64,000 bases of DNA, from the NCBI GenBank assembly GCA_026397015.1, contig JAPLVR010000003.1, positions 1-64,000 of the forward strand, given 5' to 3'. The first letter of the stretch is position 1. The number at the start of each line of letters is the position of its first letter. The stretch comes from Candidatus Iainarchaeum sp. (GTDB lineage: Archaea; Iainarchaeota; Iainarchaeia; Iainarchaeales; JAAZKV01). Shown one piece after another: positions 1-64,000 of this stretch. The translations under genes were made by a program, and so were the position numbers. The notes under the pieces were generated by a model. That model saw only the letters and a program-made list of their open reading frames with translations, made no database searches and was not told where the DNA came from.

Positions 1-177
1 CTGAGAAGACCAAAACAAATCAGACTTACTCTTCACAACACCCGGCGCAGAATCAGAAAAACCAGAAGCCAAAACAACAACAACCAAACCAATAACCACT
101 ATTATCGCCAAAAGAACAACATATTCTATGGTACCCTGCGCCCTAGAAAAAGCACCTGCGGAAGAGAAGCATCGCAT
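1..177 (-). CDS. class III (type IV pilin-like) signal peptide surface protein, N-terminal part; runs off the window start
   Basis: Hand translation from ATG at 177: MRCFSSAGAFSRAQGTIEYVVLLAIIVVIGLVVVVLASGFSDSAPG...; the RA/QGTIEY motif plus hydrophobic helix is an archaeal prepilin cleavage site; TTTTATA box at ~200-207. Confidence 0.85.
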   Translation of the reverse strand, partial: MRCFSSAGAFSRAQGTIEYVVLLAIIVVIGLVVVVLASGFSDSAPGVVKSKSDLFWSSQ

Positions 178-274
178 GCAAATACTATTGTTTTAGTGGT
201 ATAAAAAGCTGCCTTTATTAGGAAAACCAAATTGCTGCCGAAGAAGGACAAAAAAGAGAACGACAAAAAAAGAA

Positions 275-415
275 AACCCTTCGGAAGAGGAGCCGGAGGA
301 TGCTAAAAACCAAAATATCAGGTTCTTTACCATTTACGCTGGTGAGCACTTTACCTCTCGGCCCTCAACAACTTTCGAGTGCCAAAATTCCTTGTTCCAA
401 GAAAACCGGGCACTC
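275..415 (-). ncRNA. candidate structured non-coding RNA of unknown class
   Basis: Several hand-identified helices with G-U pairs that only work on the minus strand; TTTATAAA box at -22..-29; U-tracts immediately downstream. Confidence 0.5.
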
Positions 416-436
416 AATTGCAATAGACTTTTCTTG

Positions 437-444
437 TTTATAAA
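437..444 (-). promoter_or_regulatory. archaeal TATA box for the candidate ncRNA
   Basis: TTTATAAA with an A-rich BRE-like run upstream; spacing to the first helix matches the 5S rRNA promoter. Confidence 0.5.
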
Positions 445-660
445 CATTTTGGTAATTTTTTAACCGCGCAATGTGCTAAGTCAATTGTCTAAAAAAGATT
501 CGCTGATTGTGAAAAGCATGAAAAAACCTGTTTTTTTCAGTTCAAGAATACAAAAAAGCAGGCCATTTGCAAAACGAATTCTGGCGCAGCCTGAATAAGT
601 TGCTTTTCCGCTTGCTTCCCGCCTTGGGAAGCGGCGGAAAAGCCACAAAAAAATAGCGCT

Positions 661-957
661 TTAACCGAATAGGGCTCCAAGCCCGGCTGCTGCTTCTTCT
701 TCTGTTTTTTTCTTGTCTTCTTCGTCGCTCTTTTCCACAACCGGCGCTGTGCCTGCTGCGGCTGGTCCGGCTGCCGGCATTATGGCTGCCTTCGCAATAG
801 CTTCGTCTATGTTTATGTTTTTTATCGAAGCAACCAATGCTTTCACTCTCGCCGAATCGGGCTCGAATTTCGCCGCCTTCATCACAGCCTCAAGATTTTT
901 TTCGTCGATCTCGTGCTTTCCAGAGTGCAACAACATTGCCGCGTATACATATTCCAT
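661..957 (-). CDS. rpl12: 50S ribosomal stalk protein P1/L12
   Basis: [12 protein letters not shown]-terminus and [14 protein letters not shown]-terminus. Confidence 0.97.
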
Positions 958-981
958 TTTTTCACCTCTTAAAAATAAATT

Positions 982-1791
982 TTATTTTACTGATTCCGGC
1001 GTCGCAGCCGAATTTGCCGATGCCGAATCAACAACGCCTTTTATCGCATTTGCTTCCCTCTGCGCTTTCATTACCAATAGCTCAACTGATTCTTCTGTGA
1101 AATATTCGGCATTCACCGCCAAATTTAAGGCGTTCTTGTATGCAACAACAAATTTCTCGAACAATTCTTCCTCATCAACATCAAGAACTGCCGCCCCATA
1201 AAACTCATTTTCCCCTTTGCTCAAAACACCTATAATTTTCATCCCTATCTTCATTGGTTTTATGCTGAGCTTTGAAAGAACATCCGCAGCAGCCAAAGAA
1301 ACTTTTTCCCCTTTTTTTACAACTACTTTGTCTTCGGAAATAGAAATTGTCGGGCCTGCAACTTTTACCTTCAACCCCACACCTTTCAATGTTGCCAATG
1401 CAGGGCCGGGAGGCAATCCGGTGTCTCCCGCCTGAATTATTATTTCTTTATCTGCAATGTCCCCTTCGCGCGCGAAGGCGCTTCCCTTGTTTTTCTTTAC
1501 GAATGAAAAAAGTTCGAAAGGGTTTTTCTTTGAAAAAATAACTGCGACACTTTCCTTTACATAAGGGTCAAGTTTGGAAGTATCAACGCCTGATTCGGCG
1601 AACGCGCGCTGAACAACCCTCGTTTTTGCAACAACTATTACCGCTTCTCCCGCCAGCCTTTTTCTCAAAAGCGAAATAATATTTGCCGGAAGGCTTTCAA
1701 GTGCCGCCACGGCAATAAAAGGATATTCCTTCGCCAACTTTTTTACGAGAGCGAGTTTCTCTTCCTTCCATCTTCTTGCATGAAACGTCAT
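982..1791 (-). CDS. rplP0: 50S ribosomal protein uL10/P0 (short C-terminus)
   Basis: KNPFELF and IQAGDTGLPPGP motifs; between rpl1 and rpl12. Confidence 0.95.
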   Translation of the reverse strand: MTFHARRWKEEKLALVKKLAKEYPFIAVAALESLPANIISLLRKRLAGEAVIVVAKTRVVQRAFAESGVDTSKLDPYVKESVAVIFSKKNPFELFSFVKKNKGSAFAREGDIADKEIIIQAGDTGLPPGPALATLKGVGLKVKVAGPTISISEDKVVVKKGEKVSLAAADVLSKLSIKPMKIGMKIIGVLSKGENEFYGAAVLDVDEEELFEKFVVAYKNALNLAVNAEYFTEESVELLVMKAQREANAIKGVVDSASANSAATPESVK

Positions 1792-2456
1792 CAGAACTCA
1801 CCCATTTTTACCGGCGCGCCCATAGTGAGCTTTACATAAATAGATTTTACATTCTGTTTTTTTTGCGGCAAAGAATTCATCACCGCATCGTAAGAGGCAA
1901 CCATGTTTTCAGCAATTTCCTCGTCCTTCATCTTTTCTTTTCCGACAACAATGTGGACAACTGGCATGAATTTTCCTTTTTTGTTCGTGATTGTTGTCTG
2001 GGCTTTTGTCTTTGCAAGCAATTCCTCAAAATTAGCGGCGGTGGTTATCGGTTTCGGCATTTTTCCCTTCGGCGCAAGCTGCTGGCCCAAATGCTTCGCA
2101 ACAACAAGCATTACCTGGCCTTCCGCAAAAGTGGCATCCGCTTCAGCCAGCTCTGCGACTCCCTTCTTATTTTTCTCCAGAGCGGGAATTTCATTCTCCA
2201 ATATTACTTTGTCAACCTTGCCTTTCAGTGCTTCCGCCAGTTCCTGGCTTTTTGCAAAAACAATTATTTTTCCCGCGCCCTTTCCGGTCGCGTGCGGCAA
2301 AGAAACTTTTACACCTACCTGGTTCTGCGGCTTCTTCATGTCCAAGCCGGTAAAATTTATCATCATTTCAACGGTTTGAAGGAAGTTCCTTTTCGCCGAA
2401 ATTTCGCGCATTTTTTGCAGCGCCCTAATTGCCTCTTCCTTTCTCAACTCGAACAC
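1791..2456 (-). CDS. rpl1: 50S ribosomal protein uL1 (start may be TTG at 2447)
   Basis: KRNFLQTVEM, LGQQLAPKGKMPKP and IYVKLTMG motifs. Confidence 0.96.
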   Translation of the reverse strand: MFELRKEEAIRALQKMREISAKRNFLQTVEMMINFTGLDMKKPQNQVGVKVSLPHATGKGAGKIIVFAKSQELAEALKGKVDKVILENEIPALEKNKKGVAELAEADATFAEGQVMLVVAKHLGQQLAPKGKMPKPITTAANFEELLAKTKAQTTITNKKGKFMPVVHIVVGKEKMKDEEIAENMVASYDAVMNSLPQKKQNVKSIYVKLTMGAPVKMGEF

Positions 2457-2535
2457 CTTCCGCCTAAGCGGTCAAACGGCCTAAAAATAGGCTTCGACTC
2501 AATTAATTCTAATAATTAAACCAAATGAAATGTTT

Positions 2536-2637
2536 TTAAAGGTTGATTTTTAACTTCCAAACAAAACAATACTGGCCATCTGTAGAAGTCAAATTGGTGT
2601 TGCCGAAAGAAGCAGTGCCGGAAAAATATGCTCCGAC
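2536..2637 (-). pseudogene. start-less 3' relic of a beta-propeller (SBBP-like) repeat protein
   Basis: Hand translation VGAYFSGTASFGNTNLTSTDGQYCFVWKLKINL* resembles one SBBP blade (G-Y-F-S-G-T-x-x-F-G-x-x-x-L-T-S...F-V-x-K-L); bounded upstream by a stop. Confidence 0.55.
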
Positions 2638-2653
2638 TGGAAAAAAAACCAGT
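2636..2653 (-). terminator. short hairpin with T8 loop after the LVIVD gene
   Basis: ACTGG-T8-CCAGT just after the stop at 2657. Confidence 0.35.
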
Positions 2654-2656
2654 TAA

Positions 2657-4158
2657 TTACCCCGATTGTGCTTCACCCCAAACATCCTCCGCATAATCAC
2701 CATCATCAATGTGATTGACATCGGTAAAACCAGAACCATCAAAAATATAAGCACGCAAACCACCACTCCCGTTAGCTAGATAAACATAATCACCATCACC
2801 CCAAACATCCTCCGCATGATCACCATCATCAATATGCCCGACATTGGCAAAACTGGAACCGTTAAAAGTATAAGCACGCAAACCATCAACACCATTAGCC
2901 AGATAAATATAAGTGCCGTCACCCCAAACCCCCGACGCCAAACCACCATCATCAATGTTACCTACATTAGTAAAACTAGAACCGTTGAAAGTATAAGCAC
3001 GCAAACCGTCAGAATAATTGGCTGAATAGATATACGTGCCATCACCCCAAACACCAGACGCATAACCACCACCATCAATATGCCCAACATTGGCAAAACT
3101 GGAACCGTTAAAAGTATAAGCACGCAAACCACCACTCCCGTTAGCTAGATAAACATAATCACCATCACCCCAAACACCATACGCATAATCACCATCATCA
3201 ATGTGATTGACATCGGTAAAACCAGAACCATCAAAAATATAAGCACGCAAACCATCAGTGTAATTGGCTAAATAGATATACGTGCCATCACCCCAAACAT
3301 TCATTGCACCAAACTCCACCTCATCAGTATGACCAACATTGGCAAAACTGGAACCGTCAAAAATATAAGCTTGCAAGCCAATGATAGGACCTTCGGTAGA
3401 TGAAGCTAAATAAACATATGTATCATCACCCCAAACACCAACCGCACAACCATAACCATCATCAATATGACCGACATCGGTAAAACCAGAACCATCAAAA
3501 ATATAAGCACGCAAACCATCAGTACAATTAGCTAGATAAACATATGATGGACAAGCTGGGCTCCTGTCACAATCAGAATCATCGCAATCTATGTCGCCGT
3601 CACAATCATCATCAACCTCATTGCCACAAACCTCATCAACGCCGGGATTTATGTCAAAATCAGAATCATTACAATCACCTGAAATGCCACTTGAAATATA
3701 CCCGCCCGGAAGCGCCGCGCCGGAACACACCTGCTGCAACACTCCTTCATAATACCCGTCCGAATCAAAATCTTTGTAGCCGGACAACAATTGCCAAACA
3801 CTTGCATTCCCGTCATCGCAATCACCGTGCCCCAAAAAACTAGACTCTCCGCTACACCCGCTCAAATCCAAATAATAATGGTCCCCATCACTATCAACAC
3901 AACCAGGAACATCAGGCGTACAATTGACAACAAACTCGGAGGGGCCGACAGTATGCTGGATACCATACTTATCCTTGTAAGTAATCTTCACAGAATAAGT
4001 CCGCGAACCACCAACACAACCAGACAAATCGGAAACTATAATCGTTCTATCATCGCCTCCGGAAATACTGGCGGAATCGAAATTCAAATCCACACCATCA
4101 ACATTAATCCCAGTAACAGTAACATTCTCAAACGCGCCCTGGCAAATAATTGTGACAT
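2657..4158 (-). pseudogene. pilin-signal surface protein with Asp/Cys-rich metal-binding repeats and a 7-repeat LVIVD-like beta-propeller; 5' deletion/frameshift (residual ORF 2657-4093)
   Basis: 478-aa ORF with DxDGD/DCND motifs and 7 YxYLANxxxGLRAY...VWGDG repeats; no signal peptide; upstream ATG 4158 gives MSQLFARA in another frame, matching FSRA(QG) of the 1-177 paralog. Confidence 0.7.
2675..3546 (-). repeat. seven ~123-bp tandem coding repeats (41-46 aa)
   Basis: Near-identical blocks, e.g. ~2691-2762 = ~3182-3253 and ~2747-2806 = ~3116-3176. Confidence 0.9.
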
Positions 4159-4237
4159 AATAATAACATTCCCAAAGAAGTATTTTAATGTGCCTATGAG
4201 GGGTTCAGCTAATTGGGCTATCAGGGAAAAAAATTGG

Positions 4238-4708
4238 TCACTCAAGAAGATTGTCATATTTCCCTTTTTCAATTTCCTTTATTGCGTCAGCCGCGCGCAT
4301 CCCTTCAACCGTTATTCCCATTGAGTCGCAGCTGCCGGCAACTTCCTTTACCGCCGATTTCATTTTGTAAGAATTCATTTTTTCCCATTTCATTTCGGCA
4401 ATTTTTTTTAGTTGCGCGATTGTCAAGTTCCCCATTTTATCCGCCTTAGGATTTGCGGCGCCCTTCTGCGCGCCTGCTTCCTTTATTATCAGCGCACTTA
4501 TCGGAGGAGAGCCCACTTCAATTTCAAAGGACTTATCCCTGTTAATAATCACTTTTATCGGAACCTTCATCCCGGTGTAAGCGGCGGTTTTCTCATTTAT
4601 TTTCGCCACCACCTGGCCGATATTTACGCCTGTCGGTCCGAGCGCCGGGCCGAGAGGCGCGCCCGCAGTCGCCTTTCCGCCGTCAACCATTACTTTCAAT
4701 TCACCCAT
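4238..4708 (-). CDS. rpl11: 50S ribosomal protein uL11
   Basis: GGKATAGAPLGPALGPTGVNIG motif. Confidence 0.97.
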   Translation of the reverse strand: MGELKVMVDGGKATAGAPLGPALGPTGVNIGQVVAKINEKTAAYTGMKVPIKVIINRDKSFEIEVGSPPISALIIKEAGAQKGAANPKADKMGNLTIAQLKKIAEMKWEKMNSYKMKSAVKEVAGSCDSMGITVEGMRAADAIKEIEKGKYDNLLE

Positions 4709-4772
4709 CTTTGCTCACCAACAAAAAATTTCATTATTTAATTTTATTATTTCTTTTCAACTTTAAATAATT

Positions 4773-5219
4773 TTAAGAAATTATTTTTATATTTTCTGCC
4801 TTTATCGTAACGGGGATTTTTACAGCCGCTTCAAGCAGTTCAACCGTAACTTCTTCCTTTGCAGGATTAACTCTCAAAACTTTCGCCCGCTCTCCTTTGA
4901 AAGGCCCTGCAATAAGCTCTACCTTTTGGCCGACCTCAATGCTCTTCATCAGGGGTTTGGCTTCGAGGAGCGTTGAAAGCTCTTCGATGTTTACTGCACG
5001 CTTAACAATTCCCGAGCCCTTTACGTGCGGCGTATCCGTTATGCCCCTCCTGACAGTAACTTCATTGTCCGCTTCAATCAGAATGTATCCCTTAATTCCT
5101 GGGATAACTGCAATCGAGTATATGTTCAATTCCTCTTTCGCGATTTTCGCGCCGATTATGTCCACCACCAATTGCTCCTGATTCACTACAGTCCTTACCG
5201 GAAAAATCATTTCAACCAC
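4773..5219 (-). CDS. spt5: transcription elongation factor Spt5/NusG
   Basis: NGN domain plus KOW motif VELIAGPFKGERAKV. Confidence 0.96.
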   Translation of the reverse strand: MVEMIFPVRTVVNQEQLVVDIIGAKIAKEELNIYSIAVIPGIKGYILIEADNEVTVRRGITDTPHVKGSGIVKRAVNIEELSTLLEAKPLMKSIEVGQKVELIAGPFKGERAKVLRVNPAKEEVTVELLEAAVKIPVTIKAENIKIIS

Positions 5220-5273
5220 TTTAACAATTTAAACACAATTCAATTTGGGAATCCTTAAAACCCTATCTTTGCC

Positions 5274-5630
5274 CTAAAACCCGATTCCCGTAATCGAAAA
5301 AATGAGCGTTATAATGTAACCGATTACCCCTATGATGGCGATTCCGAGCGCGACCACCAATGCCATTCTTTTGTATTCATCCATTGTCGGCTTTTTTGAA
5401 ACGATAAAAATCCTTTTGCTGTCGCCTATGAATTTTGAAATCGCGCCGCCGATTTCTCCAATTAAAGATGGTTTTTTGAATCCGGTTGCCCCGCCGAATG
5501 CTCCTGTTTTTTTCTGCTGCGGTTCCTGCCTCCCGTCGGGCTGCCTTTCCTGATGCTGCCCATGTATGGTCGGCGCCTGCGGCTCCTGCTGCTCCGATTG
5601 CTCTTTCTCAATTTGCTGTTTTTCGTCCAT
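5274..5630 (-). CDS. secE: protein translocase subunit SecE/Sec61-gamma with a Q-rich N-terminal extension
   Basis: RIFIVSKKPTMDEY plus TM helix; ftsZ-secE-spt5 synteny. Confidence 0.92.
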   Translation of the reverse strand: MDEKQQIEKEQSEQQEPQAPTIHGQHQERQPDGRQEPQQKKTGAFGGATGFKKPSLIGEIGGAISKFIGDSKRIFIVSKKPTMDEYKRMALVVALGIAIIGVIGYIITLIFSITGIGF

Positions 5631-5698
5631 AAACTCGCCACCAATTGTTTCGATAACTTAATTTTTTGCCGCTCGCACCTGGAAAAACCAAAATTGGT

Positions 5699-6913
5699 TT
5701 ATGTGAATTCTATTCCGAGGTCGATTGCGCCGCCCTTTGATTTTACATCGCCGTCAAGATACGGGAACCTTCCGCCCGCAATTACAACCATTGCGTGAAT
5801 CTTGTTCTTTGGCAGCTTGTCATCAACCATCGCACCCCAAATGATGTGGCTTGAAGCGTCTATTTTTGTTGAAACCGTTTCAACAATCAACTCAGCTTCT
5901 CTTAATGTCATGTCTGCGCCGCCAACAACATTTACAAGCGCCCTATTCGCGCCTGAAATATCCACATCAAGCAGCGGGGATGTTAACGCATTTTCAACCG
6001 CTTCCAATGCGCGGGATTCGGAATTCTCTCCGCCGGAGGATTCTCCAAGTCCTATCATTGCCGCGCCGCCCCTTGAAAGAATTGTTTTCAAATCGGCAAA
6101 ATCAAGATTTATCAGCCCAGGTTTTGTAACCATTTCCGTAATTCCTTTTACCGCGTTTGTTAAAACTTCATCGGCAACTTTGAATGCAGCATTAATCGGC
6201 AAATCCGGGGCGATTTCAAGTATCTTGTCATTCGGTATCACTATTATTGTGTCCGTATATTCTCTCAGTCTCTGCAACCCTTCAAGTGCGTTTTCCATTC
6301 TTTTTTTTCCTTCAACCGTAAAAGGAAGCGTTACCACTCCGATTGTGAGTGATTTCATTCCTTTTGCGACTTCAGCGATTACGGGTGCCGAGCCCGTTCC
6401 GGTTCCTCCGCCCAATCCGCACGTAATGAAAACCAAATCCAAGCCGCCGAGTATTTCCTGCAGTGGTTCCATTGACTCGCGGGCGGCAGCTTCTCCTATT
6501 TGCGGATCGCTTCCTGCACCCAATCCTCTTGTCAATTTTTTTCCAATTAGAATTTTTTTATTCGCTTTCGTCGAAAGCAAATCTTGGGCATCTGTGTTTA
6601 TTGCAAGCGTTACTGCGCCCTCTATTCCGACTTCGGCCATTCTTTCAATCGTGTTACATCCTCCGCCCCCGGTGCCCACAACAAGTATCTTTGCCTGGCT
6701 CTCCGCAAGCATTTTTGCAAGGTCACTGTCTGAGTGCAAAACTTTTTTTCCGCTTGGCTTAAATTTTTTTGTCTTTTCGACGGTCGGTTCCGCGATAATC
6801 ATTCCTTTTTTCTTTTTTCCCTTCCCACTTTTCAGGGCTTTTTGCACGGCAGAAGACTTGCCCTTCGCCTCGGCCTGTGCCCTCTCAATAGCGCTTCTAA
6901 CAATACGGTCCAT
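5699..6913 (-). CDS. ftsZ: cell division protein FtsZ
   Basis: GGGTGTG tubulin signature; NLDFAD. Confidence 0.98.
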   Translation of the reverse strand: MDRIVRSAIERAQAEAKGKSSAVQKALKSGKGKKKKGMIIAEPTVEKTKKFKPSGKKVLHSDSDLAKMLAESQAKILVVGTGGGGCNTIERMAEVGIEGAVTLAINTDAQDLLSTKANKKILIGKKLTRGLGAGSDPQIGEAAARESMEPLQEILGGLDLVFITCGLGGGTGTGSAPVIAEVAKGMKSLTIGVVTLPFTVEGKKRMENALEGLQRLREYTDTIIVIPNDKILEIAPDLPINAAFKVADEVLTNAVKGITEMVTKPGLINLDFADLKTILSRGGAAMIGLGESSGGENSESRALEAVENALTSPLLDVDISGANRALVNVVGGADMTLREAELIVETVSTKIDASSHIIWGAMVDDKLPKNKIHAMVVIAGGRFPYLDGDVKSKGGAIDLGIEFT

Positions 6914-7223
6914 CTATCTTCCCCCCGATTTCCTTATCAGCAAACAATTTGAATAAGAACATTCAAAATATACTTATTCTCAAAGGAAACTTCTTTAAAA
7001 GCTTTTTCAAAAGCAAAAATAGAACAGAAAAAAGCAAATCCGAAGAAAGAACCACAAAAACCCAAAAAAGAACAATAAAAAAGGCATCTTATACATAACC
7101 TTTTCTGTTTCAAAACCCAAAGCCGGAAAGGAAAAGCCTTTATATAAAAAGTTCTTTTATATAAACAATAATTACCAGCTTGCAATAATGCAAATCGGCG
7201 TGGAAAAAAAGCGAAGTGAAAAA

Positions 7224-8159
7224 ATGGGCACAATACAAAAAACAGTGCGCGAAATAAAATCGCTGAAAATTCAGGGCGCCTCCAAAATAGGGGAGAAGGC
7301 GGTCGAGGCGCTTGCCAAAGCAGGCAGCGAAAGCAGCGCAAAAACTGCTGAAGAATTCAGGAAAGAGTTTTTGAAAAATTCAAAACTACTTTTTTATGCA
7401 AGGCCTACGGAGCCGGCGCTGAGGGCGGCAATAAGGATTTTGAGAAAAAGCATTTCGAGGGAAGGGCTTTCTGCCCAGGAAATGAAAACAATTTTGCGCA
7501 AAACCGCTGAAAATTATGAAAAGGAATGGCAAAATTCGCTGGAAAAAATTAAAGAGTACGGCGCGGAACTCATAGAGCCGGGGTCGACAATCCTGACGCT
7601 CTGCCATTCAACCTTGGTGGTTGAGGTGCTGAAAAAGGCAAAGAAAAAAATAAAAGCGGTTTATTGCTGCGAAACGCGGCCGCTGTATCAGGGAAGGATT
7701 ACTGCAAAAGAACTCAGCGATGCGGGAATAAAAGTTTTTTTGATTGCCGACAACGCTGCTTCAACGGTTTTGAAAAAATGCGATTATTTTTTCACGGGCG
7801 CGGATGCGTTTCTCGCCGACGGGGATGTGATAAACAAAATAGGGACAAAACAAATAAGCCTTTTGTGCAAAAATTATTCGACAAAACATTACGTGGTTTG
7901 CACGACAAACAAATTCGAACCCGCAAGCTTTTTCGGCAAGGACGAACCTATAGAGGAGAGGAATCCAAAAGAGGTCTGGGAGAAGGCACCGAAAAAAATA
8001 AAAGTGCTTAACCACGCCTTTGACAGAACGGATTCGCAGCTCATTGAAGGAATCGTTTGCGAGCTCGGAATCTTTCCCCCCGAAGCGCTCGCATCAAAAC
8101 TGTACGACAAGCTGAAGCTTGAAGACTCGCACGAGGATTTTTTGCATTTGGAGAAGTGA
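7224..8159 (+). CDS. ribose-1,5-bisphosphate isomerase (eIF2B-like family)
   Basis: IQGA, RPTEP, TLCHS (catalytic Cys), ETRP, GAD and NKIGT motifs; near AMP phosphorylase. Confidence 0.85.
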   Translation: MGTIQKTVREIKSLKIQGASKIGEKAVEALAKAGSESSAKTAEEFRKEFLKNSKLLFYARPTEPALRAAIRILRKSISREGLSAQEMKTILRKTAENYEKEWQNSLEKIKEYGAELIEPGSTILTLCHSTLVVEVLKKAKKKIKAVYCCETRPLYQGRITAKELSDAGIKVFLIADNAASTVLKKCDYFFTGADAFLADGDVINKIGTKQISLLCKNYSTKHYVVCTTNKFEPASFFGKDEPIEERNPKEVWEKAPKKIKVLNHAFDRTDSQLIEGIVCELGIFPPEALASKLYDKLKLEDSHEDFLHLEK

Positions 8160-8197
8160 AAGCGACCTAATAAAAATAATTTCGAAACACAATTGGA

Positions 8198-9280
8198 ATG
8201 AATTTTATGGATTTGGAAAAGAAAATCGGGCTTGTAAAAGAGGTCGGCGAAGAAATAATTACCGAAGAGGAGTTGCGCGCGCTCCTGGAAAAAAAGAAAA
8301 CCCCAGTTGCGTACGACGGTTTTGAGCCGAGCGGCCAGATTCACATAGCGCAGGGAATAATGCGTGCGGTAAACATAAACAAAATGACAAAAGCAGGTTT
8401 CAAGTTCAAAATACTTGTTGCCGATTGGTTCGCCTGGGCGAACAACAAAATGGGTGGAAATCTCGAAACCATCCAAACAGCCGGCGAATATATGATTGAG
8501 GTTTGGAAAACAACAGGAATGGATTTGGATAATGTCGAGTTTGTCTGGGCAAACGGGTACATGGGGGACAAAAACTATTGGAAAACAGTAATGAACATCG
8601 CGACAAAAAACACCGTCAACAGAATTCTTCGCTGCTCACAGATAATGGGGAGAAACGAGGCGGAAAGCCTGCACGCCTCGCAAATATTGTATCCATGCAT
8701 GCAATGCGCCGACATTTTTTACCTGAAGGCAGATGTGGCGCAGCTCGGAATGGACCAGAGAAAAGTGAATGTCCTTGCAAGGGAAATAGGGGAAAAATTA
8801 GGTTACTGGAAACCGGTCGTAGTTTCGCACCACATGCTTGCAGGGTTGAAAGAAGTTAAAACGGAGGCGCAGGGAGCTGAAAGGAGCATTGAAATGAAAA
8901 TGTCAAAAAGCATTCCGGATTCCGCAATCTTTATGACAGATGGCGAGGAAGAGGTAAAAAGAAAAATTTCAAAGGCATTTTGCCCGGAAAAGGCCGTGCT
9001 GGAGAATCCAATATTAGAGTACAACAAGTATATTATTTTTGAAAAGTTCAAGAAAGTGAAAATCGAAAGGCCCGCAAAATTCGGCGGAGATGTTACCTAC
9101 AATTCCTACACGGAAATGGAAAATGATTTTGCGCAGGGAAAGCTGCATCCGCTGGATTTGAAAAACGCAACCGCTGCCAGCATAAACAAAATTCTTGAAC
9201 CCACAAGGAAGCACTTCGAAAAAAACAAGAAAGCGAAGGAGCTTTATGAAGCGGTCAGGGATGCGGCAATAACCCGATAG
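8198..9280 (+). CDS. tyrS: tyrosyl-tRNA synthetase
   Basis: YDGFEPSG-HIAQ, YPCMQCAD, GMDQRK and KMSKS. Confidence 0.97.
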   Translation: MNFMDLEKKIGLVKEVGEEIITEEELRALLEKKKTPVAYDGFEPSGQIHIAQGIMRAVNINKMTKAGFKFKILVADWFAWANNKMGGNLETIQTAGEYMIEVWKTTGMDLDNVEFVWANGYMGDKNYWKTVMNIATKNTVNRILRCSQIMGRNEAESLHASQILYPCMQCADIFYLKADVAQLGMDQRKVNVLAREIGEKLGYWKPVVVSHHMLAGLKEVKTEAQGAERSIEMKMSKSIPDSAIFMTDGEEEVKRKISKAFCPEKAVLENPILEYNKYIIFEKFKKVKIERPAKFGGDVTYNSYTEMENDFAQGKLHPLDLKNATAASINKILEPTRKHFEKNKKAKELYEAVRDAAITR

Positions 9281-9382
9281 CTCCTGCGCGGGAAAAAATT
9301 AAAGGCTGTTTTGCTTTCCAAAAGTTGCTTTCCAAAAATCATTTTCGTTTTACCTTAAAAAAATTATTCCGCTTTCCAAAAA

Positions 9383-10381
9383 CTATTTTACCTTCTTAAA
9401 AACGCTCTTTATAAAATCAGGCGAAAGCGGGCCCTTTTCATGGCTCCTGACAAAAGGGAATTTGTTGTTTGGAATTTTTTTGTTTATAACGTACTGCTTC
9501 TGCTTGAAGCCGTCAAAGCCGCCACTCAGGTGCGGCGTTCTGACGCCGCCGGCATGCCCTAAAACCGCGGGTCCCACAAAGTTGAATATCAGGTCGCCAT
9601 GCGAATAATGATTCTCAATCTTCGTCTTGCAAACCTTCGAAGCCTTGTCAAACTTCGTGTTTGAAGGCATGGACGAACCGGCAAAAACCACCTTTTCAAC
9701 TTCCCCTTCCATGCCGGTCGATGCGAGCATATCATACAGCTTCTCAAGCTCATACAGCTTCTCAAGCGCCATGCGCCCGACATTTGTGCCGGCGCTGAAT
9801 CCGAAAACAGAAACCCTCTCGCCCCTTGCGAGCTTGGAAAACATATTTTTCGCGGCCTCTTCCGCGGCCTTTTCCTGCGCGCGCCAGTTCCAATGGTTCC
9901 AAAATATGTTGCTTTTGCCCCAGTTGTAAACATTTACCTCATATCCCTGCGATTCCAGCGCCTCAACCGCTTTTCTGTTTAGCTCCTGTTTTTCCTTATT
10001 GGCCGGGCTGTATGACCCGGGAAAGAAAAACACCACGTGCCTGCCGCTTTTCTGCGGCTGAACATGCCTCATTCCGCGCGCCCGGAACATCGGAAACCAA
10101 ATTCTCTTTTTCATGGAAACCGGCTCTGAAATATTTTTTGATTTTGCACGCTGGACCTCTCCGGCTTTTTGGCGCTGCACCGGGGCCCCTGCTGGACCGA
10201 CAGGCCCGGCTCTCGCATCTTTTATGGCTGAAAAAAGCAAAGGCACGCTGAGCGTTGCCGCCCCGAGAAAATTTTTGAAGCGTTTCCTGAACCTATGGGG
10301 TTTCATTGATGGCGCTGCCATAATATAAAACTGGTTCAATCTACTATTTATTGATTTTGATTGACCGTTTTGGCGCGCCAA
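9383..10381 (-). CDS. putative secreted alpha/beta-hydrolase
   Basis: GFSAG nucleophile elbow, candidate Asp (YSHGD) and His (RSHE); basic then hydrophobic N-terminal segment; start uncertain. Confidence 0.6.
   Translation of the reverse strand: MARQNGQSKSINSRLNQFYIMAAPSMKPHRFRKRFKNFLGAATLSVPLLFSAIKDARAGPVGPAGAPVQRQKAGEVQRAKSKNISEPVSMKKRIWFPMFRARGMRHVQPQKSGRHVVFFFPGSYSPANKEKQELNRKAVEALESQGYEVNVYNWGKSNIFWNHWNWRAQEKAAEEAAKNMFSKLARGERVSVFGFSAGTNVGRMALEKLYELEKLYDMLASTGMEGEVEKVVFAGSSMPSNTKFDKASKVCKTKIENHYSHGDLIFNFVGPAVLGHAGGVRTPHLSGGFDGFKQKQYVINKKIPNNKFPFVRSHEKGPLSPDFIKSVFKKVK
9732..9767. repeat. perfect 18-bp tandem duplication (LEKLYE/LEKLYD)
   Basis: TCATACAGCTTCTCAAGC x2. Confidence 0.9.
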
Positions 10382-10473
10382 TCTGAACCGCTAATGTTTA
10401 TATACAACTTCAAATTATACTCTATCGAAAGCGCGTTTGGCGGACAAATTTTAAAAAAGAGTTTGGTGGGAAA

Positions 10474-11994
10474 ATGAACGGCTACGCTGAGGAAATGAGC
10501 GCAAAAATTTTTGGCATAAACACAGGCGAACTTGTAGTACTGCTGAATATCGCGGATGCAAAGAGCCTTGGTGTTTTTCCGCAGGACAGGCTGGAACTGA
10601 AAAACAAAAATAACGGAAAAACATGCGTTGCCGTTGTGGACACAAGCGATGACACCGTAAAATCCGGCGAGATAGGGGTATTTCACGAAGCGGAAAAATT
10701 GCTCGGGGTTAGAAACAAGGAAATTATAATAGTAAAGGCCGCGGAGCCGATAAAAAGCATCGATTACATAAAAAAGAAAATGAACGGCGAAAGGCTTTCA
10801 TACGAAGAAATTTTTGAAATTGTAAAGGATTTCGATGAAAATAGGTTAAGTGAAATAGAAGGAAGCGCTTTCGTAAGCGCGGTTTACATAAACAATTTCA
10901 GCATCGAAGAAACAATCTCGATGACAAAGGCCCTTATAGAAAACGGAAACAAACTGAAAATCGGGAAAGGGCCAGTTGTTGATAAGCACAGCGTTGGCGG
11001 CGTAAACGGAAGGGCGAGCATGATAATTGTTCCGATTGTCGCGTCAGCAGGGCTTTACATTCCAAAAACAAGTTCCAGGAGCATTACAAGCGCCGCCGGA
11101 ACGGCCGACGCGATGGAAGTGCTCGCACCCGTTTCATTTTCACTTGAAAAAATAAAGGAAATTACTGAAAAGCACGGCGCAATCATTGCGTGGGGCGGCG
11201 CAGTTGACCTTGCGCCCGCGGATGACAAAATAATAAGGCTTGAACATCCGCTTTCGCTTGACCCGCCCGGGCAGGTAATCGCCTCCGTACTTGCAAAAAA
11301 AGCGAGCGTCGGAAGCCAATGCGTTGTAATCGACCTCCCTGTCGGAAAAAATGTGAAAATAAAGGACAGGCAACTCGCAATGAAAATGGCAAAGGATTTT
11401 GTCGAAGTCGGAAAGCACATAGGAATGGAAGTTGAAGCGATAATCACAAACGGGGAGGAACCGAACGGCCTCGCGTTCGGTCCGGCGCTTGAAGCAAAAT
11501 ATGTGCTCGAAATACTTGAAGGAAAAAGGTTTGACAATTTAGCGCAAAAAAGCTGCGAATTGGCCGGAGCGCTTTTTGAGCTCGCAAAAACTTGCAAGCC
11601 TTGCCAGGGTTATGAAAAAGCAAAGGAAATACTTGAATCAGGAAGGGCACTGAAAAAAATGCAGGAAATAATCAAGGCGCAGGGGGGAAAAATTGATTCC
11701 AGCGAAAAGGTAATTCTTTCAAACATGAACAAAAAAATCTTCTCCCAGGAAGAGGGCACTATTTCCGAAATCAATACAAAAACAATAACGCGAATTGCTA
11801 GAATTGCCGGCGCGCCGGCGAATATGCTTGCGGGAGTGATGCTCTGCAAACAAGTGGGGGACAAAGTTAAGAAGGGCGATCCTTTAATGATTATTTACGG
11901 CGAAAACCAGCGAAAGCTTGAATTTGCCGTGAAAGCAGCGGAAAAAGATGCGGGATGCATTTTCGAAAGAATAATTTTGAGCAAAGTAATTTGA
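10474..11994 (+). CDS. deoA: AMP phosphorylase (thymidine phosphorylase family)
   Basis: DKHSVGGV, KTSSRSITSAAGTAD, SVLAKK; N-terminal extra domain. Confidence 0.93.
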   Translation: MNGYAEEMSAKIFGINTGELVVLLNIADAKSLGVFPQDRLELKNKNNGKTCVAVVDTSDDTVKSGEIGVFHEAEKLLGVRNKEIIIVKAAEPIKSIDYIKKKMNGERLSYEEIFEIVKDFDENRLSEIEGSAFVSAVYINNFSIEETISMTKALIENGNKLKIGKGPVVDKHSVGGVNGRASMIIVPIVASAGLYIPKTSSRSITSAAGTADAMEVLAPVSFSLEKIKEITEKHGAIIAWGGAVDLAPADDKIIRLEHPLSLDPPGQVIASVLAKKASVGSQCVVIDLPVGKNVKIKDRQLAMKMAKDFVEVGKHIGMEVEAIITNGEEPNGLAFGPALEAKYVLEILEGKRFDNLAQKSCELAGALFELAKTCKPCQGYEKAKEILESGRALKKMQEIIKAQGGKIDSSEKVILSNMNKKIFSQEEGTISEINTKTITRIARIAGAPANMLAGVMLCKQVGDKVKKGDPLMIIYGENQRKLEFAVKAAEKDAGCIFERIILSKVI

Positions 11995-12029
11995 TTTAGA
12001 AAAGGCGGCAAATTTTCTAATTCTCATTT

Positions 12030-12863
12030 TTAATTCTTTTCTGTAACGGCTTCGAAAACCCTAATCAGTTCTTCGGGCGTCATAAAATTTACTTTGACAT
12101 CGCCAAGTTCGAGCTTTTCAATTTTTTTCGCCGAATCCTTCCGAACTTTCAATTCATTTTCCAAAAAAGGGCGCGCCTGTTTCAGCGCGCGGGAAAGATT
12201 CTTGTTTTTGTATCTGAACAACTCCTTCAAAAAAAAGTAAAATTCATTGGAAACGTTCTTTCGCAAAAAATTTATTTCGACAACTGCGCTGCTGCATCCG
12301 GGCGGCGGAAAAAATTCTTTTCCGGGAACATTCGACAGCACCACATCGATTTGCGCGTTCAAATTTGCAAAAACCGTGAGCGCGCCGTATTCCATCAAAC
12401 CTTCAAAGGCCGTTAGCTTGTTTAAAAAGCCGGCGTCAAACATCAGCACGGCTTTTTCTATTTTTGACTGCACAATTTTTGCAACAAGTTTTGAAGAAAT
12501 ATGATACGGGGGAAGCGAAACCATCCTGTTGGCTTTGAGCGTGGAAAAATCCTGCTCAAGGGCGTCTCCTCCAATCAGCTTCAATTTTCCTTCGCTGATT
12601 TCTTTTGAAAATTTTTCCGAAAGAAGCTGGAGCATGTCCGGGCTTTTCTCAATTGCAATTACCTTGCATTCTGCAAGAAGTTTTTTTGTCAGGAATCCCG
12701 TTCCGGCGCCGACTTCTAAAACCAAATCGTCTTTCGAAAGCTGCGCCTTCTCAACCATCAAATCCAGAATGCTTTCGTTGATGCAAAAAAATTGTGAAAG
12801 TTTTTTTTCTGGCCTGAATCTGTACTTGGCCATCTGGTCCTGAAGCTCTTCAAACAAAGACAT
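12030..12863 (-). CDS. ksgA: 16S rRNA dimethyladenosine transferase KsgA/Dim1
   Basis: KKLSQFF, VLEVGAGTG, PPYHIS and FFPPP. Confidence 0.92.
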   Translation of the reverse strand: MSLFEELQDQMAKYRFRPEKKLSQFFCINESILDLMVEKAQLSKDDLVLEVGAGTGFLTKKLLAECKVIAIEKSPDMLQLLSEKFSKEISEGKLKLIGGDALEQDFSTLKANRMVSLPPYHISSKLVAKIVQSKIEKAVLMFDAGFLNKLTAFEGLMEYGALTVFANLNAQIDVVLSNVPGKEFFPPPGCSSAVVEINFLRKNVSNEFYFFLKELFRYKNKNLSRALKQARPFLENELKVRKDSAKKIEKLELGDVKVNFMTPEELIRVFEAVTEKN

Positions 12864-12908
12864 AAAAAAAATTGCCCTGCCGGCCAAATCTTTCGAGCGC
12901 GCTGCACT

Positions 12909-13547
12909 TTATGCGTGAAAACTTTTTCTCCCGAAATCTTTTCTCGGAAATCTTTCGCTCGAATCGCTGAATCTGTCATGCCGGAATGTTTCGTGTGGAG
13001 CGGCCGGAGCGCGGACGAAAAGATAATGCTTGTCTTCGATGCCTTCAAGCTCCTCAATTATTCTTTTTATAACTGCCTTCATCGGGTCGGGAACTCCCTT
13101 CACCCTTTTGGTGATTTCATCAAATGATTCAAACGATTTTTTCTCCCTCTCGTCAAGGATTGCAAGCATATGTTTCTTTCCCATTCCAGGCAGGAGCTCA
13201 AGCTGGTGCCTCTTCAACGAAATTCCTTTTGCAGTGTTGTAAAAGTTCAGGTATTTTTGTTTCTCCGCTTCAACCATTTTTACAACTATTCCCTCTAGTT
13301 CGGCAAGTGAATTTGATGTAAGGTCTTTGAACCCTATTCTCCCCTTTATTATTTCTATTTTATCCCTGCTTTCTTTTCCGGTGTAAACTTCCTCTCCAAC
13401 TGTCAGTTTTATTCCCGGCTTGACAGAGGCTTCAAGCATGGTAAAGTGTTCCTTGCCCAAAAGCTGCACAAGCGGTTCGGGTTTGAATGCCGCCGGCTTT
13501 CCTGTCGGCATAAAGTCAATCACAATTCCGTGCTCTTCAGTCATCAT
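12909..13547 (-). CDS. DUF655 family putative RNA-binding protein
   Basis: HQLELLPGMGKK HhH motif; rpl21e-rpo4-DUF655-ksgA synteny. Confidence 0.9.
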   Translation of the reverse strand: MMTEEHGIVIDFMPTGKPAAFKPEPLVQLLGKEHFTMLEASVKPGIKLTVGEEVYTGKESRDKIEIIKGRIGFKDLTSNSLAELEGIVVKMVEAEKQKYLNFYNTAKGISLKRHQLELLPGMGKKHMLAILDEREKKSFESFDEITKRVKGVPDPMKAVIKRIIEELEGIEDKHYLFVRAPAAPHETFRHDRFSDSSERFPRKDFGRKSFHA

Positions 13548-13587
13548 AAAAATCACACAAAATTTTGCCACCAAAAACTTGGATGCA

Positions 13588-13935
13588 TTACTGGACTTTT
13601 TCAGCAAACTTTTCCGTCAGCGAGATTACTGCTTTCATTTCGTCGTCAGTCATTGTCACATTCTTCGGTATAATTAGCTTCAACTGTTCTATCCTCGTTG
13701 GAATCACGTTCAATATTTCATATACAAGAAATTCATTCTCCTTCAACGGACCTATTTTTTTCAGCTCAGAAATAAGGTCTTCCGTCTGCTTCTCAGTGAG
13801 CTTCGCAAACTTTTCTATGAACTTGGAAGTCTGGTCCTGCTCGTATGTAAGTTCCTTTTCAGTGCCCCTTTCCTTCAGAACCTGTTTCACCTCAAAAAGC
13901 GAAACCGGTTTCATTGAAACAACCTTGTTTTCCAT
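13588..13935 (-). CDS. rpo4: RNA polymerase subunit Rpo4/F
   Basis: ELTYEQ...KFAKL...ILNVIP; synteny. Confidence 0.9.
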   Translation of the reverse strand: MENKVVSMKPVSLFEVKQVLKERGTEKELTYEQDQTSKFIEKFAKLTEKQTEDLISELKKIGPLKENEFLVYEILNVIPTRIEQLKLIIPKNVTMTDDEMKAVISLTEKFAEKVQ

Positions 13936-14009
13936 TTTTTCACCGCAAAAATAAAACCAATCATCAAAAATTTTCAATCCAAAAAAAATCATTAACAAAA
14001 AAACCAAAA

Positions 14010-14321
14010 TTATGAAGCCGGAGCAGGCGCTGACTGCTTCAGCTGTTTCAAGTGAACCGCGTTGGTTATTACCACATTTTCCTGGTCCCCTTTTTTCAAT
14101 GTCACTTCAAATGCGCCGCCCCTTCTGCCCGAAACCTTTCCTGTCAGCCCCTGAAAACTTTTGTCCGGCAGTCCGGCATGCTGGCTCGGGTCAATTACAA
14201 CCTGAACAGTATCGCCTTCCTTAAATTCACGCACAAGGTCGTTCACGCTGGCTTTCGTACCGGTCTTCTTGAATTTTGACCTAGTTTTTCCCCTCTTTCC
14301 CGGCTTTCTTGTCATCCCCAA
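14010..14321 (-). CDS. rpl21e: 50S ribosomal protein eL21
   Basis: KTRSKFKK, IDPSQHAGLP..FQGLTG, HLK. Confidence 0.95.
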   Translation of the reverse strand: MGMTRKPGKRGKTRSKFKKTGTKASVNDLVREFKEGDTVQVVIDPSQHAGLPDKSFQGLTGKVSGRRGGAFEVTLKKGDQENVVITNAVHLKQLKQSAPAPAS

Positions 14322-14507
14322 TCACCTTGCGTAATTCCGCGTTTCAAGCTACTTATTAGACCAATAAAAAGCTTTAAAAAGGAAATTCTTTCGGCGAAAC
14401 AAAACCATCGAGGGGAGTGCAAAAATGCCAAAAAAATTGAGAAAAATCAAAAATGTACAAAAAACATTAAATACCCAAAAATTCATAATGTACTGGGACG
14501 GTTGAAA

Positions 14508-14939
14508 ATGGAAAAGAAGAAAAAAATGGAAAAAATTGTTGTCGCGGTTTCCGGCTATTTTACCGTATTGCACAAAGGGCACGTTGTGCATTTTGAGGAG
14601 GCAAAAAAACTCGGGAATTATTTGGTCGTTATTTTGAATAACGAAAGACAGCAGATAGCAAAAAAAGGAAAGTTGATTCACAAAATAGAAGATATCAAAT
14701 ACATCCTGGAAAGGCTCAGGATGGTTGACGAGGTTTTCATATCCATTGATGAAGATGAAAGCGTTTGCAAGTCGCTTGAAACGGTGATGCCCAACATTTA
14801 CGCAAAGGGCGGGGATAGGACCGCAGATAACATACCTGAAGTCGAAGCCTGCAAAAGGCTCGGCATAAAGGTAATCTACAATGTCGGCGGCGGCAAGTAT
14901 GACAGTTCAAGCAGGCTAATAAAAGAGGAAGGGCTTTAA
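14508..14939 (+). CDS. cytidylyltransferase-family nucleotidyltransferase (TagD/RibL/HldE-domain-like)
   Basis: SGYFTVLHKGH (HxGH), KGGDR and SSSRLI. Confidence 0.85.
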   Translation: MEKKKKMEKIVVAVSGYFTVLHKGHVVHFEEAKKLGNYLVVILNNERQQIAKKGKLIHKIEDIKYILERLRMVDEVFISIDEDESVCKSLETVMPNIYAKGGDRTADNIPEVEACKRLGIKVIYNVGGGKYDSSSRLIKEEGL

Positions 14940-15056
14940 AAAAATGAAAAAAAGGAACCGGCGAAATGGTGGCCGCGCTCAAAAATTCAAGAAAAGTTTT
15001 CGCGACACACCTTCAAAAAAACTGATTTATAATCACTTCCGACCAGATTTTTTCGG

Positions 15057-15638
15057 TTGATTGATTTGAGCAACGCGATTTCATTAATAGCTTCGGATAT
15101 GAGGGCGCTGAAAAAAAACGACCCATCCGTGAAAAGCTACCTTGAAGCAGTTTTGTGCTCGACGCCGATTTGGACAATAATCGCGTACAGACTAATGAAT
15201 CCCCTGCAGAAAATGGGAATCCCTATTTTTCCGCGCTTTTTCATGACGCTTTCAAAAACTGTTACAGGGGTTGAGATACACCCGAGCGCGGAAATCGGAA
15301 AAAGCTTCTTCATCGACCACGGCGTCGGAGTTGTTATCGGGGAAACAACTAAGATCGGAGAAAACTGCGTCATGTTCCAAAATGTCACTCTTGGCGGAAC
15401 GGGAAAACACAAAATAAAAAGGCACCCTACAATCGGGAACAATGTTCTCATCGGGGCGGGCGCGACCCTTCTCGGCCCGATAAAAGTCGGCGACAACGTG
15501 AAAATAGGCGCCGAAACATTCATCATGATGAGGGATGTTCCAAGCAACTGCACCGTTGTCGGAGTTCCTGGAATAATTGTAAGGATGAACGGAAAAAAGG
15601 CGAGAAAAAAGCTCGAAAAAACGGCCGCCCAAATTTAA
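15057..15638 (+). CDS. cysE: serine O-acetyltransferase (CysE/EpsC-like)
   Basis: TGVEIHP, FIDHGVGVVIGET, RHPTIG hexapeptide repeats. Confidence 0.88.
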   Translation: MIDLSNAISLIASDMRALKKNDPSVKSYLEAVLCSTPIWTIIAYRLMNPLQKMGIPIFPRFFMTLSKTVTGVEIHPSAEIGKSFFIDHGVGVVIGETTKIGENCVMFQNVTLGGTGKHKIKRHPTIGNNVLIGAGATLLGPIKVGDNVKIGAETFIMMRDVPSNCTVVGVPGIIVRMNGKKARKKLEKTAAQI

Positions 15639-15710
15639 GCCGGGAATTTGAAACAGCTCAACGAAAATGCAAAAGCAAAACTATTTATTCAGGAATCGGT
15701 TTATTATAAA

Positions 15711-17243
15711 ATGTCTCTTGGCACTTTGCCCTCAACTGTGATAGGGATAATTATTCTCGTTGCAATAGGCTTGAGCGTCGGCACAAAAAAATTGGGCTTG
15801 AACCCGGTGCTCGGTTACATCCTCGCAGGATTTATTCTTGGCCCGTTCTTTCTTAATTTCTTGCGTCCCGAAGACGCGCTCGTGCAGGGTTTCGGAGAAA
15901 TGGGTTTGTTCATTCTCCTCTTCTATTTGGGTTTGGAACTTTCATTGAAAGACTTTTTGGAAGCAGGGGCTGCATCTTTCGGGCTGGCTATACTCGACAT
16001 GGTCGCATCTGCCGGAATAGGGTTCATAATAATGTTTTTCTTCGGCTATTCCCTGATGTTTTCTATTATCGTCGGCTTCATGCTTTTCTCAACCAGCACA
16101 GCAATTGTTGCAAAATTTGCAATTGACCGGGGTTTGTTGCAGAACCTCCCAACGAAACTTGCAATATCAATACTGATTCTGCAAGATTTTCTCGGAATCC
16201 TTCTTTTGGTTTTGATAACAAGTTTTTCGAAAGGGGGAGGCTCAAGTATCGGGCTGGCTTTTACTGCGCTTATTTTTGCGGTTTCGGCTTTCTTTGCCGT
16301 CCACCACCTTTCCGCGCGTGTTGGAAAGTGGCTCATTGACAACGGTTACGGGCATACGGAAATAACGCTTTATGCGCTCGGAATCGGCCTGATTGTCGCA
16401 ACAATAGGGGTAATGCTCGGGCTCTCAAGCGCATTGGGCGCTTACTTTGCCGGCTTTGCTCTGGCGGAAACCCCCTCCGGAAACAAAATAAAAAAAGACG
16501 TAAATTTTATGAGGGATTTTTTTCTGGTTTTCTTTTTCGTTGCATTTGGAACAACAATATTTTACAACTCCGTTGAGAAAGCTGTTATTCTCCCGCCGAC
16601 TCCAGAACTTTTAGCGCTGGGAGGCATTGCAATTCTCTTGGTGTTTGCGGCATTTGTCGCGCACGCACTCATAACCTCGATTTTCGGCCCGATTTTCGGC
16701 CTCTCAAGGCACGATTCAAGCATAACGGCAATACTGCTTCTGCCTCTCGGAGAATTTGTGGTAATCATTGCGACTGTTGCGGCAGGTTCCGGAATATTCG
16801 GCACGGCGGAAAGCGGTTTCATTTCAGTAATCGCTTTTTTGGTGATAGCAGTAAGCGTAATAGTTTTCCAGCCGCTATACGACCGAATCGAAACGATAAG
16901 AAAAATTACAAAAACTGTTCCGGAAATTTTTCAGGTTAAGCAGAAACAAACGGTGCTCAAACCGCACACCCCCTACACAATTTCCCTGCTCAAACGGATT
17001 GCTTCCAATTGCTTCATAGTTCTCTGCCTCGGATTGATGACGGTGTTACTCTATGAAGAATTGCCGCGCTTCGGGGTGCCGATAATTTACAGCAGACAGA
17101 TAACTGCCGCGGCGGTTTTCCTATTTTTTGCGGCTGTTCCGCTGGTAAATATTGTAAAGTCAATGAAACGCTTTTTCTCACACACAATAAAGGATGCCAG
17201 GCATGAAATCGGGCACAGCGGAAAGTGGGCGCATCACGCATAA
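15711..17243 (+). CDS. cation:proton antiporter (CPA2/Kef-type)
   Basis: Multi-TM; STSTAIV, ILQD, LGAYFAG and PLGEF motifs. Confidence 0.9.
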   Translation: MSLGTLPSTVIGIIILVAIGLSVGTKKLGLNPVLGYILAGFILGPFFLNFLRPEDALVQGFGEMGLFILLFYLGLELSLKDFLEAGAASFGLAILDMVASAGIGFIIMFFFGYSLMFSIIVGFMLFSTSTAIVAKFAIDRGLLQNLPTKLAISILILQDFLGILLLVLITSFSKGGGSSIGLAFTALIFAVSAFFAVHHLSARVGKWLIDNGYGHTEITLYALGIGLIVATIGVMLGLSSALGAYFAGFALAETPSGNKIKKDVNFMRDFFLVFFFVAFGTTIFYNSVEKAVILPPTPELLALGGIAILLVFAAFVAHALITSIFGPIFGLSRHDSSITAILLLPLGEFVVIIATVAAGSGIFGTAESGFISVIAFLVIAVSVIVFQPLYDRIETIRKITKTVPEIFQVKQKQTVLKPHTPYTISLLKRIASNCFIVLCLGLMTVLLYEELPRFGVPIIYSRQITAAAVFLFFAAVPLVNIVKSMKRFFSHTIKDARHEIGHSGKWAHHA

Positions 17244-17370
17244 AAAAATTTTATTTGCTCGGGAAAAAAGAAAACGTTAAAAAATCATTTCGCGCGTTTA
17301 TAAACCCCCCTTTATAAATCTAACGTGCGGGAAATTAATTAGGGCTTTTTAAAGCCGGGTGGGGATTCTG

Positions 17371-17922
17371 ATGAAATATACTATTGTAAATATGGTTGCT
17401 TCCGCGTCTCTTGATAAGACGCTTGACCTTTATTCTTTGGCTATTGGAATTCCAAACATAGAATATGAGCCGGAACAATTTCCAGGCGCGATACTCAAAA
17501 TAAAGGAGCCGAAAGTTTCAATGCTCCTGTTCAAAAACGGAAAGATAATATGCTCCGGAGCGAACAGCGAAAAACAGATAGTCCAGGGAATAAAAAGGGC
17601 GAGCCAGCTGATTCACGAATTGCAGCCGGAAGTGAAAGTAAAAAGAAAGGTTGATTTTACAGTGGTCAATTTTGTTGCAACCGCCAATCTTGATGTGAAC
17701 CTTGATTTGTTTGATGTTGCGATGAATCTTGACAACGTCGAGTACGAGCCTGAACAATTTCCTGGCGCCATTTTGAGGCTTGACGAACCGAAACTTACTT
17801 TCCTGCTTTTCAAAAACGGAAAAATGATTTGTGCGGGCGCAAAAAAAGAAGCGCACCTGAAGAAAGGATTAAAAATAGTCGAAGCACTCGTCGGAAAAAG
17901 AAGAAGGAAAAAGAAAAAATAA
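17371..17922 (+). CDS. tbp: TATA-box binding protein
   Basis: Two NxVA / YEPEQFPG / FKNGK repeats. Confidence 0.98.
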   Translation: MKYTIVNMVASASLDKTLDLYSLAIGIPNIEYEPEQFPGAILKIKEPKVSMLLFKNGKIICSGANSEKQIVQGIKRASQLIHELQPEVKVKRKVDFTVVNFVATANLDVNLDLFDVAMNLDNVEYEPEQFPGAILRLDEPKLTFLLFKNGKMICAGAKKEAHLKKGLKIVEALVGKRRRKKKK

Positions 17923-17961
17923 TTTTTTCCAAGGAAGATTGAAAACCTTCGGTGAGGTTAG

Positions 17962-17970
17962 TTTTATAAA
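17962..17970 (+). promoter_or_regulatory. TATA box of the 5S rRNA gene
   Basis: TTTTATAAA at about -21..-29 of the 5S 5' end. Confidence 0.6.
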
Positions 17971-17990
17971 CTCTCTTTGCGCAATTGTTT

Positions 17991-18105
17991 TGAAGGCGGC
18001 CATACTGCGAGGGAAACACCCGGACCCATTCCGAACCCGGAAGTTAAGCCTTGCAAGGTTTGGCCTGGCACTACGCACATGCGGAGCCGCCAAAAGCTGC
18101 CTTCA
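17991..18105 (+). rRNA. rrf: 5S rRNA (stand-alone)
   Basis: GGCGGCCATA...ACACCCGGACCCATTCCGAACCCGGAAGTTAAGCC; terminal helix TGAAGGCGGC/GCTGCCTTCA. Confidence 0.95.
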
Positions 18106-18136
18106 CTCTTTGTAATAGGGCAGCCGAACTAAATGT

Positions 18137-18433
18137 GTGGTAATTCGAGTGAACGTTTTTGCACAATTTTTCGAACCGAACTGGAAAAAACTCGGCTGGT
18201 TTTTCCTGGTTTTTCTGGTGGCACAAGTTTATTTTGCAATGATACTTGGTGCGGTGCCGAACATTTTAGCAAACTTTGTCGGTTTTGTTTTGAATCCTGC
18301 AACTGTTCTTATTGAATCGTTTGGCAGCGGCGTTGATTCACAATTAACGCAGCCGTTTGCCATAACTCTCAATGCCGCGTGGAACTATTTGATTGCCTGC
18401 GTTCTTGCAAATGAAACAAACCAAAAAAAGTAA
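18137..18433 (+). CDS. small membrane protein
   Basis: Hydrophobic segments; fills the gap between 5S and ferredoxin. Confidence 0.6.
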   Translation: MVIRVNVFAQFFEPNWKKLGWFFLVFLVAQVYFAMILGAVPNILANFVGFVLNPATVLIESFGSGVDSQLTQPFAITLNAAWNYLIACVLANETNQKK

Positions 18434-18526
18434 CCGGACGGATGCAAGGCACGGCGGTTGAAGAATCCATTTAAAAGAATTATCTGGGAGAATTGGAATG
18501 GCAATTTGATTTTCGGGAGGATTTTG

Positions 18527-18745
18527 ATGGCATTTAGAATTGAACAAAAAAAAGCGGACTGCATAGGATGCGGCGCGTGCGCAGCTGTGGACCCTGCTGA
18601 TTGGAAGCTCGAAGGTGACAAAGCCGAACTTATCGGCTCGAAGAAGGAAAAGGACTTGTATGTCAAAATTGTAAAGGAAATTGGAGCAAACCAAGACGCG
18701 GCGGACTCGTGCCCGGTGAAGTGCATCGCGATAAAAAAAATTTAA
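18527..18745 (+). CDS. monocluster ferredoxin
   Basis: CIGCGAC...CPVKCI; GGAGG ribosome-binding site before ATG 18527. Confidence 0.92.
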   Translation: MAFRIEQKKADCIGCGACAAVDPADWKLEGDKAELIGSKKEKDLYVKIVKEIGANQDAADSCPVKCIAIKKI

Positions 18746-18780
18746 ACTCTTTCTAAAATAAAAAACTCAATTATTTTTTT

Positions 18781-19620
18781 TCAAATTTTTTCAAATGTTT
18801 TTTTCAGAAGCAGCGCGTCGCCCTCCAAATTCGGCGACTCGCAGATAATTATTCCCCTGCAATCAAATTCTTTCAGCGCCAAAAGGAGCGCTTTGTATTT
18901 GAAGTCGCTCTCATCCAAAAGCAGATGCCTTCGCTCCCCTTTTGCAGAATAATCTATTCCCGAAACATGACAATGAAGGTTTCCCAAAAAATTTTTTCCG
19001 AGGAATTTTTCGCTTTTCTCAAGCACCTGCCTAAACTCGCCCTCTGAATTGATTTTTCCGCCCGAACGGGCGTGGAGATGAGAAAAGTCGATGCATGGAA
19101 GCACACCTCCAATTTCTGATGAAAGAGAAAGTAATTCTTCAAGCGAGCCGAACTGGCTTGCTCTGCCGGTTGTTTCTGGCCGCAGAACAATTTTGTTCCC
19201 CGAGTTTTTCAAATCCGCCAAAATTAGGCCCAACTGTTCTTTTATGTTTGAATAAGTTTTTTCAGGCGAATCTTTCAAATAAAATCCTGCATGAAATGTA
19301 ATTGAAGAAGCGCCCGCGAAATTTGCGATTTTAGCGGCATTGGCAATTCTTTTTGCCGACGCTTCGATTTTTTCCCTTTCAACAGCATTCAAATTTATGA
19401 AATACTGCCCGTGGCATGTAAGGCGAACATTTTCCTCTTCGGAAATTCTTTTTGCATCTTTTGCCTTCGCCTCGCTTAAATTAACCGAATGCACAAACTC
19501 GAGCTCCATCGCGTCAAGGCCGAGCTCGCGCACCCTTTTAATCCCGCCTGCCGTGGAAGGTTCGCGCGCGGAAATCGGGATTCCCGCTGTGCCAAAAAGA
19601 AGCCTCTCTGCCTTCGCCAT
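18781..19620 (-). CDS. nfo: endonuclease IV (AP endonuclease 2)
   Basis: ELEFV, HGQYFINL, FHAG, PETTG, CIDFSH, HVSG and ESP motifs. Confidence 0.92.
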   Translation of the reverse strand: MAKAERLLFGTAGIPISAREPSTAGGIKRVRELGLDAMELEFVHSVNLSEAKAKDAKRISEEENVRLTCHGQYFINLNAVEREKIEASAKRIANAAKIANFAGASSITFHAGFYLKDSPEKTYSNIKEQLGLILADLKNSGNKIVLRPETTGRASQFGSLEELLSLSSEIGGVLPCIDFSHLHARSGGKINSEGEFRQVLEKSEKFLGKNFLGNLHCHVSGIDYSAKGERRHLLLDESDFKYKALLLALKEFDCRGIIICESPNLEGDALLLKKTFEKI

Positions 19621-19727
19621 GAACGAACAAAGGAAGGTTTTGTTTTAAAAGATTGCGCACCTATTCCTTCTTATATTTTTCATAGCAAAAATTTTCTAAG
19701 AAAGAAAAGGCAGAATCTGCCGTAAGT

Positions 19728-21851
19728 ATGAAAGTGATTTTTTTGACCGAACACGAACACCACGAAAAAACTGGAAAATCAAGCGATGATTTTGTCGGCA
19801 GGATCCAAAAAAAAATAATTGACAATAAGAAAATGATACTGCTTTTGCTGGTAATTTTTATTCTTGCCTTCAGCATAAGGGCGCATCTTATGCGCTACGA
19901 GTACATATTTGAATTTGATTCGTATTATCACTTAAGGCTCGTTGGAGAACTTATACAGCACGGTCAAATACCTGCGAACGACCCGCTGGCATATTATCAG
20001 TTGGGGGGAGCGAAACCGCCCGGCTTCAGCCTTCTGTGGCCCATTTCATCCGCATTTTATCTGATTATTGGGTTTGGAAAGCCGTTCAGCAAAGATCTGC
20101 TACTTCTTTGCGCAAAGATGCTTCCGGCGCTTTTCGGCGCATTAATTTCGCTTGCGATGTATTGGCTCGGAAAGGAAGTTTACAATAAAAAAGCCGGTGT
20201 TGCAATGGCATTCATTGCCGCAACTGTTCCGGCATTTGTTTACAGAACCATGGCAGGCTTCTTCGAAGAGGATTCGCTTGGATTCCTGTGGATGGTAATC
20301 GGCTTCGTTTTCATGCTGCGCGCAACAAAATCCGAAAAAATAACAAAGCAGAGCATAATCAATTCGGTGCTCGCGGGAATTTTCTTCAGCATGATGGCGC
20401 TGACATGGACCCTTTACCTGCTTGTGCCCCTGATAATAACTCCCTACTTTATTTTCTCGCTGCTTATCCTCGCGACAAGGGAGTCAAAAGAAAAACTCAC
20501 TGCATTCATAGCGAATTTTGGAATAGGATACGTAATATTCAACATAGCAATATTGTTAATCGGCGGCAACTGGATTCAGAATGGAGTGAGTTATATCGCA
20601 AGGTTCATGCCCGACTTCATAGATCCGCTAATACTTCCTGCAATAATACTGATAGTAATAGGAACGATTTTATTGGCGTACCTGATTGAAAAAATGAAGG
20701 AAGACAACAGGCAAATCATGGGAACGGTTTTCGTTGTGCTGCTCTGGATAATCCTTTTGGGAACAGCCATGATATTCATTTTTGTAGGAGACATTTTAGA
20801 CAGAACTGCAATATCAAGCATGGTCGGCGAGGAGAGCACCGGAAAACAATTCTTCGGGCAGAAATACAATTCGCTCATAATTTTTCCCGCACTCGCATTA
20901 TTGCTCATTCCTGCAGGGATAATTTTTTCACGCAACAGGGAACGCCTGGGTTACGGAACTCTGATTATTTTCTTTTGGGTGCTCATAACTCTGATAATGG
21001 CTTACTATAAATTGAAATTCACATATTCGTTCGGGCTGCCAGTTGCGGCTGCGGCCGGCTTTGTGGTTTATTTTGTGTTTGAAATTATTGAACGCGCCGG
21101 AGCAGAAAAAAAAGTTGAATCAAAAATAATTGTCGTGGCACTGCTCTTCACCCTTCTTTTGAGCGTTGGCGCGGCTGCAATATTCGTCCCCGAATACAGG
21201 CCGACTCTTGACGAAGACCCGAAATGGAAGGAAGCGATAAACTGGATATCCGGAAATACGCCGCAGGACACAAAACTGTTCAACTGGTGGAATCAGGGCC
21301 ACATAATATCTTTCATTACTGGAAGAAAGGTTTCATCAGATAACAGGAATTATTCTGAAGAGGCAAACCGCGCAATGGCAGAATTCATTGTAACAGAAGA
21401 TGTCAATGAGGCATATCAAATCGTCGCAAAGGAAATCGGCGCCGATTATGTTGTCCTTGAATCAAGCATGATGCTGCAGGAAGCACAATTCTATTTTTAC
21501 AGCATAGGAAAGGTTGACACTTCCGATCCGGCGCTACAAAAATATTCTGCCGCCCCGGCAAACACATTCTCCTGTGTGTCTTCAGGCGACAGCATAAGTT
21601 GCCAGGGAAACACATTCTCCGCCCAGGATTTCAACAAGTTCCCTGAAAAATGGAACATGGTGCCGACAACATTCTATAACGGAAAAGAACCGATTTATCT
21701 GTACAAGGAAAACTTAACCCTTATTGCGCTGAACCGCGCAGTAAACAATTCGAACATCGCAAAGGTGTGGTTTAATAGCGATGATACGCGCGACAAATAT
21801 GAAGAAGTATTTTCAAACGGCAGCATAAAAATATTTAAAATAATAAAATAG
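19728..21851 (+). CDS. aglB: oligosaccharyltransferase AglB/STT3 (WWN variant)
   Basis: EFDSYYH, RTMAGFFEED, MVGEE (TIXE-like), LKFT, NWWNQGH, GADYV; multi-TM plus soluble C-domain. Confidence 0.93.
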   Translation: MKVIFLTEHEHHEKTGKSSDDFVGRIQKKIIDNKKMILLLLVIFILAFSIRAHLMRYEYIFEFDSYYHLRLVGELIQHGQIPANDPLAYYQLGGAKPPGFSLLWPISSAFYLIIGFGKPFSKDLLLLCAKMLPALFGALISLAMYWLGKEVYNKKAGVAMAFIAATVPAFVYRTMAGFFEEDSLGFLWMVIGFVFMLRATKSEKITKQSIINSVLAGIFFSMMALTWTLYLLVPLIITPYFIFSLLILATRESKEKLTAFIANFGIGYVIFNIAILLIGGNWIQNGVSYIARFMPDFIDPLILPAIILIVIGTILLAYLIEKMKEDNRQIMGTVFVVLLWIILLGTAMIFIFVGDILDRTAISSMVGEESTGKQFFGQKYNSLIIFPALALLLIPAGIIFSRNRERLGYGTLIIFFWVLITLIMAYYKLKFTYSFGLPVAAAAGFVVYFVFEIIERAGAEKKVESKIIVVALLFTLLLSVGAAAIFVPEYRPTLDEDPKWKEAINWISGNTPQDTKLFNWWNQGHIISFITGRKVSSDNRNYSEEANRAMAEFIVTEDVNEAYQIVAKEIGADYVVLESSMMLQEAQFYFYSIGKVDTSDPALQKYSAAPANTFSCVSSGDSISCQGNTFSAQDFNKFPEKWNMVPTTFYNGKEPIYLYKENLTLIALNRAVNNSNIAKVWFNSDDTRDKYEEVFSNGSIKIFKIIK

Positions 21852-21904
21852 GCCGCCGCACCAAATATCATCAAAAATAAGACAAAAATTTCGGCGAAAA
21901 CCTC

Positions 21905-22606
21905 ATGGCAAACCTAGTAAAGCACGAACAAATTGGAATCACAGGTGCTGTAAAGTTCAAAAAAATAAGAAAGTATTTTAAGGAAAATGAATCTGCCGCA
22001 TTGACCATTCTTGATGTTGGAGGGACAACCATAAGCGCAAATGCCATAAAAGAAATATTCCCTAATGCAAAAATAACAATCGCGAACATAAACAAAAAGG
22101 ATTTGGGGCACGGAAAAGAGTTCGAAAGAACTCTTGTTGACTGTAACTCATTAGGCAAGATCAACAAAAAATTTGATATAATTTTCGCAAACGACCTAAT
22201 AGAACACCTCGAAGATCCCGACAAATTTGTTGAAGAGGCTGGCAAAGTTTGCAAAAATACACTTGTAATAACCACTCCCAATCTTGCCGCTTGGTACAAC
22301 CGCATATTCCTCCTTTTAGGTTTTGACCTTGCAAATTATAGTTCAAGCAGAGTTAGAGCTGGAAACCTGTTATTGGCAGAAATTGGCGCCCCGGGGCATA
22401 AAAGCGTTTTCACAAACAGAAGCTTAAAAAGGCTCCTTGAAAGACACGGTTTTGTTGTTAGAAAAATGGATTCATTCAGCTACCAAATGGATGGCCAGCT
22501 TGATGGAAGGGGCGGAATGCTACGAAGGACAATAAACTTTCTGCTTCCCAAAGGAATGCAGGAAGGAATAATCTGTTACGCAAAAAAAATTAAAGCTTTG
22601 AAATAA
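21905..22606 (+). CDS. class I SAM-dependent methyltransferase
   Basis: ILDVGG, DLIEHLEDP and TTPN. Confidence 0.85.
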   Translation: MANLVKHEQIGITGAVKFKKIRKYFKENESAALTILDVGGTTISANAIKEIFPNAKITIANINKKDLGHGKEFERTLVDCNSLGKINKKFDIIFANDLIEHLEDPDKFVEEAGKVCKNTLVITTPNLAAWYNRIFLLLGFDLANYSSSRVRAGNLLLAEIGAPGHKSVFTNRSLKRLLERHGFVVRKMDSFSYQMDGQLDGRGGMLRRTINFLLPKGMQEGIICYAKKIKALK

Positions 22607-22655
22607 TTAATGTTGTACCAATCCGTTTAAAACCAAAAAACCGGGAATCATCGTT

Positions 22656-23693
22656 ATGGACTCGCACATCACATATGTTTTAGTGCCGATCGTCTCGTTT
22701 CTTACAGCATACATTATAACTCCAAAAATAATTTCGATAATGAAAAAAAGAGGCATTGTTGGAAGGGATATGAATAAATTTGGCAAAGTAATGGTTGCCG
22801 AACTCGGCGGCGTCGGAATTTTCCTCGGATTCTCATTCGGCGCAATAACTGCAATATTTCTTTCAACATACCTTGAGAGCACACTCAATCTCACAGTATT
22901 CATGGCGGGAATGCTTACAATAATCCTTGTTGGTTTTATCGGAACTTTAGATGACATAATCGGATGGAAAAAGGGGATAAGGCAGTGGCAGCACGCCCTG
23001 TTTCCGATAGCTGCAGCGCTTCCACTAATGGCGGTGCAAATAAACGCAAACCCCATATCGATTCCTTTTTTAGGGCTGATGCCGCGGGAATTCCTGCTTC
23101 CGTTCGGGGCAGTAAGTTTCGGATTATTTTATTCGCTGATTCTTGTCCCAATCGGCGTTACCGGCGCCGCCAACGCCTCAAATATCCTAGCCGGATTAAA
23201 CGGGCTTGAAGCTGGCTTGGGCATTTTAATACTTGGGACGCTTGGGATTATTGCATTCCTTACGGGCAAAATTGAAGCGACAATTTTTGCGCTTTCAATG
23301 ATCGGCACATTGGCGGCATTTCTAATTTACAACTGGCATCCCGCCAAAATATTTGGGGGGGATGGCTTAACACTGACAACGGGAACGAGCATTGCGGTTG
23401 TTTCAATTCTCGGTGACATGGAAAAAATAGGCGTTGCGCTGATGGCATTGTTTTTTGTAGAACTTTATTTGAAGACCAAAACAAAATTTCAGGGAGAATC
23501 GTTTGGCGTGCCAAAAAAAAGCGGAATTCTCGAGGCACCTAAAAAAAAGCAAAGTTTGACACATTATTTCATGGCAATAAAGCCTGCAACCGAAAAACAG
23601 GTCGTCGTAAAAATGCTTCTGGCACAGGCGGCGATTTGCCTCGCAATACTTCTGCTGTTCTATTTAAATTCGATAAGAGTAATAATGATTTAA
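22656..23693 (+). CDS. aglH: UDP-GlcNAc:polyprenyl-phosphate GlcNAc-1-P transferase (AglH/Alg7)
   Basis: GRDMNK, AELGG, GTLDD, NASNILAGLNGLEAG, NWHPAKIFGGD. Confidence 0.9.
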   Translation: MDSHITYVLVPIVSFLTAYIITPKIISIMKKRGIVGRDMNKFGKVMVAELGGVGIFLGFSFGAITAIFLSTYLESTLNLTVFMAGMLTIILVGFIGTLDDIIGWKKGIRQWQHALFPIAAALPLMAVQINANPISIPFLGLMPREFLLPFGAVSFGLFYSLILVPIGVTGAANASNILAGLNGLEAGLGILILGTLGIIAFLTGKIEATIFALSMIGTLAAFLIYNWHPAKIFGGDGLTLTTGTSIAVVSILGDMEKIGVALMALFFVELYLKTKTKFQGESFGVPKKSGILEAPKKKQSLTHYFMAIKPATEKQVVVKMLLAQAAICLAILLLFYLNSIRVIMI

Positions 23694-23721
23694 CAAGTAG
23701 TTTAGCAACTGAATTAAACGG

Positions 23722-24180
23722 GTGAAGAAATTGGTCAAAATTTGTTTGGTGGCGAGCGCAGGCGGGCACCTTAAGGAAATCCTTCAGCTAAAAAAATATT
23801 ATTCGAAAAAAAAACATTATTTTGTCACATTCAAAAGGGCCGATGGTGTAAGCCTCGCGAAAAAAGAGGCGGTGCATTTTGTGGAATGCCCGTCCAGAAA
23901 ACCGGCAAAATTTTTACTAAATTTTTCCCAAAGCCTGAAAATATTTCTAAAAGAAAAACCGGACATTATTATTTCAACCGGCGCGGATGCCGCGCTGGCA
24001 ACCTGCTGGATTGCAAAAACATTTGGAAAAAAAGTAATTTATATTGAGAGTTTTTGCAGACCGACAAAGCCAAGCGTCACAGGAAAGCTTGTTTATCCCA
24101 TAGCGGACCTTTTTATTTATCAATGGAAGGAAGTCGGCAAAAATTACCCAAAAGGAAAATATGGAGGAAGCATTTTTTGA
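23722..24180 (+). CDS. Alg14/PssD/CpsF-like glycosyltransferase subunit
   Basis: ASAGGHL, PDIIISTGA, YIESF and QW. Confidence 0.9.
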   Translation: MKKLVKICLVASAGGHLKEILQLKKYYSKKKHYFVTFKRADGVSLAKKEAVHFVECPSRKPAKFLLNFSQSLKIFLKEKPDIIISTGADAALATCWIAKTFGKKVIYIESFCRPTKPSVTGKLVYPIADLFIYQWKEVGKNYPKGKYGGSIF

Positions 24181-24230
24181 AATTCTGAAAATTTGACAAA
24201 AATACGTTAAATGTGAAAAAAGGTGAAAAA

Positions 24231-24713
24231 ATGATTTTTGTAAGCGTTGGAACGCACGACCAGCAGTTCAACAGATTGCTTAAAGAAATTGACAAACTTG
24301 TTGAAAATAAAAAAATAAGCGAAAGCATTTTTGCACAAACAGGCAACTCAATTTACATTCCAAAAAAATTCAAACACAAAAAATTTCTCGGCCTCGAAGA
24401 ATTCGACAAAAACGTCAAGAAATGCGAGATATTCATAACCCATGCCGGCGAAGGCAACATAGGCACTGGGCTTCAGTATGAAAAAAGAATGATTGTTGTG
24501 CCGCGCCTTAAAAAGTTCGGGGAGCACACAAACGATCACCAGCTCGAACTCGCGGAAGCGATAGGCAAAGAAAAACAGGCGATTGTTTGCAACCCTGAAG
24601 GAATTGAAGCCGCGCTGAAAAAAATAAAAAAATTGAAGCCGAAAAAAACCGAACATGCAAAAAGAATAATCGCATTAATCGAGGAATTTGAAAAAAATAA
24701 TTTCAAAAAATAA
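24231..24713 (+). CDS. Alg13/PssE/CpsG-like glycosyltransferase subunit (GT28 C-domain)
   Basis: IFVSVGT, FNRL, ITHAGEG, VPR..GEHTNDHQ. Confidence 0.9.
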   Translation: MIFVSVGTHDQQFNRLLKEIDKLVENKKISESIFAQTGNSIYIPKKFKHKKFLGLEEFDKNVKKCEIFITHAGEGNIGTGLQYEKRMIVVPRLKKFGEHTNDHQLELAEAIGKEKQAIVCNPEGIEAALKKIKKLKPKKTEHAKRIIALIEEFEKNNFKK

Positions 24714-24738
24714 GCATAGACGGCTATCTGGTGAAAAA

Positions 24739-25632
24739 ATGGAAAAAGTTGAAAAAGGATTGACGTTCATTATTGCGACAAAAAACCAGGGCGCGAATAT
24801 TGAGGATGCTGTCGGCAGGTGTGCAAATCAAAATTATAAAGGAAAAATAGAAATAATTGTGAGCGATGACAACAGCACCGACGGCACACAAAAAATTGTG
24901 GAACGCATAGCCAAAACTAATTCACGCATCAAATATTTTAACACTAAGGGGACTGGCAGAGTGAAAGGGTTGAATTGGGCGATCAGCTCGGCGAAAACAG
25001 AATTCATCTGCCTTTCTGCAGGAGATATTTTTTATGAAAAGGATTTTGCAAAAACAATAATTTCTTATTTTAAAGACAATAAAACAGCTTTCGTCTCGCC
25101 TTTTTCCGAAACAGGAGGCAATGCGACGGTTTGGAGAAGGGAAGTGCTGGACGAATTAAAAGGGTTTGACGAGGAATTCAACGAAAAAGGAACCGGTTTC
25201 AGGGACGATACAGATTTGGCCTTCAGAGCTTTCGACAAAGGATATAACGGAATATTTACTTACAAAACCGCAAAATTCAAACATGAACACTCGCTGCAAA
25301 AAAACGATTTAATAAACAAAATAAAATACGGTTTCGCAAGGCTGAAGATACACCGATTTGATCCGCTGCTTTACAAGAAGCATCCCGAAAGGGCAAAAAA
25401 TTTTTTTGACATAAAAATAGGGTTCATAAGAAACCCATTGAAAGATTTCGAGGCGGCAACAGGACTGTGGAAAGGAAAATTCGATTTTAGTTCACCCCAG
25501 GGTGTTGTGCTGTTGAAAGGAAACTCCTTCCCGAAAAAAATTGCAATAATACCACTCGGGATTTGCTATGTTATTTGTGTAAAAGTTGTAAGGCTTTACG
25601 GCAGCATAAAATATGGAAAGCTTCTGATTTGA
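24739..25632 (+). CDS. GT2 glycosyltransferase
   Basis: DDNSTDGT, GFDEEF, RDDTDL. Confidence 0.88.
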   Translation: MEKVEKGLTFIIATKNQGANIEDAVGRCANQNYKGKIEIIVSDDNSTDGTQKIVERIAKTNSRIKYFNTKGTGRVKGLNWAISSAKTEFICLSAGDIFYEKDFAKTIISYFKDNKTAFVSPFSETGGNATVWRREVLDELKGFDEEFNEKGTGFRDDTDLAFRAFDKGYNGIFTYKTAKFKHEHSLQKNDLINKIKYGFARLKIHRFDPLLYKKHPERAKNFFDIKIGFIRNPLKDFEAATGLWKGKFDFSSPQGVVLLKGNSFPKKIAIIPLGICYVICVKVVRLYGSIKYGKLLI

Positions 25633-25708
25633 TTGCCGCTACCAATGTACCATCACTGTTTATAAATAAGCCAATTATAATTCTATTAAATTTCATTCAA
25701 GCGAAAAA

Positions 25709-27166
25709 ATGGTGAAAAAAATGCGAATTTTGCTGTTGAACCCGCCGTTCATAAAAAAATTTTCAAGAACTTCCAGAAGCCCTGGCGTTTCAAAAGGGGG
25801 TTGTGTTTATTACCCGCTCTGGTTGGCTTATGCCGCCGGTGCGCTTGAAAAAACAAACCATGAAGTGCTTCTGCTGGATGCTTCGGGCGAAAACTTGCCA
25901 TTGGAAGAAACGCTCTCAAAAATAAAAAAATTCGACCCAGAAATGATAATAGTCGACACCGTAACGCCTTCTTTTGAAAATGACTCGAAAATTGTTGCGC
26001 AAATAAAAAAGGAAATTTCAAATGCGCTTGTTGTTTTTGTGGGCGACCACGTGAGCGTGCTTCCGAAAGAAAGCCTGAAAAAAAGCAAAGCAGATGCCGT
26101 TGCAATAAGGGAATATGATTTGATTCTGCTTGAACTGGCCGATGCGCTGGAAAACAACAAATCGCTTTCAAATGTAAAGGGAATCGCCTGGCGCAAGGGA
26201 AAAAAAATTATTCTGAACAAAGAAGCGGAACCGCCCAATGAAAAGCAGCTGGATTGGCTGCCGTTCGTTTCGCAGATTTACGCAAAACACCTGAAATTGA
26301 AAAATTATTTTTATCCCTCAGTACAATACCCTCAAGTCACAATTCTAACGGGAAGAGGCTGCCCGAACAGGTGCGCATTCTGCAAATGGCCGCAAACTTT
26401 CAGCAGCCACAATTACAGGAAAAGAAGCGTAAAAAGCGTTGTTGATGAATTCGAGTGGATTCAAAAAAATCTGCCGCAGATAAAGGAAGTGATGATTGAG
26501 GACGACACGCTTACGCAGGATAAACAAAGGACAATTGAATTGTGCAAAGCGCTTATTGAGAAAAAAATAAGGCTTCCCTGGAGCTGCAACGCGCGAGCGG
26601 ATGTTCCGCTTGAAGTTTTGCAGTGGATGAAAAAGGCAAAATGCAGGCTGATGTGCGTCGGAATTGAAAGCGCTGACCAGGAAATATTGAACAACATTCA
26701 CAAAGGAACAACCCCGCAGGGAATAAGGCAGTTCATGAAGGACTCAAAGAAAGCTGACATTTTGGTTCACGGCTGCTTCATGTTCGGAAACCAGGGAGAA
26801 ACAAAGGAAACAATAAGGAAAACCGCCGCATTCGCCCGCGAGTTAAACCCGGATACCGCACAATTCTTTCCTGTGATGGTTTATCCAGGAACGGAAACCT
26901 ACAAATGGGCAAAAAAGAAGGGCTACCTGAAGGCAAAAAAATGGGGCGACTGGCTAAATGAGGATGGAACACACAGGACGCTCCTAAGCAGACCGGGCTT
27001 GAGCGCGGAAAACCTCAATGAGCTTACCGACGAGTCGAGAAGGGCATTTTATGCACGGCCGAAATATGTTGTAGCAAAAACTGTTCAGGCAATGAAAAAT
27101 CCAAAAGAAATTCCGAGGCTGGCGAAAGGAAGCATCACATTTGCAAAGTACTTGTTAAAAAAATGA
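25709..27166 (+). CDS. B12-binding radical SAM protein (HpnJ-like)
   Basis: LLNPP, YYPLWLAY, GRGCPNRCAFC and GIES. Confidence 0.92.
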   Translation: MVKKMRILLLNPPFIKKFSRTSRSPGVSKGGCVYYPLWLAYAAGALEKTNHEVLLLDASGENLPLEETLSKIKKFDPEMIIVDTVTPSFENDSKIVAQIKKEISNALVVFVGDHVSVLPKESLKKSKADAVAIREYDLILLELADALENNKSLSNVKGIAWRKGKKIILNKEAEPPNEKQLDWLPFVSQIYAKHLKLKNYFYPSVQYPQVTILTGRGCPNRCAFCKWPQTFSSHNYRKRSVKSVVDEFEWIQKNLPQIKEVMIEDDTLTQDKQRTIELCKALIEKKIRLPWSCNARADVPLEVLQWMKKAKCRLMCVGIESADQEILNNIHKGTTPQGIRQFMKDSKKADILVHGCFMFGNQGETKETIRKTAAFARELNPDTAQFFPVMVYPGTETYKWAKKKGYLKAKKWGDWLNEDGTHRTLLSRPGLSAENLNELTDESRRAFYARPKYVVAKTVQAMKNPKEIPRLAKGSITFAKYLLKK

Positions 27167-27179
27167 TTCGGGGGAAAAA

Positions 27180-28142
27180 ATGCTCGCTTCAATAATAATT
27201 CCTGCGCATAATTCTGAAAAAACAATTTCAGGTTGCCTGAATTCACTCATAAACCAGCAAACGGAAAAAAAGTTTGAGATAATAATTGTTGATGACGGCA
27301 GTATCGATAGCACAGCAAAAGAAATAAAAAAAATAAAAAACACAAAAATAAAATATCTTTGCCAAAAAAACTCTGGACCGGCGAAAGCGAGAAACCTTGG
27401 CGCGAAAAAATCAAATGGGAACATAATTTTGTTCATCGATTCCGATTGCGTTGCCGAAAAAAACTGGCTTGAAGAAATGCTCAAGCCATTCAGCGACAAA
27501 AATGTTGCCGCAGTGCAAGGTGCTTACAAAACAAAACAAAAAGAATTTGCTGCGCAATTCTCGCAAATAGAAATAGAAGAAAGGTATGAAAGGATGGAAA
27601 AAGCAAAAAAATTGGATTGGGTTGGAAGCTATAGCGCGGCGTACAGAGCGGAAGTTTTCAGAAAAATGAACGGGTTTGATGAAAGTTTTCCAATTGCATC
27701 GGGTGAGGACCCTGAACTGAGTTACAAAATCAGCGAAAAAGGATACAAAATTTCGCTCAACTCGAAGGCAATCGTTTATCATTCCCACCCAAAAACGCTT
27801 TTACAATACCTAAAAACAAAATTTTTCAGGGCATATTACAGGCCAAGAATGTACTCCAAACACAAGGCAAAAATGATTAGCGATTCGTACACGCCGCAAA
27901 CCCTGAAACTACAAATCCTCTGCTTTTACGCATTGATTTTAGGAATCGTGTTAATTCCTTTTTCAGGCATCTGGGCATACATTGTGCTCTCATCAATCCT
28001 CGCGCACCTTTTGCTCGGAACAAATTTTTTTATTTTTGCGCTTAAAAAAAACTTTTTGGTCGCGGCTGCGAGCCCGACAGTTTTATTTCTGCGAAGTGTG
28101 GTCTTCGGAATTGGGCTTGTCTGGGGGAAATTGAATGGTTGA
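27180..28142 (+). CDS. GT2 glycosyltransferase
   Basis: IIPAHN, DDGS, NSGPAKARN, FIDSD, GEDPEL. Confidence 0.92.
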   Translation: MLASIIIPAHNSEKTISGCLNSLINQQTEKKFEIIIVDDGSIDSTAKEIKKIKNTKIKYLCQKNSGPAKARNLGAKKSNGNIILFIDSDCVAEKNWLEEMLKPFSDKNVAAVQGAYKTKQKEFAAQFSQIEIEERYERMEKAKKLDWVGSYSAAYRAEVFRKMNGFDESFPIASGEDPELSYKISEKGYKISLNSKAIVYHSHPKTLLQYLKTKFFRAYYRPRMYSKHKAKMISDSYTPQTLKLQILCFYALILGIVLIPFSGIWAYIVLSSILAHLLLGTNFFIFALKKNFLVAAASPTVLFLRSVVFGIGLVWGKLNG

Positions 28143-29247
28143 AAAAGAAATCTCTAAGCAGGGAATTGTGAAATATATCTCTACAATTGCCGCAAGAAAA
28201 GCCGCCCGGCTGACAATAAAAGCCATTCCGCTGAAAAAAACTGAATTTGAAAAAGCAAAAGTAAAAAAAATTCTTTTCATTCAGCTCTACGGAATCGGCG
28301 ATTACCTAATGTCGACGCCGGCAATCAAGGCAATCTCGGACGAATTTCCGAAAGCAAAAAAAATTTTGCTGTGCAAAAAGCACTCCTTGGAAATTGCAAA
28401 ACTTAATCCCTGCATTGACACAGCAACCGCCGACATTAAAAAAATCAAAAAAATTGATCTCGCCATTTCGCTTAATGACTCGGCTGAATCCTCAATAATT
28501 GCCTTTAAATTAAAACCAAAATACCTAATCGGATTTTTGAAGGGCAAAACTGTCGGGGCAAATTTTGAAATAAAAGGGTTTTCCGCAAACGAAAAAAATT
28601 CTTGGGTCGAAAATTATCTGCTAATCCCAAAGGCGATGAAAATTAACGCAAAAAACCAAAAATACGTCTTGGATTTGAAAAAAATCAAAAGAAGCGACAA
28701 AATTTTCTCAATCCTGAAAAAAAACAAAATTTCAACTTTTGTCGTACTTAACCCGAATACAAGAGAGGGCGCCGAAGCGAAAAACTGGGGCAACAAAAAT
28801 TATGCCGCACTTGCAGAAAAATTGATTGAAAGAGGACACAAAGTCGTTTTCTGCGGAGGAAAAGACGAAGACGGGAGCAAAAAAACAATTGAGCTCATTC
28901 AAAACAAAAAAGTAAAAGAAAAAATAATTGATTTAACCGGAAAGGTCAGTCTTGACGAAACGGCATGCCTTTTTTCGAAGGTGAGGCTTTTTGTCGGGAA
29001 TGACACCGGCCTGATGCACATTTCGCTTGCAGTAGGATGCTCAACAATAGGAATCTTTGGTCCGACTAATTCAAAAATACTTTTTCCAAAAAATGGGATT
29101 TACAAAAAAGCATTTGCGTTTCAGATAAAAAATGGCGAGTGGCCATGCTATTTTAGAGGGCCTTTCAATGTGAAGCAGAATCAAAAATATATGGATTCGA
29201 TAGCGCCCTCAAAGGTTTTCAAAAAAGCGACGGAGCTGATGAAATGA
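28135..29247 (+). CDS. GT9 (heptosyltransferase-like) glycosyltransferase
   Basis: GIGDYLMSTP, KNW, DLTGK.SL, GNDTGLMH, FGPT. Confidence 0.9.
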   Translation: MVEKEISKQGIVKYISTIAARKAARLTIKAIPLKKTEFEKAKVKKILFIQLYGIGDYLMSTPAIKAISDEFPKAKKILLCKKHSLEIAKLNPCIDTATADIKKIKKIDLAISLNDSAESSIIAFKLKPKYLIGFLKGKTVGANFEIKGFSANEKNSWVENYLLIPKAMKINAKNQKYVLDLKKIKRSDKIFSILKKNKISTFVVLNPNTREGAEAKNWGNKNYAALAEKLIERGHKVVFCGGKDEDGSKKTIELIQNKKVKEKIIDLTGKVSLDETACLFSKVRLFVGNDTGLMHISLAVGCSTIGIFGPTNSKILFPKNGIYKKAFAFQIKNGEWPCYFRGPFNVKQNQKYMDSIAPSKVFKKATELMK

Positions 29248-30380
29248 ATATTTTGTACATCGCAGAGGACATTTCGCTTCCGGGATTTCACGGCGGAAGC
29301 ACGCATGTGCAGGAAACCATAAACGCATTGGTAGAACTCGGACACAAAGTTTTTGTAATCTGCAAAAAGAACAAGGGTCAGAAAAAAAAAGAAATGGTGA
29401 AAGGAATTAGTTACTGTCGAATAAATGCGCCCAGTGGTGGCTTTCAAAAAAACATTTGGTTTTTCTTCAATCTTGGAAAAATAACAGAAGAAATTCTCAA
29501 CAAAGAAAGAATCGAACTTGTGTGGCAAAGGAACAGGATTTTTGGCTGCCAGGGAATAATCGCGGGCAAAAAAGCAGGAGCAAAAACCATTCTTGAGATG
29601 AACGAGCCTATAGAGACTTCTGAAGAAAGCATCGCCTTCCCACTGATAAAGAAATGGTTCCTTCACTGCGTTAAATACGCAGACAAAGTTACCGGAACGC
29701 ACGAATGCATGTTCAAATTCATCCCAAAAGAGAAGCGGCTTCTTTCCTGGCACGGCTCCAACCCAAAGCTGTTCAACTCTCACAAAAAGGATCCTACAAT
29801 ATCAAAGAAGTTCAGCCTAAAAGGCAAGACCTTGTTTTACAGCGGAAGCTTCCAAGAATGGCACTGCTTGAAAAATGCGCTCATTGCCTTTGAAAAAGTG
29901 CAAGAGAAATATCCAGAAGCGGCTTTCCTGCTAGCCGGAGAAGGGCCGCAGAAAAAGGAACTAGAAAAACTTGCGAAAAAACTAAAAGTAAAGAATATAC
30001 ATTTCCTTGGAAATGTGCAATTCGAGCGCCTGCCATACCATATCAATGCCTCTGATGTCTGCCTCGCGCTTTTCGACAGGAATTACGGCGCGATAAAGAA
30101 ATGCGGGTACTTCTATTCCCCAATAAAGGTGCATGATTACAAGGCATGCGGAAAGTCTGTGATTGCGAGCGGAATTGGAAACCTTAAAGGGCTGGTAAAA
30201 GAAGGAAAGAATGGGTTCCTTGTGGATGAAAAAAGCATTCCTGAAATAACATTCTCACTTGCTAATGCGCTTTCGCTTTCGGCCAAGAACCAAAAGCTGA
30301 TCGCAAAAAGGAACATTCTTGAAATAAAGGAAACATACAATTGGAAAGCAATAACAAAGAGAATACTGGAGAAATTGTGA
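29244..30380 (+). CDS. GT4 glycosyltransferase
   Basis: GGSTHV, YSGSF, SPIKVHDYKACG. Confidence 0.9.
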   Translation: MNILYIAEDISLPGFHGGSTHVQETINALVELGHKVFVICKKNKGQKKKEMVKGISYCRINAPSGGFQKNIWFFFNLGKITEEILNKERIELVWQRNRIFGCQGIIAGKKAGAKTILEMNEPIETSEESIAFPLIKKWFLHCVKYADKVTGTHECMFKFIPKEKRLLSWHGSNPKLFNSHKKDPTISKKFSLKGKTLFYSGSFQEWHCLKNALIAFEKVQEKYPEAAFLLAGEGPQKKELEKLAKKLKVKNIHFLGNVQFERLPYHINASDVCLALFDRNYGAIKKCGYFYSPIKVHDYKACGKSVIASGIGNLKGLVKEGKNGFLVDEKSIPEITFSLANALSLSAKNQKLIAKRNILEIKETYNWKAITKRILEKL

Positions 30381-30385
30381 TTAAT

Positions 30386-31675
30386 ATGCCATCGAATGCT
30401 AATCTGTTTGCAAAGCACACTGCTTTTAATTATTTGAGCAAAATGATCCCGGCAGCAGTCTCATTCATATTTACACTGCTGATCTCAAACTACTTGGGGC
30501 CGGAAAATTATGGGATATACAACTACTTGCCGGCTGTCCTTGTAGGATTCGCCACACTCTTCGGCGGGGAATTCATAAACAATCTGCTTTGGACATTCAC
30601 GGCCAGAAAGAAGTCAAAGAAGCTCTTCAAGATGATATTTGGGGTCAACTTGCTGATAATCGTTGCACTCTTTTTAGGGCTAAACATTTTCGGCCCTCAA
30701 ATGATGGCGATACTAAACATAGGCCATAGAGAACTGGTTCCGCTGGTTAGCATATTCCTTTTACTAACCCCGATTAACACGCTGATGATAACCTTGTTCA
30801 AGGGATTCAGCAGATTCGGAAAAGTTTTGAAAGCCGCTCTTATTGAGAACATAATTACGCTGGTTCTCGCAGCAATCCTAATAATTCCCCTACAAATGGG
30901 TCTTGCCGGCGCATTTATTGCAAGATTTATTGCGATAGTGGCGTCGCTAATTTTTTACTACAAAGAATACAGAAAGCTGAAATTTTCAAATGCAAAGATA
31001 GATTTCGGTGAAGTGAAAAAATATGGTGGATGGAACATTGTTGCATCAATTGTAAGAAATTTCAAACTACAGCTGGTAACAATATTTCTCGGGCTCATCC
31101 TTAACGCGGCAATTCTAGGGATTTATTATCTGGGTCAAAAAATAACTTCTATTGTGATAACAAACATATCCAATACAATATTTGAAATAATGTGGTCCAA
31201 GAATAGCGAAAATCATAAAAACAAAGAACTTATAGGAAGGCAAACCAGCATTGCAATAAAGACTTCTTTGCTGATAACATTGGTTCTCGGCGTGCCATTC
31301 CTGATCGTATCCCCTTTAATAATAAATTGGCTTTTTCCAAAATATACTGAACTCATATTTTACATCCCGCTTTTTTTAATATACTCCATAGTTGAATCGC
31401 AGGGCTCATTAGAAAGTATATTCGATTCAATAAATAAGACCAAAAATAATATTAAAATAAATTTGATAGATTTAGCATTCGCGTTCGTGCTTATTTTGCC
31501 CCTGACATATTTTCTAGGGCTAATGGGACTTTTAATAGCATACACCTTATCATTAGAACTAAAATATATTACAATAATTTATTTGTTAAAAAAAGAAGGA
31601 ATACGCATTTCAATAATCCCTATGTGGAAAGACATAGTTATGATAAAATCTATTTTAATCAGAGTAAAAAAATGA
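30386..31675 (+). CDS. Wzx/AglR-type oligosaccharide flippase
   Basis: LGPENYG, LGIYY; ~12 TM helices. Confidence 0.88.
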   Translation: MPSNANLFAKHTAFNYLSKMIPAAVSFIFTLLISNYLGPENYGIYNYLPAVLVGFATLFGGEFINNLLWTFTARKKSKKLFKMIFGVNLLIIVALFLGLNIFGPQMMAILNIGHRELVPLVSIFLLLTPINTLMITLFKGFSRFGKVLKAALIENIITLVLAAILIIPLQMGLAGAFIARFIAIVASLIFYYKEYRKLKFSNAKIDFGEVKKYGGWNIVASIVRNFKLQLVTIFLGLILNAAILGIYYLGQKITSIVITNISNTIFEIMWSKNSENHKNKELIGRQTSIAIKTSLLITLVLGVPFLIVSPLIINWLFPKYTELIFYIPLFLIYSIVESQGSLESIFDSINKTKNNIKINLIDLAFAFVLILPLTYFLGLMGLLIAYTLSLELKYITIIYLLKKEGIRISIIPMWKDIVMIKSILIRVKK

Positions 31676-31707
31676 GTTTTGAAACAAACCGAAGTATAAT
31701 TTTATAA

Positions 31708-32670
31708 CTAATTTTTTTCCGCGTAAACAGTAATTTCAGATGATTTGTGCAGCAAAGAAAGCGGAATCGTAACAAAATAGAATATCTTGTTGGTTGGAGA
31801 AAAGCTGAACTTGAATCCTTTAGATTTTAACCAAAGATTAACGCTTTTGATAAAGTGGGAAGGATTTGCTGGATAAAGAATTTTCTTTACCACAAAACCG
31901 TTTCTTTCCAACATCAATAAAAGGCTCCTTGGGCTATAGACAAACAGATGCCTCGGGCTGTCCAGAGCGTAACAGTTATTTTTGAAGAGCGCCAAGTCAA
32001 GCGCCTTCGCGTTTGGAACATCAAAGACCAAAAGGCTTTTCTTTTCCAGAACTGCATGAGTCTTGATGAAGAATGCGTTTGGATTCGGCAGGTGTTCCAA
32101 TATGAATGTGGCGTTCACAACAGCTGCTTTTTTTTTCAGATTGGCCTTGAGATAATCGCCGAACTGGACATCAATACCGTGTTTTTTCGCTATGCGACAG
32201 GCATGCTCGCTAAAATCTATCCCCCCCACATCCCAGCCTAACTTGCCCTGACTCTCCAAGAATTCCCCAACGCCTGCCCCAACATCAAAAAGCAGGCCAT
32301 TCCTAAAAGGTATTATCCTATTCCCGCTGAGCTTTGTGTATGCAAAATAAAGCTCGGACTTTAGCAAGTCTTTGAAAGAACTTTCCACCTTCAAGTGAGA
32401 ATAGGAATAGTGTCTCTTAAGGGCAAGCTTTTTGTAGTTCGGAAGATCTTTTGTCTTATACGCATAGTAAGCAGTGTAATCTTCTGGATAGTACTTTAAG
32501 AGTTTCTCAGGAAATGGGAATATTCGCATAAGCCCGCATGAACGACAACCACAAACATCCCACTCGCCGGCTATTCCATGCCGCATCTCGGTTGATTTGA
32601 AAAGAAATTTCCATTTGTCTGAGTCGCAGGCAGCGCACCTGCCAATCCCAAAAGCGATTTTTTTCTTCAT
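31708..32670 (-). CDS. class I methyltransferase with N-terminal Zn-ribbon
   Basis: CAAC...CRSCGL, DVGAGVG, LEHLPNP, PRHL. Confidence 0.88.
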   Translation of the reverse strand: MKKKIAFGIGRCAACDSDKWKFLFKSTEMRHGIAGEWDVCGCRSCGLMRIFPFPEKLLKYYPEDYTAYYAYKTKDLPNYKKLALKRHYSYSHLKVESSFKDLLKSELYFAYTKLSGNRIIPFRNGLLFDVGAGVGEFLESQGKLGWDVGGIDFSEHACRIAKKHGIDVQFGDYLKANLKKKAAVVNATFILEHLPNPNAFFIKTHAVLEKKSLLVFDVPNAKALDLALFKNNCYALDSPRHLFVYSPRSLLLMLERNGFVVKKILYPANPSHFIKSVNLWLKSKGFKFSFSPTNKIFYFVTIPLSLLHKSSEITVYAEKN

Positions 32671-32684
32671 TTAAAACACCCAAA

Positions 32685-33308
32685 TCATTTCTTCTTAATC
32701 AAAAATATGAACCCTCTTTTTATCCAGAAAGGCTTGTCCCCAAGGAGCCTATATGAGAATCCTGTTTCCTCAAAGAGTCTCAAAAGCTCAAAATAGGAAT
32801 ACATCCCTAGACACTCGGGATTTATTTTTAGCAACTGCTTAAGGTGTCCCACAACAGAATTGTGCCCGCTATTAAATGAACTTATCATTAACTTGTTTGG
32901 AGTGCTCACAATCCCCATTCCTCCCTTCTTCAATATCCTGTTCAGTTCAAGCAGGGAAGACTTTGGATCATTGAGATGCTCAAGAACCTCAAATGCAACA
33001 AAAGAATTGAATGTTTTGTTTTTGAACGGAAGCCTCTTGCCGTCATAGTTAACAAGATGCTTGAACTTTCCGGTTACAACCAAATCGACACCGGTTCCGT
33101 GTGAAGAAGTTGTTTTGTTTACCAATTCAGTAAATAATCCATAAAGGCAACCAAATTCAAGAATCTTCGAGCCTTTGAAAAGAAGGTGCTTTTTTGCAAG
33201 CTCGACATTGTTCTTGACAATGGCAATTTTGGAAGGGTGGGAAAATTCATCTTCGCCGGAGGAAGAGAAAAGTAAATCATTATCCCTGATATAATTTTTA
33301 GAATGCAT
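32685..33308 (-). CDS. class I methyltransferase
   Basis: LEFGCLYG, LPFKN, EVLEHL, STPN. Confidence 0.88.
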   Translation of the reverse strand: MHSKNYIRDNDLLFSSSGEDEFSHPSKIAIVKNNVELAKKHLLFKGSKILEFGCLYGLFTELVNKTTSSHGTGVDLVVTGKFKHLVNYDGKRLPFKNKTFNSFVAFEVLEHLNDPKSSLLELNRILKKGGMGIVSTPNKLMISSFNSGHNSVVGHLKQLLKINPECLGMYSYFELLRLFEETGFSYRLLGDKPFWIKRGFIFLIKKK

Positions 33309-33328
33309 ATTTTTGCGCCCAAATTTTT

Positions 33329-33976
33329 TCATTTATCCATTTTCTTTTTTAACTTCGCCCTATTCTCCAAAGTATTCCAAAAATCTTTCAGACCGCTAAC
33401 TTTTTTACCACGCTTTTTTGATTTTTTCCATTCTTCTAAACCAAAATTCAGTATCAAATGCAATTCCAGTTTATTACTATTTAATATGGATTTTTTATTT
33501 ACCACATTTAATATTTTTTCGCACACGTCCGCCCATTCAAATATGATTATTTTTTTGTTTGTTATTTGCAACATGTTTTCTATCGCTTTTTGGATTTGTT
33601 CTTCGTTGAAATACATTAATACGCCATAACAAAAAAGCACGTCGTATTTTTTTATGGCTGGCACCCCTTTAACGACGTCCCATTCAAAAACGTTTAACCC
33701 TTCTTTTTTTGCCATCTCTAAATAGTCTTTTTGTATATCGCATCCTGCTAAATTGAATTCGCTTTTTATCGGTTTCATTAGCCTGCCCCAGCCGCACCCG
33801 ACTTCAAGAACGCTCTGCGGATTATACTGTTTTAACGCATTTCGTAATTCGCCTACTGTCGGTTCTGTTATTTGCGCGCCTTCTTGCCCTTTATACACTT
33901 CAGCCACGTAGCGTTTATTGTCAATCCAATCTTGCGCGTAATTTCTTTTCTTTTTAAACATCATTTCGCCCGCCAT
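33329..33976 (-). CDS. class I methyltransferase
   Basis: VLEVGCGWGR, GCDI, YDVLF. Confidence 0.85.
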   Translation of the reverse strand: MAGEMMFKKKRNYAQDWIDNKRYVAEVYKGQEGAQITEPTVGELRNALKQYNPQSVLEVGCGWGRLMKPIKSEFNLAGCDIQKDYLEMAKKEGLNVFEWDVVKGVPAIKKYDVLFCYGVLMYFNEEQIQKAIENMLQITNKKIIIFEWADVCEKILNVVNKKSILNSNKLELHLILNFGLEEWKKSKKRGKKVSGLKDFWNTLENRAKLKKKMDK

Positions 33977-34213
33977 TTTTGTTTAACTTGGCGCACCACT
34001 TGCAAACTCATTAATGGAAACTTTTTTATCCCTTCTCAAAAGAGCACAATTATTTTTTGAATACGCAAAATAACTTTTGCGCAAAGTCATGTCTTTTGTA
34101 CCAGCATCACTTATAAAAACGTGGCAAATACATAAATTGGTAGAGAGCCGCATTAAAACAGCACAATTCAATAAGCTGCGCGGCTGCCTTTACAATTTTA
34201 TAAAAGTGAAAAT

Positions 34214-35572
34214 ATGCATCAAAAAATAATTTTCATCGAAATGAGATATCCCGAAAAGCCGGCGGTGCCAGCTGAAATAATGAATGACGGGTCCTTTTTT
34301 GTGCGCTTTAGAAAACAAAGCCCTCTCGACCTGCTTTTTCCCGCAACGATGCTTGAAAAGAAAAAAATCAAAGTAAAAATAGTGGACCTTAATATTGAAT
34401 CTTTTGATTTCCTGAAAAAGCAAATCGTCGAATTTAAGCCGACCATTGCACTGGTTTCAACGGCGTATGTCGGCGCTTGGCAGTGCCCTCTTCCTCCTCA
34501 CTCGATAAAAGAAACAATGCAAAATATTCGCGACACATTCAAAGGCACGGTCGGAATTTTCGGCCCGCACGCAACCGCCCTTCCCGAAACAATGCTGCGA
34601 ATGAGCGGGGCCGATTTCGCAATAATCGGAGAGCCTGAAAATTCAATTATTGAAGTAATAGAAAAGGGATATGAAAAGGCAAAAGGCACTGCGTTTTTCT
34701 GGAAAAAAGAGAAACTTAAAATAAACGCGCCGCCCGCGCCGGTTGATTTCAAGAAAATACCAAATCCAAATTATAATTTAGTGAATTTGAAAAGATACGG
34801 CGAAATCGTTGTTCAGTCGAGCAGAGGGTGCCCTGGAAACTGTCTTTTTTGCAACAAAACCATGTATGGCGCAGGATACAGAGCGAGAAAATTAGACAAT
34901 GTAATTGAAGAGATAAAGGATTTGAAAAAAAGAGGGTTTAACAAAATTTATTTTCAGGACCTTGAATTCTTGTTCAACAAAGAAAGAATTACAAAATTTT
35001 GCAACGCGCTTATCAAATCAGGCCTTAAGATAGAATGGAGCTGCACCGCACGGGTAAATTCCGTTACCGATTTGGAAACATTTAAACTTATGAAGCGCGC
35101 GGGATGCAAAACAATAAACTTCGGGCTTGAAAGCGCGGCAGAAAAAGTCATTGCGCAATCCGGGAAAGGGGCGACTGTATATGACGTCGAAAAATCGATG
35201 GATATGTGCTCAAGGTCAGGAATAATCGGTGCATACAATATAATTTTCGGCCTTCCCGGCGAGGACAGGGAAACGATAAACGAAACGCTGAAATTCATAG
35301 AAAAACATTATGGACAAAAAAACATACAGATAGACAGGGGTTTTAGGACAATCTACTTTCCGGGAAGCAGGCTTTTTGAATTAGGAGTAAGAGACGGAAA
35401 AATAAACCGCAGCGACCCATTTGAAGATATCTACTTGAAAAGTGGAACAATCAGAACCGCATTTAAGACAAAAAATGAATTCGACGCCGCGTTCCAGGAA
35501 ATGAGAATAAAACTTTTTATTTTTAAAAAATTTAAAACAACAAAATCAAAAATAGAAAAAATTTTCCATTAG
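34214..35572 (+). CDS. B12-binding radical SAM protein
   Basis: GPHAT, GEPE, SRGCPGNCLFC, GLES, FGLPGE. Confidence 0.92.
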   Translation: MHQKIIFIEMRYPEKPAVPAEIMNDGSFFVRFRKQSPLDLLFPATMLEKKKIKVKIVDLNIESFDFLKKQIVEFKPTIALVSTAYVGAWQCPLPPHSIKETMQNIRDTFKGTVGIFGPHATALPETMLRMSGADFAIIGEPENSIIEVIEKGYEKAKGTAFFWKKEKLKINAPPAPVDFKKIPNPNYNLVNLKRYGEIVVQSSRGCPGNCLFCNKTMYGAGYRARKLDNVIEEIKDLKKRGFNKIYFQDLEFLFNKERITKFCNALIKSGLKIEWSCTARVNSVTDLETFKLMKRAGCKTINFGLESAAEKVIAQSGKGATVYDVEKSMDMCSRSGIIGAYNIIFGLPGEDRETINETLKFIEKHYGQKNIQIDRGFRTIYFPGSRLFELGVRDGKINRSDPFEDIYLKSGTIRTAFKTKNEFDAAFQEMRIKLFIFKKFKTTKSKIEKIFH

Positions 35573-35588
35573 CCCATTATTTTTGCCT

Positions 35589-37070
35589 TCAACTTTTTTT
35601 CTTTTCAGCTTTCTTTTCTCTTCCGGGCAAATCCCTCAAATCCTTGGCGACAAGCATCGTAAGCGCCCTATTTACGCCCCAAATAAGGTCGCCCGGAGAC
35701 TCAATCTTTTTCAAAAACTTCACTATGTTCTTCGGGGCAAACACGCTGCGCCGCATCATCGCATTTATTTCATTCACAGCCATCTCATAGGCAACCTTTC
35801 TTTCTTCCGCCGTAAATTCAGGCGTCTCAAAAATCGGAACATTGCCCTTTCCGTACCCTAAAAAGTTTTTATAATCCACAACATCCTCATACTCAACTAA
35901 AATCTTTCCATTTTTATTTACATAATCCCAAAGCCTTGTGCTCGGAAACGGAACGGCGTGATTGAAACCGGCAAGATCAAGCTTGAGGCTTTTCATGAAA
36001 GCAATTGTTTCCTTCGCTTTTTCAAGCGTCTCATTCGGCAACCCTATTATGAAATGCCCTGCGACCATTGGAATTCCGACTTCCTTTGAGGCTTTCACAG
36101 CTTCGCGTATTTTCGGAAGCGTCGTTGCTTTTCCAATTTCACTCAACAAAACCGGATTTCCTGTCTCCATCCCGAACCAGAGCTCGCTGCATCCCGCAAG
36201 TTTCATTTTATCCAACAACTCTTTTGAAACGGTATTCACATGTATCCCGGTTGCGCAAGTCATATTTATTCCAAGATCTCTTTTGATAAGTTCGTCACAA
36301 ATTCCAATCGCCCTATTTTTATCTATGGTGAAATTGTCATCCGATATTCCAACTGTTCTATTTGCTCTCTTTGCAAGATGAGGGTATTTTTCAAAAGACT
36401 GCTGGATTTCATCAACTGTATTTTTCGGCGACCTTGAACGCCAAGTGGTATTTGTAACCGGCTTTGAGCAGTAAACGCAATTGTACGGGCAGCCTCTGCT
36501 TGACATTACATTGAAAGGGGAGTGATATGATTCCAACTCCAAAATATCGCGCGCGGGAAAAGGAATTTCATCGAGATTTGAAATAAGCCCGGCCGGCCCG
36601 TTAACCCTGATTTTTTTTCCTTCCCTGAAACAAATTCCTTTCACTTTTGCCAAGGATTTTTCTTTTACAAGCGCGTCAATAAGAGAAACTATTGTGTTTT
36701 CTGCTTCGCCGACCACAACAACATCCACTTCAGGAACTTTTTCGAGCAATTTTTCCCTAAAAATTGTCGCATGAGGCCCACCCAAAATTATTTTTCCCGC
36801 ATATTTTCTGGCTTCTTTTATGGCCGGAAGGCAGTAATAAAAGGAAGGAGTTGTCGCAGTAAATGCAACCACCTTTGGATATTTTTTCAACTCCTGCAAA
36901 AAATATTCATGAGAACGCTTGAAATATTTGTTGCCCGCAACATCGGAGGAAACATCCACAATATTTACGCTAAAGCCGTTGTCCCTAAGTATTGATGCAA
37001 GAGTCGTTATTCCAAGACGTATCTGACCGCTGCCATACGGTTCGACAAAAAGACAATCCATGCAAATCAT
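35589..37070 (-). CDS. B12-binding radical SAM protein
   Basis: GGPHAT, GEAE, SRGCPYNCVYC, GMETG. Confidence 0.92.
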   Translation of the reverse strand: MICMDCLFVEPYGSGQIRLGITTLASILRDNGFSVNIVDVSSDVAGNKYFKRSHEYFLQELKKYPKVVAFTATTPSFYYCLPAIKEARKYAGKIILGGPHATIFREKLLEKVPEVDVVVVGEAENTIVSLIDALVKEKSLAKVKGICFREGKKIRVNGPAGLISNLDEIPFPARDILELESYHSPFNVMSSRGCPYNCVYCSKPVTNTTWRSRSPKNTVDEIQQSFEKYPHLAKRANRTVGISDDNFTIDKNRAIGICDELIKRDLGINMTCATGIHVNTVSKELLDKMKLAGCSELWFGMETGNPVLLSEIGKATTLPKIREAVKASKEVGIPMVAGHFIIGLPNETLEKAKETIAFMKSLKLDLAGFNHAVPFPSTRLWDYVNKNGKILVEYEDVVDYKNFLGYGKGNVPIFETPEFTAEERKVAYEMAVNEINAMMRRSVFAPKNIVKFLKKIESPGDLIWGVNRALTMLVAKDLRDLPGREKKAEKKKS

Positions 37071-37616
37071 TTAAGAAAAATTGTAAAACAGGCCGCGAAC
37101 AAAATCCGCAACTTTATCGTCCTGAAGCACTTTGCTTTCAACGACATATCTGTCAATCAAAGGTGTTATTGTGAAAATATAAATGCTCACAGTGAACAAA
37201 TGCATTAATGTAAATGGAATCTGCCCCAATAATGCCTGCTCAAACGACATCCCAAACATAAGAGGAGTCGCCAAAACACCTGTAATAAAATCGAATATCA
37301 GAACGCCTGCAACTCCGGAAAAGAAATATTTTTTCAACCCGACTTTTTTCTCCTTACCGTAAATAAACGCGAAAAGCAGCCCGAGACCGCCGTAAGTGAG
37401 TGAAGTAACAACGGTCCAAATACCTACGTAACCAGTTATTATGTCAAAAGAAACCATCGTCAAAAAAGGGAACAGAAAAGCGGCAACAAAATTTCTTTTC
37501 TTCGAAACCGGAAGCATCATTGCCATAATCGGATCGTTGTTCGGAATGAACCTCAAAAGACGCACCGCATTTGCCGCCAAAACCGCCAAAACAAATTTGA
37601 TTGCTCCGAAACGCAT
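37071..37616 (-). CDS. ECF-type S-component-like membrane protein (possibly for cobalamin)
   Basis: ~180 aa, ~6 TM, RFIPNNDPI motif; abuts the B12 radical SAM gene. Confidence 0.6.
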   Translation of the reverse strand: MRFGAIKFVLAVLAANAVRLLRFIPNNDPIMAMMLPVSKKRNFVAAFLFPFLTMVSFDIITGYVGIWTVVTSLTYGGLGLLFAFIYGKEKKVGLKKYFFSGVAGVLIFDFITGVLATPLMFGMSFEQALLGQIPFTLMHLFTVSIYIFTITPLIDRYVVESKVLQDDKVADFVRGLFYNFS

Positions 37617-37753
37617 AATGATTAATTTCTCAGAATAATTTATAATTGCTTCTTTTCGATTCCTCAAACCAAACAAAATTTTCGCACCAAACATGACCCG
37701 TAAAGTTAATATTTAACAAAACGCAATGAATAGTGGAACGCCGGGGTTCCTAC

Positions 37754-38560
37754 ATGCGCGCACCAACTGTCCTGCTTGGAATAGATGACTTTAATCCGGG
37801 TGTAATCGACGAAGATTCAGACGAACTGAAAAGGCTATTGAAATTTTTTAGGGAATTTCCGAAAGTCAGGGCGACCTGCTTTTGCGCCGCAAAATACAGT
37901 TACACAAACGATCCTGTAAGAAATCTTGCGATTAAAAATATTCAAAAATTGGTTAATCTCAAAGTAGAAAATGATTCCAACTTGCTTTCAAAAAATAAAG
38001 GGTGGGCGAAAAAAATCAGCGATATAAAAAATATTTCCCTTGAGTTGCACGGCTACACTCACTTCAACCCTTTGTTGGGAACGTGCGAGGAATTTAGGGG
38101 AATCGCAAAAGATGAAACTTACAAAAAAATTTTAGATGCGCAGGCAGAGTTTGCATCAATTGGAATTAAACCGAAAGTATTTGCCCCCCCCGGATGGGCT
38201 ATGAACGAACACATCTATTCTTTTTGCAGCACGAATCACATTTCAATCGCAAATTCATTCTACAATATAAAAACAAAAAAATATTCGGGAGAAAAAATAA
38301 ACCCGATGAAACAATCTGTTCACAACAGAGTGCTCTGCATACCGCGAAATGTTGATATTCACAACGGAAGCACGAGCGACATTAAGCATATAATAAAAAA
38401 CAACGGATTGGTTTCATTCCACAGTCACGCGAAAAACATAGGCGTTTCAAACGGGCTAACGGAAGAAAATGTTGGAAATTTAAGGGAACTCATTCTTTGG
38501 ATAAATAAAAATTACAAGCCAAATTTCAAATTTTTTCGCGAAATAAAAAGGGGCTTTTAA
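37754..38560 (+). CDS. polysaccharide deacetylase family (DUF2334-like)
   Basis: GIDD, LHGYTH, FAPPGW, FHSH. Confidence 0.82.
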   Translation: MRAPTVLLGIDDFNPGVIDEDSDELKRLLKFFREFPKVRATCFCAAKYSYTNDPVRNLAIKNIQKLVNLKVENDSNLLSKNKGWAKKISDIKNISLELHGYTHFNPLLGTCEEFRGIAKDETYKKILDAQAEFASIGIKPKVFAPPGWAMNEHIYSFCSTNHISIANSFYNIKTKKYSGEKINPMKQSVHNRVLCIPRNVDIHNGSTSDIKHIIKNNGLVSFHSHAKNIGVSNGLTEENVGNLRELILWINKNYKPNFKFFREIKRGF

Positions 38561-38561
38561 A

Positions 38562-39743
38562 TTGGAAAAAATAAGGGTTTGCAGATTTGTCGGGGAGAAT
38601 TTTCCAAGCTTCGAAAAAATAAATTCTGGGCTGGCGCCGAACTATTACAATTTGTCAAAGGAGCTCGCCAAATTAGGGGTTGAAACATCTATCGTTTGCC
38701 CGAAAGAGAAAGGGCAAAAGTATTTCGAGGAAACCGAAGGATTCACTGTGCACAGATTTGACGCCCCGAAGTGGAAATTGGCGGAGCTTTTTTTCAACCT
38801 CCCGCTAAATTTGGCGGCTTGGAAAAAAATAAACAGCGGGATCGAAAGGGATCTGTTTCAGTTCCACAATTTCTATGCGTACTGGGTTCAAAAATTTGCA
38901 AAGGAACCGAATGTGCTAACTGTTCACGGGTGCGATATTGAAATATACAATAATGTTCCGCCGTGGCCGATTCAGATGCCGTATAAGCACTTCAAATCCA
39001 AATGGGACATAACGAGAACGCTTATTTTATCAAAAAAAATGTGTGGGAACGCCACACGTGTTGTCGGTGTAGCCAAAGCGGTAACAAAGGAAGTGAAAGA
39101 AGACTTCGGCGTTGAAAACGCAATTACAATATACAATGGCATAGACAGTAAAATATTCTTCAAAAGAAAGGAAAACCCGTTTGAAAAAAATTCTGAAACA
39201 TTCAACATACTTTTTGTCGGGCGCATAACTCCTCTGAAGGGCATTGAATACTTATTTGAGGCAGTGGATGGAATAAAAAACGCCAAATTGTTTATGATTG
39301 GCGACATGAACAAAACTGAAGAGACTTATATGAAAATTATTCTCAGCAAAATAAAAAACAAAGAAAACATAATTTTTCTTGGAAAAGTGCCGAACATGGA
39401 ACTGCCAAAGTATTATTCCGGCGCGGATTGCATGATTTTGCCGTCGCTCGCGGAAGGATTTCCGAAGGTTGTTATTGAGGCAATGGCTTGTGGGTGCCCG
39501 GTAATCGCAACAAATGTTTCCGGAAATCCGGAAGTGGTGAATGAAAAAACAGGTTATCTTGTGGAACCGAAAAACAGCGCGCAACTAAGAGCAAAAATAT
39601 TGCACGTAATGCAGAATAGAGAAGAGGCAAAGAAAATGGCGCAGACTGCCTGCAAAATGATTCTTGAAAAATTTACGTGGGAAAATTCTGCAAAAGATTA
39701 CGCAAAACTTTACAAAAAGATGATGGCAGAGAAAAGCAGATAG
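38562..39743 (+). CDS. GT4 glycosyltransferase
   Basis: FVGRI..KG and EGFPKVVIEAMACG. Confidence 0.93.
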   Translation: MEKIRVCRFVGENFPSFEKINSGLAPNYYNLSKELAKLGVETSIVCPKEKGQKYFEETEGFTVHRFDAPKWKLAELFFNLPLNLAAWKKINSGIERDLFQFHNFYAYWVQKFAKEPNVLTVHGCDIEIYNNVPPWPIQMPYKHFKSKWDITRTLILSKKMCGNATRVVGVAKAVTKEVKEDFGVENAITIYNGIDSKIFFKRKENPFEKNSETFNILFVGRITPLKGIEYLFEAVDGIKNAKLFMIGDMNKTEETYMKIILSKIKNKENIIFLGKVPNMELPKYYSGADCMILPSLAEGFPKVVIEAMACGCPVIATNVSGNPEVVNEKTGYLVEPKNSAQLRAKILHVMQNREEAKKMAQTACKMILEKFTWENSAKDYAKLYKKMMAEKSR

Positions 39744-39766
39744 AGAATTATTTTTCACACAAAAAA

Positions 39767-40390
39767 TTATTTTTTGCACAAAAAAGTAAGCCCGGTTGCA
39801 AACACTGAAGGAAAAAGTTTCTTGCCAGTATACGATTCCTTTATCACTTTCAATTCTGAATCGGAAATCATTTGAATTATTTTTTTTCTGTTAAAGAAGC
39901 GAATGTGCGCCGCCCTGCCGCTGAAAACGTCGGGCATATTTCCCAACAAAAAATTAATTCTGAAACGCCAATATGAATGATTTGGAACATTAATTATGAC
40001 AAACTTATTTGAAACGCGCTTCATCTCGACAAGCAAACCTTCTGGATTAAAAACATGCATCAAAACTTGAACACAAATAACACAATCAAAGCTGTTTTCC
40101 TTGAAGGGGAGACGCCCGTCCAAATCGACTTTCTTTACCATTAAGCCGTTTTTAGCGGCCTCTTTTAACGCCACATCTGAAATATCAATTCCTGTTACAT
40201 CAATTCCTTTGCTTTTTAGGCTTGACATTAGTTCGCCTCTGCCACAGCCGACGTCGAGAACACTTGAAACTTCAGGCAGGATGGAAATCACAGACATATT
40301 TGCACTATTTGGGGCCCGTTTTGAATCTTTATTGCGTGAAATCTTGACCGCCCAATTGTCATTGTGCAACCTTTCCCTCACCGAATTCAT
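39767..40390 (-). CDS. class I methyltransferase (MetW-like)
   Basis: VLDVGCGRG, NVPN, HIRFF. Confidence 0.87.
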   Translation of the reverse strand: MNSVRERLHNDNWAVKISRNKDSKRAPNSANMSVISILPEVSSVLDVGCGRGELMSSLKSKGIDVTGIDISDVALKEAAKNGLMVKKVDLDGRLPFKENSFDCVICVQVLMHVFNPEGLLVEMKRVSNKFVIINVPNHSYWRFRINFLLGNMPDVFSGRAAHIRFFNRKKIIQMISDSELKVIKESYTGKKLFPSVFATGLTFLCKK

Positions 40391-40476
40391 AAAATAAGCT
40401 AAACCAAAAGTGTTAATAAATTCTTTGAATACGACTGAATCAAAAGCCTTTTATATGCTCAATGCTGATTTATTTC

Positions 40477-41646
40477 ATGAAACTGCTTGACAGCGCATAT
40501 AGAAAAAGAAAATCATACTTTTACAAGATGATTAACGGAAAGGCGCTTGAAAAAGAGTTGGAAAAGGATGAAACGACCGAAGAAAAGGAAAAGAAGTTTG
40601 AAAAAAAATTCGCCAAATTTATGGGGGTAAAACATGCATCACTTTTTGGCTCTGGCAACCACGCATTGATTACTGGGCTGGAGATGTCAAAGCTTGAAAA
40701 AGAAAGCGATATTTTAATCCAGGCGTTTACATGCAAACAGGTTCCGAGAATTATTTCAACAATTTATAACAGCCAATTGGCAGACATTGATGAAAGTTAC
40801 AATATTGACCTTTCCAAAGCGCAAGTATTGACTGGAAAAAAAACCAAAGCCATTCAGGCGATTTATTCGTACGGCAAGGCGATTAACTCAAAAAAAATCC
40901 AAGAGTTTTGTAAAAAAAATGAATTGATTCTTATCGAGGATTGCGCGCATTCATTGGGTGCGAAAAACGGAAAAAAAGCCGGTTCCATTGGAGAGTTCAG
41001 CATATTCAGCCTGCGAAAAAACCTGCCGGTGGGAAGCGGTGGGGTTCTCTGCACCAGCAACAACGAGTTTTACGATGAAATACTGCGCGAAAAAGAGGAT
41101 TCGAGCAGAAAGTTTGGAATAAAAAAGAAACTACTTGAAAAGCCGATAGTTTTTTTCAGAAAAAACTTTCCGCATGCGGGCGCACCATATGTTTTTTTGA
41201 GTAAATTGGGATACGGCAAGGAAGAAATGAATAAAGAACTGCTCGACAGGTTTGAAATCTCACTTGCAACACATTCTCTCACAATTCTGCCAGAAATAAT
41301 AAATAAAACGGTTGCAAATTCAAAGCTTTTGATGGATGAGCTCGGAACGGAAAAGTTTATTTTTCCGCGCGAAGAAAAAAAAGAAATCAATGTTTACACG
41401 CGCGTGCCGATTTTTTTCAAACGCCCAAACAAAGCGGTCGAAAAAATATGGTGGAAACTGCAGCAGGAGGGCTTCGAAACAGGGCTTTTTTACAAAACCG
41501 ATTTTGAAATTACCGCCGGCGGGAAAAAAGAAAACTTTCTTTTTTCAGTTAAAGCGGCGGAACATATGGTTCCAGTCGGTGTCCAGGGCTTGGACGAAAA
41601 ACAAATAATAGAGCTTGCTGAAAGGATAAAGAGCTTTTCAAAATAG
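40477..41646 (+). CDS. DegT/DnrJ-family PLP sugar aminotransferase (divergent)
   Basis: IEDCAHS and FSLRKNLPVGSGG (PLP Lys). Confidence 0.85.
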   Translation: MKLLDSAYRKRKSYFYKMINGKALEKELEKDETTEEKEKKFEKKFAKFMGVKHASLFGSGNHALITGLEMSKLEKESDILIQAFTCKQVPRIISTIYNSQLADIDESYNIDLSKAQVLTGKKTKAIQAIYSYGKAINSKKIQEFCKKNELILIEDCAHSLGAKNGKKAGSIGEFSIFSLRKNLPVGSGGVLCTSNNEFYDEILREKEDSSRKFGIKKKLLEKPIVFFRKNFPHAGAPYVFLSKLGYGKEEMNKELLDRFEISLATHSLTILPEIINKTVANSKLLMDELGTEKFIFPREEKKEINVYTRVPIFFKRPNKAVEKIWWKLQQEGFETGLFYKTDFEITAGGKKENFLFSVKAAEHMVPVGVQGLDEKQIIELAERIKSFSK

Positions 41647-41678
41647 CCCAGATTCAAAGTATTGCAAAAAAAATGAAG

Positions 41679-42632
41679 CTACTTTTTCAACTTTGAGAGA
41701 ATTTTTGCGACACCTAATCTTTTTTTGTACGCGTGATACTCAACAACTTTCCCGAATTTTTTCTTGAAACGATTAACATTGAATTTCTTTGAGCCCTCTT
41801 TGGCGTCAACCGCGATGTTGCTCAAATCGAACTGAACAAAGCCGTTTGAATTTGCCCACTTCATTGCATGCCATTTCAAAATATCATTAGGGAATAAACT
41901 CCTTTTTTCCCAATTGCTGGAAATGCTCAATTCGTAAACGCTTTTGCCGAAAGAACCGACCATAAGACCGGCTGCAAAAACACCATCTGAATCGCGCAAA
42001 ACAAAAAATTTTCCAACCTTATTTTCAATTATTTCTTCGTAAAGCGCATCAAAAAATTTTTTTGGATAAACTTCCAACCCCTCGGATTCATGGTGTTTTT
42101 TATAATACAGATAATAATCCCCCAAATCAGTTTTCCCACCCTCTGAAACAGCTTCCGAAAAGGCCCTGCATTTAGTCAGATTTTTTCTTGCTGCATGCCC
42201 AAGTGAACCAAACAGGTCTGCCTCGGGCATTTCGAGGCGTGCAACGACATTCTGCATTTTTATCGATTCAAATCCATTGAATAATTCCGGCTTATTCCAC
42301 ACAGTTGAACCCCAAATGGTAATTGAAATAATTCTGCGCCTGCGGCATTCTTCCTCAACCGCTGCCAAAAGTTCGGGCAAAAAGCTCTCATTTGAAATCA
42401 CTGGCGGCGCAAATGCCACAAATCCAGTGCCTAATTTTGAAGCAACTCCTTTCAGCGGTTGTTCGAAGCCGAGAAGCATTGAATCATTGGAACAAAAAAA
42501 AATCGGTTTGAAGCCGAAAGATTTTTGCATCACACGAGCATACTCTTTTGTGGAATAGATATGCGCCGCCCCAAACTTTAGAAGTCTCTCATCCCAGAAT
42601 TCAGGCGCAGGTTCGGTTATGCTAATTGCCAT
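41679..42632 (-). CDS. FemABX/GNAT-like transferase
   Basis: ARKNL, PNDILKWHAMKWA, FDL, RFKKKFG. Confidence 0.82.
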   Translation of the reverse strand: MAISITEPAPEFWDERLLKFGAAHIYSTKEYARVMQKSFGFKPIFFCSNDSMLLGFEQPLKGVASKLGTGFVAFAPPVISNESFLPELLAAVEEECRRRRIISITIWGSTVWNKPELFNGFESIKMQNVVARLEMPEADLFGSLGHAARKNLTKCRAFSEAVSEGGKTDLGDYYLYYKKHHESEGLEVYPKKFFDALYEEIIENKVGKFFVLRDSDGVFAAGLMVGSFGKSVYELSISSNWEKRSLFPNDILKWHAMKWANSNGFVQFDLSNIAVDAKEGSKKFNVNRFKKKFGKVVEYHAYKKRLGVAKILSKLKK

Positions 42633-42665
42633 AAAAATAACCGTAAGAACTAATCATTCAACAAA

Positions 42666-43808
42666 TCATTTTGAAAACTTTTTCAGCCCTTCCAAAAGAA
42701 CCTCGACGACTTTTTTGCACTCGCTATCTTTTAGACGCAGATGAATTGGGAGAGTTATTAACTGCTCTGATTTTTTATGCGCATTAGGGCAAGAGCCTTT
42801 TGCATAAGAATACATCTTATATTCGGTGTTGTCCGTGTAATGCACACCCGGGTAAATATCATTATCATAAAAGTACTGCATTATTTCATCACGGTTATTA
42901 ACGCATATCTGGTAAAGGTGCCGCGAACTTACGCAGTCGGGTGCAGTTCTGACTATTTCGACTCCTTTAACACCTTCAAGAAGCTTATCATAAAGCGCGG
43001 CGATTTCTCTACGCCTGGAATTGTCTTCCTCCAAATATTTAAGTTGCACGAGGGCGATAGCTGCGGCAACCGCATTGCCGTGATATTTAAATCCGACATC
43101 TTCAACGTCATATTTCCACTTATAACCGCCTTTATTATTGTTGAAACGCTTATAAGTGTCTTTACTTATGCCCATCCAGCTAAGTTTCCATGCTTTTTTG
43201 TCAAGCCCATCGTCGGCAAAACAAATCATTCCGGAATCCGATGTCGGCAGATTTTTTATAGCCTGAAAACTGAAAACCGCGACATCCGCTTCGGAACCGA
43301 CATGCTTTCCATTTATTTTTGTTCCAGCCATGTGCGCGGCGTCAAGTATTAACTTCAATCCGTGTTTCTTACACAACTTAACAATTTCAAGATATTTTCC
43401 GGTGTTGCCGCCGATTCCGACAAACATCACCGCTTTTGTTTTTTTTGTTATTTTAGATTCAACCGATTTCGGATCAAGGCATAAGTATTGGTCAACGTCG
43501 GCAAAAACGGGCTTTAGATTTTCGTATAATATTGCGTGATTGGTGGAAACAAATGTAAGAGGCGTAGTTATTATTTCATCGCCGTTTTTCCACCCGAACT
43601 TTTTTTTAAGCACGCGAACAGCCAGATGCAAACCTGCCGTATTTGAGTTCAAAAAGTGCGCATTTTTAATGCCGACATATTCCTTCCATTTTTCTTCAAA
43701 TTCAACTGTTTTGAAGCCGACGCCGGTCCACCCCTTATCTAAGCACTGCCTTATTTCTTCGAGCACTTCTTCAGTATGGAATTTTGGAACAAAAACATTT
43801 ATCAACAT
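42666..43808 (-). CDS. DegT/DnrJ-family PLP sugar aminotransferase
   Basis: TFVST, DAAH, FSFQAIKNL, GFKY. Confidence 0.93.
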   Translation of the reverse strand: MLINVFVPKFHTEEVLEEIRQCLDKGWTGVGFKTVEFEEKWKEYVGIKNAHFLNSNTAGLHLAVRVLKKKFGWKNGDEIITTPLTFVSTNHAILYENLKPVFADVDQYLCLDPKSVESKITKKTKAVMFVGIGGNTGKYLEIVKLCKKHGLKLILDAAHMAGTKINGKHVGSEADVAVFSFQAIKNLPTSDSGMICFADDGLDKKAWKLSWMGISKDTYKRFNNNKGGYKWKYDVEDVGFKYHGNAVAAAIALVQLKYLEEDNSRRREIAALYDKLLEGVKGVEIVRTAPDCVSSRHLYQICVNNRDEIMQYFYDNDIYPGVHYTDNTEYKMYSYAKGSCPNAHKKSEQLITLPIHLRLKDSECKKVVEVLLEGLKKFSK

Positions 43809-43821
43809 AAAACCACATGCC

Positions 43822-44283
43822 CTAATAATTTTTTCTCTCCCAGTTATACGGAATAGATTTGTCGTCAAAAGGCAAACGAAATTCATCTGGATTTTTATAG
43901 TTGTATATCTGTGTTGGAATATTCAGCACCATTGCCTCGGTTTCAGAAATGCATTTGAAACCGTGATATACAAAAGGAGGAATTTGAAGCAATTTGTTGT
44001 TCTGCTCGCCCAAAAAAAATTCATTCAGCAACCCTTTGGTTTTTGAATCTACTCTGCTATCATAAATTACAATTTTCATCATTCCTTTAAGCACCACAAA
44101 ATTGTCATATTGCCCCTTATGAAAATGCCATGCTTTTACAACCCCGGGATAGGCGGCCGTGACATATGCTTGCCCGAATCCTTTGAAAACAGGATCGTCG
44201 GAACGCAAAATTTCCATTAATCTACCGCGCTCGTCCGGAAAAACTTTTAAATCCTTCAATATCACCCCATCAATCAATTCCAT
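43822..44283 (-). CDS. dTDP-4-dehydrorhamnose 3,5-epimerase family cupin
   Basis: DERG, KAWHFH, IPPFVYHGF. Confidence 0.9.
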   Translation of the reverse strand: MELIDGVILKDLKVFPDERGRLMEILRSDDPVFKGFGQAYVTAAYPGVVKAWHFHKGQYDNFVVLKGMMKIVIYDSRVDSKTKGLLNEFFLGEQNNKLLQIPPFVYHGFKCISETEAMVLNIPTQIYNYKNPDEFRLPFDDKSIPYNWERKNY

Positions 44284-44451
44284 CAAAGCCGCCCCCAAAA
44301 TTAATTTCTTAAAAACATTCGTAGTCAAAAAATTGATGCATCACCAACTATTACAAAAAGAATTACCTATAATTATTATAAATCAACCGAGAATTAGTAC
44401 AGTTTTCGTTTGTACCATAAACACTTAAAAAGCAAGGAAACTTTTTATATC

Positions 44452-45435
44452 ATGCCTAAAAGCATTCTTGTTACGGGCGGAGCCGGATACGTCGGCTACA
44501 CTGTGGTCGAGCGACTGGCAAAAAAATATCCAAGGGCAAAAATAATTATTTTTGACAATTTTTCCAAGGGAAAAATAGAGGGAGTTTCGGTTCTAAAAAA
44601 AAGGCACAAAAATATTGTATTAATCCCTTGGGAAAAGGCAGATATAAGGAGTTCCGAAAACGTCGAAGCCGTTTTCAGGCAGTATAAACCGGATGTTGTT
44701 GTGCACCTGGCGGCAATAGTTGACGCTTTCGCCACCAATTTGCGGGGCAAAGATCTCGAGTGCAGAATGGTGAACCAAAATGCGGCGATAGAGCTGGCAA
44801 AAATAGCAAAACGCAACGGCACAAAAATATTTGTCTTCCAATGCAGTGTCAGCATATACAGCAGGGGGGTTGAATTAAAGGAACCGGCTGAAAAGGCGCC
44901 GCTTTCAACTTACGGCAAAACAAAAATGATTGCCGAAAGGAAAATAATTTCACTCAGCGACGATTCATTCAAAGTTATTTCACTGAGGCCCGCGACTGTT
45001 GTCGGCTTTAACCCGTGCTTCAGATTTGAAACGATAATAAATTTGGTATGCGCGAGATCGGTTTATGGCGTTCCAACAAGGGTCTTTGAAAGCGCCCTGC
45101 GGGGGGACAAAACATATTTGCACTTGAAGGACAATGCTGCGGCGATCCTCTTTGCAATAGAACACAAGGACACAATGAATGGCAGGTGCTTCAATGTCAC
45201 TTCTTTCCACACGAATCTTGAAGAGGTGCTTAAAATCGTAAAAAAATATCTGAAAGAGGATTTCGCATACGAGATAGTTAGGGAAAAATCAATCAACCAG
45301 CAGGTATACACAATCAATTCGGACAAAATAAAGGGCGAAGGATTTAAGCCGAAAGGAAACCTTGATGAAGCGGTAAAAGAAATGATTCAAAATCTGAAAA
45401 AAATAAGAAATTTTTACAACAATCTAGCCAAATAA
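44452..45435 (+). CDS. NAD-dependent sugar epimerase/dehydratase
   Basis: TGGAGYVG, HLAA, YGKTK. Confidence 0.9.
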   Translation: MPKSILVTGGAGYVGYTVVERLAKKYPRAKIIIFDNFSKGKIEGVSVLKKRHKNIVLIPWEKADIRSSENVEAVFRQYKPDVVVHLAAIVDAFATNLRGKDLECRMVNQNAAIELAKIAKRNGTKIFVFQCSVSIYSRGVELKEPAEKAPLSTYGKTKMIAERKIISLSDDSFKVISLRPATVVGFNPCFRFETIINLVCARSVYGVPTRVFESALRGDKTYLHLKDNAAAILFAIEHKDTMNGRCFNVTSFHTNLEEVLKIVKKYLKEDFAYEIVREKSINQQVYTINSDKIKGEGFKPKGNLDEAVKEMIQNLKKIRNFYNNLAK

Positions 45436-45489
45436 ATCGCCTTCCAACCAAAAAAATTCAAACAAAACAAAAAATTTACTCAAAATATT

Positions 45490-46497
45490 CTACGCGCGCA
45501 ATTCCAAAACAAGGTTCTCAAACTTTTCACAGAAGGGCACAATGTCATACTGCTTCACAAGCCTACGCCCCATTTTTCCCGCTTTGCCCCTAAATGATTT
45601 ATTTTTAACGAGACGGTGCAACGCATTGAACCACTCATCTTCATTGTTGTTTGTTGAAATCAGGAAGCCGCTCCTTTCGTTTTCTATTAACTTTTTATTT
45701 ACGCCGACTGCGGTGGCAACACATGGAATTCCTGCGGCCATATACTGCAATAACTTGTAACCGCCTTTGCCCCTGTTCTCAGTATCATCCCTTATTGGCA
45801 TTACTCCAATATCAAATTCGGCCAAGTCTTTGCGTTCTTTTTCAAGGCTCCACTGCCTGTACTCAACCTGTATATTTTTGAATTCGTGATTTACCCTTTC
45901 TGTCGTTCCACCAATAATGACAAATCTAACTTTTGAACCCACTTTTTTTCCAATCCTTTCAAGGGCATTTGCAATAAGATTAATATTTTTGCTTGTGTTT
46001 GGGCTTCCAATCCAACCAATAGTAACCAAAGAAGATTTTTTTCTAAAATTCAAACATTTGGAATAATATGCAAAATTAATAGGGCCCAGAAGAATTTCAA
46101 CCCTTGCTTTCGGATTGACTTTTTTGCAATGCACCCTGTTGAATTCGTTTTCAACCAGAACCAAATCCGCGAGTTTCACAAATTCATCAACTTCGGGCCA
46201 CTTCATGTAGGACGGGTCATCAAGGTCGTAAATAATTTTTTTCCCGATGGATTTCATCAACTTCACAATAAATAGGATGCGCCTTGAAACGCTTTTCTGG
46301 ACAAAAAGAATATCAAAAAAAGGCGCCTTGAGAATGAATTCAAGCTCTCTTCCCCTGAATCCAAGGCCTGCGCCGGTGCATATTGTTGAATGGATTCTTT
46401 TATTTTTGAGCCGTGGAAGAATCTCATATACCCGCGTCCTCGAACTTGCAAGATTGTAATTTCCAAGAGGGAGGGCAAGAATTTTTATTTCAGCCAT
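45490..46497 (-). CDS. GT4 glycosyltransferase
   Basis: IGWIGS, DIGVMP, GKGGYKLLQYMAAG. Confidence 0.9.
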   Translation of the reverse strand: MAEIKILALPLGNYNLASSRTRVYEILPRLKNKRIHSTICTGAGLGFRGRELEFILKAPFFDILFVQKSVSRRILFIVKLMKSIGKKIIYDLDDPSYMKWPEVDEFVKLADLVLVENEFNRVHCKKVNPKARVEILLGPINFAYYSKCLNFRKKSSLVTIGWIGSPNTSKNINLIANALERIGKKVGSKVRFVIIGGTTERVNHEFKNIQVEYRQWSLEKERKDLAEFDIGVMPIRDDTENRGKGGYKLLQYMAAGIPCVATAVGVNKKLIENERSGFLISTNNNEDEWFNALHRLVKNKSFRGKAGKMGRRLVKQYDIVPFCEKFENLVLELRA

Positions 46498-46577
46498 ACT
46501 TTCACCCAAAACAGACAAACAAGCCTAGCTACTGACAGTACCAATAGGTTTAAAATACTAAAAAAGCTTTTTGGTTT

Positions 46578-47507
46578 ATGCATAAGCTCTCAATGATAGT
46601 AAACGCCTACAACGAGGAAAAGAATTTGCCCTCGTGCATCGCGTCGCTCAAAGACCAATCCGTAAAACTTTTTGAAATAATTGTAGTGGACAACGGGAGC
46701 ACCGATAAAACTGCGGAAGTGGCAAAAAAAGCCGGCGCAAAGGTTTTCAGCATAAAACCGCGAAGCAGGGGACTTGCAAGGGACTACGGATTGAGAAAAG
46801 CAAAAGGAAACATAATTGCCTATCTTGATTCAGACATGGTCGTTAACAGAGACTGGACAAAGGAAATTTTAAAAAAATTTGACGAGGGCACAAATTTTGT
46901 TGTCGATAGAATTCATGTTTGGAAGCCTGACAACCCCTACACAAAGAGTCTTGACACCTTCTACACTTTCAGAATAGACAACGATTACAAGCCCTTTACT
47001 GCATGGGCATACAGAAAAGATTTGTTAAAAAAAATTGGCGGGTACAAGGATGTTTGGCTTGAAGACGCGGAATTGGCGCAGCGCATATTCAAAGCAGGGT
47101 ACAAAATAGTGCTTGCGGATAAGGCCATAAGGTATCACAAGGGCTCGCCTCGAACTTTTTATGATACAATAAAAAGGAATTATTTCTTCGGCTTTCATGA
47201 TGCAAAAAGCGTTTACACCAAATATCCTGGAACACTTCCAAAAAAGAGGCTTGCGGCATATCTGCTGTTCATGGGCTTTGAAGCAGCTGCAATAATTTCC
47301 TCGCTCGCTCTTTGGAATACCACCTTCCTGCTTTGGATTCCAATATCGATTTTGCTTCTTTATTTCGCCCTGCTGGCGAAATTTTTATTCATAAATAAGG
47401 CATTCGGAAAAATTTCTTTCACAAACTGCATACTGATAAGTTATGCCTCGCTAATCCGCGCCCTCATCTGGCCGGCGGGGATAATAAGGGGATACTTTTT
47501 CAACTGA
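46578..47507 (+). CDS. GT2 glycosyltransferase with C-terminal TMs
   Basis: YNEE, DNGSTD, YLDSD, LEDAEL. Confidence 0.9.
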   Translation: MHKLSMIVNAYNEEKNLPSCIASLKDQSVKLFEIIVVDNGSTDKTAEVAKKAGAKVFSIKPRSRGLARDYGLRKAKGNIIAYLDSDMVVNRDWTKEILKKFDEGTNFVVDRIHVWKPDNPYTKSLDTFYTFRIDNDYKPFTAWAYRKDLLKKIGGYKDVWLEDAELAQRIFKAGYKIVLADKAIRYHKGSPRTFYDTIKRNYFFGFHDAKSVYTKYPGTLPKKRLAAYLLFMGFEAAAIISSLALWNTTFLLWIPISILLLYFALLAKFLFINKAFGKISFTNCILISYASLIRALIWPAGIIRGYFFN

Positions 47508-47613
47508 AAAAAACCTTAATCACTTTTTTCTTTTTTGTCGAATCTTCTTTTGCAATTCCAACAAAAACTGGTTCGCCGATTTCCCCGGACCCTATTATAG
47601 TCGTCATTTTCAT
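47500..47613 (-). pseudogene. truncated Rossmann-fold (nucleotide-sugar dehydrogenase-like) remnant
   Basis: Hand translation MKMTTIIGSGEIGEPVFVGIAKEDSTKKKKVIKVFFS*; GxGxxG motif; GGGTG directly before the ATG. Confidence 0.45.
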
Positions 47614-47639
47614 CACCCGCAGGCAAAGATCAAAAAAAT

Positions 47640-48629
47640 TTAGAGCTGGTTCAGCGCCGAGCCCTTGTCTTCGAATACACCGTAATATTTTCTGAACCAG
47701 TCAATCGTTCTCTTCAATCCATCGTCAAAAGAAACTTTCGGTTCCCAGCCGAGAATTTTTTTGGCTTTTGAGGAATCGGAATACATCCTCCATATCTCAT
47801 TCGGCCTGTATGGCAAGTCACCTATTCCAAGCGCAGATTTTGAGCCCGAGAACTTAACTATCTTTTTCGCCAAGTCTGCGATTGAAACCTCGTGGCTTTT
47901 CCCGCTGCCCACATTTATTACTTTTCCAACGGCCTCCTCTTTTTGCGCGGCCAGGATGAAACCTTCGATTGTATCATCGACAAAATTAAATTCGCGGGTT
48001 TGCTCGCCCTTCGTAGTGCTTATTCTTTCATTTTTAAACGCCTTCAGAATAAGCTCGGGAATAACGGCTGAGGGACTTTGGTATGGACCAAACACATTAA
48101 ACGGGCGCAGAACAACAATCGGATCATTTTTTACGCGCTGTTTCATTCTTACATAAAGTTCGCCGGCATATTTTGTAACAGAGTAGGGGCTTGACGGATT
48201 CGGACAGGCTGTTTCGATAAAGGGTTGAGTTTCCTGTAGACCGTAAACTTCGCTTGTCGAAGTGTACACAAACCTTTCATACCCTTCGCAGGATTCAAGC
48301 AAATTTGCCGTGCCTTTCGCATCCACGTCGAAGCATTCCTGCACATGGCTAAAGCTTCTTCCCACATGGTTGAAAGCGGCAAGATGAAAAATTATTTCGG
48401 GCGCGAGCTTCTTTATCTGCTGCATCGAGTCAAAATTTCTTATGTCGCCCTCAATAATGTTCAATTTTTCCCAGACCGGGCTGAGCCTAATGTTTACCAC
48501 CTTTTCCTGGTATTGGACTAAAACGGAAACTTTCGCGCCTTCGTTCAAGAGCCGCTTTGTCAAGTGGCTGCCTATAAATCCTGCACCGCCCGTAACGAGA
48601 ACATTTTTTCCCTTAAAAAAATTTGCCAT
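47640..48629 (-). CDS. NAD-dependent sugar epimerase/4,6-dehydratase
   Basis: TGGAGFIG, STSEVYG, YSVTK, TREFNFV. Confidence 0.93.
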   Translation of the reverse strand: MANFFKGKNVLVTGGAGFIGSHLTKRLLNEGAKVSVLVQYQEKVVNIRLSPVWEKLNIIEGDIRNFDSMQQIKKLAPEIIFHLAAFNHVGRSFSHVQECFDVDAKGTANLLESCEGYERFVYTSTSEVYGLQETQPFIETACPNPSSPYSVTKYAGELYVRMKQRVKNDPIVVLRPFNVFGPYQSPSAVIPELILKAFKNERISTTKGEQTREFNFVDDTIEGFILAAQKEEAVGKVINVGSGKSHEVSIADLAKKIVKFSGSKSALGIGDLPYRPNEIWRMYSDSSKAKKILGWEPKVSFDDGLKRTIDWFRKYYGVFEDKGSALNQL

Positions 48630-48664
48630 TAAACCAACTCCTCCAAATCTACTCAAACCCGAAT

Positions 48665-49360
48665 TTATCCAAATACATAACTAAAAACTTTTATCTTGCT
48701 TTCGGCTTCCTTTTTTTCGTGTTCGGTATTGAAAGTTATGTGCTCCCCTCTGTGTTTGTGGGCAAACATTTTTCCACTGGAAACCACCATGTCAAGAAAT
48801 GGAATCCATTCGAAGCGATTCGCCCCCTTCAAAACCTTTTTTTCGAAAACATAAAATCCAATATTAAACCAAAACGGCAGCAGCGGCTTTTCCTTGAAAC
48901 ATGTTACTTTCGCGCCTTTTGTTTCCATTAATCCGAATGGGCTCGCCATCTGATAAAGAACGTTTGTTATAAGAGCCTTTTTCCTTTTATGAAGCGCAAC
49001 CAATTTATTCAAATCAACATCCGCAACTGTATCGCCGTAACAAACAACAAACCGTTCCCCGCAAAATTTGCTCGCATCCATTATCCTTTCAAGCATCGAG
49101 GCGGCTGGGCCTGAATTCACAAATTTTACCTTCCATTTCTTTCTGGAAAAATTCTTGACCGAACTTTCAATCAGTTTTGCCTTATACCCTGTACAGACAA
49201 TAAAATCGTCGAACCCTTGGGAGGCGCAAAGCTGCATCAAGTACTGCAAAACGGGCTTGTTCTTTAACTCAACCAGCGGCTTTGGGATCTCTTTTGTCAG
49301 GGGCATCAGGCGCACGCCCTTTCCGCCGCAAAGAATCACAATTTTCGTGCTTCCCATCAT
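48665..49360 (-). CDS. sugar-1-phosphate nucleotidyltransferase (RfbF-like)
   Basis: LCGGKGVRL..PKPL, CYGD, FKEKP. Confidence 0.9.
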   Translation of the reverse strand: MMGSTKIVILCGGKGVRLMPLTKEIPKPLVELKNKPVLQYLMQLCASQGFDDFIVCTGYKAKLIESSVKNFSRKKWKVKFVNSGPAASMLERIMDASKFCGERFVVCYGDTVADVDLNKLVALHKRKKALITNVLYQMASPFGLMETKGAKVTCFKEKPLLPFWFNIGFYVFEKKVLKGANRFEWIPFLDMVVSSGKMFAHKHRGEHITFNTEHEKKEAESKIKVFSYVFG

Positions 49361-50961
49361 CTTACTACCTTGTAGATTTTAGCGCACCCTTGTTCAAAAA
49401 CCTTTTGGATCAATCCGGTTTCCTCAAGAAGCGGCAATTTTTCAGACAGCGAATCGCTGTAGCACGTCGACGCGACAAACAAAGCGCCCTTTGATTTGAG
49501 CTCCGTAGAAAGTTCACTCACGGAAAAATTTTCAGCCAAATCCAATTGAATAATTTCCTGCCCGCTGTAATAATTCAGTTCCCTTGCCTTTCCAACCGAA
49601 GCAATTTTGCTTATTTCAGGATGCGCATCCAAATATGTGAATAATGGCGCGTCTTTTTCTTGAACAGAATAATAAAAAAGCGCGCTCCCTGAAGTCAGAG
49701 CAAAAGAAAACAGAGAAAAAAGAATTAGCGAGGAAATCAAAATAAATTTCGTTCTGCCCTGCAAACGCAAAAAACCTGCGCCTAGCAGAATCCCGAAAAA
49801 AGGGAAGAACGGAACGAAATACCTTATGTACCAGTCGCCGCGTATTACGTGAACTACGGGGATGAGCCCGAGCAGCATCGAAAATATTATTACAAGAAAG
49901 AAAATTCGCAATGGGGCAATCGGCTTTGTTTTACGCAAAAATTCACCTATTCTTTTAGCCCCTGAAATAATTTCCAAAATAATTTGTCGCGTTGCAACAA
50001 AAAAAATCGGAAAAACCATCACTGCAAAAAGGGCCGCAATCAAAAATATTGGCAAAGCGGAAATCAGCGGAATTTTTGAAGCAGCCATGGAAGGGGGAAA
50101 ATCAAAAAAACTCAGATATGCCCTAAACAAAATTTCAGGATTAAAAGCATTCAGCAAATTTATCGAAGTTACTTTGTCAATCGGCAGATAACTTTCTGTT
50201 ACAGATGCAGAAGCACCTGAATTTAAATATGAAAAAATAAAAAAGCTGGCTGACAAAAGGATTGCAACAAAAAACAACACAATAAACAAAAGAAACTTTT
50301 TCGGGATTATTTCGCGCTTGGAACCGCTCTTACACAGGAAATGCGCCGGACCGTACTTCCAAAACAGAACAATTAATACTCCTACAAGCATCGCCGGCAG
50401 CGCAACGGCGATTGTGAGTTTTGAAAAAGAAACAAGGAGCAACGCGAAAAAAGTTAGTGCCAAGTATTTAATTTCAGAAGACTTATTTGTTGATTCAACC
50501 CATGAATAAAAAGAATAGACAAAAAAAAGCAAAACAGTTGCGGCGAAAGACTCAACCATATTGACAGAACCGATTCTGGTCAGCCATGGATATGCCAAGA
50601 CAAACAATAACGGAATCTGGTATGTCTTCGGAAAAATTTTTTTGAAAAGCAGAAAAGCAAGGGCTGCTTGGACAATCATTACCAGAAGCGGAATGACTTT
50701 TACGAACGGCCAAACCATTGGAAGGCCTGTGAGGCCAAAAAAAGCGGCAAGTACGAAATGATAAAGGAGCGGTGGTGCATTGGATGGAAGGGGATTCCCC
50801 TCAATCAAATCTTTTGCCAAATTCAAGTGATAAACAGAATCATTGTACGCCGGCTCCGGCACAACAAAAATTGAAAAAATTCTGCAAAACAATGCGATTA
50901 AAATAAGCAAAAAAAGGATTTTTTCCGAGTTTTGAACCAAAACCCTTGATATGCGAAGCAT
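49357..50961 (-). CDS. GT-C (ArnT/PMT-like) membrane glycosyltransferase
   Basis: NDSVYH, PPLLYH, RYF; multi-TM plus C-terminal soluble domain. Confidence 0.7.
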   Translation of the reverse strand: MLRISRVLVQNSEKILFLLILIALFCRIFSIFVVPEPAYNDSVYHLNLAKDLIEGNPLPSNAPPLLYHFVLAAFFGLTGLPMVWPFVKVIPLLVMIVQAALAFLLFKKIFPKTYQIPLLFVLAYPWLTRIGSVNMVESFAATVLLFFVYSFYSWVESTNKSSEIKYLALTFFALLLVSFSKLTIAVALPAMLVGVLIVLFWKYGPAHFLCKSGSKREIIPKKFLLFIVLFFVAILLSASFFIFSYLNSGASASVTESYLPIDKVTSINLLNAFNPEILFRAYLSFFDFPPSMAASKIPLISALPIFLIAALFAVMVFPIFFVATRQIILEIISGAKRIGEFLRKTKPIAPLRIFFLVIIFSMLLGLIPVVHVIRGDWYIRYFVPFFPFFGILLGAGFLRLQGRTKFILISSLILFSLFSFALTSGSALFYYSVQEKDAPLFTYLDAHPEISKIASVGKARELNYYSGQEIIQLDLAENFSVSELSTELKSKGALFVASTCYSDSLSEKLPLLEETGLIQKVFEQGCAKIYKVVR

Positions 50962-51038
50962 AAAGCATTTATATAATTGAAGCTTTTAATAGTTATTGAT
51001 ACAAACGCAAAAGCCGTTTGAAACCTCGGGTGAAATTG

Positions 51039-52013
51039 ATGCAAAAAATAAACTGCCTTGTCGTAATGGTGCCGTGCTACAACGAGGAAAAAACAATCGG
51101 AACGCTGATTAAACTTGTTCCAAAAAGAATTCAAGGCGTTGGAAAAATAAAAATATTGATAATTAATGACGGAAGTTCAGACGGAACTGTTGAAGAGGCA
51201 AAAAAAGCCGGCGCAACCAAAGTTCATTCGCATTACCCAAACAGGGGATTGGGAATAACTTTCAGGGAAGGAATCTGGGAAGCACTGAAAATGGGCGCTG
51301 ATGTTGTTGTGAACATTGACGCGGATTTGCAATTCAATCCGAAAGATATTCCCGCGCTCATAAAGCCGATTCAAGAAGGAAAGGCAGAGGTTGCAACATG
51401 CACAAGATTTGGAAAAGAAGAATTTGCTCCGAAAATGCCCTTCATGAAAAAAATAGGAAATAGCTTTTTTACAAAAACGGTTTCAATTATTTTAAAACAA
51501 AAATTCACCGATACACAATGCGGCTTCAGGGCATACACAAAGGAAGCATGCCTGAGAATGAACCTGTTCGGAAAATTCACTTACACCCAAGAAGTATTTC
51601 TTGACCTCGTGAACAAGGGCATGAAAATTGTGGAGGTTCCGCTTAAAGTTAAAGGGGAAAGGGACGGAAAAAGCAGGATAGTGAAAAGCTGGTACTCCTA
51701 CGGAATAAGATCTATGCTTATTATTGTAAGGTCAATAAGAGATAACTACCCGCTAAAATTTTTCGGAAGCATCGGCACAATTGTTTTCTTGTCAGGTTTC
51801 CTGCCCGGCGCATGGCTTTTTGCAAGATGGGTTCTCATTGGAAAAACCTCGCCGTATCAATCGCTCATATTGGTTTCCGCGACGCTTATGATTTTAGGTT
51901 TCCTCCTTTTGATTCTGGCGCTGTTGGCAGATTTGCAGGACAGGCAGAGAAAAATGATGGAGGAAATAATTTACAACCAGAAAAAAGAGATTTTAGAAAA
52001 ACAAGCAAAATAA
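51039..52013 (+). CDS. GT2 polyprenol-phosphate glycosyltransferase (DPM/AglJ-like)
   Basis: DGSSD, IDADLQ, DTQCGFRA; two C-terminal TMs. Confidence 0.9.
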   Translation: MQKINCLVVMVPCYNEEKTIGTLIKLVPKRIQGVGKIKILIINDGSSDGTVEEAKKAGATKVHSHYPNRGLGITFREGIWEALKMGADVVVNIDADLQFNPKDIPALIKPIQEGKAEVATCTRFGKEEFAPKMPFMKKIGNSFFTKTVSIILKQKFTDTQCGFRAYTKEACLRMNLFGKFTYTQEVFLDLVNKGMKIVEVPLKVKGERDGKSRIVKSWYSYGIRSMLIIVRSIRDNYPLKFFGSIGTIVFLSGFLPGAWLFARWVLIGKTSPYQSLILVSATLMILGFLLLILALLADLQDRQRKMMEEIIYNQKKEILEKQAK

Positions 52014-52037
52014 AAATCAAAAATAAAAGGTAACCAG

Positions 52038-53195
52038 ATGAAAATTCTTGTTTTGACAACTTCGTTTCCAAGATGGAGGGGCGACTGGGCGGGCAGCTTC
52101 GTTCTCGACCTTGCAAAGAGCCTGTCAAAAAGAAATGATGTTACCGTTTTAACTCCCAATTTTCCGGGTGGCAAAAAAAACGAAAAGATCGGAAAAATTG
52201 CAGTCAAGAGATTTGATTATTTCTTTCCAAAAGGAATACAAAAAGTAATCTACCCAGATGGTTTGCCAAATCAAGTTAAAAAGAGCATCCTCGCAAAAAT
52301 AGAACTGCCTTTTTTCTTCCTTGCATTCATCATCCATGCAATAAAAGAAACAAAAAACTCGGATTTTCTACTTTGCAACTGGTCCCTGACAGGAATGGCC
52401 GCTGAAAACGCGAAACATTTCACCGGAAAAAAATTCGGAGTAATTTTGAGAGGCATCGATATGAAAATTATTGAAGGAAAGGGCATGCTTTCGGAACTGT
52501 TCATAAATAACCTGAAAAAATCCAACGCCGTTTTTGTTGTCACCACCGAATTTCTTAATCCTCTAAAAAAATTAGGGGTGAGAAATGTTTTTTACGCACC
52601 GAACGGAATTGAAAAGGAAATTTTTGACATCCCAAAAAAGAAGGCAAAAAAAGAGCTTGGATTCGGAAAAGAAAAAATAATCCTCTTTGTAGGAAGCCTG
52701 ATTGAAAGGAAGGGCGTGAAATATCTTATCGAGGCAATGCAGGGAATCAACGCAAAACTGATTATAGTGGGGGAGGGTGAAGAGAGAGAAATACTTGAAA
52801 AGCTTGCAAAAAAAGAAAATGTGAACGCTGCCTTTTTTGGGCGGATTGAAAAGGAAAAAATTCCTTTGTGGTTTTCCGCATGCGATATTTTTGTGCTCCC
52901 CTCGCTTTACGAGGGCAGGCCGAATGCGCTTCTTGAAGCGCTTGCCTCAGGCAAGGCATGCATTGCCACCGAAATAAACGGGGCAAAAGAGCTTGTGAGA
53001 AACGGCCACAACGGCATTCTGGTACAGCCAAAAAATTCCAAAGAAATAAACCAAAAAATAAAACTTTTATTAAAAAACAAAAAATTGCGCGCTAAATTTG
53101 AAAAAAATGCGAAGGACAGCGTTAGAAAAAACATTTTAACGTGGGATGAATCTGCAAAAAGATACGAAAGACTGATTGGACAAATCATTCAATAA
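52038..53195 (+). CDS. GT4 glycosyltransferase
   Basis: TTSFPR, FVGSL..RKG, EGRPNALLEA. Confidence 0.93.
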   Translation: MKILVLTTSFPRWRGDWAGSFVLDLAKSLSKRNDVTVLTPNFPGGKKNEKIGKIAVKRFDYFFPKGIQKVIYPDGLPNQVKKSILAKIELPFFFLAFIIHAIKETKNSDFLLCNWSLTGMAAENAKHFTGKKFGVILRGIDMKIIEGKGMLSELFINNLKKSNAVFVVTTEFLNPLKKLGVRNVFYAPNGIEKEIFDIPKKKAKKELGFGKEKIILFVGSLIERKGVKYLIEAMQGINAKLIIVGEGEEREILEKLAKKENVNAAFFGRIEKEKIPLWFSACDIFVLPSLYEGRPNALLEALASGKACIATEINGAKELVRNGHNGILVQPKNSKEINQKIKLLLKNKKLRAKFEKNAKDSVRKNILTWDESAKRYERLIGQIIQ

Positions 53196-53228
53196 AAAAG
53201 AACAAAAAAGTTGCCACCTATCAAAAAG

Positions 53229-54524
53229 TTATACAATTTTTTTTAATTTTGCAATAAACACATTTTTTTGGCAGAACCTTGAAGGAAATCCTTTCGATTC
53301 AAATTTTTCAAAAAAATTTAAGAAATGCAATTTTTTAAGAACACGCCAAATGGTAGAAAACCCTTTTGGAACCCTTACGTACTCAAATGAATCAAATGAC
53401 GGAAACAGGGAAAATCCTTTCTCGCCAACAATATCGTAACCTGCTTTTTTAAAAATTTCAATCACCTGCGCTCTGCTTCTTGGAATTTCCGGGCCGAATC
53501 TTCTGCCAAAGCCATTTCTAAAAATAACCCCAATCATAGAAAGAGAATTCAAATTAGACAAACAAATTTTCCCATTTTTTCCAAGTGCCTTCTTGAGCTG
53601 CAACAAAATTTCAAGAACACGTTCTTTTGGAAGTCTGTTTAATGTATTTGGAAGAAAAATGGAATCAAAACCAGGCTGCCCGAAAGCACCTAAATCACCA
53701 CTCAAAATCTTAACATTTTTCAGACCAAGTGAATGACGCCTTTTTTCAAACCATCTTTTCAGCCCTTCTGAATAAACAACGCAAAAAAAATCTTTCTGCC
53801 TGTTTGCCGAAGCAATGGCAAAAGGAATATTGCCGTCAATATCATAAACGAAAAGATTTTTCGCCCCAAGAAGAGTTTCAAAAAAATGCAGTTCGTTTTT
53901 GAACTCGTATAAGAAAAGCGGCTTGTAACCAATCTCAGGGGATTTTGCAAAAACCGCCTTCTCCGAAAATTTTGCTATTTCCTCAAATTGCCAATCATCA
54001 GGGTTTTTGCTGGAACTTGAGGACAAAAAAAAATTATTGTAAACCGAATCATTAAGCACAGGTTTTGATGGTTTCAACGGCTTCTCAAATGGAAAGCCGA
54101 AGCCGACACAGGAAACAATCGAAAAGTTTGCAGGAATTTTTAACAATTCGGCAATTTTTTTTCCGTCACCGAAACTGTTTATCCACCACGACCCGATGCC
54201 GATTGAATGCGCATAGAGAAGCATGTTTTCTATTGCAGCCGAAGCGCTCTGAAAATTTGCATAGTTTCTGCTGTTGAAGCAATTGTCACACACAACAAAA
54301 ACCGGCGAAGGAATTTTTTGAATAGACACAAACCCGGCTTCCTTACAAATTTTTTCTTTTAACGCCAAATCAGAGATTACTATGAATTTTGTGAGCGGCT
54401 GATTGCAGGCGGAAGGCGCTTGAAGCCCCGCTTCGATTATCCTCAAAATAGTTTGTTCAGGCACTTCTTTCTGCTTAAACCGTCTAACCGTTCGGCGTTC
54501 CCATATGACTTCTTTAACATCCAT
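53229..54524 (-). CDS. nitroreductase-family flavoprotein fused to a degenerate methyltransferase-like domain
   Basis: RRTVRRF, APSACNQP, ENMLL...GIGS; C-terminal FDSIF...LGKNGKI. Confidence 0.8.
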   Translation of the reverse strand: MDVKEVIWERRTVRRFKQKEVPEQTILRIIEAGLQAPSACNQPLTKFIVISDLALKEKICKEAGFVSIQKIPSPVFVVCDNCFNSRNYANFQSASAAIENMLLYAHSIGIGSWWINSFGDGKKIAELLKIPANFSIVSCVGFGFPFEKPLKPSKPVLNDSVYNNFFLSSSSSKNPDDWQFEEIAKFSEKAVFAKSPEIGYKPLFLYEFKNELHFFETLLGAKNLFVYDIDGNIPFAIASANRQKDFFCVVYSEGLKRWFEKRRHSLGLKNVKILSGDLGAFGQPGFDSIFLPNTLNRLPKERVLEILLQLKKALGKNGKICLSNLNSLSMIGVIFRNGFGRRFGPEIPRSRAQVIEIFKKAGYDIVGEKGFSLFPSFDSFEYVRVPKGFSTIWRVLKKLHFLNFFEKFESKGFPSRFCQKNVFIAKLKKIV

Positions 54525-54569
54525 AAAAAAACCGTTCAATTTTATTTATCCTTTTTTACTCTCCTTTTT

Positions 54570-55967
54570 TTATCTGTCCCTCAATAATTCATTCATGAAA
54601 GGGCTATTTATTTTGTTGCCTTTTGCCATCTCTTCAATTGCAATAAAAACCTTTAGAAGAAGAAACAAAAATTTTGTTTCAACAACGAAATTCTCCGGTT
54701 TGCCCGTCTTGATATTATAATATTCAACAAATAAATTTTTGAATGAGTGCGCGCCCAATATGCCTTCCAAAATTTTGGCTGCGCCCCTTGCATATTTTTT
54801 GTTCCCTGAGAGTTCGGAAAGTTTCAACAGAACAACAAGAAAATCGGTCTGGGAATCGAGGCGCGAAATAAACTTTTTTTCCATTGAGGGATTAGAAATT
54901 TTCAGCGGAGAGGAGTATTCAAAAAAAATTTCTGGAATAAGCCCTGACTTATCCGCCTTGGAAAGCCATGCACTCGCAACCGACTCCGCAAGGTTAAGCG
55001 CCTCTTTTTTTCCTGTTACCTTATAAATTTCCAAAAGAGCGTCAATGACAGCGTGGTCGCCGCCCAAATAATGCACTTTCCAGTCGCCGGGCCAAAGCGC
55101 CCTGAAAACTCCTTCACCCATTAACATTTTTTGTTCAAGCGCATTAACCCACTTCTCAAAAACATTTTCAAGAAAATCGCTTTTTGAAGAATCATAAACC
55201 TTCACCAGCCCGAATATCAAATTTACATTGCTTTTGGTAAGCATAACACTGTCAATCGGCAGACCGGTTTCTTTCTTAAAAATCAAGCCAATAACGGGTT
55301 TTAAAATCCTTGAAGTAGAGGCAAACGAAAATAACCCATTTTCTTTGAAAAAACTGTTTTCAATCCAAGGTTCAGAACTTTTTTCTGCGAATTCAAAATA
55401 CTTTTTGTTTTTAGAATAATTTGAAAGATTAACTGCTTCTTCAATGTAGAGCCCGGTAAATTTTCCGTTAGAAACAGGCCACTTAATCCAATTCGATTTT
55501 TTGTAACAAATAAAATTATTACTAATCATTTCCGAAGAAAGCCCGTCGAAAAAATCTGCGCATGATTTCAAATAAAATTCGTCTTTGGTAAGTTGATACA
55601 TCAGGTTTAACCCTAAAGAGACGTCCGACATTTTGTCCGCATCAAAATAATTTTTTTTTGCCTCAAAATCGCGTTCGCCAAACTTTGTTAAAAATAATCC
55701 ATTGCCGGCTTGAAACTGACGAATTGAAATTTTTGAAGTGCTTTCAGCCCATTCGACAAAATCATTTCGCCCGCGTACTTTCCCCCAATACCAAACAAAA
55801 GGAAAACAATCCCCGAAATCGCTAACCGTCGGCTGCCCGAAATTTTTACCTGATTTTACATCAATGAAACAGCGCGGCACCTCGCCGCTTTCAAAGGATT
55901 CCAATAATGTTTCAAGCATTTTGTCCATTCTTTTTTCAAAAAAAAGAAGACGATTTTTGGCAAACAT
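54570..55967 (-). CDS. hypothetical protein, probable (alpha/alpha)6 glycosidase/epimerase-like fold
   Basis: Repeated LYxxTGxxxYL-type helical hairpins; inside the glycan cluster. Confidence 0.55.
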   Translation of the reverse strand: MFAKNRLLFFEKRMDKMLETLLESFESGEVPRCFIDVKSGKNFGQPTVSDFGDCFPFVWYWGKVRGRNDFVEWAESTSKISIRQFQAGNGLFLTKFGERDFEAKKNYFDADKMSDVSLGLNLMYQLTKDEFYLKSCADFFDGLSSEMISNNFICYKKSNWIKWPVSNGKFTGLYIEEAVNLSNYSKNKKYFEFAEKSSEPWIENSFFKENGLFSFASTSRILKPVIGLIFKKETGLPIDSVMLTKSNVNLIFGLVKVYDSSKSDFLENVFEKWVNALEQKMLMGEGVFRALWPGDWKVHYLGGDHAVIDALLEIYKVTGKKEALNLAESVASAWLSKADKSGLIPEIFFEYSSPLKISNPSMEKKFISRLDSQTDFLVVLLKLSELSGNKKYARGAAKILEGILGAHSFKNLFVEYYNIKTGKPENFVVETKFLFLLLKVFIAIEEMAKGNKINSPFMNELLRDR

Positions 55968-55996
55968 AATAGCATATTTTTAGGTGCCAAAACTAT

Positions 55997-57430
55997 TTAA
56001 TAGTGAATTATTCTGTTGAAATCGATTTCGCCGAACAAAAACAAAATGAGCACAAACCCGATTGAAAGGACAGCGCCCTTAATAACGAAGAGAATTCCTT
56101 GGAAAGGAAAGGCAGCTGAAATCAGAAAAACCACCGCGCCCGCGAATAAAATTTTTGTAAGAGTTTTGAAACTGAAAAATCCGCCGACCTTCGCACCGTA
56201 AAAAAACCCAAACAAAATGAATCCGAAGATTGAGGAAATTGCAGTGGCGGCGGCCGCCCCTTCAATCCCAAACAAAGGAATCAAAAATAAATTGAGAATC
56301 ACATCCAAAAGAAGCATCAAAAACATTATTCCAACAGAAAGCCCAAGTTTTTTTGCAGAGGTGGCGATAGAATTCAAAATCATGCACAGTGCAAAAAAAG
56401 CCATGCCCACCGAAAGAATTATCAGTGCGTTCGCCCCAATTGCATACCCTTGGTTAAATAAAAGCAATAATATTTCTTTTGGGGAAGAGGCGACAACTGA
56501 AATGCACAACACGAGAAACATGGTTGAATATTTCAGGGAGTTTCTCGAAATTTTCCCGATTGAATGAACATCTTTTTCGCTCGCTGCCGCCGAAACGAAA
56601 GGGAAAAGCAAAAACGGAATTGCAAGCACCACCATGTGAGGCAGTTTGGAAATCGTCTGCACAGCAACATAAATCCCTGAAAAATAATTATCCTTCAATA
56701 TTGCTTTTATGAGAAACAGATCAGCCGTTTCAAAAAGCTGAATAAATATTGCAATCATTATCAATGGGGCGGAATAGTAAATAACCTGTTTGAAAGAAAT
56801 ATTTGATTGCTGTTTTGAATCCCTGTTTTTAAAGACAAAAAAAATGGAGAGAAGCGCGGCAACAACGCTGGCGAGCACAAAGCCCGCAACCGAGCCAAAA
56901 ACTCCAAAGCCGACAACCGCCAACAAAAGAACAAGAACCGTTTTTGAAAAATTATAAACTATCTGAAGAATTGATTCTTCTTTGAATTTTTTCATCCCGT
57001 TCAGATAGCCCCAACCGAGGGCATAAAGCGCGCTGAAAGGAAACACAAAAGAAATCAGGCGTATGTAATGCGCAAATGAAGCGTCATTAAAAAAGGCAGC
57101 GACATTTTCCGCCCAAACAAAGAAAACAACAAATAAAAAAAGCGAAAAAGAGAATTGAACGAAAAAAACCTTCTTCACTACTGAAAAACGCCCTTTTTTC
57201 TCAACCGCTACGAAGTGGGAAAGCGTCTGCAAAAAAGAATTTTTGAATATTGTGGTGAAAACCGTTGCCAGCGAAATTATTATCCCGTAAACTCCGAATT
57301 CAGCCGGTGAAAAAAAATACTTTCCGAGAATTATGTAAACTAAAAAACCGGAAACAAAAAGAGCCAAATTTCCAAGGACAAGCCAAAAAAGCCCTTTTCG
57401 TATCTCCCGTAAATTAAATTCTTTCACCAT
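55997..57430 (-). CDS. Wzx/AglR-type flippase
   Basis: PAEFGVY, DLFLI, LIPLFGIEGAAAAT; ~14 TM. Confidence 0.9.
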   Translation of the reverse strand: MVKEFNLREIRKGLFWLVLGNLALFVSGFLVYIILGKYFFSPAEFGVYGIIISLATVFTTIFKNSFLQTLSHFVAVEKKGRFSVVKKVFFVQFSFSLFLFVVFFVWAENVAAFFNDASFAHYIRLISFVFPFSALYALGWGYLNGMKKFKEESILQIVYNFSKTVLVLLLAVVGFGVFGSVAGFVLASVVAALLSIFFVFKNRDSKQQSNISFKQVIYYSAPLIMIAIFIQLFETADLFLIKAILKDNYFSGIYVAVQTISKLPHMVVLAIPFLLFPFVSAAASEKDVHSIGKISRNSLKYSTMFLVLCISVVASSPKEILLLLFNQGYAIGANALIILSVGMAFFALCMILNSIATSAKKLGLSVGIMFLMLLLDVILNLFLIPLFGIEGAAAATAISSIFGFILFGFFYGAKVGGFFSFKTLTKILFAGAVVFLISAAFPFQGILFVIKGAVLSIGFVLILFLFGEIDFNRIIHY

Positions 57431-57587
57431 TCAAAAAAACCTTCAATTAATGCGCTTCAAAATCGAGCATATACTAATTTGTTTTTATCTCTTTAAAAAA
57501 GATTTGGTATAGTATAAAGTTCATAAGGCAATCAAAATCAGCGAAACATTAATTCAGGGAAAAAAATAAATTTGTTGCTTTGTTGAA

Positions 57588-59174
57588 GTGAGCGGTTTGA
57601 AGGACAAACAATCACAGTTGCCAAGAAAATTGTGGACCTGGCTGCCTGCAATGGCAATAATCTTTGCAGTCATTTTTATACTTCTGCAGCTGCAAAAACC
57701 CATAGCCGCGGACGAATTCTGGTATTTTGACAGTGCAAAATCTCTTCTACAAACAGGAAAGCCGCTTTTGCAATTCTGCTCAAACAGCGTGCCAGTTCTC
57801 TTTGAAGGCCATCCGCCGACATACATCTACTATCTCTCAATTTTTTTTGCACTCTTACCGGAACAGCTGATAAGATTTTCCGGAATTCCGGTCTTTCTGG
57901 CGCTCATATTTTTAACATACCTTGTCAGCCTGAAAGTCTTTTCGGAAAAAAGGAAAGCGATTTTTGTCACGGCACTTTATGCAATAAACCCGCTTGCAAT
58001 ACAGGGCGCGCTGCTGCTCGACATAGACAACACAATTCTTGCAATCGCAATAACTTTTTTCGTGCTTATTTTATTACACATTCAGGAGCAAAAAAATTTT
58101 AGGACAAGGATTGTTCTTGCCTCAGCGTGTTTCGCCTTAATTTTATGGGCAAAAACAACTGTGATTTTTATAATTTCAGTCGGGCTCGTTGCGTACGCAG
58201 TTCTTTTCGACAGGAAAAAAATAAAGGAAAATTTTGTGATGGCTCTCGGCGGGATAATTTTGTTTTGTGCAAGCTGGGCAGTATTTTGCGCCATCAGCGG
58301 AATTGAATTCTTAAGCGTTTTCGGATACATCGCAAGCACATTTGCAAGCAAATCAACATTGAGCGTCTCCGACAAAATTGTAACAATTTTATACTCAGGA
58401 TTAAAACAAAATATCCTGTGGATAACGATTCCGCTTTCGATTTTTTTCTTCTTGGGCGCAAAGAACACGAAAAACAAAAATCTGAAGCTTTTCGCGCTCG
58501 TGTCAATAATTGCTTTCATCCAGTACCTCCTTTCAATACCTTCAGGATACAGATTTCCAAAGTATATGGCGGCCTTTTTGCCGATGATAATAATTGTTGC
58601 GGGGGATGAAATAATAAAAATAGATTTCGAAAAGGCAAAAAAATTAATTCCAATTATTCTTTTTCCGGGCGCAGTATTTTTCGCGCTCCTAAGAGATCCT
58701 CTGGTGCACGTCAAAACATTTGCAGACGCCGTTTTTGTTGCCATAATAAACACACTTGCTGCCATGCCTGCGCTTTTTGTAAAAAGAAAAAAAGAGGTGC
58801 TGCTACTGCTTTACATCGGCACGTGTATCTATATAAACATTTTCCAATTGACCACTGACAGTTCAACGCTTTACAATTACAGCGAAAGGGGCCTTGTCGA
58901 CACAGCGCAATATTTGAAAGCTATGCTGCCAGCCGACTCAAACATATACACCTCCGGAAAAGAAATTGCATATTATTCCGGAACGAACAAGTATTGCTTC
59001 AAAACGCAAAACTTCACTGAGGAAATAGAGAAAAATTGCGTAAAAATGATTGTGTTGAAAAGGTATTGGGAGGAAAAAAATAATCCCGAGCTTGAGGAAA
59101 TTACAAAAAGCAATTTCTCGTTCCAAAAAGAATTCGGAGATTACAGCATTTATTCGACAAATGCGTGCAAATAA
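57588..59174 (+). CDS. GT-C (GT39/ArnT-like) membrane glycosyltransferase
   Basis: ADE, HPP, NPL, KY motifs; multi-TM. Confidence 0.8.
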   Translation: MSGLKDKQSQLPRKLWTWLPAMAIIFAVIFILLQLQKPIAADEFWYFDSAKSLLQTGKPLLQFCSNSVPVLFEGHPPTYIYYLSIFFALLPEQLIRFSGIPVFLALIFLTYLVSLKVFSEKRKAIFVTALYAINPLAIQGALLLDIDNTILAIAITFFVLILLHIQEQKNFRTRIVLASACFALILWAKTTVIFIISVGLVAYAVLFDRKKIKENFVMALGGIILFCASWAVFCAISGIEFLSVFGYIASTFASKSTLSVSDKIVTILYSGLKQNILWITIPLSIFFFLGAKNTKNKNLKLFALVSIIAFIQYLLSIPSGYRFPKYMAAFLPMIIIVAGDEIIKIDFEKAKKLIPIILFPGAVFFALLRDPLVHVKTFADAVFVAIINTLAAMPALFVKRKKEVLLLLYIGTCIYINIFQLTTDSSTLYNYSERGLVDTAQYLKAMLPADSNIYTSGKEIAYYSGTNKYCFKTQNFTEEIEKNCVKMIVLKRYWEEKNNPELEEITKSNFSFQKEFGDYSIYSTNACK

Positions 59175-59603
59175 ATGGTGAATTTTATGAGTGGAAGAAT
59201 GAGCAATTTCGCGGACAGAATTATTAAATGGAAATTTTTCAGATATTGCTTTTGCGGCGGAATAGCCGCGCTTGTGGACATGACGGTGTTTTTTTCTGCA
59301 AATGAAATTTTCAAGCTGCACTACCTAATAGCGCTTGCGATTTCATTCACCGTCGCAGCGGGTGTTAATTATTCCCTGCAAAGAAAGATAACTTTCAAAA
59401 ACACCTACAAAAAAATGCACAAACAATTCCCAGTATTCGTGGCAGTAGAATTAGTCGGGCTTCTGATCGCAGGGGTAAGCATGACGGCGCTTGTGGAAAT
59501 CTTCCGCCTCTGGCCGACATTGGCAAGGTTCATTTCAATATTTATCGCGCTGGCGTACAATTACACGGCAAATAAAAAAATAACTTTCAACATGATGAAA
59601 TAA
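59175..59603 (+). CDS. GtrA-family flippase
   Basis: FRYCFCGG..VD, NY.LQRKITF; 4 TM. Confidence 0.9.
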   Translation: MVNFMSGRMSNFADRIIKWKFFRYCFCGGIAALVDMTVFFSANEIFKLHYLIALAISFTVAAGVNYSLQRKITFKNTYKKMHKQFPVFVAVELVGLLIAGVSMTALVEIFRLWPTLARFISIFIALAYNYTANKKITFNMMK

Positions 59604-59647
59604 AAAAAGGCGGCAAAAGAATAAAATAAAAAAAAGGTGGCAACAAA

Positions 59648-60469
59648 GTGAAAAAATACAAAAATATAGAAGGAAGTTATTACGAGGAGGCGCACGGCGG
59701 CCGAAACGGGGTGCAGCAGTTTTTCTACAAATCAAGGGAAGATTATTTCATAGAATTCATGGGATTGAGAGGAAACGAGAAAATAGCGGACATTGGATGC
59801 GGATCTGGAACGTTTACACGCGCACTTGCAAAGAAATATCCAAATATAGAAATGACAGGAATTGACATATCGGAAGACGCAGTTACGTTCGCGAAAAAAA
59901 CCGCAAAATTTGAAAAAATCAAAAACGCGAATTTCACGCAAGGCGCTTTGGAAAAAATTCCGGCAAAAGACAATTCTTTTGATGCAATAATCGCATCCCA
60001 TGTAATTGAACACATCCCGAGCCCGAAAAAGGCATTAATTGAAATTAGAAAGAAGCTTCGCAGCGGCGGAACGCTTTATTTAACAACTCCAAATTACATC
60101 TCACTCTGGCCGCTCGCCGAACTTGTTTTTGACAAAGCAATGGCGAAAAAAGGTTATAGCCTGGATGAACAACACATCTCACGCTTTAATTTTTTGACGA
60201 TAAAAAAATCTGTTGAAGGGGCGGGGTTTGAAATTGAAAAAATCAAAACACTTTACATATTTTCTCTTGAAGGGGAAATTCTTTCGCAAACGCTCGGCAA
60301 GATTTTATTTTGGTTTGATAAAAAACTTGACTTTTTGCCTTTTGGAATGATAATTTACATCAAAGCAAAAAAAAAACCAGTGAAAAAATTTAATTCTAAT
60401 AAATTCAAATCAAATATTCGAAACTCAACTAAAAAATCTCAATCTCAAAATTCAGCCAAAAAATCTTAA
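59648..60469 (+). CDS. class I methyltransferase
   Basis: DIGCGSG, HVIEHI, TTPN. Confidence 0.88.
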   Translation: MKKYKNIEGSYYEEAHGGRNGVQQFFYKSREDYFIEFMGLRGNEKIADIGCGSGTFTRALAKKYPNIEMTGIDISEDAVTFAKKTAKFEKIKNANFTQGALEKIPAKDNSFDAIIASHVIEHIPSPKKALIEIRKKLRSGGTLYLTTPNYISLWPLAELVFDKAMAKKGYSLDEQHISRFNFLTIKKSVEGAGFEIEKIKTLYIFSLEGEILSQTLGKILFWFDKKLDFLPFGMIIYIKAKKKPVKKFNSNKFKSNIRNSTKKSQSQNSAKKS

Positions 60470-61147
60470 TCTCAAAAGAGTGAATGGAAATTTTACTATT
60501 TCCATCTTTCTTAATTTCGATTTGCCCGAAGTCCTGTCGGCGAAAAATATAGGCACTTCTTTTATTTTCGCGCCTTTTTTGTGACAATGATAAATCAGCT
60601 CTTCCAAAAAAGAATAGCTCGTTGATTTTATCTTTGAAAAATCAATTTTTTTTAGAAGTGATATTTTGTAACAGCGAAAACCGGAAGTAAGATCATTTGC
60701 AGGAACTCCCAAAATAAGGCGCGCCAAAAAATTTGCGCCGCCGCTGATTATTTTTCTTGAAATAGCCCAGTTAGTTCCCCCGCCGGCAACATAGCGAGAG
60801 CCTATCACCACACCAGCGCCAGCTTGGATTTCACGTATAAAATCTTTTGAATAATCAAAATCATGGGAAAGGTCAGCATCCATCGAAAAAACAACATCCG
60901 CGTTCAGCTCAAATGCTTTTTTGAATCCCGCAAGATAGGCGGAACCAAGCCCCATTTTGCACGGCCTGGAAACCAAAAAAACTTTCCTGAATTTTTTTGC
61001 AGCCTTGGCGGTGCCATCCGGCGAATTGTCATCTACAACTATTGCCTTAAATTCGACGCCCTTTATTTTCTGGGAAAGGATTTTCGGAAGAAGACGTTCA
61101 AGATTTTTCTTTTCATTATAAGTCGGAATCACTACTGCAGCAATCAA
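60452..61147 (-). CDS. polyprenol-phosphate mannose synthase (DPM1-like GT2)
   Basis: IPTYNE, DDNSPDGT, MDADLSH, DLTSGFR. Confidence 0.93.
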   Translation of the reverse strand: MIAAVVIPTYNEKKNLERLLPKILSQKIKGVEFKAIVVDDNSPDGTAKAAKKFRKVFLVSRPCKMGLGSAYLAGFKKAFELNADVVFSMDADLSHDFDYSKDFIREIQAGAGVVIGSRYVAGGGTNWAISRKIISGGANFLARLILGVPANDLTSGFRCYKISLLKKIDFSKIKSTSYSFLEELIYHCHKKGAKIKEVPIFFADRTSGKSKLRKMEIVKFPFTLLRLRFFG

Positions 61148-61241
61148 ATTACCACATAAACGAATGGAACCGTTCAGAATAAAAAGAATAACTACAAAAA
61201 ATAGGTTGATGGATTTAAAATTTTTTTGAAGTGGTAATTAA

Positions 61242-61985
61242 ATGATAGGAATAATAGGCGGCTCGGGATTGGAAGACCCGAAACTACTACATAACGTTAG
61301 GGGGGTTAAAATCAAAACCCCCTTTGGAAAGCACACGCCGATAAAAAAAGGAAAAATAAACGGAATTGAGGTTGCAGTGCTTTCAAGGCACGGATACAAA
61401 CATGAACATTCGCCCACTGCGGTGCCTTACAAGGCAAACATGTGGGCGCTGAAAAAACTGGGTTGCAAGGCAATAATTGCGACGAGCGCATGCGGCTCGC
61501 TCAAAGAAGAAATAAAACCAAACACATTTTCGCTGCCTTCACAATTTCTAGATAGAACGCATCACCGCGACCAGAGCTATACAGAGCATGGAAAAGTGTT
61601 GCACATTTCAATGGCGGAACCTTTCTCGGCTGAACTGAGAAAAATACTTTTAAAAAAATGCAAAGAACTTGGATATGCTTGCACGGCAGAAACAACAGTT
61701 GTGACAATTGAAGGGCCGAGATTTTCAACGAAGGCGGAGAGCAAATTTTACCGCTTGCTCGAATGCGACCTCATCAATATGACTACTGTGCCAGAAGTCT
61801 GCCTGGCGAAGGAAATTGAAATCCCCTACCAAGTAATAAACCTTGTAACAGATTATGACTGCTGGCGCGAGGGAACGGCACCGGTTTCATTTGAAAAAGT
61901 GATGAAAGTGATGCGGGAAAATGCCGAGAAAGTGAAAAAACTTATTGTCGAAACTCTTCCTGAAATAGACGAAGAATTTCGCTAA
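61242..61985 (+). CDS. mtnP: 5'-methylthioadenosine phosphorylase
   Basis: IGGSG, RHG..H, EGPRFST.AES, NMT..PE, TDYDCW. Confidence 0.95.
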   Translation: MIGIIGGSGLEDPKLLHNVRGVKIKTPFGKHTPIKKGKINGIEVAVLSRHGYKHEHSPTAVPYKANMWALKKLGCKAIIATSACGSLKEEIKPNTFSLPSQFLDRTHHRDQSYTEHGKVLHISMAEPFSAELRKILLKKCKELGYACTAETTVVTIEGPRFSTKAESKFYRLLECDLINMTTVPEVCLAKEIEIPYQVINLVTDYDCWREGTAPVSFEKVMKVMRENAEKVKKLIVETLPEIDEEFR

Positions 61986-62028
61986 TCAAATTTTATATTA
62001 CCAGAAATCCAATATTACCAGTTAGTTT

Positions 62029-62544
62029 CTATATCGCGCCGAACAGGGAAAAAACCCCCACTGTTAAAATTGTGACAATTATTCCGGCGATTGTGACGCC
62101 GATTGCATCTGCTATGAAAAACTTTTTGTACCCCAACCCCAAAAGATTTCCTATAAGCGCGCCTGTCCACGCGCCCGTTCCGGGCAACGGAACTGCAATG
62201 AAGAGCGCCAAGCCAATCACCCCATATTTTTCAATCAAATTATGGGATTTTTTTTGGGCGCGCACCACAATTTTATTGTAAATTTTTTTTATCCACCCTA
62301 CTTTTAAAAAAATAAAAAGAATTTTGTCGACAAAAAAATAAACAACCATTCCCGCGGCGATGTTTGCCAGCACACACACCATAAAAACAAGCGGAACAGG
62401 AAGGCCAAACCCCTGGACAGTCCCAAGCAGGGGCACATTTTCAACCGTTTTGAAAACCCCTATCGGAATGCTCCACCTGAGTTCGAGAAAAGGCACTGCT
62501 GACAGTAAAACCAGCAAAACAATTTTATCAAGCATCAAAAACAT
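62029..62544 (-). CDS. small multi-drug export family membrane protein
   Basis: PFLELRWSIP and FIAVPLPGTGAWTG. Confidence 0.88.
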   Translation of the reverse strand: MFLMLDKIVLLVLLSAVPFLELRWSIPIGVFKTVENVPLLGTVQGFGLPVPLVFMVCVLANIAAGMVVYFFVDKILFIFLKVGWIKKIYNKIVVRAQKKSHNLIEKYGVIGLALFIAVPLPGTGAWTGALIGNLLGLGYKKFFIADAIGVTIAGIIVTILTVGVFSLFGAI

Positions 62545-62619
62545 TGAGAAGTAAAACTATAAAAACTAGTTTGTTCTAATTAATACGCGGAAAAATGCCT
62601 TTTACAAAGATGATTATTA

Positions 62620-64000
62620 ATGGGAAAAACACTGAAAGCGCCGATTTTTTTATTTTTAATACTTATTTTTTTAATCCCGGGAATTTTTGCCGGCAGCGCA
62701 TCCATAAACACTTTTGATTTGAATGTCGCTTCTGCGACAACACTCTCGGGAGTCAAAGCAACTTTGACATATTTGAACACGGGCGATTTTAATGCGCTCT
62801 GCTTCAACACATCGGATAGCAGTTCGGGCAGCACATGCCAAGAAGGAGATTTTGGGGCTTTTCCAAGTTTAACTTTGGATTACTCTCTGATAAGCGGGAT
62901 GTCTTCTAATGCACAAGAAGGAAGCCACACAATTTACGCATTTGTAAAACAGGATGACGGCGGTTATTCAGCATCGACATCCAAAGGGCTGGTAATTGAT
63001 GCAAGCGCCCCGACATATACTGTTTTTCCGGCAAATAATTCAGACCATAATGTAGGCACATTAACTTTTGATATTAATTTTACCGATTCGTCTACCCCTG
63101 TTGTTTCGCTGATAAAATTGAACGGAACCACAACAATAACTGACGGATCCTCATTGAGCCCCAGTGACGGAACGCACACAATTACAATTGATGCAAACGA
63201 CGCGCTCGGAAACGCCATGGCAACAGCTACAATTACTTTCAGAGTAGATACTAACGCACCGACATCCGCGAGCGTCAGTTCGGCAAATTCTTCTTCATAC
63301 ACAAATAGCAGCACACCCACAATTACCGCGAGCGCCACGGACACAGTTTCGGGAGTCGACGGCGGGCAAATAGCGCTTTCGTGCAAGCCGACCGGCGCAT
63401 GGTATGTAAGGTCGTATGCAACGACGATTACTGATTTCAACATAGTTTTAAGCAGCTACGACTGCAACACGAGCGATGGAAATAAATTGATTTATGTTAA
63501 GTTCAAAGATGCCGCTGGCAACTGGACAACAAGTTCTGTTATTACGAACGCACTTATTGACAGGACTGTGCCGAGCGCGCCAAGCGGATTAAGTGCGACT
63601 GTTGGAAACGCACAGGTTGAATTGAGTTGGAGCGCTCCGGCTGCGGACAGCCTTCCAGGATCGGGAAACGCAGGATATAAAGTGTATAAAGACAATGCTC
63701 TTTACGCCACAGTTACTAGCGCAACAACCAAAACAGTTACAGGACTAACGAACGGCACAAGTTATGGTTTCAAAGTTAGAACTTATGATAATGCGGGAAA
63801 CTTGAGCGAAGCAACCGCGGATGTAAATGCGACGCCTTCGGCTGGGCCTGTTGCGAACGCAACCATCACAGTGAAAAGAGGAACTGCGGCGCCGAGTTAT
63901 GTGAAAAACGGTGACGCTTTAACAGTAACATGCTCTTTCAGCTACGACGTTAATTCCGCAAGAATTTATTACAAATACAGAAATCCTGACCAGGCACAGG
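62620..64000 (+). CDS. secreted Ig-like/fibronectin-III surface protein, partial (runs off the window end)
   Basis: Not in the ORF track; hand translation is open for 460 codons: signal peptide MGKTLKAPIFLFLILIFLIPGIFA, Ig-like DxxAP/DAAGN repeats, FN3 (PSAPSGLSAT...LSW...GLTNGTSY.FKV). Confidence 0.9.
   Translation, partial: MGKTLKAPIFLFLILIFLIPGIFAGSASINTFDLNVASATTLSGVKATLTYLNTGDFNALCFNTSDSSSGSTCQEGDFGAFPSLTLDYSLISGMSSNAQEGSHTIYAFVKQDDGGYSASTSKGLVIDASAPTYTVFPANNSDHNVGTLTFDINFTDSSTPVVSLIKLNGTTTITDGSSLSPSDGTHTITIDANDALGNAMATATITFRVDTNAPTSASVSSANSSSYTNSSTPTITASATDTVSGVDGGQIALSCKPTGAWYVRSYATTITDFNIVLSSYDCNTSDGNKLIYVKFKDAAGNWTTSSVITNALIDRTVPSAPSGLSATVGNAQVELSWSAPAADSLPGSGNAGYKVYKDNALYATVTSATTKTVTGLTNGTSYGFKVRTYDNAGNLSEATADVNATPSAGPVANATITVKRGTAAPSYVKNGDALTVTCSFSYDVNSARIYYKYRNPDQAQ

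Follow-up and report, generated by a model that had tools for sequence, protein, structure and literature searches.

The AglB oligosaccharyltransferase (OST) encoded at positions 19728–21851 of the window (the whole stretch of 64,000 nucleotides of Candidatus Iainarchaeum sp. analyzed here) has an altered Ser/Thr pocket, and the surface proteins of the same cell are enriched in D-x-N, with Asp at -2 of the Asn, and not in N-x-S/T. The pocket change belongs to the whole family of this DPANN archaeon and not to the AglB gene at 19728 alone. We regard as fairly probable a family-wide switch to a sequon driven by Asp(-2), for which the single active AglB would be responsible. To the fuller history, in which the N-glycosylation code of the family moved from N-x-S/T to D-x-N, with an AglB carrying K379 losing its pocket repeatedly as a unit and the surface proteome being re-written thereafter, we would give about even chances. 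In the proposed mechanism, the cell's sole AglB would be the active OST of a family-level DPANN lineage whose Ser/Thr(+2) pocket was taken apart: the Trp following GH disappeared, as did the pocket Lys, and the Asp of WWD drifts to N, G, or S. Asp-x-Asn would have become the acceptor site. Basic side chains in external loop 5, namely K379 and perhaps the lineage-specific R359, would recognize Asp(-2), and a remnant of the +2 pocket would leave Ser/Thr favored just 1.3- to 1.6-fold.

The ORF is full-length (707 residues, on the + strand, as are all AglB features below) and is, by homology, a member of the STT3/AglB/PglB family. It scores 100.3 bits against Pfam STT3 (PF02516; cut-off 24.5) and 27.7 against AglB_core-like (cut-off 27). 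The AF2 model (pLDDT 87.8, pTM 0.86) presents the OST fold, with a multi-span membrane domain and a C-terminal mixed α/β domain, and its best Foldseek matches are STT3, AfAglB, and PglB (TM 0.59–0.65, E 1e-15 to 1e-18). The metal-binding-type motifs, which the original prediction took to be intact, align by hhalign with the catalytic residues of PglB. The first catalytic/metal Asp, D64 in FEFDSYYH (19917–19919), occurs in 119 of 120 relatives and faces the invariant D54 of PglB. The equivalent of the second acidic motif (DxD/DxE), E180-E181-D182 (20265–20273), aligns with D152-x-D154 of PglB and with D-N-E of STT3A. The catalytic Glu of the TIXE/SVSE-type motif is E368 in MVGEE (20829–20831), present in 120/120 relatives and aligned with PglB E316. 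The basic residue K430 (21015–21017), conserved in at least 90% of alignment A2, is paired by hhalign with the invariant R372 of PglB, an Arg that presumably holds the phosphate of the lipid-linked donor.

With Pfam STT3 and this AglB itself as queries, no second STT3 is found in the genome of the same organism (G000, 85% complete), and a single one is found in a genome of the same genus (G036). A second canonical AglB, which would have undermined the original prediction, did not turn up in either genome, although the missing 15% of G000 could hold one. The aglB gene stands first in a glycosyltransferase cluster; the glycan-assembly genes lie directly downstream (21905–30380, + strand), with ORFs and Pfam matches for a methyltransferase, GT4 (AglH-like), GT2, a B12-radical SAM protein, GT2, GT9, and GT1.

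In the alignments, each half of the +2 Ser/Thr pocket is altered. At 21285–21299, the codons tgg tgg aat cag ggc encode W520-W521-N522-Q523-G524 (N522 at 21291–21293), and this WWNQG aligns with WWDYG of human STT3A/B and yeast STT3 (phmmer) and with WWDYG of PglB (hhalign). After GADYVVL, the sequence reads ESSMMLQEAQFYFYS, without DxxK. At the position of the DK/MI motif, M581-M-L-Q584 (21468–21479), hhalign places M581 on M569 and Q584 on I572 of PglB. I572 is the second of the residues that define the MI/DK motif. WWDYG and the DK-type Lys jointly build the Ser/Thr pocket of AfAglB (PMC3703281). The AglB of the window lacks the WWDxG Asp and the DK Lys or MI Ile of canonical N-x-S/T OSTs. 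Two of the observations behind the original prediction, WWNQG in place of WWDxG and no DxxK after GADYVVL, stand on the bases and on the translation. A sequencing error at 21291, that is, GAT misread as AAT, is rejected: contigs from two runs of another study cover 21205–21355 and 21169–21377 with 0 differing letters, and WWNQG is also encoded by G036, with WWN in 24 further relatives. Runs of two studies contain this same DNA.

Among 120 relatives, WWx ends in D in 76 cases, in N in 25, in G in 14, and in S in 5. That relatives might all have WWD had been named beforehand as an argument against a changed specificity; 44 of them depart from it, 25 with WWN, and the majority keep WWD. Residue 584 is K in 47 and R in 11 of the relatives, and such a basic residue is seen in 58 of the 76 sequences with D and in 0 of the 44 without. 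The tree contains at least nine changes between D and non-D, or at least nine independent losses of the pocket Asp, with that to WWN as one of them. In eight independent pairs, K/R at 584 moves with the Asp in a median of five, against it in none, and stays equal in three (p ~0.06). The pocket Asp and Lys have been lost together at least five times independently, with the ORFs still intact. The natural variants comprise WWD with K, WWD without K, WWN, WWG, WWS, WWE, and Trp-less forms. Position 359 (20802–20804), in external loop 5, is Arg in 47 of the 48 sequences without W526 and T, S, or Q in the 72 with W526; R359 is specific to the pocket-degenerate type of AglB and may play a role in acceptor recognition.

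The candidate reader of Asp(-2) is K379, in FGQK-YN just past MVGEE (20862–20864, codon aaa, within MVGEESTGKQFFGQKYN), where a Lys codon had been noted. The match of FGQK to FMQR331 of PglB, made originally by eye, is upheld by the profile–profile alignment: hhalign puts K379 on R328 of C. coli PglB with a posterior of about 0.6, and R328 is invariant in the 25 PglBs of alignment A1. By this alignment, K379 would be the basic loop-5 residue at the position of R331 in PglB. For C. lari PglB, a salt bridge between the equivalent Arg and Asp(-2) has been suggested, and D. gigas PglB is reported to keep the Arg and nonetheless to be relaxed at -2 (PMC4894442). The idea that the Lys was gained together with WWN fails, since K379 is invariant in 120/120 relatives, including 58 with both WWD and the pocket Lys/Arg. 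K379 and the K-Y-N motif are absent from distant canonical WWDYGYW AglBs. Because K379 is equally invariant in intact-pocket relatives without a broad D-x-N signal, it is not sufficient alone.

All 400 a-x-b residue pairs were scanned without preselection in secreted, membrane, and cytoplasmic proteins, with gene calling and localisation by crude purpose-written scripts. In G000, D-x-N ranks first of 400 in the secreted class (299 vs. 136.6 expected, z 13.9) and in the membrane class (281 vs. 147.2, z 11.0), and cytoplasmic proteins are at expectation (228 vs. 236.6). It also ranks first in three further family genomes, G036 (z 8.2), G031 (z 9.0), and G100 (z 14.0), sampled in part like all genomes other than G000 (252–400 kb each). 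The AglB of G100 has WWD and no pocket Lys, and its D-x-N signature is the same as in the other three, so the change from WWD to WWN, which had been thought to determine a D-x-N code, is not the determinant.

The enrichment is spread over many proteins. In G000, 36 of 54 surface proteins are above expectation (median observed/expected 2.07), and 18 of 54 reach Poisson p<0.01. Across the family, the load reaches 54 sites in one protein of 1507 residues. The excess announced for the protein at 62620 is real: this type-I surface protein, the D-x-N-rich N-terminal part of which occupies 62620–63999 (+ strand), exits the window and continues to contig position 65400 (926 residues), with 18 D-x-N against 4.0 expected; the predicted ectodomain contains every one of the 18 and the tail none. 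N-x-S/T is also somewhat high in it (21 vs. 14.5). In ten predicted type-I proteins, there are 105 D-x-N in the ectodomains (25.1 expected) and 17 in the tails (9.8 expected). Between orthologues of G000 and G036, 61 of 93 surface D-x-N are kept (0.66 vs. 0.47 expected), and 27 of 55 cytoplasmic ones (0.49 vs. 0.50 expected).

The register is strict. In surface proteins, the observed/expected ratio of D followed by N is 0.75 at gap 0, 2.15 at gap 1, and 0.94 at gap 2, and the controls N-x-D (0.91), D-x-D (0.92), and E-x-N (0.72–0.86) are not raised. D/N-rich compositional patches are ruled out by this control, and, as far as the proteome can serve as a proxy, Glu does not replace Asp at -2 as it does for PglB. 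No flanking motif is seen around D-x-N, no position beside D and N reaching 2.5-fold, and in the four family genomes look-alike flanks accompany 4–19% of the sites, equal to the T-x-T control. Pooling 1501 surface sites reveals a deficit of Pro at x (0.36-fold, p 3e-8) and at N+1 (0.54-fold, p 1e-4); at cytoplasmic sites, the values are 0.70 and 1.22, neither significant.

The residue at +2 keeps a minor influence. In G000, D-x-N-x-S/T stands at 2.97 and D-x-N-x-other at 2.08, and without the five richest proteins the four family genomes give 1.84–2.65 for DxNxS/T and 1.36–1.64 for DxNx[not S/T]. The residual preference for S/T is 1.3- to 1.6-fold whichever residue occupies the third position of WWx. 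N-x-S/T lacking the Asp is not enriched in the four family genomes (0.97–1.08, five richest proteins removed) and stands at 0.96–0.99 in G000, so that the surface excess of N-x-S/T taken as a proxy for a canonical OST is missing there. Of the relaxed +2 requirement and D-x-N sequon originally put forward, the over-representation of D-x-N rather than N-x-S/T holds, and the relaxation is incomplete. The S/T at +2 that is obligatory for a PglB-type enzyme is not apparent here, with the pocket residues changed and D-x-N without S/T raised 2.08-fold in G000.

In the two relatives with intact pockets, G032 and G014, the D-x-N excess is not significant after removal of the top five proteins, and [not D]xNxS/T is then 1.31 (p 0.003) and 1.19 (p 0.004), respectively. 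In G032, a look-alike flank is found at 56% of the D-x-N sites (14% in the control), in LamG-like repeats; in G014, a repeat protein, FG-GAP-like by eye, carries a recurring D-L-N-I-x-G. A clade-wide, pocket-independent D-x-N signature is rejected on the removal of the richest proteins and on the flank-redundancy test, the excess in these two genomes being mostly repeat-driven. G014 has three clustered proteins with a context-free D-x-N excess (12/1.6, 13/3.4, and 12/3.2), two of them with pilin-like N-termini, so that pocket loss and the signature are not strictly coupled. The family contrast compares four genomes with two, partially sampled except for G000; it may reflect one evolutionary event, and the removal of top proteins is post hoc. 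Within the C-terminal domains of the AglBs, the shift is weak: D-x-N, at 0.92, rises just to 1.33, and N-x-S/T shows no drop (1.22 vs. 1.31), in a comparison where relatedness is uncorrected and conserved N-x-S columns inflate N-x-S/T. Outside the clade, a Thermogladius MAG (crenarchaeon) has N-x-T on top (54 vs. 23, z 6.6), with D-x-N at 0.8–1.0 and [not D]xNxS/T at 1.86, and in Sulfurovum, a bacterium with PglB, D-x-N is not enriched (0.82). These two samples dismiss D-x-N as a general trait of secreted proteins.

D-x-N could instead be a structural or metal-binding motif of extracellular domains (Asx turns, or Ca2+ sites in β-rich adhesin domains) unrelated to glycosylation, the pocket changes then being due to neutral drift or to another preference at +2. 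The D-x-N excess of the intact-pocket genomes comes largely from repeats, as such a motif would, and confinement to ectodomains and conservation between orthologues are equally expected of it. Against it, the sites of the four family genomes are context-free, with flanks at the control level, and are spread across pilin-like and unrelated surface proteins; 18 of the 54 in G000 are individually significant. Pro is depleted in surface proteins only, and neither the bacterium nor the crenarchaeon has an excess. Ca2+ loops would raise D-x-D, N-x-D, and D-x-x-N, none of which is raised; EF-hand, dockerin, and cadherin-type loops are rejected in the family genomes, where neither G nor D marks the expected positions. 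We hold a purely structural origin to be improbable.

Equally, D-x-N might mark another extracytoplasmic modification or the work of another enzyme, with AglB a relaxed or altered enzyme of the N-x-S/T type. A second GT-C glycosyltransferase (PMT_2 family) is indeed present within the window (57588–59174), K379 fails to tell genomes that show the broad D-x-N signature from those that do not, and a preference for S/T at +2 remains. We think this unlikely: PMT-family enzymes act on Ser/Thr or on lipids and are not known to modify Asn, the central residue here. The exclusion of Pro at x and +1 agrees with known OST rules, that against Pro at X being given in PMC8342417. Since N-x-S/T without Asp is unenriched in the four family genomes, AglB would moreover be left without a visible sequon despite its conservation and the adjoining glycan cluster. 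It is still less probable, and we would be surprised to find, that the WWN AglB is decaying or inactive, or that WWN is silent, its Asn still bonding the +2 hydroxyl of an N-x-S/T substrate. Asn can both donate and accept hydrogen bonds, sites with S/T at +2 exceed the others in G000, and DPANN genomes are reduced. But the ORF is full-length with invariant catalytic residues in the sole STT3 found, the repeated joint loss of Asp and Lys left ORFs intact, and [not D]xNxS/T is unenriched, unlike in the crenarchaeal control and, modestly, the intact-pocket relatives. The pocket Lys is reported to be essential for viability in yeast STT3 and for activity in P. furiosus AglB (PMC3703281). In the reading that we favor, the excess D-x-N sites would be N-glycosylated by AglB, and the Asp would be read by K379 and possibly R359.

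PglB of Campylobacter (C. lari, 3RCE/5OGL; C. jejuni/coli) needs S/T at +2, takes Asp or Glu at -2, and disfavors Pro at x and +1. Like it, the AglB described here is a single-subunit OST with a basic residue 11–12 positions past the loop-5 catalytic Glu (R328/R331 in PglB, K379 here), and the surface D-x-N show the same depletion of Pro at x and N+1. Unlike PglB, in which WWD and the Ile of the MI motif occur without exception (25 sequences of A1), the present AglB has lost the pocket; D-x-N lacking S/T shows a 1.4- to 2.1-fold enrichment, and E-x-N shows none; the identity in alignment is 17%, and the host is an archaeon. An acidic residue at -2 is required in the PglB acceptor site (PMC4894442). 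AglB-L of Archaeoglobus fulgidus (3WAJ/3WAK/5GMY/7E9S) shares the fold (Foldseek TM 0.61–0.63), the catalytic motifs, and the single-subunit archaeal nature, but its WWDYG and DK-type Lys make the Ser/Thr pocket (PMC3703281). Distant canonical AglBs differ in having no K-Y-N motif, and the crenarchaeal control proteome is enriched in N-x-T, not in D-x-N. Eukaryotic STT3A, STT3B, and yeast Stt3 are the top sequence and fold matches and conserve the DNxxN segment past the WWD block; unlike the AglB of the window, STT3 has WWDYG and the DxxK DK motif (PMC3703281), reads N-x-S/T, and works in a multisubunit complex. The PglBs of Desulfovibrio are likewise natural OST variants with a non-textbook acceptor preference, in which the loop-5 Arg is not the sole determinant (PMC4894442). 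In them, -2 is relaxed and S/T at +2 is kept; here, the reverse would hold, with Asp(-2) kept or strengthened and +2 relaxed. A search of openly available articles turned up nothing on a D-x-N sequon, nor anything on glycosylation in Diapherotrites/Iainarchaeota.

To our knowledge, N-x-S/T is treated as the universal sequon of N-glycosylation, to which bacteria merely add an acidic residue at -2. If the D-x-N code is true, this AglB would be the first natural OST with its main determinant N-terminal of the Asn. It would offer a natural test separating the contributions of the WWD/DK pocket and of the basic loop-5 residue, and glycoengineering would gain a single-subunit OST whose tag is orthogonal and very short. 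The prediction of glycosites in archaeal metagenomes would be altered, with D-x-N sites now missed by sequon-based tools. The family would also line up natural intermediates along the path by which OST specificity evolves, and its graded natural variants make the question directly testable.

The AglB ORF of the window (19728-21851, + strand, 707 aa) belongs to an assembly (genome G000) of 0.9 Mb in 6 contigs, 85% complete, in which the window is C5:1-64000. It scores 100.3 bits with Pfam STT3 (cut-off 24.5) and 27.7 as AglB_core-like (cut-off 27), and its AlphaFold model (pLDDT 87.8, pTM 0.86) shows a full-length match to C. lari PglB, A. fulgidus AglB, and the STT3 proteins of human and yeast (TM 0.59–0.65). 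No second aglB copy was found in G000, at 85% completeness, with Pfam STT3 or AglB itself as query. As in the original prediction, bases 21285-21299 read tgg tgg aat cag ggc (WWNQG, aligned to the WWDYG of STT3 and PglB), aaa at 20862-20864 encodes the Lys of FGQK (K379), and no DxxK follows GADYVVL. In a second study, two runs gave contigs that show no mismatch over the WWN codons, which speaks against a sequencing error. Directly 3′ of aglB lie genes for a methyltransferase, GT4 (AglH-like), GT2, B12-binding radical SAM, GT2, GT9, and GT1 (21905-30380, +), a set typical of N-glycan assembly clusters. A further GT2 (60452-61147, −) is found near a surface-protein gene. The window also holds a second GT-C glycosyltransferase (57588-59174, +, 528 aa; PMT_2 family, PF13231, 29 bits), which could have another acceptor as its target.

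In a word-indexed search with AglB, 8000 candidates were scored and 234 of them passed E ≤ 1e-5; the best 120 of the 234, some with the source names Diapherotrites or Iainarchaeum, were aligned with MAFFT. The departure from WWD is shared by a part of these 120 relatives (N in 25, G in 14, S in 5), and 76 keep the Asp. K379, G367, E368, and E369 are invariant among them, D64 is present in 119/120, and position 584, the DK/MI position (Q in the window AglB), is Lys or Arg in 58/120. Mapped on a FastTree that leaves out the trait columns, the WWx residue requires at least 13 changes, nine of them between Asp and non-Asp, and Lys/Arg at 584 requires 12. Among the same 120 sequences, Lys/Arg at 584 occurs in 0/44 with non-Asp versus 58/76 with Asp; of eight phylogenetically independent pairs, a median of 5 have Lys/Arg on the Asp side, 0 have it on the other side, and 3 show no difference (median p 0.06 by sign test). 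The tree changes, these counts, and the pairs together lead us to conclude that the Asp and the Lys/Arg, the two parts of the Ser/Thr pocket by the definition of PMC3703281, are lost together, repeatedly. The WWN of the window AglB is one instance of this joint loss.

An exhaustive representative search gave 1951 matches at E ≤ 1e-3; from the 150 listed, the 95 of at least 560 aa that were absent from the first listing were aligned with 3 anchor sequences. Among the matches listed, a VGEE..G..F..K-Y-N motif spans a large clade, inside which the WWD block departs still further from the canonical form, at times without the first Trp, and distant AglBs with the canonical WWDYGYW have no Lys at the K379 position. 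That Lys is also kept in class-level outgroups of the window's phylum. In proteins P0130, P0136, P0140, and P0146, the block is N-D-W-G, N-N-W-G, N-S-W-G, or N-Q-W-G, with first Trp and Asp both absent. In a large subclade (38–41/120; P0006-P0033 and others, loci L005-L017, L029, and L031), G-F-F-E-E-D-S is replaced by G-A-Q-G-D-N-S, a swap in the second acidic metal motif that removes the equivalent of PglB D152 and turns that of D154 into Asn. The other genomes analyzed have one AglB copy each, unlike the family genome G031, where a paralogue (C1:102845-104863, −, in L087; 672 aa) has WWELGH, with Glu for Asp, and F-F-I-R-S-F-G, with Arg at the K379 position. In G010, a WWG genome, the AglB match (C1:96014-98107, L031) contains one in-frame TAA, which could mean a pseudogene, a sequencing error, or recoding.

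PglB genes were found through a genome-collection scan for back-translated WWDYGYP; none of the 25 aligned departs from E316 (of TIXE) or from R328, numbered as in C. coli. In a profile–profile comparison (hhalign) of these with 40 AglBs of the window's clade (probability 99.2%, 605 columns), K379 falls on R328 (posterior about 0.6), E368 on E316, D64 on D54, E180/D182 on D152/D154, K430 on R372, WWN on WWD, and M581/Q584 on M569/I572 (the MI-motif Ile). The match of FGQK to PglB R331, first made by eye, is thereby borne out at the sequence level; the Lys is not a gain of the window AglB, as had been supposed, being ancestral to the clade. In PMC4894442, R331 of C. lari PglB (R328 in C. jejuni) is proposed to pair with Asp at −2 through a salt bridge, and D. 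gigas PglB keeps the same Arg yet is relaxed at −2, so that this loop-5 Arg is not a sufficient determinant. Pocket-degenerate AglBs share lineage-specific residues, the most notable being R359 in external loop 5 (Arg in 47/48, with T/S/Q in the other 72), which could contribute to the reading of Asp.

For the proteome scan, ORFs were called crudely (≥ 70 aa, longest first, overlap ≤ 20%; 907 in G000) and sorted by an equally crude hydropathy classification into 104 secreted-like, 557 cytoplasmic, and 246 membrane/other. Counting began after residue 40 of each protein, proteins left with fewer than 50–60 residues were dropped, and all 400 a-x-b pairs were scored against the expectation from each protein's own composition. 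D-x-N is the top pair in the secreted set (299 vs. 136.6 expected, z 13.9; runner-up z 4.2) and in the membrane set (281 vs. 147.2, z 11.0), and matches expectation among cytoplasmic proteins (228 vs. 236.6); N-x-S and N-x-T stand at 1.10 and 0.96 in the secreted set. D-x-N exceeds expectation in 36 of the 54 surface proteins with at least one expected site (median observed/expected 2.07; Poisson p<0.01 in 18/54). Type-IV-pilin-like N-termini (QGTIEYVVLLAIIVV) occur on large D-x-N-rich proteins (10–14 sites vs. about 4 expected), outside the window at C1:27589-29589, C1:35751-38201, C5:327862-330012, and C5:339035-341083. Only G000 was scanned in full, every other genome being a partial sample. 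D-x-N also ranks first in three further members of the window's family, G036 (same genus, WWN; 330 kb, z 8.2), G031 (WWN-E; 276 kb, z 9.0), and G100 (WWD, no pocket Lys; 327 kb, z 14.0). Since G100 still has WWD, the signature is not tied to the Asp-to-Asn substitution as such.

In a Thermogladius MAG (195 kb), N-x-T is the top pattern (54 vs. 23, z 6.6; D-x-N 0.8–1.0), so the scan detects the canonical sequon where expected. In the 400-kb sample of Sulfurovum sp. CS9, a bacterium with PglB, the scan found no enrichment (D-x-N 0.82). On these two samples, D-x-N is not a feature of secreted proteins at large. Two relatives with an intact pocket (WWDEGHW and Lys) were sampled, G032 (family f13, 252 kb) and G014 (family f9, 400 kb). 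Their apparent D-x-N excess in the raw scan stems from two to five proteins, largely repeats, with look-alike flanks at 56% and 26% of sites (controls 14% and 9%). Among the giant surface proteins of G032 (C3:1-10341, −, 3447 aa; 18739-24474, −, 1911 aa), the larger has LamG-like repeats (labeled by eye) with a conserved W-D-T-N-A-G-F-F-D-G, giving a repeat-driven excess. After removal of the three richest proteins, a post hoc step, D-x-N is 0.99 in G032 and 1.13 in G014, versus 1.58–1.86 in the four family genomes (z 4.5–12.4). With the five richest removed, the family genomes show DxNxS/T at 1.84–2.65, DxN without S/T at +2 at 1.36–1.64, and NxS/T without the Asp at 0.97–1.08; the last is 1.31 in G032 (p 0.003) and 1.19 in G014 (p 0.004), where D-x-N excess is absent. 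By these removals, the surface signature passes from N-x-S/T to D-x-N where the pocket Lys and the Trp that follows GH have been lost. Against a clean switch, three adjacent G014 proteins have a context-free D-x-N excess (12/1.6, 13/3.4, 12/3.2); two have pilin-like N-termini and share only 23% identity with G000 proteins, and no G000 match was found for the third. In the extracellular domain of AglB itself, D-x-N is 0.92 in 76 intact-pocket and 1.33 in 67 non-Asp sequences, a weak shift uncorrected for relatedness.

The D-x-N signal is register-specific: pooled over six genomes, D and N at gaps 0, 1, 2, and 3 give 0.75, 2.15, 0.94, and 1.06, and the look-alikes N-x-D, E-x-N, D-x-Q, and D-x-D give 0.91, 0.86, 0.94, and 0.92. 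In the 1501 surface sites, Pro falls to 0.36x at x (p 3e-8) and to 0.54x at N+1 (p 1e-4), a depletion not seen in 614 cytoplasmic sites; as chance would account for about half of the surface sites, it fits near-complete exclusion of Pro from the excess. Around the Asn, charged residues are scarcer than expected, and S (1.45x) and T (1.29x) are mildly favored at +2. In 10 predicted type-I proteins, ectodomains carry 105 D-x-N versus 25.1 expected and tails 17 versus 9.8, with 14 of the 17 tail sites in one protein of doubtful topology call. A 955-aa protein has its sites within residues 1–650 and only two beyond the membrane anchor. In a comparison of G000 with G036 orthologues, 61/93 surface D-x-N sites are kept (0.66), versus 0.47 expected from single-residue conservation, and 27/55 cytoplasmic ones (0.49), versus 0.50.

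That D-x-N is a structural motif, as the repeats of G032 might suggest, seems improbable; in the four family genomes, sites with look-alike flanks (4–19%) are no commoner than at T-x-T control sites, and no strong bias was found at flanking positions. We give similarly little weight to a different modification or enzyme, for which the PMT_2-family GT-C is a candidate. A pocket change that is silent or decaying is very unlikely.

A full-text literature search turned up no paper about a D-x-N sequon or about glycosylation in the window's phylum; a 2024 review of archaeal N-glycosylation mentions variation at the fourth position of WWDXG (PMC11407970). The most economical account, and in our judgment a fairly probable one, is a two-step model in which K379 lets the Asp at −2 count and the pocket is then given up. 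The clade-wide AglB, with its PglB-like basic K379, would have been able to use Asp(−2) as an aid to acceptor binding. The Ser/Thr pocket would then have been given up in the window's family, and probably also in other lineages independently. D-x-N would have become the working sequon that the surface proteome gathers, with a weak preference for S/T at +2 persisting.

What the first reader, a model, noticed from the sequence alone, without database searches (positions are those of the whole stretch)
62620..63999. Secreted Ig/FN3 protein about 5-fold enriched in D-x-N
Seen (hand count over 460 aa): about 30 Asp and 32 Asn give ~2 D-x-N by chance, but 11 occur (DLN, DFN, DHN, DIN, DAN, DTN, DFN, DCN, DGN, DVN, DVN). 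There are no E-x-N and about 3 N-x-D. Canonical N-x-S/T (about 12) is only modestly above the ~8.5 expected from ~26% Ser+Thr, and only 3 of the 11 D-x-N also carry +2 S/T. Inference: D-x-N is a selected modification signal, most simply the acceptor of the variant AglB. Ca-binding turns or an asparagine-specific modification are alternatives.
Basis: partly seen in the sequence, partly recalled or inferred. Interest (0 to 1): 0.8.

Follow-up and report, generated by a model that had tools for sequence, protein, structure and literature searches.

The report
Secretome-wide Asp-x-Asn signal in Iainarchaeota
A small DPANN archaeon and some of its relatives carry the tripeptide Asp-x-Asn two to three times too often in proteins exposed outside the cell but not in cytoplasmic ones, which looks like an undescribed attachment signal for protein glycosylation.

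Summary
The count is right: 11 D-x-N in the 460 residues in the window against 2.1 expected (0 of 5000 shuffles), and 19 against 4.1 in the full 926-residue protein. It is not peculiar to this protein. In my gene calls for the whole 0.9-Mb genome, D-x-N is 2.37-fold enriched in 132 proteins with an N-terminal signal or anchor (415 vs 175, z 18). That makes it the top outlier among all residue pairs at gaps 0-3. It is 2.14-fold enriched in 109 multi-pass membrane proteins, mainly in outside loops, and 0.98 in 563 cytoplasmic proteins. N-x-D, D-x-x-N, E-x-N and N-x-S/T without the Asp are not enriched.

The trait is lineage-specific within one order of Iainarchaeota. G003, G024, G025 and G032 are clearly positive, G006 less firmly, and nine sampled genomes are near or below 1.3. 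Seventeen orthologues of the protein score 4.0, and 102 unrelated FN3/Ig proteins score 0.79.

Best reading (about 0.55): a new N-glycosylation sequon with Asp at -2 and no +2 Ser/Thr requirement, read by AglB. WWD and WWG genomes have the trait, and WWN genomes lack it. No glycan has been observed.

The parts
62620..63999 (+). 5' 1380 nt (residues 1-460) of a 926-aa surface protein gene that runs on to contig position C5:65400. The protein has a signal peptide, tandem beta-sandwich domains, a helical stalk, an alpha/beta domain and a C-terminal membrane anchor.
   Evidence: ORF listing. Extension on the contig. Pfam Big_13 108-211, fn3 319-397 and Big_7 534-584. AlphaFold model with mean pLDDT 79: strands 29-603, helices 608-686, TM helix 859-884. 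Foldseek returns only generic Ig/FN3 arrays.
62620..62691 (+). Predicted N-terminal signal peptide (residues 1-24, hydrophobic core about 8-23, ...IFA/GSA)
   Evidence: Read from the sequence. The model shows a helix at 7-18. The cleavage site is inferred, not predicted by a dedicated tool.
62716..63954 (+). Span holding the 11 D-x-N tripeptides of the window part. Their codons are at 62716-62724, 62785-62793, 63043-63051, 63070-63078, 63190-63198, 63247-63255, 63433-63441, 63460-63468, 63475-63483, 63820-63828 and 63946-63954.
   Evidence: Positions: residues 33, 56, 142, 151, 191, 210, 272, 281, 286, 401 and 443. Among 18 orthologues only D191-x-N193 is invariant, and D-x-N occupies 87 different alignment columns.
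19728..21851 (+). AglB/STT3 oligosaccharyltransferase (707 aa), the only STT3-family gene found in the genome. It has WWNQG where the canonical motif is WWDYG. It is the candidate reader of D-x-N.
   Evidence: PF02516 match at 101 bits, E 1.9e-29, one locus in G000. Sequence. Best solved relatives are STT3A and AfAglB. Homologues were found in 40 of 41 related genomes searched.
55997..61147 (.). Glycan-assembly gene cluster just upstream of the surface protein: a Wzx/MurJ-like flippase 55997-57430 (-), a GT-C (PMT_2-like) protein 57588-59174 (+), a methyltransferase 59648-60469 (+) and a GT2 glycosyltransferase 60452-61147 (-).
   Evidence: Pfam hits. PMT_2 hit at 29 bits by whole-genome search, though hmmscan of the called protein found no family. 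The GT-C protein was found in only 3 of 41 relatives, so it does not track the D-x-N trait.

Best explanation
D-x-N is a lineage-specific acceptor signal for a modification that happens outside the cytoplasmic membrane. The most likely modification is N-glycosylation of the Asn by the single AglB oligosaccharyltransferase. In this reading the sequon needs Asp at -2, as in bacterial PglB, but no longer needs Ser/Thr at +2. The protein in the finding is one heavily decorated example: a membrane-anchored surface protein built of tandem Ig/FN3-like domains, with 19 such sites.

Shown by computation: the enrichment, its restriction to exported proteins and outside loops, its directionality, the depletion of Pro next to the Asn, the rapid turnover of sites among orthologues, and its patchy distribution among relatives.

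Inferred: that the Asn is the modified residue, that the modification is a glycan, and that AglB is the enzyme.
For: (1) Genome-wide, using my own ORF caller (846 genes) and a Kyte-Doolittle classification: D-x-N is 415 vs 175.3 (O/E 2.37) in 132 signal/anchor proteins, 108 vs 50.6 (2.14) in 109 multi-pass proteins, 270 vs 275.9 (0.98) in 563 cytoplasmic proteins and 53 vs 49.9 in 42 other TM proteins.

(2) Shuffles: 415 vs 176 for whole-protein shuffles and 187 for 30-residue block shuffles, with a maximum of 217 in 200 shuffles. The cytoplasmic count of 270 compares with 270-280.

(3) D-x-N ranks first among residue pairs at gaps 0-3 with at least 20 expected in the secretome (z 18.1, next best 5.8). 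It also ranks first in G003 (of 1384 pairs, z 11.9) and in G024 (of 1198 pairs, z 16.8).

(4) The signal is directional and specific. In G000, N-x-D is 1.01, DN 0.65, D-x-x-N 1.04, E-x-N 0.89, D-x-D 0.97 and N-x-N 0.89.

(5) Topology: among 77 of 109 multi-pass proteins that could be oriented by the positive-inside rule, outside loops have 53 vs 19.9 (2.67) and inside loops 23 vs 19.5 (1.18). The share of outside-loop Asn that sit in D-x-N rises from 1-2% within 10 residues of a TM segment to 22% beyond 50 residues.

(6) Pro is depleted at -1 (5 vs 14.9) and at +1 (7 vs 14.9) in G000. Pooled over five positive genomes the figures are 9 vs 29 and 12 vs 29 at 804 sites. OSTs exclude Pro at +1 (abstract of PMC8342417 in the search listing).

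(7) The enrichment is spread over many folds and sizes. 29 of 132 secreted proteins are individually significant against 15 of 563 cytoplasmic ones, and all four length classes score 1.8-3.3. The top carriers include MG2-like, class III signal (pilin-like), ConA-like, MopE-like and beta-propeller proteins.

(8) Seventeen orthologues have 323 vs 80.5 (4.01). The sites occupy 87 alignment columns, 37 of them in a single sequence and only one invariant, which suggests that number rather than position is maintained.

(9) Controls: 102 other FN3/Ig proteins score 201 vs 255 (0.79). Sampled genomes of the same order scoring 0.24-1.30 are G034, G028, G038, G039, G026, G041, G042, G043 and G017.

(10) AglB is the only STT3-family gene found in the genome, and it sits in a genome with dolichol-pathway and glycan-assembly genes.

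(11) Precedent: PglB reads Asp/Glu at -2 through R331, and the WWD motif reads the +2 hydroxyl (passages of PMC7226087). In family f1 the WWD Asp is kept in only 5 of 23 AglBs (9 N, 7 G, 2 S). That fits relaxed selection on +2 recognition.
Against: No glycan, mass shift or enzyme assay exists. Everything here is sequence statistics.

No AglB residue tracks the trait across all positive lineages. G017 has an AglB 52% identical to the window's, with a WWDQGHILAF segment identical to that of the positive G003 and G024, yet it lacks the trait (9 vs 22). The determinant may therefore lie elsewhere in AglB or in another gene.

The hydrophobic preference at -3, -1, +1 and +3 shows that many sites sit in beta-strands. 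A structural surface motif would also produce that pattern.

D-x-N sites are only slightly better conserved than other Asn among positive genomes: N is kept at 53% vs 44%.

The positive calls for G001 and G044 each rest on one protein, and that for G013 on two. G036 (3 vs 5) is undecided.

Gene calls and the secreted/cytoplasmic classes come from crude methods of my own. Relatives were sampled at 54-200 kb each, and related genomes are not independent.
Confidence: 0.55

Rival explanations
1. D-x-N is read by some other extracytoplasmic system, not AglB. Examples would be a different transferase or an Asn- or Asp-modifying enzyme, or a binding or quality-control factor, present in the positive lineages only.
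For: No AglB position separates all positives from all negatives. G017 has an AglB close to those of positive genomes but lacks the trait. The trait is patchy across families f1, f2 and f9, as an accessory gene would be.
Against: The one other GT-C enzyme I found (PMT_2-like, window 57588-59174) occurs in only 3 of 41 relatives. With this query it was not found in the strongly positive G003, G024 and G006. I searched only the PMT_2 family, so other candidates are untested. No known enzyme family uses a D-x-N signal, but that is recalled knowledge and the literature searches covered glycosylation terms only.
Confidence: 0.2
2. D-x-N is a structural or physicochemical surface motif selected in these lineages without covalent modification. 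It could be a metal/Ca2+ site, or an Asp-Asn side-chain pair on the exposed face of beta-strands.
For: Hydrophobic residues are enriched at -3, -1, +1 and +3, and Lys/Glu are depleted nearby, as expected for exposed strand faces. A few sites are conserved domain motifs, such as IDANDxLGN (invariant) and VDTNAP. Tandem Ig-like adhesins can bind Ca2+, for example the Foldseek hit 4p99.
Against: N-x-D (1.01), D-x-D (0.97) and N-x-N (0.89) are not enriched, so the classical D-x-[DN]-x-[DN] Ca-binding patterns are not behind it. The same domain families in other organisms (0.79) and in sister families show no excess. The enrichment spans unrelated folds, small proteins and loops of membrane proteins. 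Positions turn over quickly among orthologues. In the model 12 of 19 Asn are in coil.
Confidence: 0.12
3. One reading: the D-to-N change in the WWD motif of this AglB (WWNQG) created the D-x-N specificity.
For: The WWD Asp hydrogen-bonds the +2 hydroxyl in PglB (PMC7226087 passages). This genome and its congener G001 have WWN and are positive.
Against: G003 and G024 (WWDQG) are the strongest positives, at 2.55 and 3.57. G013 and G005 (WWGEG) are moderately or weakly positive. G041 (WWNQG) scores 1.19, and the WWNQG loci L147 and L164 have 0 sites vs 7.1 expected.
Confidence: 0.05

Closest known systems
Bacterial PglB extended sequon D/E-x-N-x-S/T (Campylobacter-type N-glycosylation)
   Same: An acidic residue two positions before the acceptor Asn, Pro disfavoured next to the Asn, and action on the outer face of the membrane by a single-subunit STT3-family enzyme (PMC7226087 passages).
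   Different: Here only Asp counts (E-x-N is 0.89-0.90). The +2 Ser/Thr is not needed: D-x-N-x-[^ST] scores 2.51, and N-x-S/T without the Asp scores 0.99. The enzyme is an archaeal AglB whose best solved relatives are eukaryotic STT3A and A. fulgidus AglB, not PglB. Whether an equivalent of PglB R331 exists could not be determined.
Canonical archaeal/eukaryotic sequon N-x-S/T read by AglB/STT3 through the WWDxG motif
   Same: An STT3-family enzyme is present with most catalytic motifs, and the targets are exported proteins such as pilin-like and surface-array proteins.
   Different: N-x-S/T shows no enrichment in the secretome unless Asp is at -2. The WWD Asp is replaced in 18 of 23 AglBs of the family. 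D-x-N sites do not map onto N-x-S/T sites in homologues from trait-negative relatives (4 of 100).
Tandem bacterial Ig-like/FN3 surface proteins (Pfam Big_13, fn3, Big_7)
   Same: Pfam domains above the cut-off. The model is a string of beta-sandwich domains, and Foldseek hits are Ig/FN3 arrays such as the GhpA grappling-hook protein, titin and a Ca-stabilised adhesin.
   Different: The 102 FN3/Ig proteins found with this query in other organisms have D-x-N at 0.79 of expectation. The motif excess therefore belongs to the lineage, not to the fold.

Membership tests
N-glycosylation acceptor sequon (OST substrate site) | Sites lie on the extracytoplasmic side of the membrane | tested here: met
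   Enriched in signal/anchor proteins (2.37) and in outside loops (2.67 vs 1.18 inside), and not in cytoplasmic proteins (0.98). The topology prediction is a crude positive-inside heuristic.
N-glycosylation acceptor sequon (OST substrate site) | Pro excluded next to the acceptor Asn | tested here: met
   In G000, P at +1 is 7 vs 14.9 and at -1 is 5 vs 14.9. Pooled, the figures are 12 vs 29 and 9 vs 29. This is depletion, not strict exclusion.
N-glycosylation acceptor sequon (OST substrate site) | Ser/Thr at +2 (canonical N-x-S/T) | tested here: not met
   D-x-N-x-[^ST] is 640 vs 255 (2.51), D-x-N-x-[ST] is 168 vs 50 (3.34) and [^D]-x-N-x-[ST] is 820 vs 826 (0.99) in five positive genomes.
N-glycosylation acceptor sequon (OST substrate site) | A glycan is covalently attached to the Asn | not testable with these tools
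   This needs mass spectrometry or an enzyme assay. No data.
PglB-type extended sequon D/E-x-N-x-S/T | Asp or Glu at -2 | tested here: inconclusive
   Asp yes (2.37). Glu no (E-x-N 0.89 in G000, 0.90 pooled).
PglB-type extended sequon D/E-x-N-x-S/T | A basic residue of the OST (PglB R331) pairs with the -2 acid | tested here: inconclusive
   The sequence and profile searches align the N-terminal TM region and the WWD region, but not the EL5 region, to solved OSTs. PglB is reached only at E about 6e-4, with no alignment shown. Arg about 10 residues before VGEE and Lys595 are specific to family f1 but absent from the positive G032, G025 and G044.
AglB/STT3 oligosaccharyltransferase (the candidate enzyme) | Pfam STT3 domain above the cut-off, plus the WWDxG motif | tested here: met
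   PF02516 at 101 bits against a cut-off of 24.5. The motif is present as WWNQG, with its Asp replaced.
Ca-binding D-x-[DN]-x-[DN] type motifs (cadherin-like or EF-hand-like) | Co-occurrence of D-x-D, N-x-D and N-x-N at the same spacing | tested here: not met
   In the secretome D-x-D is 0.97, N-x-D 1.01 and N-x-N 0.89. The protein itself has 0 D-x-D and 0 N-x-N.
Big_13 / fn3 / Big_7 beta-sandwich surface proteins (the protein itself) | Pfam matches above the gathering score | tested here: met
   Big_13 at 36.4 bits (cut-off 27), fn3 at 31.4 (25) and Big_7 at 27 (24.1).

The most novel reading that the evidence does not exclude
Several lineages of Iainarchaeota (DPANN) have replaced the universal N-x-S/T sequon by D-x-N. 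Their AglB would then be the first oligosaccharyltransferase that selects its Asn by an Asp at -2 alone, with no +2 hydroxyl. The trait has been gained or lost repeatedly within one order: positive in families f1, f2 and f9, and negative in a close f1 relative, G017. A relative with the canonical WWDYG motif (G026) shows excess of D-x-N-x-S/T only. This hints at a PglB-like intermediate state in archaea.
Probability: 0.45. Interest if true: 0.9.

Novelty: new variant of a known kind. Interest (0 to 1): 0.8.

Why it matters
N-x-S/T is treated as the near-universal N-glycosylation sequon. The known exception is the bacterial need for an extra acid at -2. If an archaeal lineage selects Asn by the -2 Asp alone, that changes how sequon recognition by STT3-family enzymes is understood. 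In these genomes N-x-S/T-based prediction of glycosites would be wrong, since about 8 sites per 1000 residues would be missed. It would also offer a short, orthogonal tag for glyco-engineering. The natural contrasts found here give a ready comparative system for finding the residues that set sequon specificity. G017 vs G000, G003 and G024 is one contrast within a family. G025 and G032 vs G034 and G026 is another between families. The claim is directly testable with peptides and recombinant AglB.

Tried and rejected
1. WWD-to-WWN as the cause: rejected by its distribution among relatives.

2. Ser vs Asn after the EL5 VGEE motif as the determinant: rejected. G044 is positive with VGEEN, and G042 and G041 are negative with GEES.

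3. The EL2 acid motif (EED vs GDN or EAG): varies among positives and is not discriminating.

4. The fourth residue of WWDxG (E/Q): WWxEG genomes are mostly positive, but G036 is undecided and the WWxQG genomes G041, G039 and G017 are negative. No rule emerges.

5. The PMT_2-like GT-C next to the gene as an alternative enzyme: found in 3 of 41 relatives, so it does not track the trait.

6. Mapping the PglB R331 equivalent by sequence or profile search against PDB: the EL5 region was not aligned, and PglB was only a marginal hit.

7. AglB-flanking loci of 33 named MAG records as a pooled test: too few secreted proteins per locus to be useful, apart from L147 and L164.

8. Secondary-structure placement of the 19 sites in the model: 12 coil, 5 strand, 2 helix, which is no different from all Asn (43 of 64 in coil), so it is uninformative.

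9. Foldseek on the full model: generic Ig/FN3 arrays only.

12. Literature: the listings show no paper describing a D-x-N sequon or N-glycosylation in Iainarchaeota/Diapherotrites. I read only search listings and passages of two reviews. Subscription-only papers and supplements were not visible.
Full report
**What is at the coordinates**

Window 62620..63999 (+) is the 3'-open start of a gene. On the contig it runs to C5:65400 and encodes 926 residues. Pfam finds Big_13 (108-211), fn3 (319-397) and Big_7 (534-584).

An AlphaFold model built on 18 orthologues (mean pLDDT 79, pTM 0.40) shows the following parts:
- an N-terminal hydrophobic helix
- a string of beta-sandwich domains up to residue 603
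- three long helices (608-686)
- an alpha/beta domain
- a C-terminal transmembrane helix, 859-884

Foldseek finds only generic Ig/FN3 arrays. The protein is therefore a membrane-anchored surface protein. Whether it forms the S-layer is unknown.

Its neighbours are a GT2 glycosyltransferase, a flippase-like protein, a GT-C protein and methyltransferases upstream. Downstream lie a geranylgeranyl-reductase-like protein and a cis-prenyltransferase.

**The observation**

- First 460 residues: 30 D, 32 N, 4 E.
- D-x-N: 11 against 2.08 expected. No shuffle of 5000 reached 11.
- E-x-N: 0.
- N-x-D: 3.
- N-x-S/T: 12 against 8.2 expected.
- D-x-N with +2 S/T: 3.
- Full protein: 19 D-x-N against 4.06 expected.

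The whole assembly was available: 898,628 bp in 6 contigs, 85% complete. I called 846 genes with a simple ORF and codon-usage caller. I classed them by Kyte-Doolittle hydrophobic segments.

| Class | Proteins | D-x-N observed | Expected | O/E |
|---|---|---|---|---|
| N-terminal signal or anchor | 132 | 415 | 175.3 | 2.37 |
| Multi-pass membrane | 109 | 108 | 50.6 | 2.14 |
| Other TM | 42 | 53 | 49.9 | 1.06 |
| Cytoplasmic | 563 | 270 | 275.9 | 0.98 |

- **Shuffles.** Whole-protein shuffles give 176 for the secreted set. Shuffles within 30-residue blocks give 187, with a maximum of 217 in 200 shuffles. Local composition is therefore not the cause.
- **Rank.** Among all residue pairs at gaps 0-3 with at least 20 expected, D-x-N is the top outlier (z 18.1, next best 5.8).
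- **Neighbouring patterns.** N-x-D 1.01, DN 0.65, D-x-x-N 1.04, E-x-N 0.89, D-x-D 0.97, N-x-N 0.89, N-x-S 1.18 and N-x-T 0.96 are ordinary.
- **Spread across proteins.** 29 of 132 secreted proteins are individually significant (Poisson p < 0.05), against 15 of 563 cytoplasmic ones. All four length classes are enriched (3.32, 1.99, 1.77, 2.55).
- **Variety of folds.** The heaviest carriers are unrelated: an MG2-like giant protein (55 vs 12.5), a class III signal (pilin-like) protein (14 vs 3.6), and ConA-like, MopE-like and beta-propeller proteins.

**Topology**

I oriented multi-pass proteins by the positive-inside rule, which worked for 77 of 109.
- Outside loops hold 53 D-x-N against 19.9 expected (2.67).
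- Inside loops hold 23 against 19.5 (1.18).
- In outside loops the fraction of Asn preceded by D-x rises with distance from the nearest TM segment: 1-2% within 10 residues, 11% at 25-50 residues, and 22% beyond 50.

This fits an enzyme acting at some distance above the membrane. It is also what one expects if the signal belongs to large exported domains.

**Context of the motif**

At 804 sites pooled from five positive genomes:
- Position -1: Pro (9 vs 29), Asp (5 vs 45) and Lys are depleted.
- Position +1: Pro is depleted (12 vs 29). Phe, Trp and Tyr are enriched.
- Position +2: Thr is mildly enriched (83 vs 58) and Lys is depleted.
- Positions -3 and +3: Ile and Leu are enriched.

| Pattern | Observed | Expected | O/E |
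|---|---|---|---|
| D-x-N-x-[ST] | 168 | 50 | 3.34 |
| D-x-N-x-[^ST] | 640 | 255 | 2.51 |
| [^D]-x-N-x-[ST] | 820 | 826 | 0.99 |

The Asp at -2 therefore carries the signal. A +2 hydroxyl adds a little. The canonical sequon on its own leaves no trace.

The relatives are labelled Candidatus Iainarchaeum / Diapherotrites in public records. I sampled 54-200 kb from each of 20 related genomes and ran the same pipeline.

Secreted-protein D-x-N in genomes with an excess:

| Genome | Group | AglB motif | Observed/expected | O/E |
|---|---|---|---|---|
| G001 | same genus | WWNQG | 41/11 | 3.79 |
| G003 | f1 | WWDQG | 151/59 | 2.55 |
| G024 | f1 | WWDQG | 152/43 | 3.57 |
| G006 | f1 | WWNEG | 49/19 | 2.52 |
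| G013 | f1 | WWGEG | 44/23 | 1.95 |
| G005 | f1 | WWGEG | 84/58 | 1.45 |
| G025 | f2 | WWNEG | 58/26 | 2.21 |
| G032 | f9 | WWDEG | 56/19 | 3.02 |
| G044 | not given | WWDEG | 21/9 | 2.30 |

G032 also has a fragmented giant surface protein with 89 sites against 18.3 expected.

Genomes without an excess:

| Genome | Group | AglB motif | Observed/expected | O/E |
|---|---|---|---|---|
| G017 | f1 | WWDQG | 9/22 | 0.41 |
| G026 | f3 | WWDYG | 81/65 | 1.24 |
| G028 | f5 | WWDVG | 10/9 | 1.10 |
| G034 | f11 | WWDYG | 2/8 | 0.24 |
| G038 | f15 | WWDNG | 15/21 | 0.72 |
| G039 | f16 | WWDQG | 25/19 | 1.30 |
| G041 | not given | WWNQG | 31/26 | 1.19 |
| G042 | not given | WWDKG | 12/13 | 0.94 |
| G043 | not given | WWDYG | 10/9 | 1.09 |

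G036 (f13, 3/5) is undecided. G045 yielded one secreted protein and no information.

Cytoplasmic O/E was 0.37-1.07 everywhere except G032. There, pieces of the giant surface protein were misclassed as cytoplasmic.

Robustness differs between genomes. G003, G024, G025 and G032 have 8, 9, 6 and 6 individually significant proteins, and G006 has 3. The calls for G001 and G044 each rest on one protein, and that for G013 on two.

For the protein itself:
- 17 full-length orthologues have 323 D-x-N against 80.5 expected (4.01).
- The other 102 hits listed by the database search are FN3/Ig proteins of other organisms. They have 201 against 255 (0.79).
- In the alignment of 18 orthologues, D-x-N falls in 87 different columns. 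37 columns hold it in one sequence only, and one column is invariant, while each protein keeps 9-25 sites.

That pattern of a conserved number with shifting positions is typical of glycosylation sites rather than of a structural motif.

They are not. Of 100 G000 D-x-N sites aligned to best hits in trait-negative genomes, 4 are N-x-S/T there. This is the same as for other Asn (66 of 1558, 4%). The Asn itself is kept in 32% of cases in both groups.

**The enzyme**

The genome has one STT3-family gene, at window 19728-21851, with WWNQG. Homologues occur in 40 of 41 relatives searched.

Within family f1 the third residue of the motif is D in 5, N in 9, G in 7 and S in 2 of 23 AglBs. That is unusual for a residue that hydrogen-bonds the +2 hydroxyl in PglB (PMC7226087, passages).

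The substitution does not predict the trait:
- WWD genomes (G003, G024, G032) are positive.
- WWN genomes are negative: G041, and the loci L147 and L164 with 0 sites vs 7.1 expected.
- G017 shares the exact segment FNWWDQGHILAF with G003 and G024 but is negative.

I compared AglBs of 9 positive and 9 negative genomes.
- No column separates them by a shared residue.
- The best candidate is residue 595. It is Thr in 8 of 9 negatives, never Thr in positives, and Lys in all six f1 positives.
- Its neighbour 597 is Asp in 7 of 9 positives and Asn in 8 of 9 negatives.
- G017 has E595 and N597.

This is a lead without phylogenetic correction. G025, G032 and G044 lack the Lys.

An Arg about ten residues before the EL5 VGEE motif is specific to family f1. 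It is also present in the negative G017.

I could not locate the equivalent of PglB R331, because the solved structures align only outside EL5.

The PMT_2-like GT-C protein beside the gene is found in only 3 of 41 relatives, so it is not the reader of the motif.

**Interpretation**

Five features point to recognition by an enzyme outside the membrane:
- directionality (D-x-N enriched, N-x-D not)
- restriction to exported sequence
- depletion of Pro at both flanking positions
- independence from fold
- turnover of sites among orthologues

An Asn-centred motif with an acid at -2 has one known precedent, the PglB sequon. I therefore rate N-glycosylation at D-x-N by AglB as the best explanation (about 0.55).

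What remains inferred is the identity of the modified residue, the nature of the modification, and the enzyme. The negative G017 and the lack of a common AglB signature keep open a different, unidentified reader (0.2). The strand-like hydrophobic alternation around the motif keeps a non-covalent structural role alive (0.12).

**Prior knowledge**

Five literature searches used terms such as sequon, AglB, DPANN, Diapherotrites, Iainarchae*, WWDXG, D-X-N and oligosaccharyltransferase. Their listings show no paper describing a D-x-N sequon or N-glycosylation in this phylum.

I read passages of two reviews. PMC11407970 says the fourth position of WWDXG varies in Euryarchaeota. PMC7226087 describes WWD and R331. 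Subscription journals and supplements were not visible.

**Limits**

- Gene calling and localisation are home-made heuristics.
- Relatives were sampled, not analysed whole.
- Family and genus labels are the tool's codes.
- Related genomes are not independent, so the counts of positive and negative lineages are descriptive.

Noticed in passing
L073-L082 (G026:C1:1-200000), a trait-negative relative with canonical WWDYGHW AglB: In its secreted proteins D-x-N-x-[ST] is 27 vs 11 expected, while D-x-N-x-[^ST] is 53 vs 53 and N-x-S/T overall scores 1.23. This looks like a PglB-type extended sequon preference in an archaeon. It could be an intermediate state. The numbers are small and come from one genome.
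   Followed up: partly
window 19728-21851 (AglB), residues about 178-185, and the homologous AglBs in L006-L027 and L030: The EL2 acidic motif FFEEDSLGF of this AglB is AQGDNAFGF in genera g3 and g5, and FYEAGTLGH in G032. The acidic residues that may correspond to the metal-binding D-x-D/E motif are thus partly replaced in apparently intact genes.
   Followed up: no
window 57588-59174 (+): A 528-aa multi-pass protein gives a PMT_2 (GT-C) hit in the six-frame family search (29 bits), but no Pfam hit when the called protein is scanned. It is found in only 3 of 41 relatives (G000, G013, G023). It sits between a flippase-like gene and a methyltransferase/GT2 pair, so it looks like an accessory glycan-modifying island.
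   Followed up: partly
L001:5488-6636 (+) and L001:6944-7663 (-) = contig C5:65488-66636 and 66944-67663, just past the window end: A geranylgeranyl-reductase-like flavoprotein and a cis-prenyltransferase (UPP-synthase family) lie directly downstream of the surface-protein gene. They are plausibly involved in dolichol carrier synthesis.
   Followed up: no
L105 (G032:C5) 6346-15904, minus strand: Three consecutive same-strand ORFs (237, 623 and 2315 aa) look like pieces of one giant surface protein. They carry 9, 23 and 89 D-x-N against 2.1, 4.7 and 18.3 expected. They lack a detectable signal peptide and so were misclassed as cytoplasmic.
   Followed up: partly
G006:C1:102851-104821, G012:C28:1106-3097, G009:C9:11414-13431: Second, divergent AglB paralogues (30-35% identity to the window's AglB) occur in some family f1 genomes. 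I did not examine their motifs or any relation to the trait.
   Followed up: no
whole genome G000, cytoplasmic class: C-x-x-C is the top residue-pair outlier in cytoplasmic proteins (160 vs 28.7, z 24.5). This is the expected signature of Zn/Fe-S motifs, and it serves as a positive control for the pair-scan method.
   Followed up: no
P0001 residues 191-198, 297-301, 390-394 and 588-592 (window 63190 onward): D-x-x-G-N occurs 4 times in the protein against 0.3 expected (IDANDALGN, KDAAGNW, YDNAGNL, KDMAGNT). It is a conserved loop motif of the Ig-like domains and is invariant in the orthologues. It is separate from the D-x-N signal.
   Followed up: partly
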